Source of the DNA: a virus
Length of the DNA stretch: 14,522 nt
Strand: one strand, 5' to 3'
Virus genome (UHGV): UHGV-0155659
Part shown: piece after piece, positions 1 through 14,522 of the stretch
Position numbering within the stretch: position 1 is the first letter of the stretch
Layout of the letters: the number at the start of each line of letters is the position of its first letter
The notes under the pieces: model-generated
The model's input: the letters and a program-made list of their open reading frames with translations, nothing else
What the model was told of the DNA's origin: nothing
Databases searched by the model: none
Translations under genes and position numbers: made by a program

Positions 1-1
1 T

Positions 2-127
2 GCCCGGATGATTCTTACCTCTACTGAGTTTATGGCTAATGCGCCGGAAGGCGATTTTGACCGCTCATTCTCTGATGGCGTTCTCGAAGATATCGCCGCC
101 CAGCTTCGCAAAGGAGGCAACCAGTGA
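2..127 (+). CDS. 3' end of an upstream gene running in from the left edge (partial, unknown function)
   Basis: Frame is open from the window edge to TGA at 125-127 (ends ...AAQLRKGGNQ*). The stop overlaps the GTG start of the next gene (GTGA), a coupling arrangement typical of phage operons. No function can be inferred from 41 residues. Confidence 0.35.
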   Translation, partial: ARMILTSTEFMANAPEGDFDRSFSDGVLEDIAAQLRKGGNQ

Positions 128-645
128 GCAAGATTGATTATCAAAAGCTTCGTGAAATCGCTGAAAAAACAAAAATTGCTGGTGAAGCACCTGTAATGCC
201 TTTCGATCAGCGAATTAATGCGCTTAACGATTTTATGAAGCACTTTTCGCCAGATATCGCGCTGGCATTGTTGGATGAACGGGAAAGAAACCTGCAATAC
301 ATCAAAAGCCGCGACCAGGAGAACGAGGATATTGCGCTAACGGTAGGGAAGCTGCGCGTTGAGCTGGAAGCCGCAGAGAAGCGCATTGCAGAACTGGAAA
401 GCAACGAAGTCCGTGAAGTCGGAAATCAGTTTCTTGTTGTTCGCCATCCTGGGAAAACTCCTGTCATCAAGCACTGCACTGGTGACCTGGAAGAGTTTCT
501 GCGGAAGTTAATCGAACAAGACCCGTTAGTAACTATCGGCATCATTACGCATCGCTATTACGGGATTGGCGGTCAATGGGTTCAGGATGCAGTTGAGTAT
601 CTGCATATGATGTCTGACGCTGGCATTCGCATCAAAGGAGAGTGA
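124..645 (+). CDS. Ead/Ea22-like prophage accessory protein
   Basis: 173-aa ORF with AAGGAGG RBS at 111-117 and GTG start. N-terminus MSKIDYQKLREIAEK... followed by a coiled-coil-like segment resembles, from memory, the Ead/Ea22-like family common in enterobacterial lambdoid prophages. Not verified by search. Confidence 0.7.
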   Translation: MSKIDYQKLREIAEKTKIAGEAPVMPFDQRINALNDFMKHFSPDIALALLDERERNLQYIKSRDQENEDIALTVGKLRVELEAAEKRIAELESNEVREVGNQFLVVRHPGKTPVIKHCTGDLEEFLRKLIEQDPLVTIGIITHRYYGIGGQWVQDAVEYLHMMSDAGIRIKGE

Positions 646-646
646 T

Positions 647-856
647 ATGGCTATCGCTGCAAGTTACACCATGCATCTCTATTGTGACTGCCGCCAGTGT
701 ACGGAAGGTGTATATCCAGTGCCAGACTTCGGTGAGTATATCGGTAGGTCATGGTCTGGTTGTGCAAAAGAGGCCCGTAAAGACGGGTGGCGAATAAGCG
801 CCGACAAAACGCGTGCTTTTGCGCCCGGGCATAAAGTTTTGAGGATTAACAAATGA
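647..856 (+). CDS. small Cys-containing hypothetical protein (69 aa)
   Basis: AAAGGAG RBS at 633-639 and ATG at 647. Stop overlaps the next start (ATGA at 853-856). Contains a CxC...C..C arrangement (YCDCRQCTEG...GC), suggesting possible metal binding. Function unknown. Confidence 0.5.
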   Translation: MAIAASYTMHLYCDCRQCTEGVYPVPDFGEYIGRSWSGCAKEARKDGWRISADKTRAFAPGHKVLRINK

Positions 857-1389
857 CCACTATAACCGATAAGAAACAGTATCCCAGCGAGCAATATCTT
901 AATGAGCTGATCACCAACATAGAGTTTGCTGCAAGGGCACCAGTTGAAGTCGTGAGAGCGATGGCAGCAGAGCTACAGAAGCGGCGCGAAGCTGATAGTG
1001 CAGAACCTGCAAGTAATCATGAAGAGTTGCCGCTTGATTATCTCCAAGGTCAAAAAGATGGTCTTGAATGGGCTGCGCAGCTTGCAGAAGCAAATCACCC
1101 ACAAACTGGCGACTGGCTTTACGATGACCCGCTGGAGCTGGCTAAAGCTATCAGAAAAGGTCCTGACATGCCCGAATTCGATGGACCAACTCCGGTAACT
1201 CCGGATGGTTGGATAAGCTGTAGTGAGCGAATGCCGGATAATAATCACGACGTACTTTTCTTCGATGTGTGGGGTTATATCCGGATGGGCTGGTTCAGTG
1301 CGGACGATCGTTCGTGGTTTACGTCGGATGATGGGTGCCGCATGGAGGTAACCCACTGGATGCCGCTACCAGAACCGCCCCAGGGGTGA
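853..1389 (+). CDS. DUF551-type prophage protein
   Basis: 178-aa ORF with GAGGA RBS at 841-845. The C-terminal segment WISCSERMPDNNHDVLFFD...VTHWMPLPEPP matches my recollection of the DUF551 signature found in enterobacterial prophage early regions. Confidence 0.75.
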   Translation: MTTITDKKQYPSEQYLNELITNIEFAARAPVEVVRAMAAELQKRREADSAEPASNHEELPLDYLQGQKDGLEWAAQLAEANHPQTGDWLYDDPLELAKAIRKGPDMPEFDGPTPVTPDGWISCSERMPDNNHDVLFFDVWGYIRMGWFSADDRSWFTSDDGCRMEVTHWMPLPEPPQG

Positions 1390-1455
1390 AATGATGCTTG
1401 GCCTGAAGTATTTTATGTAATTGGTATTGCTATATTTTTATCTGGGGATAAACGA

Positions 1456-1698
1456 ATGTTCTCTCTGATTCAACGTGGTCAGATATACACCGATAGCGCC
1501 GGCTATCCAGTAAAAATCATTCGTAGTACTGATCACTCAGTGTTCTTCAAGAGGATGGATGGCTATCCTGGAAGGGTGTGCATCAGAAAATTCAATAATT
1601 TATTCGAACACATTGATCACAGAGAATATCACCAGATCCTGGCTGAAACAGAACAGGAGAACCATCTGAAAAAATTACGTGCCATGCAAAGGAGATAA
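1456..1698 (+). CDS. small hypothetical phage protein (80 aa)
   Basis: ORF preceded by an AT-rich intergenic region (1390-1455) and a GGGGA RBS-like element. No recognisable catalytic motif. Confidence 0.55.
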   Translation: MFSLIQRGQIYTDSAGYPVKIIRSTDHSVFFKRMDGYPGRVCIRKFNNLFEHIDHREYHQILAETEQENHLKKLRAMQRR

Positions 1699-1733
1699 AC
1701 CGGTAAAGGTGTTCGCGATAAAGGTAAATATTG

Positions 1734-2072
1734 ATGGCTAAATCAGCAGCAGAGCGCAAAGCCGCTCAGAGAGCCAGACAAGCTGCATCTGGTGTGCGTA
1801 AGCTGGAAATTGTGCTTGATGCTCAGGAAATTGAAATGCTGGAGCGTAACTGTGCCACGCGTCGCCCCGGGCGTGCGCCTTACGAATTTGGTGAGTATAT
1901 AGCGTTACTGATCCGCCAGGATGATGCACGCGTGCGCGGGCGTATAAAATCGATCAGCAGAAAACGTTGCGGTAAGTGCGGCGGGAGAGTTCCAGTTAAT
2001 TCATGCCCGTGTAATGGTGACTCGCAATGCTGGGTGACTAAAGGCTGGCATGAAACGAAATTAATAGTGTGA
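1734..2072 (+). CDS. basic, Cys-rich small protein; candidate DNA-binding regulator
   Basis: ATG at 1734 (the ORF track starts at TTG 1731). Lys/Arg-rich N-terminus (ERKAAQRARQAASGVRK) and a C-terminal Cys cluster (CGKCGG...CPCNGDSQC) resembling a zinc ribbon. It is the last gene before the terminator and late operon. The regulator role is inference only. Confidence 0.55.
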   Translation: MAKSAAERKAAQRARQAASGVRKLEIVLDAQEIEMLERNCATRRPGRAPYEFGEYIALLIRQDDARVRGRIKSISRKRCGKCGGRVPVNSCPCNGDSQCWVTKGWHETKLIV

Positions 2073-2080
2073 CATGTCAC
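2069..2080. promoter_or_regulatory. 12-bp perfect palindrome GTGACATGTCAC (candidate operator or protein-binding site)
   Basis: Read directly from the sequence. It overlaps the stop codon of the 1734-2072 gene at the start of the 118-bp intergenic region upstream of the terminase operon. Confidence 0.3.
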
Positions 2081-2121
2081 GAGTAGATTATGCATGATGA
2101 ATTTGATGGGTTTTGAATACT

Positions 2122-2147
2122 GCCGCCAACTATGGCGGCTTTATTTT
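2122..2147 (+). terminator. rho-independent terminator upstream of the late operon
   Basis: GC-rich hairpin GCCGCCA / ACTA loop / TGGCGGC followed directly by TTTATTTT. Lies between the regulator-like gene and the small terminase start. Confidence 0.6.
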
Positions 2148-2154
2148 GCATGGT

Positions 2155-2183
2155 ACTATTACCACAACGGTAACTATTACCAC
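2155..2183 (+). repeat. two direct copies of ACTATTACCAC spaced 18 bp apart, just upstream of terS
   Basis: Exact 11-bp direct repeat at 2155-2165 and 2173-2183. It sits between the terminator and the terS start codon and could be a protein-binding site (late activator or terminase recognition). Function is speculative. Confidence 0.3.
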
Positions 2184-2190
2184 GGTGGTT

Positions 2191-2787
2191 ATGATGCCTG
2201 CTGAACCTAAAACCTATAAACGCAAATCAACGCAATTTAAGCCACTAACAGCAATGCAGGAGGCTTATTGCCAGTCATACATCAAAACGCCTGAAAACCA
2301 GACTCAGGCAGCGATTAACGCAGGATTCTCCCCAAATACAGCGGCAGTTAAAGCCAGTGTCATGATGCGCGATGAACGCATTCAAAAACGGATTGCCGAG
2401 CTGATGGAGGAGCGCAACAAACGAATGCGCGTCAGTGCCGATTACGTTCTTATGCGCCTGGTGGAGATCGACCAGATGGATGTGATCGACATCCTCAACG
2501 ACGATGGGAGCCTTAAGCCAATCCGCGAGTGGCCGAAAATCTGGCGCACTACGCTTAGTGGCTTTGATCTGTCATCGACCATCATGAACATGAACGAGGA
2601 TTCGATAGAGACAATCCTCAAAAAAATTAAATGGCCTGACAAGGTGAAGAACCTTGAGCTGATTGGTAAGCATGTTGATGTCAACGCGTTCAAAGAACGT
2701 CTGGATGTTAATGTGAATGTGACAATTGCTGATCGCATAGCAGCAGCCAGGAAGCGACTCAAAGAACGTCAGGATGGTAATCAGTGA
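2191..2787 (+). CDS. terS: terminase small subunit (Terminase_2/HTH type)
   Basis: N-terminal segment TAMQEAYCQSYIKTPENQTQAAINAGFSPNTAAVKASVMMRDERIQKRIAEL is typical of the HTH-containing small terminase family. It sits immediately upstream of the large terminase with overlapping stop/start (GTGA). Start moved to ATG 2191 because the TTG-2113 ORF would include the terminator hairpin. Confidence 0.8.
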   Translation: MMPAEPKTYKRKSTQFKPLTAMQEAYCQSYIKTPENQTQAAINAGFSPNTAAVKASVMMRDERIQKRIAELMEERNKRMRVSADYVLMRLVEIDQMDVIDILNDDGSLKPIREWPKIWRTTLSGFDLSSTIMNMNEDSIETILKKIKWPDKVKNLELIGKHVDVNAFKERLDVNVNVTIADRIAAARKRLKERQDGNQ

Positions 2788-5246
2788 CAGATACAGCGTT
2801 ATCTCCTGAAGAGCAGTTGATCGAGGATATTGCAGGGTTCACTCACGATCCGCTTGGCTATGCCCTCTATGCGTTCCCGTGGGGGGAAGAGGGGACTGAA
2901 CTGGCACATGCCACCGGCCCACGTCAGTGGCAGGCTGATGCGTTCCGAGAGATACGTGATCACCTGCAGAATCCAGAGACGCGCTATCAGCCGCTTATGC
3001 TGGCACGCGCTTCTGGTCACGGTATTGGTAAATCCGCATTCATCTCAATGCTGATCAACTGGGGCATGTCCACTTGCGAGGATTGTAAGGTCGTGGTGAC
3101 CGCCAACACCGACAACCAGCTACGAACGAAGACCTGGCCGGAAATTATCAAGTGGTCGAACCTTGCTATCACGAAAGACTGGTTTGCCTGTACCGCTACC
3201 GCGATGTACAGCAATGATCCTGGGCACGACAAGCGGTGGCGAGCTGACGCAATCCCCTGGTCTGAGCACAACACTGAGGCATTCGCCGGACTACACAACG
3301 AGCGCAAACGCATCATCGTGGTATTCGATGAAGCGTCGAACATTGCGGATCTGGTGTGGGAAGTTGCTGAGGGTGCGCTTACGGACGAAGACACTGAGAT
3401 TATCTGGGTGGCGTTCGGAAACCCTACTCGTAACACCGGGCGTTTCCGCGAATGTTTCCGCAAATATAAACACCGCTGGAAAACTGCGCAGATTGACAGC
3501 CGGACGGTGGAAGGCACTAACAAACAGCAGTTGCAGAAATGGGTTGATGACTACGGGGAAGATAGCGACTTCGTTAAAATCCGTGTGCGCGGCATATTCC
3601 CTGATGCATCTGAATTGCAGTTTATCCCTACCGGTCTTACTGATGAGGCAATGAAACGGGTGGTAACCGCTGCGCAGGTGGCGCATGCTCCGGTGATAAT
3701 CGGTGTTGACCCGGCATATTCAGGCGTTGATGACGCGGTGATATACCTGCGGCAGGGGCTACACAGTAAGGTGCTGTGGACTGGCAACAAGACTACCGAC
3801 GATCTGATTATGGCGAAGCGTATCGCTGACTTTGAAGACCAGTATCAGGCTGACGCAGTGTTCATCGACTTCGGTTACGGAACCGGTTTGAAGTCAATCG
3901 GTGATGGCTGGGGACGTACATGGCAACTTGTTCCGTTCGGCGGTGCGTCCACTGACCCGCAGATGCTCAACAAGCGTGGGGAGATGTTCAACTCATGCAA
4001 GACATGGCTGAGGCTGGGCGGGATGCTGGATGACCAGGAAACAGCGGACGACCTGTCGGCGGCAGAGTATAAAGTTCGAGTGGACGGTAAAATCGTTATC
4101 GAACCGAAGGAAGATATCAAGGAGCGGCTTGGGCGTTCTCCTGGTAAAGGCGATGCGCTACTGCTGACGTTTGCTTTCCCTGTGTCAAAGCGTCTGCGAA
4201 TTCCCGGGTACCCGAACATTGACCGCGATACATCGAAGCTGGATAGCAAGAACAAGCCATTCAAATCGGTTTATTACGAGGTTGGTGGCGATAACGACAA
4301 GTTGTTGCGTGAGTCCGGATTCGATGAGTTTCCAATTATGGCTCCGCGCTGGGAAGTTAACGGCGAAGATGTTTATGGATCATCATGCCCGGGTATGCTG
4401 GCGCTTGGACCTGTTAAGGCATTGCAGCTTCTCCAGAAGCGCAAGTCGCAGTTGATTGATAAAGCCACCAATCCGCCGATGGTTGCTCCTACTTCCCTCA
4501 AGAATCAGCGCGCCTCCCTTCTTCCTGGCGACATCACGTATATCGATCAGATTACTGGTCAGGATGGCTTCAGGCCTGCTTATCTGGTTAACCCCAGTAC
4601 AGCAGATTTGGTGGCAGATATTCAGGACACTCGTCAAATCATTAACAGCGCCTACTTTGTCGATCTGTTCATGATGTTGCAGAACATCAATACCCGCTCG
4701 ATGCCTGTTGAAGCGGTGATCGAAATGAAAGAAGAAAAACTTCTGATGTTGGGGCCGGTTCTGGAGCGTCTGAACGACGAATGTCTTAATCCTCTCATTG
4801 ACCGTGCTTTCTCGATGATGGTGCGTAAAAACATGCTGCCTCCACCGCCAGATGTGATGGAAGGTATGCCACTGAAGGTCGAATACATTTCCGTCATGGC
4901 TCAGGCACGGAAGTCTATCGGCCTGTCCAGTCTGGCGTCTACGGTCAACTTCATTGGTCAACTTGCGCAAGCGAAACCAGAAGCTCTCGACAAACTCAAC
5001 GTTGATCAGGCGATCGATGCATTCGCTGATATGTCCGGAGTGTCTCCAACCGTCATTGTTCCGCAGGAACAGGTTGAGCATGCTCGCCAGCAACGGGCAC
5101 AGCAACAACAGCAGCAACAAATGATGGCGATGGGGATGGCGGCGGCACAGGGTGCCAAGACGCTAAGCGAAGCTAAAACTTCGGATCCGAGTGTTTTGTC
5201 TGCTATGGCGAATGCAGTTAGTGGTCAGGGTGGGCAATCACAATGA
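2784..5246 (+). CDS. large terminase (ATPase + nuclease) fused in frame to a T7 gp8-like portal C-terminal region
   Basis: The N-terminal ~470 aa carry a Walker A (ASGHGIGKS), a Walker B (IIVVFDEAS) and RNaseH-like nuclease motifs (VIIGVDPAYSGVDD; GKGDALLLTFAF), resembling T7 gp19-type TerL. The C-terminal ~350 aa align by eye with the C-terminal two-thirds of the T7 gp8 portal, including the Gln/Met-rich tail QQQQQQQMMAMGMAAAQGA. No stop codon separates the two parts. AGGATGG RBS precedes the GTG start. Confidence 0.8.
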   Translation: MTDTALSPEEQLIEDIAGFTHDPLGYALYAFPWGEEGTELAHATGPRQWQADAFREIRDHLQNPETRYQPLMLARASGHGIGKSAFISMLINWGMSTCEDCKVVVTANTDNQLRTKTWPEIIKWSNLAITKDWFACTATAMYSNDPGHDKRWRADAIPWSEHNTEAFAGLHNERKRIIVVFDEASNIADLVWEVAEGALTDEDTEIIWVAFGNPTRNTGRFRECFRKYKHRWKTAQIDSRTVEGTNKQQLQKWVDDYGEDSDFVKIRVRGIFPDASELQFIPTGLTDEAMKRVVTAAQVAHAPVIIGVDPAYSGVDDAVIYLRQGLHSKVLWTGNKTTDDLIMAKRIADFEDQYQADAVFIDFGYGTGLKSIGDGWGRTWQLVPFGGASTDPQMLNKRGEMFNSCKTWLRLGGMLDDQETADDLSAAEYKVRVDGKIVIEPKEDIKERLGRSPGKGDALLLTFAFPVSKRLRIPGYPNIDRDTSKLDSKNKPFKSVYYEVGGDNDKLLRESGFDEFPIMAPRWEVNGEDVYGSSCPGMLALGPVKALQLLQKRKSQLIDKATNPPMVAPTSLKNQRASLLPGDITYIDQITGQDGFRPAYLVNPSTADLVADIQDTRQIINSAYFVDLFMMLQNINTRSMPVEAVIEMKEEKLLMLGPVLERLNDECLNPLIDRAFSMMVRKNMLPPPPDVMEGMPLKVEYISVMAQARKSIGLSSLASTVNFIGQLAQAKPEALDKLNVDQAIDAFADMSGVSPTVIVPQEQVEHARQQRAQQQQQQQMMAMGMAAAQGAKTLSEAKTSDPSVLSAMANAVSGQGGQSQ

Positions 5247-5539
5247 CAGATTACGAAGACGATCAACTGAAAGAAGAAAACGCCAGTAAGCAACGTGACA
5301 TGGCACAGCGTGAAATTGATGACATTCGCTTTGTCATGAGCAGTGAACAGGGGCGTCGCGTTGTCTGGTCTGTGCTGGAGAAAGGCCGGGTGTTTTCCGC
5401 TATCTCACCGATGGACGCTATGGCAATGGCATTTAATGAGGGGCAACGCAATCTGGCGCTGGAACTGTTTCAGCGCGTTATGGCGCATTGCCCTGAACAG
5501 TATTTGAAGATGGCCAAAGAGGCCAGTGAACAGGAGTGA
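5243..5539 (+). CDS. small acidic protein between portal and scaffold (unknown function, probable head-assembly role)
   Basis: 98-aa ORF coupled on both sides (ATGA overlap at 5243-5246; stop 5537-5539 three bases before the scaffold ATG). No recognisable motif. Confidence 0.55.
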   Translation: MTDYEDDQLKEENASKQRDMAQREIDDIRFVMSSEQGRRVVWSVLEKGRVFSAISPMDAMAMAFNEGQRNLALELFQRVMAHCPEQYLKMAKEASEQE

Positions 5540-5541
5540 TC

Positions 5542-6237
5542 ATGAATTTATTTGAGCGTTTGCTGTATCGCCGTCTTTGCAATGAGCAACCAGTCGATGG
5601 TGGAGCAGCTCCGGCTGCGTCAGAACCGTCAGCGCCTGCAGGTGATACCCCTGCTCCAGTTGGTGATCCATCACAACAGGAAGGTGATAAGCCACAACCT
5701 GTTGCTGATGGCGATAAACCTGCTGATGACAAAAAGCCTGAAAACGATAAGCAGGATGAAAAAAAGGGCGGCGATAAACCAGAGGGTGCGCCTGAGAAGT
5801 ACGAGTTTCAGGCTGCCGAAGGCGTAGATCTGGATACAGAAGCGTTGAAGGAATTCGAGCCGGTGGCGCGAGAACTTAACCTGACCAACGAGCAAGCGCA
5901 AAAGCTGGTTGATGCTTATCCGAAGATTCTGGCAGGTGTTCAGCAGCGCCAGGCAGAAGCCTGGCAGAAAACAACCGAGCAGTGGGCTGCGGATGTAAAA
6001 GCTGACAAAGAAATCGGTGGCGACAAGTTGATTTCTAACCTTAGCGTCGCACAGCGTGCGCTTGACCAGTTCGGGACACCTGAACTCAAAGAATATCTGA
6101 ACACCACCGGGCTGGGTAATCACCCTGATCTGGTCAAAACGTTCGTGAAAATCGGAAAGGCGATGTCTGAAGATGGCATGGTCACCGGTGGTAATGAAGG
6201 CCAGCGTAGTGCGGCCGAAGTGCTCTATGGCAAATAA
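5542..6237 (+). CDS. capsid scaffolding protein (putative)
   Basis: AGGAG RBS at 5532-5536 and ATG at 5542. Has a low-complexity acidic Pro/Ala/Asp/Lys-rich N-terminal half and lies between the portal and the major capsid gene, as the T7 gp9 scaffold does. Call is by position and composition. Confidence 0.6.
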   Translation: MNLFERLLYRRLCNEQPVDGGAAPAASEPSAPAGDTPAPVGDPSQQEGDKPQPVADGDKPADDKKPENDKQDEKKGGDKPEGAPEKYEFQAAEGVDLDTEALKEFEPVARELNLTNEQAQKLVDAYPKILAGVQQRQAEAWQKTTEQWAADVKADKEIGGDKLISNLSVAQRALDQFGTPELKEYLNTTGLGNHPDLVKTFVKIGKAMSEDGMVTGGNEGQRSAAEVLYGK

Positions 6238-6245
6238 GAGAGGAA

Positions 6246-7238
6246 ATGACAATGGCTGTTAAAGGCTTAACTGCGCTAACGCTGGCTGACTGGGGTAAGC
6301 GCGTCGATCCAAACGGGAAAGTCGATAAGATTATCGAGCTTCTCGGTCAAACTAACCCGATCCTTCAGGATATGCCTTTTGTCGAAGGGAACCTTCCTAC
6401 CGGACACCGAACCACCATTCGTTCTGGTTTACCTTCAGCTACCTGGCGTTTGCTGAACTATGGCGTACAGCCAAGCAAATCAACCACAGTGCAGGTAACC
6501 GATTCCGTTGGCATGCTGGAAACCTATGCTGAAGTCGATAAGTCACTGGCTGATCTGAACGGCAACACCGCCGAATTCCGCCTGTCTGAAGACCGCGCAT
6601 TTATTGAAGCGATGAATCAGCAGATGGCGCAGACGCTGTTTTATGGTGATTCCAGCGTTAACCCTCAGCAGTTTATGGGACTGTCCTCCCGCTATTCCAG
6701 CCTGTCTGCGGGTAATGCTCAGAACATCATTGATGCTGGTGGCACGGGTACAGATAACACCTCAATCTGGTTAGTGGTGTGGGGCGAAAACACCGTGCAT
6801 GGCATCTTCCCGAAAGGGCAGAAGGCTGGCATCCAGATGGAAGATAAAGGCCAGGTGACACTGGAAGATGCTAATGGCGGCAAGTACGAAGGCTATCGCA
6901 CCCATTACAAATGGGATAACGGACTTGCTCTGCGTGACTGGCGTTATGTTGTTCGCATTGCAAACATCGATGTCAGCAATCTTTCAGAACCTTCCTCTGC
7001 CGCAAATATTGCGAAGTTGATGGTTAAAGCACTGCATCGAATTCCAAACCGTGGCATGGGTCGCCCGGTGTTCTACATGAACCGCACTGTAGGCCAGGCT
7101 CTTGATCTGCAATCTCTGGAGAAAACATCTCTGGCGATCAGCGTAAAAGAGACAGAAGGCGAGTGGTGGACGTCATTCCGTGGTGTACCAATCCGTGAAA
7201 CTGATGCGCTTCTGGAAACAGAAGCCCGCGTGGTGTAA
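6246..7238 (+). CDS. major capsid protein
   Basis: 330-aa ORF directly after the scaffold gene, followed by a stem-loop. Size and position fit an HK97-fold major capsid protein in a portal-scaffold-capsid arrangement. The start could alternatively be ATG 6252. Confidence 0.75.
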   Translation: MTMAVKGLTALTLADWGKRVDPNGKVDKIIELLGQTNPILQDMPFVEGNLPTGHRTTIRSGLPSATWRLLNYGVQPSKSTTVQVTDSVGMLETYAEVDKSLADLNGNTAEFRLSEDRAFIEAMNQQMAQTLFYGDSSVNPQQFMGLSSRYSSLSAGNAQNIIDAGGTGTDNTSIWLVVWGENTVHGIFPKGQKAGIQMEDKGQVTLEDANGGKYEGYRTHYKWDNGLALRDWRYVVRIANIDVSNLSEPSSAANIAKLMVKALHRIPNRGMGRPVFYMNRTVGQALDLQSLEKTSLAISVKETEGEWWTSFRGVPIRETDALLETEARVV

Positions 7239-7254
7239 CGCCTGTTATTAACCT

Positions 7255-7274
7255 GTGGGTCGTAACAGACCCAC
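7255..7274 (+). other. stem-loop between the major capsid and next gene (possible RNA processing/stability element)
   Basis: 7-bp stem GTGGGTC / GACCCAC with a 6-nt loop, not followed by a U-tract, so not a classical intrinsic terminator. Confidence 0.3.
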
Positions 7275-7289
7275 TAATGGAGAAAGAAG

Positions 7290-7727
7290 ATGATCACCGA
7301 CAAACTGTTGATGTTCTCCGAAGCTCAGGCGGTTACGAATACCGCGGCTTCTACTGACGTAATCGATCTCGGTCCAATTGACGGAAAACGTCGTGATATC
7401 GGCGTGGGTTACCCGCTTGAGTTTTGGGCGCTGGTTAACACAGCCGCCGCAGCAAGCGGTGATGCAACTGTAAACATCCAGTTGCAGACGAGTGAGGATA
7501 ACAGCTCATGGACCACTATTTATGATAGTGGTGCACTGGCAAAGACCGCCCTGACAGCAGGTAAACGAGTTGTTTCTGCAAAGGTGCCTGCCGGTGTTCA
7601 GCGATATCTGCGTGTTAACTACTCCGTCGCAACTGGCCCGCTAACGGCTGGCGAATTCACTGCTGGTATCAGTCTTGATGTTGATGCCAATACGCCGTAT
7701 CCGATCCGCTCAAAAGTAACTGGTTAA
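7290..7727 (+). CDS. small beta-rich head-associated protein, possibly a capsid decoration/cement protein
   Basis: 145-aa ORF with GGAG RBS at 7279-7282. The N-terminus LLMFSEAQAVTNTAASTDVIDLG resembles, from memory, cement/decoration proteins of the Bbp16-like type. Located right after the capsid gene. Assignment tentative. Confidence 0.5.
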   Translation: MITDKLLMFSEAQAVTNTAASTDVIDLGPIDGKRRDIGVGYPLEFWALVNTAAAASGDATVNIQLQTSEDNSSWTTIYDSGALAKTALTAGKRVVSAKVPAGVQRYLRVNYSVATGPLTAGEFTAGISLDVDANTPYPIRSKVTG

Positions 7728-7737
7728 GGTGATATCG

Positions 7738-8073
7738 ATGTCAGGTGAGAAACCAAGATACCGCGTTCTGCGCCTCTCTCATATCCATAACACACTGTGG
7801 CCGGAGGGGGCAGAAATCGAATACGAAGGTGAGCCTGGTAGCGCACTGGAACCTGTTAACGATGCAGCCAGACAGGCAAAAGCAAAAGTTGCAGGAAAGG
7901 TGTCAATGGCAGCAACCAGCACCAAAATCATCAACGATGTGTCAGATGATGGTGAACTGGATAAGCTCCGTGAAGAGTACGAATTGCTCTTTAACGAGAA
8001 GCCACACCATAACGCCAAAGCTGAAACGCTCCGCGAGAAGATCGCAGATAAGCGTAAAGAACTGGGCGTGTAA
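7738..8073 (+). CDS. hypothetical structural-module protein (111 aa)
   Basis: ATG at 7738 preceded by AAGGTGA; the ORF track starts at GTG 7729. Followed by an intrinsic terminator. Function unknown. Confidence 0.6.
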   Translation: MSGEKPRYRVLRLSHIHNTLWPEGAEIEYEGEPGSALEPVNDAARQAKAKVAGKVSMAATSTKIINDVSDDGELDKLREEYELLFNEKPHHNAKAETLREKIADKRKELGV

Positions 8074-8089
8074 GCCTCGCGGATCAGAC

Positions 8090-8111
8090 AAGGGGCTTCG
8101 GCCCCTTTATT
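8090..8111 (+). terminator. rho-independent terminator after the capsid gene cluster
   Basis: Hairpin AGGGGC / TTCG tetraloop / GCCCCT followed by TTATT. Its position after the head genes is analogous to the T7 T-phi terminator after gene 10. Confidence 0.6.
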
Positions 8112-8123
8112 GCAGGAGTGTAT

Positions 8124-8447
8124 ATGGAACTCGTAAACCTCAAAACCGGCACTGACAGCTACCAGGATGAGAGCGGAGAAACCAGAACTCGCGATGAATA
8201 CCCGTGGGGGCTGTGCATCACTCTTAATAACGACACATTGAATAAGCTGAAGGCGCAACCTCAGGGCGTCGGAACAGAAGTGATGATAACTGCAAAGGCT
8301 GTTATTCGAGGCCTGTCTGCCAGAGAAACTGACGATGGTGTTAATCGCAGCGCCGATCTGCAGATCACTGATATGGCGATCGCTCCTGTTTCCGGGGATG
8401 TAGAAAAATCAGCGGCTGAAACCCTGTACGGCAATGGGGGTGAGTAA
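8124..8447 (+). CDS. hypothetical virion-module protein (107 aa)
   Basis: AGGAG RBS at 8114-8118 and ATG at 8124. Stop overlaps the start of the next gene (TAATG). Function unknown. Confidence 0.6.
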   Translation: MELVNLKTGTDSYQDESGETRTRDEYPWGLCITLNNDTLNKLKAQPQGVGTEVMITAKAVIRGLSARETDDGVNRSADLQITDMAIAPVSGDVEKSAAETLYGNGGE

Positions 8448-9052
8448 TGGCCTCTGTAGTAGAGATCTGCAATCGTGCGCTGTCCAATATTGGCAACAGC
8501 CGCAGCATTAACAGCCTGACGGAAGCCAGCAAGGAAGCGGGGGAATGTTCGCTGCACTTTGAGGCCTGCCGTGATGCTGTGCTTTCTGATTTTGACTGGA
8601 ACTTTGCTACCAAACGCGTGGCGCTTGCAAATACGAGCAATCCACCGCCTGACTGGGAATATGCGTATCAGTACCCGTCCGATTGTCTGCGCATTACTGA
8701 AATTATGCTTCCTGGTGTACGCAATCCAACAGCAGCAATGCGCGTTCAGTACGAAGTTGGTGCAGACACCAACGGAACAGGAAAGTTGATCTACACAGAC
8801 CAGCCGCAGGCATGGCTCAAGTATGTCTCTCGCGTTTCAGATGTGAACATGTTTGATGCCATTTTTATGGAGGCGTTGGCCTGGCGTCTTGCGGCAGCTA
8901 TTAACATGGCGCTGACTGGGAATGCAGACCTCGGTACGTTTTCCCTCAATATGTACAATCGCGTGATTCTTAGTGCTGGCTCGCATAGCCAGAATGAATC
9001 ACAGGAACCACAGCCACCGGTTGACGAGTTTACCATTGCGAGGTTGTCCTGA
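8447..9052 (+). CDS. tail tubular protein A-like (T7 gp11-like adaptor)
   Basis: 201 aa, similar in size to T7 gp11, with N-terminal pattern ALSNIG...INSL...W.F and gene order directly before the gp12-like gene. Similarity judged by eye, not by alignment. Confidence 0.65.
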   Translation: MASVVEICNRALSNIGNSRSINSLTEASKEAGECSLHFEACRDAVLSDFDWNFATKRVALANTSNPPPDWEYAYQYPSDCLRITEIMLPGVRNPTAAMRVQYEVGADTNGTGKLIYTDQPQAWLKYVSRVSDVNMFDAIFMEALAWRLAAAINMALTGNADLGTFSLNMYNRVILSAGSHSQNESQEPQPPVDEFTIARLS

Positions 9053-11523
9053 TGGCTATCAGTTGGATCCAGCCCAGTTTTGCCGGTGGTGAGATTGGAC
9101 CGTCGTTGTACGGTCGTATCGACATGGCGAAGTACCAGGTGGCATTGCGCAAGTGCGATAACTTTATCGTGCGGCAGTATGGCGGCGTTGAGAATCGACC
9201 TGGTACGCGTTTTGTCGGTGCCGCCAAATACCCAAATCGGAAATGCCGCCTGATCCCGTTCCAGTTCTCGACGGTTCAGACTTATGCTCTGGAGTTCGGA
9301 CACCAGTACATGCGCGTTATCAAAGATGGTGCGTTGGTGCTGAACAGCAGCAATGTTATTTATGAAATTGCCACGCCATATACTGAAGCCGATCTGTTCC
9401 GAATTAAATTCACGCAAAGCGCAGACGTGCTTACGCTGGTTCATCCGGCATACCCGCCGAAAGAGTTGCGCCGCTATGCGCATGACAACTGGCAACTGGT
9501 TGATGTGGTAACGAAGAACGGGCCATTTGAAGATATCAATATTGACGAGTCAGTGACGGTTTATGCCAGCGCCAGCACCGGGACAATTACGTTAACGGCA
9601 AGCGCCTCTATTTTTGGCGCGGAGCAGGTAGGCAAATTGTTCTATCTGGAACAGCCTGCAGTGGATTCTGTGCCGGTATGGGAAACCAGTAAGAGTACGT
9701 CGATTGGCGATATTCGCCGTGCAGACAGTAACTACTATCGCGCCGTTACAGCAGGCAAAACAGGCACTTTGCGCCCTTCGCATACAGAAGGCACATCATG
9801 GGATGGCTGGGGCGGATCCGGTGATGATGATACCGGCATTGAGTGGGAGTATCTGCACAGTGGTTTTGGCATTGCCCGTATCTCTGCTGCAAATGGAACT
9901 ACTGCAACTGCCGAGGTGATTTCCTATATCCCTTCGCAGGTAGTTGGCGAGGATAATGCCAGCTATAAATGGGCTAAATATGCCTGGAACAGTATTAACG
10001 GTTATCCTGGCACTGTTGTTTATTATCAACAACGTCTTTACTTCGCCGCATCGACTGCGTTCCCTCAGACTATCTGGGCCAGCCGTACTGGGGATTATAA
10101 GGATTTTGGCAAAAGCAATCCTACGCAGGATGACGACAGAATTATCTACACCTATGCCGGGCGTCAGGTTAATGAGATCCGCCACCTGATTGATGTTGGT
10201 TCGCTGGTGGCGCTGACTTCTGGAGGTGAGTACGTCATCACCGGCGACCAGAACAAAGTATTAACCCCATCATCATTTGCATTCAGCTCTCAGGGATCAA
10301 ATGGCTCGAGCAATGTCCCACCAATTGCCGTGGCGAATATTGCTCTGTTCGTCCAGGAGAAAGGCAGTGTTGTCCGTGATCTGGCCTACTCATTCGATGT
10401 TGACGGCTATCAGGGGAACGACCTGACCATCCTTGCCAATCATCTTTTTCAGAAGCACAGCATTGTTGACTGGTGCTTCTCTATTGTCCCTTACTCCAGC
10501 GCCTTCTGCATTCGTGATGACGGTAAATTACTGGTGATGACCTATTTGCGTGATCAGCAGGTTTTTGCATGGGCACCACAATCCAGTACCGGAAAATATG
10601 AAAGCACATGCAGTATCAGCGAAGGCAATGAAGATGCGGTGTATTTCGTCGTTAACCGAACCGTTAACGGGCAAACAGTGAGATACATCGAGCGGCTGTC
10701 CAGCCGTTTATTTACCAGCGATGAAGATGCTTTCTTTGTTGATTCTGGCCTTAGCTATGATGGAAGAAATACGTCTGACAGAACGATGACCATCACTGGT
10801 GGTTCTGGCGAATGGGATTATCGCGCGGAATATACAATCAGTGTTTCTGGTGGTGCGTACTTCACCAGTAGTGATGTCGGCGCGCAACTACAGTTCCCTT
10901 ATGCCGGAACTGATCCTGATACTGGCGATGAAGTGTCAAAAGAATTACGTTGCGACATTATTTCTGTAACCAGCAATACCGCTGTAGTGGTTCGTGCCAA
11001 CAGGAACGTCCCGCCATCCCTCAGGAATGCGGCCACCACGAACTGGCAGATGGCGCGCCGGACATTTGGAGGCCTGTCTCATCTTGAAGGCCAGACCGTA
11101 AACATTCTCTCTGATGCGAACGTGGAACCACAGAAAGTGGTTTCCGGAGGTGCCGTCACACTGGAATCTCCGGGGGCTGTAGTGCACATCGGCCTGCCAA
11201 TAACTGCTGAATTCGAAACACTGGATATCAACATTAACGGACAGGAAACGCTGCTGGACAAAAAACAGGTGATACCCTCCGTTACTCTGGTTGTGAATGC
11301 CAGTCGCGGCATCTGGGCGACTACGCCCGGCGGTAAATGGTACGAATATCCACAGCGTGAATTCGAGTTCTACGATGATCCTGTTGATGATGCTACCGGA
11401 AAAGTAGAAGTGAAACTGGACAGTAACTGGGGCAAAAACGGACGTGTAAAAATCCGTCAGCTTGACCCGTTGCCGCTGTCTGTTCTTGCCGTTATTCCTC
11501 GCCTTACTGTTGGGGGATTCTGA
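9052..11523 (+). CDS. tail tubular protein B-like (T7 gp12-like nozzle)
   Basis: 823 aa, close to the size of T7 gp12. N-terminal SFAGGEIGPSLYGRIDMAKYQ...VENRPGTRFV resembles the gp12 N-terminus NLKGGISQQPDILRYPDQ...LQKRPPLVFL. Flanked by gp11-like and gp13/gp14-like genes. Confidence 0.7.
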   Translation: MAISWIQPSFAGGEIGPSLYGRIDMAKYQVALRKCDNFIVRQYGGVENRPGTRFVGAAKYPNRKCRLIPFQFSTVQTYALEFGHQYMRVIKDGALVLNSSNVIYEIATPYTEADLFRIKFTQSADVLTLVHPAYPPKELRRYAHDNWQLVDVVTKNGPFEDINIDESVTVYASASTGTITLTASASIFGAEQVGKLFYLEQPAVDSVPVWETSKSTSIGDIRRADSNYYRAVTAGKTGTLRPSHTEGTSWDGWGGSGDDDTGIEWEYLHSGFGIARISAANGTTATAEVISYIPSQVVGEDNASYKWAKYAWNSINGYPGTVVYYQQRLYFAASTAFPQTIWASRTGDYKDFGKSNPTQDDDRIIYTYAGRQVNEIRHLIDVGSLVALTSGGEYVITGDQNKVLTPSSFAFSSQGSNGSSNVPPIAVANIALFVQEKGSVVRDLAYSFDVDGYQGNDLTILANHLFQKHSIVDWCFSIVPYSSAFCIRDDGKLLVMTYLRDQQVFAWAPQSSTGKYESTCSISEGNEDAVYFVVNRTVNGQTVRYIERLSSRLFTSDEDAFFVDSGLSYDGRNTSDRTMTITGGSGEWDYRAEYTISVSGGAYFTSSDVGAQLQFPYAGTDPDTGDEVSKELRCDIISVTSNTAVVVRANRNVPPSLRNAATTNWQMARRTFGGLSHLEGQTVNILSDANVEPQKVVSGGAVTLESPGAVVHIGLPITAEFETLDININGQETLLDKKQVIPSVTLVVNASRGIWATTPGGKWYEYPQREFEFYDDPVDDATGKVEVKLDSNWGKNGRVKIRQLDPLPLSVLAVIPRLTVGGF

Positions 11524-11987
11524 TGATCGATGTTCGAATTATTCCCGCTACCGAAGAGCATCTTCAGATGATTTTGCCGGATGTTCGTCAGGCTGATATT
11601 GACGAACTGTATGCGGTATCGCTGATGACTACCGAAGATGCGCTGCGTGTTGGTCTGCGCACTGCGACTATGGCCTGGTCAGGATTTGCGAACGGAGAAC
11701 TGGTAACCATGTTTGGCGTATCTCCGGCGTCAATGATCGGTGGCAATGGTACGCCCTGGCTGGTCGGAACCAGCCGTATCGAAAAATATCAGAAGACATT
11801 TCTTCGCCACTGCCGCCCTGTATTGCAGCAGATGCTGGCAGTTTATCCGCGCCTGGAAAACTATGTCGACGAGCGAAACCATGTTGCCAAAGCATGGCTG
11901 CACTGGCTTGGATTCAGGCTTGAAGAAGCCGCGCCTTATGGTGCTCTTGGTCTTAATTTCCACAGATTTCACATGGAGAGAAAATAA
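11523..11987 (+). CDS. internal virion protein A-like (gp13-like) small protein
   Basis: 154-aa ORF coupled on both sides (TGATG at 11521-11525; TAATG at 11985-11989). Assignment is by synteny between the gp12-like and gp14-like genes. Confidence 0.55.
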   Translation: MIDVRIIPATEEHLQMILPDVRQADIDELYAVSLMTTEDALRVGLRTATMAWSGFANGELVTMFGVSPASMIGGNGTPWLVGTSRIEKYQKTFLRHCRPVLQQMLAVYPRLENYVDERNHVAKAWLHWLGFRLEEAAPYGALGLNFHRFHMERK

Positions 11988-12532
11988 TGTGCGATCCGGT
12001 TATTGCTGGTGGCGCAATGCTCGCCATGAGTGGCATTCAGGCATACACCCAGTACCAACAGGGAAAGTATGCCTCGAAGGTTGCAGAAGCGAACGCAGAT
12101 ATAGCCACAGCTCAGGCAAATGATGCAATAAACAGAGGTAACGCTGAAGCTGAGCAACGGCGCAGAGAGACCCGACAGCGGCTTGGTACACAGGCGGCGA
12201 CAATGGGGGCTACCGGCGCTGATTTATCTACAGGTAACGCGCTGGATATATTTGGCGACACTGCCCAGTTTGGCGCTCTTGATTCTCTGACGACGGTGAA
12301 TAACGCGCAACGCGAGGCTTACGGTTATCAGGTTCAGGCTGCCAACTATAAAGCAGAAGCCAGTTCAGCCCGTAAACAGGGGAATGTGGGAGCAGCAACA
12401 ACATTGCTCACTGCGCCTCTGAAGGCATACGGTGCGTACCAGATGTTTGGTGGGACGTGGAGTCCGTTTACTCAAAGCACCCCTGCGCCAATCTGGGCAG
12501 CAGCAGGAACCAGATTACCCGGAGGATTATAA
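11987..12532 (+). CDS. internal virion protein B-like (T7 gp14-like)
   Basis: 181 aa beginning MCDPVIAGGAMLAMSGIQA, compared with T7 gp14 MCWAAAIPIAISGAQA as I recall it. Ala/Gln-rich composition and synteny support the call. Confidence 0.65.
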   Translation: MCDPVIAGGAMLAMSGIQAYTQYQQGKYASKVAEANADIATAQANDAINRGNAEAEQRRRETRQRLGTQAATMGATGADLSTGNALDIFGDTAQFGALDSLTTVNNAQREAYGYQVQAANYKAEASSARKQGNVGAATTLLTAPLKAYGAYQMFGGTWSPFTQSTPAPIWAAAGTRLPGGL

Positions 12533-14522
12533 TGCCAGTCGTACCAACAGTATCCGGCCGTCAGGTTCAGAGCCGTGGAGTTCAGTCAGCAGGCTTGCAG
12601 ACGTTTTCTCAGCCAGGTATTGGTGATGCTTTTGTTCGGGCAGGGACAGAGGCAATTGATGTTTTTGGTCAGGCAAAACAGCGTGCCAATATCGCTCTGG
12701 CTCAGGAGGCATCTCTTAACCTCAGTCAGATAAGCAGTGATCTGCTGAATAATCCTGAAACAGGATTGCTTAACCTGAAAGGGAAAAATGCTATTGGAAA
12801 AGGTCAGGAGTATACGCAGCAGTTTGATGCTCAGGCCGAACAACTGGCTATGTCGCTGCCGGATGAACAGGCTCGTAATGCTTTCATGCAGCAGGCGCAG
12901 CAGCAGCGCATTCAGTTCACTACGCAGGCAGGGCGGCACGAGATAGGGCAAATAAATGCCTACGAAGAAGGCCAGTTTCAGGCTACGCTGCTGAACAATG
13001 GTAAAAATGCCGCAGCATTGTATGGCGACAACGCCGCATATGTATTGGCTAATAAGCAAACTTTCCAGCAAATTGAGGATTACGGCATTGCACATGGCTG
13101 GAGTGACGAGCAAATCCAGGCCAAGAAAATCGAGTTTAAAGAGAAGGTTGCTGATGCCGCATTGTCCCAGTGGTCGGCAAACAATGCGACCGCATTCATC
13201 CAAAGTAATGGCGAGTTAAGTGATACTGCTGCTGGAGCTCGCCGTGCTGTAGCAGATAGTGACTCTTCCGAGCGTGCCCGTGGCATACGCAACAATAACC
13301 CAGGAAATCTCGAATACAGCAAAACTAATCCGTGGGTAGGCCAGACCGGTGATGATGGTCGATTTGCTAAATTCGAAACACCTGAACACGGGATTCGTGC
13401 ATTAGGGCGAAACCTGATGTCGTATCAGAGGCAGGGTATTGATACCGTCAGCGAGATAATTAATCGCTGGGCACCGCCTACTGATAAAAATGATACTATG
13501 TCGTATATCAAAGCAGTGTGCGAACAACTTGGCGTTTCTGCTGATGATCCTCTCGATGCATCTAATCCTGATACCCTGAAGGCGCTTTGTGCAGCCATTA
13601 TCCATCATGAGAACGGTAGCCAGCCATACAGTGATCAGCAGTTAACTGCTGGTGTCAGTGCAGCACTTGGTTTATCAACAATTCCAACCAACACCAAACG
13701 CTATACCGGTAATGCAGCATTCGATGCGGCATCTCCTGAGGCGCAGGCAAGTTTTATGCGACAGGCGGATCAACTGCGTCGGCAGCAGCAGGCTGAATAT
13801 AAAACGATGATTGACAGCCAGGTTCGCGATGCGACAGCTGCATATATGCGTGGCGTTGAATTTCCTAACCCACCTGGTGAGGATGATTTTATTGCAGCTT
13901 ATGGAGTCAGAGAAGGAAACCTGCGATATACCGAGTTTAAGAATACGCAGATCGCCGGACAGTATATAGGCTCTTTCCGCAACATGCCGACAAGCAGCAT
14001 TACAGCATATGTTGAGCAATTACGCCCGGATACTGGTGATACAGGGGAGGGCTATGCGGCACGCGCAGCTCTTTATGACAACGTTGTTTCGGCTGCAAAT
14101 CAGGTGATAAAGCAGCGGCAGTCGGATCCTGTGCAGTTCTCTCTTGCCTCCGGACAGGCAAAGCCTATCGACATGAGCAATAAGGATAACTTTGGACAGA
14201 GCGTTGCCTTGCGTGCCGCTCAGGTCAGTGACCTTGCTAAGTCATATGGCACTCCACTGACGTTCTTTTCCAAAGACGAGGCCAATCAGATCGGTGTTTT
14301 CTTTCGTGATGCTCCAGTTTCCCAACAGGCAGCATATCTCGATACCATCAGGCAGAGCACTGGTGGTGGGCAGGTGTATATGTCAGCACTACAGCAGATC
14401 AGTACCAACGCTCCATCTGCTGCCGTTGCAAAAACCTACCTGAATATCAGTGTGAAACAGAACGCTGCTGCACTGACACAGGCTAAGAACGTTACAATCA
14501 CCGCATTCGACGGACCGAACCC
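12532..14522 (+). CDS. large internal virion/ejection protein (gp15/gp16-like), 3'-truncated by the window end
   Basis: Open frame from ATG 12532 (GGAGGA RBS at 12521-12526, TAATG overlap) to the window edge, giving more than 663 codons with no stop. Gln/Ala-rich with a conserved-looking block RGIRNNNPGNLEY...GIDTVSEIINRWAP. Absent from the ORF track because it has no stop in the window. Confidence 0.75.
   Translation, partial: MPVVPTVSGRQVQSRGVQSAGLQTFSQPGIGDAFVRAGTEAIDVFGQAKQRANIALAQEASLNLSQISSDLLNNPETGLLNLKGKNAIGKGQEYTQQFDAQAEQLAMSLPDEQARNAFMQQAQQQRIQFTTQAGRHEIGQINAYEEGQFQATLLNNGKNAAALYGDNAAYVLANKQTFQQIEDYGIAHGWSDEQIQAKKIEFKEKVADAALSQWSANNATAFIQSNGELSDTAAGARRAVADSDSSERARGIRNNNPGNLEYSKTNPWVGQTGDDGRFAKFETPEHGIRALGRNLMSYQRQGIDTVSEIINRWAPPTDKNDTMSYIKAVCEQLGVSADDPLDASNPDTLKALCAAIIHHENGSQPYSDQQLTAGVSAALGLSTIPTNTKRYTGNAAFDAASPEAQASFMRQADQLRRQQQAEYKTMIDSQVRDATAAYMRGVEFPNPPGEDDFIAAYGVREGNLRYTEFKNTQIAGQYIGSFRNMPTSSITAYVEQLRPDTGDTGEGYAARAALYDNVVSAANQVIKQRQSDPVQFSLASGQAKPIDMSNKDNFGQSVALRAAQVSDLAKSYGTPLTFFSKDEANQIGVFFRDAPVSQQAAYLDTIRQSTGGGQVYMSALQQISTNAPSAAVAKTYLNISVKQNAAALTQAKNVTITAFDGPN

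Follow-up and report, generated by a model that had tools for sequence, protein, structure and literature searches.

A probable Rep-repressed boundary between the early and late operons of an epsilon15-like prophage, with a portable gene-palindrome pair at its edge

Transcription of the packaging genes in epsilon15-like phages may be held back directly by the prophage repressor. We propose, with moderate confidence, that positions 1734-2194 of a 14,522-nucleotide stretch of viral DNA (UHGV-0155659, hereafter the window) mark where the early-right operon of a Uetakevirus prophage (epsilon15 / phiV10 / TL-2011b-like) gives way to its late operon, which holds the packaging and structural genes, that three independent modules lie there head to tail, and that the late promoter is repressed by Rep. 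TL-2011b, PAS61 and phiV10 match the window at 97-99 % identity. A preliminary description of this region had listed a Cys-rich basic reading frame, a palindrome, a terminator and direct repeats, all of which we recover in place, and had read them as a regulated entry into the late genes through an activator or antiterminator. The regulated entry to the terS operon is retained here; an activator or antiterminator is not required, as terS appears to have a promoter of its own that is covered by Rep.

In the proposed scheme the first module is the last early gene, whose product would be a dimeric ribbon-helix-helix (RHH) protein extended by an Arg-rich helix at the N-terminus and a Cys4 module at the C-terminus, its 12-bp operator lying within its own stop codon. 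Gene and palindrome together would form a portable unit of many temperate phages of Enterobacterales, with two to three copies of the site per genome, usually at the ends of transcription units before intrinsic terminators, or before SOS-controlled promoters. The second module, a strong intrinsic terminator, would stop early transcription. In the third module, terS would be transcribed from its own extended -10 promoter with two Rep operators lying over approximately -9 to +26; in the lysogen a Rep tetramer would silence this promoter, and inactivation of Rep by an antirepressor would let the late operon fire without a dedicated activator. The features are collected in Table 1.

Table 1. Features at the early/late boundary, in window coordinates
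Feature	Position	Strand	Remarks
RHH + Cys4 protein gene, 112 aa, last early-right gene	1734-2072	+	phrog_536; epsilon15 gp49 / phiV10 p55 / N15 gp46 family
12-bp palindrome PAL, GTGACATGTCAC	2069-2080	.	perfect; contains TGA stop; proposed operator of the 1734-2072 protein
Relic of deleted 70-aa gene, last codons ..DEFDGF*	2087-2119	+	between PAL and terminator
Intrinsic terminator closing the early-right operon	2122-2147	+	GCCGCCA-ACTA-TGGCGGC then TTTATTTT
Extended -10 promoter TGgTACTAT for terS/late operon (predicted)	2151-2159	+	predicted start ~2166; adjoins O1
Rep operator O1 (predicted), ATTACCACAACGGTAAC	2158-2174	.	one mismatch to ATTACC-N5-GGTAAT; spans ~-9 to +8 of predicted promoter
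Rep operator O2 (predicted), ATTACCACGGTGGTTAT	2176-2192	.	one mismatch; 18 bp after O1; overlaps terS ribosome-binding site GGTGG (2184-2188)
terS, terminase small subunit, first late gene	2194-2787	+	Pfam Terminase_2 E 1.4e-29, from residue 45 of the maximal ORF

The evidence for direct repression begins with the repeats before terS, which had been described as two direct repeats 18 bp apart and taken as activator sites. Both copies of ACTATTACCAC are present (2155-2165 and 2173-2183), 18 bp being the distance from start to start and 7 bp the true gap. By itself the 11-mer is without significance in the window. The two copies are the left halves of tandem 17-bp palindromes of the form ATTACC-N5-GGTAAT, and are predicted half-sites of two prophage-repressor operators rather than activator sites. 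A scan of the window for this pattern, allowing up to two mismatches, gave 3 matches against 0.39 expected, a number equalled in 1 of 200 shuffles, and O1 and O2 are the only matches with at most one mismatch.

The same palindrome recurs in related phages. In the epsilon15 record (NC_004775.2), seven 'protein_bind: repressor' features of 16-17 bp, which may themselves be predictions, share the consensus ATTACC-N5-GGTAAT, and one of them (12-27) stands directly before terS. The motif flanks the repressor gene of TL-2011b on both sides, and the product of this gene is homologous to the solved Rep of SPC32H (PDB 5D50, E 6.6e-42). In epsilon15 and TL-2011b, at least seven further places carry the 17-bp motif, grouped around the repressor gene. 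Before terS the tandem pair, with a spacing of 18-20 bp, is kept in epsilon15 and at six further loci (L012, L013, L015, L016, L018, L019); in Samsonia, Rahnella and Advenella one site stands there instead of two. A 17-bp palindrome found both in the immunity region and at the front of late units is what characterizes the epsilon15/SPC32H Rep operators. According to PMC9638917, which cites Kim 2016, Rep is reported to occupy palindromic sites as a tetramer, and from this secondary citation and the 'protein_bind' annotation of epsilon15 we infer that O1 and O2 would be bound by Rep.

Adjoining O1 is the sequence TGgTACTAT, which has the TGn and the -10 hexamer with T1, A2 and T6 that define an extended -10 sigma70 promoter, a class in which the -35 is dispensable. 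The pattern TGnTAnnAT adjoins operator 1 in all 19 distinct terS-proximal contexts and varies at the n positions only, TG, T1, A2, A5 and T6 being invariant; it is retained in L012, L018 and L051 even though an inserted gene replaces the upstream sequence there. The leftward early promoter of epsilon15 (TTGACA-17-GATTAT) has an operator over its -10 in the same geometry. The earlier observation that the region lacks a canonical -35/-10 pair holds: our scan gave weak, unconserved 8-9/12 matches over the palindrome. A candidate promoter TTGCAT-17-GGTAAC was dropped for the conserved extended -10. Taken together, repeats that are Rep operator half-sites and a conserved extended -10 abutting the first of them argue for control by direct repression, with terS served by its own Rep-occluded promoter, a predicted start at ~2166, and an activator unnecessary. 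The terS start codon is most likely the ATG at 2194 and not the TTG at 2113 of the maximal reading frame; it aligns with the terS start of epsilon15, and the equivalent gene annotated in TL-2011b is 594 nt long.

Upstream of this promoter, the strong intrinsic terminator noted in the preliminary description is confirmed. Its stem (2122-2128/2133-2139) has 7 bp, 6 of them GC, closed by a loop of 4 and followed by the T-rich tail to 2147, a GC-rich hairpin plus T run as expected of Rho-independent termination. The free energy is -13.8 kcal/mol (z = -5.7), and none of 200 shuffles folds as well. Relatives have either the same hairpin or another one in its position (AACCGCCGCTTGGCGGTT in Rahnella and Advenella, further hairpins in L017, L020 and L021). 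The terminator is functionally conserved, with non-homologous hairpins taking its place in distant relatives. The short sequence between palindrome and terminator matches the end of a 70-aa reading frame, terminating in ..YDEFDG(L/F/S)*, that lies directly before the same terminator in four relatives (L128, L092, L132, L060). The mini-ORF MHDEFDGF (2091-2117, 8 codons) is a relic of that gene and not a gene in its own right, indels in other relatives disrupting the reading frame.

The distribution of the first module is not that of the late operon. The basic protein with a C-terminal Cys cluster, as described before, is encoded from the ATG at 1734 to the TGA at 2070-2072 and carries Cys 78, 81, 91, 93 and 99, spaced CxxC-N9-CxC-N5-C. 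It matches phrog_536 (E 4.6e-54) and no Pfam family. Its relatives fall into 724 sequence clusters (150 clusters at 50 % identity) and occur in Enterobacterales podo-, sipho- and myoviruses, N15 and P2-like phages among them; they are labeled 'hypothetical' in most databases and only 'transcriptional regulator' in PHROGs and some RefSeq phage records. R8, R13, C79, C82 and C99 (MAFFT alignment numbering) are invariant in the family. An AlphaFold2 model with a pLDDT of 90 predicts the beta-strand, helix, helix order of the CopG/Arc/MetJ RHH fold. Matches to RHH profiles are marginal (3 of 41 family members at E 0.01-0.07, to RHH_5 or RHH_1), two members match RepB-RCR_reg, an NCBIfam search gave the YbfE-like 'LexA regulated protein' at E 0.05, and Foldseek against the PDB gave nothing significant. 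For the C-terminal half, the best PDB profile matches are the DksA/TraR zinc fingers of YbiI and TraR, at a weak E of 0.036-0.074, and the Cys4 module probably binds zinc.

Over the stop codon of this gene lies the perfect 12-bp palindrome, as previously reported, and the association extends well beyond the window. In 23 of 36 homologue contexts an exact GTGAC-NN-GTCAC is found within 15 nt of the stop codon, with a chance expectation of about 2e-5 per locus; these contexts include N15, phiKO2, ZF40, a P2-like Yersinia phage and marine-metagenome relatives at ~31-34 % protein identity. The other 13 contexts have no adjacent palindrome. Exact copies number three per genome in epsilon15, N15, phiKO2 (syntenic) and ZF40 and two in TL-2011b, an excess with Poisson P of ~1e-5 to 7e-4 (phiKO2 being counted only). 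The central dinucleotide is constant within each genome, TG in N15 and phiKO2 and AT in epsilon15, ZF40 and TL-2011b, and that it differs between N15 and TL-2011b despite their common host species points to a phage-encoded reader. Viral contigs contain 128 copies of the 14-mer: 41 stand after the gene, 10 after terL and 77 elsewhere. Many of these 77 fall within unrelated coding regions (for example over RDMS or CDMS codons); they resemble chance matches multiplied by redundant database entries and were given no weight. The homologues themselves are found before ninB, before xis-int, after gpA and in nin-like regions. We conclude that the family is not tied to terS or late genes and that the palindrome is the conserved partner of the RHH-Cys4 gene and not of the late operon; judged from this co-occurrence, it is most likely the operator of the protein itself.

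Could the Cys-rich protein nonetheless be the late switch? As an activator or Q-like antiterminator it would bind the palindrome, modify the RNA polymerase of the early operon and cause read-through of the terminator into terS, a reading that we consider unlikely but worth setting out. The gene does stand last in the early-right operon, the place of Q in lambda, but the conserved extended -10 under Rep operators gives terS its own promoter and leaves no need for read-through; an antiterminator acting at the palindrome and terminator is conceivable but likewise unnecessary. The spacing of ~30-75 nt between the site and the point of termination would suit such a mechanism, as would the position of the palindrome upstream of the terminator, which holds here as well as for 47 of the 53 one-sided cases in other contexts (155 distinct contexts, 47 with the palindrome upstream and 6 downstream), an asymmetry that is partly trivial because site and terminator both follow stop codons and many contexts are interrelated. 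Many contexts, moreover, have no late genes downstream, and the epsilon15 copy after terL precedes the terminator of the leftward p50 only, where read-through would produce antisense terL RNA. The C-terminal half weakly resembles the DksA/TraR finger, which binds RNA polymerase (E 0.04-0.07), but neither the window protein (E<=1) nor any of 41 family members (E<=0.1) matches Pfam Ogr_Delta, and the same proteins give no match to Phage_antitermQ or Antiterm.

The company that the homologues keep weighs further against the late switch. A separate Q-like protein stands beside the homologue in N15, phiKO2 and ZF40, and the P2-like Yersinia phage has, besides its homologue gp13 after gpA, a 72-aa regulator (gp51) in P2's ogr position after gpD; hence the protein is not a dedicated late regulator. 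A late activator by position, suggested by the 186-B-like place of the Yersinia homologue, was set aside for the same ogr-position gene elsewhere in that genome. The absence of a recognisable Q-like protein had been noted from the start and is borne out. Nor is the 1734-2072 product an Ogr/Delta- or Q-type regulator, a comparison which the preliminary description had proposed: Pfam searches match it to neither, and its cysteine spacing departs from that of Ogr/Delta.

Less probable again is a reading in which the adjacent protein does not recognise the palindrome at all, and the palindrome instead serves a host factor (with MatP/matS-like or CRP-like half-sites), forms an RNA element or acts as a conserved linker for module recombination. 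Its half-sites are those of matS, a 13-bp motif (GTGACRNYGTCAC, GTGAC-RNY-GTCAC; PMC6907758), but the spacer is 2 bp where matS has 3 bp, and the two central bases differ from lineage to lineage, even where the host species is shared. Many contigs are identical upstream of the palindrome and different downstream, placing it exactly at mosaic junctions; a pure linker, however, is not expected two to three times per genome beside terminators and inside repA. Family members differ in the RHH-strand residues expected to face DNA but not in the GTGAC half-site, so recognition may use the invariant R8 and R13, or another reader. As an RNA element the palindrome is rejected: it folds at -2.9 kcal/mol (z -0.1), no better than shuffles, its arms are invariant and without covariation, and no Rfam family reaches threshold (rseX, 27.8 bits against a cut-off of 50). 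A partition site was also considered and discarded, the SopB sites of N15 and phiKO2 differing in sequence. Finally, that the repeats are recognised by the small terminase as a pac or cosB-like signal, with the palindrome as cleavage site, is very improbable: the sites lie directly upstream of terS, like lambda cosB, and the phiV10 record opens at window position 2073, inside the palindrome, but that record merely opened after the last stop codon and those of epsilon15, SPN1S and Tyrion open elsewhere, the 17-bp motif is a repressor operator present genome-wide at the places around the repressor gene given above, and the palindrome also stands after the RHH gene where the phage has an unrelated terminase, as in the cos phage N15 and in P2-like phages.

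For the protein bound to its own operator, our leading guess is a boundary function, in which it would reinforce termination or block read-through at operon ends, the alternative being read-through of the terminator. A broader proposal, which we offer as a speculation of low probability, is that RHH-Cys4 proteins and GTGAC-NN-GTCAC sites constitute an undescribed, widespread system for operon boundaries in temperate phages: a factor tethered to the DNA at the ends of transcription units would set stop versus read-through at the adjacent terminator, insulating or coupling early, late and SOS-controlled antirepressor units, and could also disturb host MatP/matS because the half-sites are identical. 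In the prophage of the window a terL-portal deletion is present, and the boundary region may therefore be no longer functional in its present host.

If the Rep-repressed layout is correct, late control in epsilon15-like phages differs from that of lambda or P2 in having no Q or Ogr step: the prophage repressor would act directly on the extended -10 of the packaging operon, and late timing would be a direct read-out of antirepressor action. The gene-palindrome pair, for its part, offers a testable handle on a family mostly called 'hypothetical' and may represent a class of operon-boundary elements next to terminators and SOS-controlled genes.

Among known systems, MatP/matS is related to the first module by resemblance only and not by membership: half-sites are equal, but in every lineage the palindrome is 12 bp long with a centre of 2 bp, and the protein has a Cys4 module and neither the four-helix bundle nor the coiled coil that accompany the RHH of MatP. 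Aligning the family profile to E. coli MatP with hhalign gave no homology, the probability being 0.2 % over 13 columns. The C4 finger of DksA/TraR (CxxC-N17-CxxC, zf-dskA_traR) is likewise not reproduced and gives no Pfam match, with a weak likeness to TraR/YbiI in the CxxCG..(L/I)P...G...C of the C-terminal half. Ogr/Delta proteins have 70-90 aa and a CxxC-N22-CxxxxC finger, unlike the window protein, and are the sole late activators of their phages, unlike the homologue that shares the Yersinia phage with an ogr-position gene. Q acts from a site in the late promoter followed by a terminator, whereas the palindrome is overlain only by the weak promoter-like matches mentioned above. Lambda Q with qut-tR' and the RinA-type activators upstream of terS show the same order of regulator at the end of the early region, DNA site, terminator and late genes; the window differs in lacking homology to them, in having its site outside the promoter and its late operon under its own repressor-controlled promoter, and in belonging to a family that coexists with a real Q.

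Parallels also exist among repressors. P22 Arc and Mnt and other CopG/MetJ-type RHH repressors are, like the window protein, small phage beta-alpha-alpha proteins expected to act as dimers on a short palindrome, and like theirs its gene often lies beside antirepressor or SOS-controlled genes; unlike them, it carries an additional Arg-rich helix at the N-terminus and a Cys4 module at the C-terminus, and its predicted operator is at the downstream end of its gene instead of at a promoter, with several dispersed copies at operon ends. The third module differs from the epsilon15/SPC32H Rep system (PDB 5D50) in that both operator copies have one mismatch, the repressor gene lies outside the window and the phage records examined carry no annotation of the extended -10 beneath the operators. 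It shares with that system the same 17-bp palindrome and the same pre-terS position as epsilon15 site 12-27, and its tandem operator pair fits a tetrameric repressor such as the Rep of epsilon15/SPC32H-type podoviruses.

The stretch is a Uetakevirus-type prophage, kin of epsilon15, phiV10 and TL-2011b, with 97.5-98.3% identity to TL-2011b across window 1734-4189 and 4209-12578. By the gene order of relatives, the region studied here ends the rightward early operon (ead/Ea22, DUF551 and similar genes), and terS-terL followed by structural genes lie directly 3' of it. The open reading frame, palindrome, terminator and repeats listed in a preliminary description of this boundary were all found where it had placed them (see table). 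The stability of the terminator hairpin was equalled by 0 of 200 shuffles. The Pfam terminase match starts at residue 45 of the maximal terS ORF; with the most likely start of terS, both terminator and repeats fall between genes.

Features of the early/late boundary and exact palindrome copies in related phages
Feature	Position	Strand	Remarks
RHH gene	ATG 1734 to TGA 2070-2072	+	112-aa translation
Palindrome GTGACATGTCAC	2069-2080		perfect; includes the TGA stop codon
Intrinsic terminator	hairpin 2122-2139 + TTTATTTT		-13.8 kcal/mol
Predicted extended -10 element TGgTACTAT	2151-2159		predicted start ~2166
Direct repeat ACTATTACCAC	2155 and 2173		18 bp start to start
Candidate operator O1 ATTACCACAACGGTAAC	2158-2174		matches ATTACC-N5-GGTAAT
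Candidate operator O2 ATTACCACGGTGGTTAT	2176-2192		matches ATTACC-N5-GGTAAT
terS	start ATG 2194 (most likely)		Pfam terminase match; relatives' shorter annotated gene
Palindrome, epsilon15			3 copies: after gp49; between convergent terL and p50; gp18 stop codon
Palindrome GTGACTGGTCAC, N15 (L033)	28550, 33237, 39269		3 copies: gp46 end; inside repA (replicase); upstream of antirepressor operon
Palindrome GTGACTGGTCAC, phiKO2 (L168)	32783, 37663, 43540		3 copies, syntenic with N15; first at gp45 end
Palindrome, ZF40			3 copies: after gp22; inside gp08; inside cII-like gp12
Palindrome, TL-2011b			2 copies: after regulator gene; after P22-like ant gene gp42
Inserted gene with own promoter and perfect LexA box, palindrome-terS interval	L012 4350-4800; L018 4555-5000; L013 4350-4740

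The direct repeats are predicted operators of the prophage repressor, Rep. In the RefSeq record of epsilon15, seven features are annotated as 'protein_bind: repressor (lysogeny)', and their sequences yield the consensus ATTACC-N5-GGTAAT. Three flank the repressor gene, and one, at 12-27, lies right before terS. Both 11-mer repeats of the window are left halves of sites matching this consensus (O1 and O2), the sole matches at ≤1 mismatch in a pattern scan of the 14.5 kb; at ≤2 mismatches the scan gives 3 matches versus 0.39 expected. In the closest complete relative, TL-2011b, the motif stands on either side of the repressor gene and ahead of other late units, and the repressor there shows clear homology to SPC32H Rep, for which a crystal structure exists (5D50, E 6.6e-42). 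The tandem pair before terS is kept in Citrobacter, Pseudocitrobacter, Klebsiella, Superficieibacter and Erwinia prophages; Samsonia, Rahnella and Advenella have a single site.

Consensus scans between terminator and terS found no -35/-10 pair, in agreement with the preliminary description, which had seen no obvious canonical sigma70 pair. Extended -10 sigma70 promoters work without a -35 element or an activator. The nine bases ending in the first two of O1 read TGnTAnnAT in 19/19 distinct sequence contexts (for example TGGTACTAT, TGTTACAAT, TGTTAGTAT, TGATAGTAT and TGTTATGAT): the TG is invariant, as are positions 1, 2, 5 and 6 of the hexamer, the remaining positions vary, and the motif is retained where an inserted gene replaces the upstream DNA. 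This pattern of conservation is characteristic of an extended -10 promoter. Given the predicted start, O1 would span about -9 to +8 and O2 about +10 to +26, the latter span taking in the ribosome-binding site GGTGG. From a conserved extended -10 element lying under operators, we infer that terS has its own promoter, which would be shut directly by Rep.

The protein encoded by the RHH gene, which combines a ribbon-helix-helix fold with a Cys4 module, hits PHROG 536, labelled 'transcriptional regulator', at E 4.6e-54; neither Pfam nor NCBIfam gives a match that passes threshold. Its close relatives form 724 clusters in Enterobacterales prophages, with a further 150 clusters at 50% identity extending to ~30% identity. 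Across 41 diverse aligned members, R8, R13, C79, C82 and C99 are invariant, and the members share the pattern CxxCG..LP..C....GD..C(W/F/Y). The confident AlphaFold2 model (pLDDT 90) opens with an Arg-rich helix (5-19) and an extended segment (20-29), followed by helices at 30-42 and 52-74; after a loop region rich in Cys, the final helix spans 100-108. A PDB-sequence profile search gave nothing beyond weak matches of the C-terminal half to YbiI and TraR, zinc fingers of the DksA/TraR type (E 0.036-0.074), a resemblance we take as a lead only. Homologues lie between methylase and ninB in ZF40, in the nin-like region of N15 and phiKO2, after gpA in a P2-like Yersinia phage, before xis-int in Chlobot and AH07, and in further prophages with unrelated downstream genes. 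N15, phiKO2 and ZF40 each also encode a separate Q-like protein, and the Yersinia phage also carries a regulator in the ogr position of P2. We conclude that the RHH-Cys4 protein is not a dedicated late switch. The preliminary description had proposed a comparison with Ogr/Delta- and Q-type regulators; no similarity to either family was found. The proposal of a regulated entry into the late genes holds in its outline; its activator or antiterminator mechanism does not, because the repeats are explained by predicted repressor operators over an extended -10 element and the protein is not an Ogr/Q-type late regulator.

The palindrome, on the evidence of its distribution among sequences, belongs to the RHH-Cys4 gene. 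Exact GTGAC-NN-GTCAC lies ≤15 nt from the stop codon in 23 of the 36 homologue contexts, usually supplying the TGA; three more contexts have palindromes within 200 nt, and in two, identical arms stand 19-28 nt apart. Stop-codon palindromes accompany N15 gp46 (34% identity; GTGACTGGTCAC), Yersinia gp13 (GTGACGCGTCAC), the AH07 homologue (GTGACCTGTCAC) and marine-metagenome relatives (31-34% identity; GTGACAGGTCAC), at a chance expectation of ~2e-5 per locus. Single genomes carry two or three exact copies (see table), against ~0.04 expected per genome; for epsilon15, N15, ZF40 and TL-2011b the Poisson P is 1e-5 to 7e-4 (phiKO2 copies were counted and left out of this test).

The RHH protein encoded alongside, presumably a dimer, is the obvious candidate reader of the palindrome. 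A host factor is the alternative; the central dinucleotide is uniform per genome (TG in N15 and phiKO2; AT in epsilon15, ZF40 and TL-2011b). Phages of one host species differ in it, a pattern that favours a phage-encoded reader. An RNA hairpin was rejected (-2.9 kcal/mol, z -0.1), the arms showing no covariation and an Rfam search of the element returning no family at threshold. As to how the RHH protein would read the site, the strand residues expected to face DNA vary across the 41-member alignment and the GTGAC half-site is constant; recognition may instead fall to the invariant arginines in the N-terminal helix.

A one-mismatch copy (GTGACATGGCAC) occurs at window 5295-5306, inside a small gene (5243-5539). 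Five viral contigs (L112, L064, L150, L093, L083) have the palindrome inside dense GTGAC/GTCACG-like half-site arrays, which resemble iteron or multi-site binding regions yet lie inside long open reading frames. In five others (L062, L052, L057, L114, L164) the 12-mer codes for M-R-D-M-S-Q at the start of a protein whose N-terminus presumably resembles that of the 933W/H-19B Q antiterminator; the overlap may be a coincidence of coding, inflated by redundancy in the databases.

An intrinsic terminator lies ≤70 nt away in 65 of 155 distinct palindrome contexts, with the palindrome met first in 47, the terminator first in 6, and 12 bidirectional; this bias is suggestive only, since contexts are often related and a position after stop codons is natural for either element. 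In several lineages LexA-box promoters drive small genes downstream of the palindrome (UmuD-like in L012 and L018, another gene in L013; also promoters in L020, L021 and the Yersinia phage). No terminator follows the inserted UmuD-like gene in L012 and L018, so SOS-induced transcripts would cross the Rep operators into terS. The antirepressor operon just downstream of the palindrome in N15 and phiKO2 is reportedly SOS-regulated (Mardanov & Ravin 2007). The third epsilon15 copy lies between the late operon and the convergent LexA-box gene gp19, which we take to be of the SPC32H Ant type reported by Kim and Ryu (2013). Bound RHH-Cys4 protein might mark unit boundaries, reinforcing termination or blocking read-through, a reading consistent with these contexts; the opposite effect, terminator read-through, is possible.

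The palindrome coincides with mosaic junctions, as sequences upstream are often identical and those downstream differ. Many relatives have a 70-aa gene ending ..YDEFDG(L/F/S)* between palindrome and terminator, of which the window retains just the last codons (~2087-2119). TL-2011b homology begins precisely at the RHH-gene start codon; the genes 5' of it (Ead/Ea22, DUF551, DUF4222) derive from other, Stx-phage-like modules, and the window past 12578 diverges again. From these breaks, mosaic junctions flank the gene-palindrome unit on either side. Within the 35-bp gap that precedes the RHH gene, CGGTAAAGGT / CGATAAAGGT form a short direct repeat (15-bp spacing, 1701-1725) that overlaps the gene's ribosome-binding region and is probably due to chance.

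An 820-aa ORF (2784-5246) joins in frame the N-terminal ~470 residues of terL and the C-terminal part of the portal protein at ~4190-4208; compared with TL-2011b, 2.16 kb is absent (TL 13622-15786: terL end, three small genes, portal-gene start). This junction is absent from all 5,426 complete E. coli genomes. A prophage with the fusion is expected not to package its DNA, unless the fusion is an assembly artefact. Given the fusion, the prophage is probably defective, and the boundary region may therefore be a relic here. In L015, L024 and L025, prophages of Citrobacter braakii, Samsonia and Rahnella, extra DNA of roughly 0.9-1 kb interrupts the terL match at ~residue 84; it could be an intron, intein, homing-endonuclease insertion or mobile element.

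A full-text literature search for the palindrome sequence, whose scope excluded the main epsilon15 and SPC32H papers, was empty. The gene-palindrome module and the predicted extended -10 promoter are new relative to the database records and searchable literature consulted, whereas the annotation of epsilon15 already implies the part on repressor operators. The palindrome copies of N15 and phiKO2 differ from the annotated SopB partition sites (GTGCGACCACGGTCGCAC). The epsilon15 leftward early promoter, TTGACA-17-GATTAT, has its operator in the same register as the predicted terS promoter, and the tandem O1-O2 pair fits the tetrameric binding to palindromic sites that PMC9638917, citing Kim et al. 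2016, reports for Rep.

Follow-up and report, generated by a model that had tools for sequence, protein, structure and literature searches.

A terminase-portal fusion ORF in a phiV10-like phage sequence most likely arose by a private in-frame deletion

The phiV10-like (Uetakevirus) phages and prophages of E. coli carry the large terminase subunit (TerL) and the portal protein on separate genes, which in phiV10 itself are PhiV10p02 (491 aa) and PhiV10p07 (559 aa). The intact relatives of the sequence described here share a common order in this region: the small terminase subunit (TerS), TerL (491 aa), then a Gp49-family gene, a tRNA-Arg and small hypothetical genes, a 68-aa gene and, finally, the portal gene (559 aa). 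A terminator lies after the 3' end of the TerL gene; what follows it is a cassette that varies from strain to strain, and beyond that cassette lie the conserved 68-aa gene and the 5' end of the portal gene.

The TerL C-termini of T3/T7 gp19 and of lambda gpA bind the prohead or the portal. In the TerL family considered here a C-terminal [DE]Y[DN]P[YWF] motif is found in 105 of 110 homologues, and the linker that precedes the motif is hypervariable. Read as a sequence pattern, a conserved motif following a hypervariable linker is typical of short, functional docking motifs, and the DYDPYA tail of this TerL family may be one. The intact portal, for its part, gives an end-to-end alignment, covering residues 3-549, with the solved portal of PDB 8CK0 (a literature text search for that entry returned irrelevant papers only), and it also aligns with T7 gp8. 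T7 gp8 has its N-terminus and most of its wing helices ahead of the stem helix alpha7 (D275/D278), after which come the clip (307-313), the valve helix alpha10 (G386/G387), a hinge at G434 and the crown (PMC6702177).

The stretch of DNA analysed here (the window) is the 14,522-nucleotide UHGV virus genome UHGV-0155659. Its DNA is 97-98% identical to that of phiV10 (NC_007804), phiv142-3 and TL-2011b; epsilon15 is more distant, at ~84% identity to the window. A relative covering at least 80% of the window is present in 288 complete E. coli genomes. The likeness to phiV10 extends over ~12 kb of gap-free collinear sequence with an identical order of genes, in two blocks: window positions 2073-4208 correspond to phiV10 1-2136, and positions 4209-13989 correspond to phiV10 4220-14000 (98.1% identity). 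By nucleotide similarity and by collinearity of gene order with the type members, the window belongs to Uetakevirus (phiV10/epsilon15-like).

Where phiV10 has two genes, the window has one ORF. Upstream of it, on the + strand at 2113..2787, is a small terminase subunit gene that looks intact (Pfam PF03592, Terminase_2, E 1.4e-29) and occupies the position of phiV10p01; its stop codon overlaps the GTG start of the next ORF. That ORF runs from 2784 to 5246 (+ strand) and encodes 820 amino acids, with no stop between a TerL part and a portal part. An initial annotation, made from the letters of the sequence alone, had already described it as a single ORF joining these two functions, and the ORF list and the translation agree. 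The motifs singled out in that description are all found in the translated protein: ASGHGIGKS at residues 75-83, IIVVFDEAS at 177-185, VIIGVDPAYSGVDD at 304-317 and GDALLLTFAF at 456-465. The ATPase and nuclease motifs can be read directly as GHGIGKS (77-83), IIVVFDE (177-183) and VIIGVDPA (304-311).

The translation, the Pfam and PHROG profile matches and comparison with the phiV10 proteins together define the ORF as TerL residues 1-475 followed, without a stop, by portal residues 215-559, the latter being the C-terminal ~60% of that protein. The TerL-derived segment (fusion residues 1-475, window 2784..4208, + strand) matches PHROG 2 (terminase large subunit; E 2.7e-53) and PHROG 5902, and 473 of 478 aligned residues are identical to phiV10 TerL. 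This part drew no match in Pfam, NCBIfam or a PDB sequence search, so its identification comes from the PHROGs and from close relatives; with 99% identity to phiV10 TerL over residues 1-475, the TerL assignment made at the outset stands. The portal-derived segment (fusion residues 476-820, window 4209..5246, + strand) is identical to the phiV10 portal at 340 of 345 residues. Pfam PF12236 (Head-tail_con, the T7 gp8-type portal) matches fusion residues 476-757 with 337.9 bits (E 1e-100), well above the profile's gathering threshold of 27 bits. The coverage is partial, reaching from profile position 210 to position 488 of 489 and leaving positions 1-209 unmatched, so that the fusion does not hold a full-length PF12236 domain with its N-terminal wing region. 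PHROG 332 (portal/connector) tells the same story, matching residues 476-812 over profile positions 223-560 of 560. These two matches also answer the question whether the C-terminal part might be an ordinary TerL extension: it is portal.

The junction between the two segments falls at 4208..4209, as placed by the BLAST endpoints against phiV10 and phiv142-3 and by the flanking sequences. At this single breakpoint the window lacks 2083 bp relative to phiV10 and 1734 bp relative to phiv142-3, the breakpoint being identical in the two comparisons. What is absent corresponds to phiV10 2137-4219, that is, TerL codons 476-491, the terminator, p03/p04/p06 and portal codons 1-214. TerL residues 1-475 (of 491) are thereby joined directly, and in frame, to portal residues 215-559 (of 559), each half being 99% identical to its phiV10 counterpart. 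The sequence at the joint reads ...GCGAATTCCCGGG|TACCCGAACATT... (also given as ...GCGAATTCCCGGG|TACCCGAAC...). There is no microhomology at the junction (0 bp), and no word of at least 8 nt is shared within 100 bp of either breakpoint; microhomology-mediated deletion and repeat-mediated mis-assembly have both been rejected on these grounds. Some BLAST matches run 9 nt beyond the junction, reflecting a chance similarity of 6 nt in 9 between CAGCAGAAC and TACCCGAAC.

Alignment to intact relatives thus supports the reading preferred in the initial annotation, an in-frame deletion that brought TerL and portal together, and revises its particulars. The portal does retain, as had been judged by eye, roughly the C-terminal two-thirds of a gp8-type protein, starting at the residue that aligns with T7 gp8 Y214. 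The N-terminal loss, put at ~200 aa, is real and amounts to 214 aa. The ~50 aa thought to be missing from TerL shrink to 16, 475 of 491 residues having been kept. Beyond what had been described, the deletion also took the whole inter-gene region, with its variable tRNA-Arg and morons and the conserved 68-aa gene. A tRNA scan of the window found none.

Small as it is, the loss on the TerL side removes a conserved element. The 16 residues (QQNQQGKAITDYDPYA in phiV10) include the near-invariant C-terminal DYDPYA motif, and the fusion accordingly has neither the complete TerL length nor the [DE]Y[DN]P[YWF] terminus. On the portal side, the 345 retained residues run from the equivalent of gp8 Y214 to the end of the protein, and the 214 that are lost (~38% of the portal) align to gp8 1-213. 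Kept are part of the wing, the stem, the clip, the valve/tunnel helix and the crown. The resemblance to T7 gp8 includes G386 (the valve-helix kink) and G434 (the wing/crown hinge), both conserved in the fusion, and a Q/M-rich tail; the difference is that the fusion has no equivalent of gp8 1-213, the N-terminal wing region, which the intact relatives do have. Because that region is gone, a normal dodecameric portal vertex would be unlikely to form from the chimera.

Downstream of the fusion ORF the structural module (5243..14522, + strand) keeps its collinearity with phiV10 and appears intact, to judge by its Pfam matches and by ORF lengths that equal those of the phiV10 genes. Its products are a Bbp19-like protein, a protease, a GP7 major capsid protein, a Bbp16 cement protein, a gp10-like staple, and tail and internal virion proteins. 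The stop/start overlap at 5243-5246, indicating translational coupling to the next gene, has been kept after the fusion ORF.

Long ORFs around TerL have been seen before in this phage group. TerLs of the same family that bear an intein are likewise encoded by ORFs of about 810-820 codons (812-814 aa) and are 97% identical to the TerL part of the window's ORF. Their extra length, in contrast, is a LAGLIDADG intein (PF14528) lying inside Walker A, between K82 and S83, and their C-terminus is complete; the window's ORF has portal sequence instead. The K-S position in the P-loop is a typical intein insertion site. An intein as the cause of the long ORF in the window has been rejected, there being no LAGLIDADG or intein match in the window. 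Comparable to the fusion in the window is another singleton chimera of the group, P0099, in which a lambda-P-like replication protein is joined to TerL residues 106-491. Together, P0099 and the intein-bearing TerLs indicate that unusually long ORFs around TerL have mundane origins.

Is the terminase-portal ORF a member of a family or a one-off? No contiguous junction exists among 5,426 complete E. coli genomes, 521 of which carry both flanks apart, and the exact junction has no match in genome, viral and JGI metagenome contig collections. Among ~5.8 billion protein clusters searched, coverage of the fusion never exceeds 60%; the best matches are 491-aa TerLs that cover 58% of it. The exact 820-aa protein is encoded on only two ENA metagenome contigs. 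It falls in a cluster of 2726 members, and the 14 other members among those listed are 489-491 aa long. A literature phrase search for terminase-portal fusions produced no relevant title among the matches listed, and a search on the identifiers of the sample brought up no paper. The initial annotation had allowed for close homologues sharing both the one-ORF layout and a conserved junction; these were looked for in genomes, contigs and proteins, and were not found. A natural fusion family has been rejected on the outcome of the whole-fusion protein search, the exact-protein look-up and the junction scans of the E. coli genomes and the three contig collections, all of which came up empty. The deletion event is unique to this source.

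Uniqueness of this kind invites suspicion, and the suspicion to be taken most seriously is that a chimeric read or a mis-join in the sequencing library or assembly has linked two genes, TerL and portal, that stand apart in the true genome of an intact phage. The window is a contig from a short-read metagenome at low coverage (cov 5.52, ~5.5x k-mer coverage), its junction is found nowhere else, and the TerL-portal interval is strain-variable, a kind of region at which assemblies often break. A de Bruijn mis-join, however, requires a shared k-mer, and here the absence of microhomology and of any shared word of 8 or more nt near the breakpoints leaves none to be used; the contig contains no Ns or scaffolding gaps; and a lone chimeric read would normally lose to a true path at 5x. 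The two junction-bearing contigs, ERZ773516:NODE_1304_length_14522_cov_5.524264 and ERZ28665303:WENC17-2_SAMN06111986_METAG-scaffold_937 (15,472 bp), of which the first is the window itself, are 100% identical over 14,500 shared bases, junction included, and differ at their ends, although the two assemblies may have been made from the same reads. A SPAdes-style NODE contig and a 'scaffold_937' that differ in ends and in naming nevertheless agree across the junction, possibly on common input data. The lack of a shared k-mer, the lack of Ns and the agreement of two assemblies therefore favour a real deletion that was present in the reads. A small share of probability is kept for the chimeric-read artefact because coverage is low and the assemblies may share their input.

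A laboratory origin is suggested, at first sight, by the junction itself, in which GAATTC, CCCGGG and GGTACC, the sites of EcoRI, SmaI and KpnI, overlap: GAATTCCCGGGTACC looks like a polylinker, and within it lies a 10-bp palindrome, CGGGTACCCG. Yet none of its bases is foreign. In TerL, phiV10 and phiv142-3 both have GAATTCCCGGG (118UI has one base different on this side, GAATTCCTGGG), and TACCCGAAC is native portal sequence in phiV10, phiv142-3 and 118UI. Since each half of the junction is native phage sequence, the resemblance to a string of restriction sites is coincidental, and a polylinker or engineered junction has been rejected. The breakpoints, moreover, do not coincide with the SmaI and KpnI cut positions, and GGTACC does not occur on the native portal side; no vector sequence was seen elsewhere on the contig, which is phage-collinear throughout the window; and the contig was assembled from an environmental or host-associated metagenome. 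We give an engineered deletion construct next to no credence. The initial annotation's phrase, a defective or engineered element, accordingly survives in its first half: a deletion in a defective element is supported, and an engineered origin is not, given a metagenome assembly with native phage sequence on both sides of the junction. Only slightly better placed, and still very improbable, is the proposal that the fusion is natural and selected, either as a motor tethered to its portal or as a decoy with a dominant-negative effect, poisoning the portal or terminase assembly of relatives that superinfect. The preserved reading frame, the retained translational coupling downstream (the 5243-5246 overlap) and the presence of ATPase and nuclease motifs together with portal stem, clip and crown speak in its favour. 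Frame preservation, however, is an event of 1-in-3 chance; searches of the ~5.8 billion protein clusters and of the DNA collections gave no second example; both partners have lost conserved parts (the C-terminal motif of TerL and the N-terminal 214 aa of the portal); and two halves that are 99% identical to the separate genes of relatives bear no sign of evolution after fusion. In its more specific form, the chimera would be expressed and retained as a dominant-negative subunit that co-assembles with, or titrates, the TerS, TerL or portal of superinfecting phiV10-like phages; were it true, a cryptic prophage would gain a superinfection-exclusion function. We rate it lower still than selection of the fusion in general.

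The reading that we prefer, with a probability of roughly 0.88, is that a private, recent in-frame deletion in a phiV10/epsilon15-like E. coli phage genome fused TerL and portal, and that the genome is most likely that of an ordinary defective phage or prophage. A single deletion by illegitimate recombination would have removed everything from TerL codon 476 through portal codon 214, some 1.7-2.1 kb depending on which variable cassette the ancestor carried between the two genes, and the ends would have been joined in frame by a 1-in-3 chance. With the frame kept, translation would begin at the TerL start, end at the portal stop and yield the 820-aa chimera, a TerL stripped of its conserved DYDPYA tail and burdened with 345 foreign residues. 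The element would be unable to make infectious particles on its own, having no complete portal; the 68-aa gene has gone as well. Domain content and conservation both point that way: most likely no infectious particles would be made without a helper. It may be maintained as a cryptic prophage or, with a helper, as a defective genome, a status that is read from the ~15 kb by which the element is known. The deletion is probably recent, because the other structural genes are collinear, full length and undamaged.

Cryptic and defective E. coli prophages with internal deletions offer the obvious comparison, since they display the same one-off joining of two unrelated ORFs. The window differs from them in that its deletion is small and in frame and that the rest of its visible structural module is undamaged. 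The window derives by deletion from a well-known group of phages and does not represent a new architecture of packaging genes. Its biological import is minor: it is one more case of a prophage in decay, or of a metagenome holding a defective phage genome. It does carry a caution for annotation: before a long 'fusion' ORF in a packaging module is taken for a new architecture, it should be set against intact relatives. That same comparison brought to the surface the conserved DYDPYA tail of this TerL family, a possible docking motif that is worth testing.

Where the TerL and portal parts of the fusion ORF meet, the junction creates the sequence GAATTCCCGGGTACC (window 4197-4214), in which EcoRI, SmaI/XmaI and KpnI sites overlap, and with it a perfect 10-bp palindrome, CGGGTACCCG. 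Since both halves of this sequence are native in intact relatives, the restriction-site cluster and the palindrome look coincidental.

Many of the close relatives of the TerL part (2784-4208) retrieved with the fusion protein (P0004-P0024) are 812-814 aa long and 97% identical to it. These longer proteins carry a LAGLIDADG (PF14528) intein of ~322 aa within Walker A, with the boundaries GHGIGK|ALRPDD...VTHN|SAF; the window's TerL part, in contrast, has no intein. The same search yielded one more deletion-type chimera from the same phage group, P0099, a Logan singleton of 619 aa that joins the N-terminus of a lambda-P-like replication protein (PF06992) to TerL aa 106-491.

Upstream of the terminase genes, 1-2072 is a mosaic of small early or accessory genes (Ead/Ea22-like, DUF551, DUF4222 and unknowns) with piecemeal matches to different relatives; it aligns with phiv142-3 in short stretches only, and no alignment with the compared phiV10 stretch was found. 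Downstream, a putative protease (233 aa, 5536-6237) and a tail protein (823 aa, 9052-11523) are conserved in the phiV10/epsilon15 group, and neither has a Pfam match at E <= 0.001.

The TerL family to which the window's protein belongs ends, after a hypervariable linker, in the near-invariant motif [DE]Y[DN]P[YWF]A (105 of 110 homologues). The deletion at 4208|4209 has removed this motif, which in phiV10 falls within 2137-2184. The conserved TerL tail is a candidate docking peptide for the portal or prohead.

Follow-up and report, generated by a model that had tools for sequence, protein, structure and literature searches.

A phiV10-like late operon with two atypical junctions in a metagenome-derived copy of an epsilon15-type temperate podovirus

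Background

Escherichia phage phiV10 (NC_007804) carries integrase, repressor, O-acetyltransferase, and lambda-P/DnaT-type replication genes; the final gene of its genome, p55, which precedes terS, bears the annotation of a transcriptional regulator. Its close kin are vB_EcoP_ZX5, phiv142-3, PAS61, the O157 typing phages 9 and 10, and TL-2011b; ZX5 is short-tailed, was found to be temperate by experiment, and integrates at the guaA 3' end (PMC9782041). An intact prophage of E. coli MLI121, located between guaA and yfgI, shows the same gene order from the integrase to the spanin. The type of the group is Salmonella phage epsilon15 (cryo-EM capsid structure, 3J40), and further structures come from Bordetella phage BPP-1 and marine phage Carin-1 (3J4U, 8CJZ, 8CK0, and 8CK1; a literature search returned no paper matching 8CK1 or 8CJZ). 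A mosaic relationship to T7 was published by Hardies et al. in 2016 with HMM-HMM analysis, under the name 'transient tail homology group' (PMC4819975). According to the same work, the terminase and capsid of epsilon15 are grouped with siphovirus lineages, the gp16 homologue is epsilon15 gp17 (phiV10 p20, outside the stretch analyzed here), and a gp15 homologue is undetectable; the partial kinship with the tail and ejection apparatus of T7 had thus already been described (PMC4819975).

Here, a stretch of 14,522 nucleotides of the virus genome UHGV-0155659 (hereafter, the window) was analyzed. It represents 14.5 kb of one copy of such an element and comes from a short metagenome scaffold (15.5 kb). 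A first-pass annotation, made from the sequence alone, had described a T7-like virion module next to lambdoid-type genes. Family assignments were made with Pfam, PHROG, and NCBIfam profiles and with PDB matches; note that NCBIfam named the capsid protein alone.

Identity and lifestyle of the element

The window almost certainly comes from a phiV10-like phage, i.e., an epsilon15-type temperate podovirus of E. coli belonging to the genus Uetakevirus, and covers the end of its early-right region together with the initial two thirds of its late (virion) operon. Aligned with phiV10, the DNA was 98.0% identical along 10,221 bp and 97.0% identical along 2,145 bp, in continuous alignments rather than in short patches, and the protein identity to phiV10 p01-p18 was 96-100% with no gaps; all the genes but two were full length. 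Eight phage records covered at least 80% of the window, all of them from the Uetakevirus group (including phiV10, O157 typing phages 9 and 10, HEMP4, phiv142-3, PAS61, and ZX5), and a prophage with at least 80% of the window was present in 288 of 5,426 complete E. coli genomes. A single operon runs on the plus strand from about position 2191 to the window end, and its order (terS, terL, and portal through adaptor, nozzle, and internal proteins) is collinear with phiV10 p01-p18 and with the MLI121 prophage, apart from the deletion described below. With phiV10 and its kin the window has in common the gene set and order, namely the p55-like regulator and terS through p18. It differs from phiV10 in that the part upstream of 1731 is another early-region mosaic (E. 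coli EC19 matches positions 108-2200 at 100% identity) and in that p18 is left at about aa 632, with Bacteroides nqrA thereafter.

Epsilon15 has the same module architecture (gp7 capsid, gp10 staple, gp11/gp12 tail hub, and gp13/gp14 small internal proteins), but it is far more diverged from the window than phiV10 (approximately 77% DNA identity over 53% of the window) and differs in its host and in its tailspike and immunity genes. BPP-1 and Carin-1, which have distant hosts, are alike only at the protein level: the capsid (9.5e-129 and 1.2e-87), portal (3.8e-98), adaptor (3.1e-26), and nozzle (1.1e-216) are homologous, and the Bbp16 and Bbp19 families are common to them and the window. As for the traits of Uetakevirus, the long-stretch nucleotide identity to recognised members is present in this partial genome, as are the epsilon15-type capsid, the gp10 staple, and the Bbp16-type cement (PF20911, PF21628, PF21190, and NF045672); the complete, separate terL and portal genes of a viable member are absent, and one 820-aa ORF is found instead.

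In the early-right part, five genes lie on the plus strand: an Ead/Ea22-like early-region gene (124..645, 173 aa; PF13935, 9.6e-20), which occupies the equal position in two intact prophages, a small hypothetical gene (647..856, 69 aa; phrog_926, 5.9e-36), a DUF551 protein gene (853..1389, 178 aa; PF04448, 5.6e-16), a DUF4222 protein gene (1456..1698, 80 aa; PF13973, 2.6e-15), and a gene for a phiV10 p55-like putative transcriptional, possibly late, regulator with a Cys-rich C-terminus (1731..2072, 113 aa; phrog_536 'transcriptional regulator', 2.4e-54). The first-pass annotation had regarded the Ead/Ea22-like and DUF551 genes as lambdoid accessory neighbours. The genes themselves are real (Pfam), but they are not a juxtaposed foreign lambdoid block; rather, the Ead/Ea22, DUF551, and DUF4222 genes are the usual upstream neighbours in intact prophages of the phiV10 type and make up the regular early-right region of such genomes. 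The following stretch on the same strand (2069..2147) is a putative control region with a 12-bp palindrome (GTGACATGTCAC), promoter-like hexamers, and an intrinsic terminator hairpin (GCCGCC-aactat-GGCGGC) followed by a T-run. Neither tRNA genes nor Rfam matches were found in the window; the tRNA-Arg of the relatives is located in the segment deleted from it.

The lysogeny module (P4-type integrase, repressor, and attP matching the guaA 3' end) is carried by phiV10, MLI121, EC19, and ZX5 and lies outside both the window and the 15.5-kb source contig; that the 14.5 kb show no integrase, repressor, att sites, or tailspike of this particular copy is a point against the reading. A phage single-subunit RNA polymerase, which the first reading had likewise not seen, was not found in the window by profile searches, and none is annotated in the complete phiV10 genome or in the whole MLI121 prophage. 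Because the relatives carry integrase and repressor genes, use guaA as their integration site, and lack an RNA polymerase gene, and because ZX5 has been shown to be temperate, the earlier suggestion of a probably temperate, mosaic, short-tailed phage rather than a classical lytic T7-type phage is right; the comparison with known temperate podoviruses that had been proposed as a check led to phiV10 itself, at 97-98% identity. The element type is ordinary, and its reading as a temperate mosaic podovirus has already been published. Its biological weight is small, as a textbook member of a phage group that has been sequenced, structurally studied, and experimentally found to be temperate.

Two junctions in the metagenome copy

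The late operon starts with the terminase small subunit gene, terS (2191..2787, plus strand; PF03592 Terminase_2, 1.4e-29; 100% protein identity to phiV10 p01). As its start, ATG at 2191 or 2194 is plausible; the TTG annotated in phiV10, equivalent to 2113, would span the terminator. The next ORF (2784-5246, plus strand, 820 aa) consists of two parts joined in frame at 4208|4209. The first part (2784..4208) is aa 1-475 of the 491 aa of the terminase large subunit, the C-terminal approximately 16 aa being gone (98.95% protein identity to phiV10 p02; phrog_2, 7.2e-52; the DNA alignment stops at the junction), and the second (4209..5246) is aa 215-559 only of the portal protein (PF12236 (Head-tail_con), profile positions 210-488 of 489, 1.1e-100; 98.6% identity to phiV10 p07 aa 215-559; PDB 8CK0_A, 3.8e-98; cyanophage P-SCSP1u portal, 1.8e-5). 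Compared with phiV10, 2,083 bp are missing (positions ~2146-4219), comprising the terL 3' end, p03, p04, p06, and codons 1-214 of the portal gene. Since this deletion joins terL in frame to the portal, there is no separate portal gene. Thus, terS and terL do stand at the front of the operon as first annotated, and the separate terL and portal genes of that annotation are replaced by the single fusion ORF, in which portal aa 1-214 are absent. The 4208|4209 junction was absent from the 5,426 E. coli genomes, IMG/VR, and the JGI metagenome contigs; the 820-aa fusion protein is on record for two ENA contigs. A restriction-site or cloning origin of the junction (GAATTCCCGGGTACC) was ruled out, both halves being native phiV10 sequence.

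The second junction is at 14429|14430. The likeness to all phage and E. coli relatives ends at 14429, and the last 93 bases of the window (14430..14522, plus strand) are foreign DNA, a fragment of Bacteroides nqrA (Na+-NQR subunit A) in frame with p18. The continuation of nqrA on the source contig matches NQRA_2nd and NQRA_SLBB, with 97% protein identity to Bacteroides faecis/UMGS1954. Therefore, the source metagenome contig is chimeric; given this end, one or more of its junctions must be artificial or in some other way not of phage origin. Because the terL-portal fusion and the nqrA end occur in no known member, this copy is not an intact member of the group; the broken terminase-portal region and the foreign gene fragment are what is distinctive in it. 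Each of the two junctions has been found in a single ENA sample only, BioSample SAMN06111986 with the analysis ERZ28665303, and the sequence shared at 14429|14430 is 'GC' only. A shared k-mer able to explain a mis-assembly was sought at both junctions and was not found. Artefacts could account for both of them, and the deletion could alternatively stem from real prophage decay.

The chances are about even that both junctions arose during library preparation or assembly, e.g., as template-switch or ligation chimeras, and that the real phage in the sample is intact. For E. coli phage DNA joined to a Bacteroides housekeeping gene through 2 shared bp there is no known biological route, and the restriction of each junction to one sample and the shortness of the source scaffold point in the same direction. 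However, chimeric molecules or reads must then exist, because a De Bruijn mis-join requires a shared k-mer and neither junction has one, and a random ligation chimera would seldom rejoin the same phage, in the same strand, just 2 kb further downstream. In a somewhat less probable explanation, a decaying phiV10-like prophage of an E. coli strain in the sample has truly lost 2.1 kb, so that terL and the portal gene were fused, and the Bacteroides junction alone is an assembly or library artefact; the copy would then be unable to make a portal, i.e., would be a defective prophage. The event is local, in direct orientation, and within one genome, which fits prophage decay or polymerase slippage; the remaining genes are all intact; and the lost segment contains the variable moron/tRNA-Arg region between terL and the portal gene. 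The record of the fusion protein on two ENA contigs would also agree with a genuine deletion, although these are possibly two assemblies of one library. Against it, the junction is missing from all the genome and metagenome collections mentioned above and is without microhomology, and the same contig bears a second, plainly non-biological-looking junction to Bacteroides DNA. That the p18-NqrA and TerL-portal in-frame fusions are both real recombinant DNA molecules in the sample, instead of library or assembly chimeras, is very improbable; if true, coliphage DNA would have been joined to a Bacteroides chromosome. The practical lesson is one of caution: the long and plausible-looking ORFs made by the two junctions, TerL-portal (820 aa) and p18-NqrA (896 aa), have already entered the protein databases, where they could pass for novel multidomain proteins.

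Virion genes and kinship with T7

All the genes downstream of the fusion ORF are on the plus strand. The head genes are those for a Bbp19-like small head-region protein (5243..5539, 98 aa; PF25181, 2.8e-17), a putative scaffold-like protein (5542..6237; phrog_458, 7.6e-111), the major capsid protein of the epsilon15 gp7 type with the HK97 fold (6252..7238; PF20911, 2.1e-149; NF045672 equivalog, 9e-124; PDB 3J4U of BPP-1, 9.5e-129, and 3J40 of gp7, 2e-85), a Bbp16-family capsid cement protein, so named in RefSeq (7290..7727; PF21190, 2.8e-47), a hypothetical protein like phiV10 p12 and epsilon15 gp9 (7738..8073; 100% identity to phiV10 p12; phrog_590), and an epsilon15 gp10-like capsid staple protein (8124..8447; PF21628, 1.2e-51; RefSeq 'capsid staple protein'). 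The families of the capsid, cement, and staple proteins are those of epsilon15/BPP-1 and not those of T7. The gene first named a scaffold occupies the gp9-equivalent position, but databases name its product a protease or peptidase, it had no Pfam or PDB match, and likeness to T7 gp9 was not detected.

The tail hub is encoded by the adaptor gene, equivalent to T7 gene 11 (8447..9052; PDB 8CK1_E 'Connector Protein', 3.1e-26), and the nozzle gene, equivalent to T7 gene 12 (9052..11523; PDB 8CK1_A 'Tail Nozzle', 1.1e-216). These are followed by genes for internal virion protein A in the gp13 position (11523..11987, 154 aa; phrog_308 'internal virion protein', 1.8e-62), internal virion protein B of the T7 gp14 family (11987..12532; PF24072 T7_gp14, 1.9e-7, 31.6 bits with a cutoff of 27; RefSeq 'virion core protein, T7 gp14 family'), and a phiV10 p18-like large internal or ejection protein that has a muralytic domain and of which about aa 1-632 of 837 are present (12532..14429; 96.4% identity to phiV10 p18 aa 1-638). 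The last ORF of the window matches phiV10 p18 up to 14429 only; it also matches phrog_992 and phrog_7182 'tail injection transglycosylase', and aa 249-398 of the full-length phiV10 p18 match PDB 9VVP_L (5.5e-38) and 7Q47 'Endolysin' (2.8e-17). The PHROG labels among the window proteins include 'tail protein' and 'internal virion protein', and a Pfam scan in which E values as high as 10 were admitted was empty for the adaptor, the nozzle, p18, p19, and p20. The profile matches obtained for the early-right and late-operon proteins exceed chance by a wide margin.

When every window protein was compared directly with T7 gp8-gp19 by BLASTP and phmmer, nothing significant was obtained, and the kinship was therefore tested by profile and fold. 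The T7 gp8-family portal is present, as the C-terminal half matched by PF12236 and by the portal of P-SCSP1u, a T7-like cyanophage. For the adaptor family, hhalign against the T7 gp11 sequence was negative (prob 0.07%), and hence its kinship is shown by structure comparison alone: with Foldseek, the AF2 model (pLDDT 84) matched Carin-1 (1e-16) and, over the full length, T7 gp11 (7BOX_M, E 1.8e-6, prob 1.0, TM 0.57). The nozzle family profile aligned with T7 gp12 by hhalign (prob 87%, E 3.9e-6) over 137 columns in the central domain (window aa 291-439 to gp12 aa 326-466), and the terminal domains were not alignable; the profile also matched the cyanophage A4 tubular protein B (4.2e-9) and the PhiM1 nozzle (2.9e-4). 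This profile was built from a 50%-cluster search, as the earlier set of homologues, all with at least 82% identity, was too similar. Internal virion protein A gave E 0.088 and 13.6 bits (cutoff, 25) with PF11090 Phage_T7_Gp13 and E 0.45-0.84 by BLASTP; its gp13 homology has been asserted (PMC4819975). Neither Pfam nor BLASTP nor phmmer connected the p18-like ORF with T7 gp15 or gp16, and its muralytic domain is a functional analogy only; the gp15/16-like label given to it earlier is accordingly dropped. Similarity to the T7-type capsid (gp10), scaffold (gp9), and terminase (gp18/19) was not detected in the window, nor was any T7 likeness of the cement proteins.

Thus, the T7 likeness is remote and partial, being limited to the portal, the adaptor (fold only), the nozzle (central domain), and gp14. 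Of the 'T7-like virion module' first proposed, the portal, adaptor, nozzle, and small internal proteins (gp14 and perhaps gp13) stand at the profile or fold level, and other lineages have supplied the capsid, the decoration proteins, and the terminase; likewise, the profile searches that had been suggested against T7 gp8-gp16 succeeded for the portal, nozzle, and gp14, stayed below the cutoff for gp13, and failed for the capsid, scaffold, and gp15/gp16 and for the adaptor, which matched by fold only. The order of portal, scaffold-position gene, capsid, adaptor, nozzle, and small and then large internal proteins really mirrors that of T7, except for two points that the first reading had overlooked: in this copy only a truncated portal remains, as part of the fusion with terL, and the window ends in Bacteroides DNA. 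In contrast to T7, the window has a capsid of another HK97-fold family with cement and staple proteins added, a terminase of another lineage sited in front and not at the module end, and a muralytic domain in the first large internal protein (in T7, it is at the gp16 N-terminus), and its relatives are temperate without an RNA polymerase gene. An assignment to the classical lytic T7-type phages (Autographiviridae) has practically no likelihood, and the same goes for a P22-like or lambdoid phage bearing a T7-like tail: the portal of the T7 Pfam family, the gp14-family protein, and the syntenic adaptor-nozzle-internal protein order would fit, but the epsilon15/BPP-1-type capsid, cement, and staple and the terminase genes at the front speak against it, and a classical T7-type identity is refuted by the phiV10 match, by the integrase and repressor genes of the complete relatives (98% identity) with no RNA polymerase annotated, and by the absence of pairwise similarity to any T7 structural protein.

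Proposed working of the module

The identity of the element, its genes and their order, and the protein families are results of this analysis; from the homology with epsilon15, BPP-1, Carin-1, and T7, the following roles are proposed for the intact module. TerS and TerL would package the DNA through a dodecameric portal of the T7 family into an HK97-fold capsid of the epsilon15 gp7 type, which would be built on the scaffold-like protein and strengthened by the Bbp16-type cement and the gp10-type staple. The gp11-type adaptor ring and the gp12-type nozzle would form a short tail hub bearing the tailspikes, and the gp13-/gp14-type small and the large internal proteins, one of them wall-degrading, would be ejected and form a channel through the cell envelope. 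Expression probably depends on a late promoter and on read-through of the terminator located just upstream of terS, under the presumed control of the 113-aa regulator encoded immediately before it.

Identity and gene content of the element

Every long ORF in the window is on the plus strand, and together they make up a late operon preceded by an upstream block. This block consists of an Ead/Ea22-like gene (124-645), a small gene (647-856), a DUF551 gene (853-1389), a DUF4222 gene (1456-1698), and a regulator-like gene of 113 aa (1731-2072). The late operon begins with the packaging and head genes, namely terS (Terminase_2), an 820-aa ORF (2784-5246), a Bbp19-like gene, a scaffold-like gene (231-233 aa), the major capsid gene (epsilon15 gp7-type), a cement gene (Bbp16-type), a small gene, and a staple gene (gp10-type); the tail and ejection genes follow, encoding proteins of 201, 823, 154, and 181 aa (the last in the T7_gp14 family) and ending with a long ORF that is open at the window end. 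By homology, the operon belongs to an epsilon15-type podovirus and covers packaging, the head, the tail hub, and the ejectosome; the roles of the individual proteins are putative and taken from solved relatives.

Megablast identified the element as phiV10-like. Eight phage records, including O157 typing phages 9 and 10, HEMP4, phiv142-3, PAS61, ZX5, and phiV10 (NC_007804; Uetakevirus), cover at least 80% of the window at 97-98% identity, and at least 80% of it is present in 288 of 5,426 complete E. coli genomes. Window 2073-4217 aligns continuously to phiV10 1-2145 (97.0% identity) and window 4209-14429 to phiV10 4220-14440 (98.0% identity). The phiV10 proteins p01-p17 were matched gaplessly at 96-100% identity; the exceptions are p02 (terL) and p07 (portal), of which only parts are present, and p03, p04, and p06, which the window lacks. 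The element identity and the family assignments were obtained directly in this analysis.

Among the genes of phiV10 are those for an integrase, a repressor, replication functions of the DnaT and lambda P types, an O-acetyltransferase, and a tailspike; its annotation lists no RNA polymerase gene. In E. coli MLI121, an intact prophage of this kind occupies the site between guaA and yfgI, and for the short-tailed relative vB_EcoP_ZX5, lysogeny at the guaA 3' end was shown experimentally (PMC9782041). The first-pass annotation, which proposed a temperate, short-tailed mosaic, was therefore largely right in its interpretation, but the phage type is ordinary and already described, and the gene list needed correction. 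In the MLI121 prophage, the Ead/Ea22, DUF551, DUF4222, and regulator genes lie immediately upstream of terS in the same order as in the window, and E. coli EC19 carries window 108-2200 as a single piece (100% identity); therefore, the supposed lambdoid accessory genes are not foreign neighbours and constitute the regular early-right region of phages of this type.

Between this region and terS, the interval 2069-2147 of the window contains a perfect palindrome of 12 bp, GTGACATGTCAC, which directly follows the stop codon of the regulator gene (113 aa) and overlaps promoter-like hexamers. Downstream of it is a strong predicted intrinsic terminator (GCCGCC-aactat-GGCGGC with a T-run), approximately 45 bp before the terS ATG; the layout is reminiscent of the lambda Q/PR'/tR' late control. 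Since a gene beginning at the TTG start annotated for terS in phiV10 (corresponding to window 2113) would span the putative terminator, terS probably begins at 2191 or 2194.

Two private junctions

The likeness to every relative ends at 14429. An exact match of the 820-aa protein led to the ENA metagenome scaffold WENC17-2_SAMN06111986_METAG-scaffold_937 (15,472 bp; L002), which is identical to the window across 14,500 shared bases and on which the last phage ORF reads on, with no change of frame, into NqrA (its C-terminal ~265 aa). Window 14430-14522 and scaffold positions 14408-15200 are Bacteroides nqrA DNA, and the NqrA part has 97% protein identity to Bacteroides faecis and a related Bacteroides. 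Only 'GC' (2 bp) is common to both sides of the 14429|14430 join, and the chimeric p18-NqrA ORF (896 aa) is on record in one ENA contig. It is very probable that this junction represents a chimeric molecule or an assembly product.

The second junction (4208|4209) lies within the 820-aa ORF, where terL aa 1-475 continue in the same reading frame into portal aa 215-559, in place of the separate terL and portal genes of the first-pass annotation. Relative to phiV10, 2,083 bp are missing at this point, with no microhomology at the break (~2.15 kb relative to MLI121). The junction was not found in the 5,426 E. coli genomes, IMG/VR contigs, or JGI metagenome contigs, and the fusion protein is on record in two ENA contigs only. 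The deletion may be an artefact like the Bacteroides junction, or it may be real prophage decay; if real, this copy would be without a functional portal and would form no virions on its own. That both junctions are in frame is not informative, because the probability by chance is ~1/18; both are private and should be treated as suspect.

Window 4200-4214 reads GAATTCCCGGGTACC, that is, consecutive EcoRI, SmaI, and KpnI sites. A cloning scar was considered, but each half is native phiV10 sequence, and the sites are therefore apparently coincidental. In intact relatives (MLI121 prophage DNA, L085 19992-21346; EC19 prophage DNA, L086 22151-23724; another relative, L001 2238-3563), the segment between terL and portal is a variable 'moron' slot with a gene on the minus strand, small ORFs, and often tRNA-Arg, all missing from the window.

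Relationship to T7

Pairwise BLASTP and phmmer gave no significant match to T7 gp8-gp19, and the profile and fold comparisons had a mixed outcome. The portal belongs to the T7 Pfam family PF12236 (1.1e-100), with a further match to the portal of P-SCSP1u, a T7-like cyanophage. The 201-aa protein matches the Carin-1 'connector'; its family profile did not match the T7 gp11 sequence, and its AlphaFold model (pLDDT 84) matched T7 gp11 (7BOX_M, E 1.8e-6, TM 0.57) and other adaptors over the full length. The 823-aa protein matches the Carin-1 'Tail Nozzle' (1.1e-216), and the profile of its diverse relatives matches the T7 gp12 central domain (hhalign probability 87%, E 3.9e-6) and the solved nozzles of phages A4 and PhiM1. 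The 181-aa protein is above the Pfam T7_gp14 threshold, and the 154-aa protein has only a sub-threshold match to Phage_T7_Gp13 (E 0.088). For the p18-like last ORF, which carries a muralytic domain, no relation to T7 gp15 or gp16 was detected. The capsid, cement, staple, and Bbp19 proteins are of epsilon15/BPP-1 families, no similarity was found between the terminase and T7 gp18/gp19, and the terminase genes are at the front of the operon, whereas those of T7 are at the end. The proposed T7-like module thus holds at the profile or fold level for the portal, the gp11 and gp12 equivalents, and gp14, but not for the capsid, cement, staple, and terminase. This pattern agrees with Hardies et al. 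2016 (PMC4819975), who described tubular tail proteins A and B and internal virion proteins A, B, and D of the epsilon15 group as distant T7 homologues, detected no homologue of internal virion protein C in the group, and placed its terminase and capsid with siphovirus lineages.

Variation among relatives

The p18-like ejection protein is variable in length (837 aa in phiV10 versus 935 aa in E. coli MLI121, whose gene has ~290 bp extra; window 13236-13274 versus L085 31030-31362), which suggests that the middle of the protein is modular or prone to indels. In the EC19 prophage, no gp10-type staple gene is annotated between the p12-like and adaptor genes (L086 28245-28302), and window 8120-8446 is without a counterpart in the alignment; within the phiV10-like group, the staple gene can therefore apparently be dispensed with or replaced.
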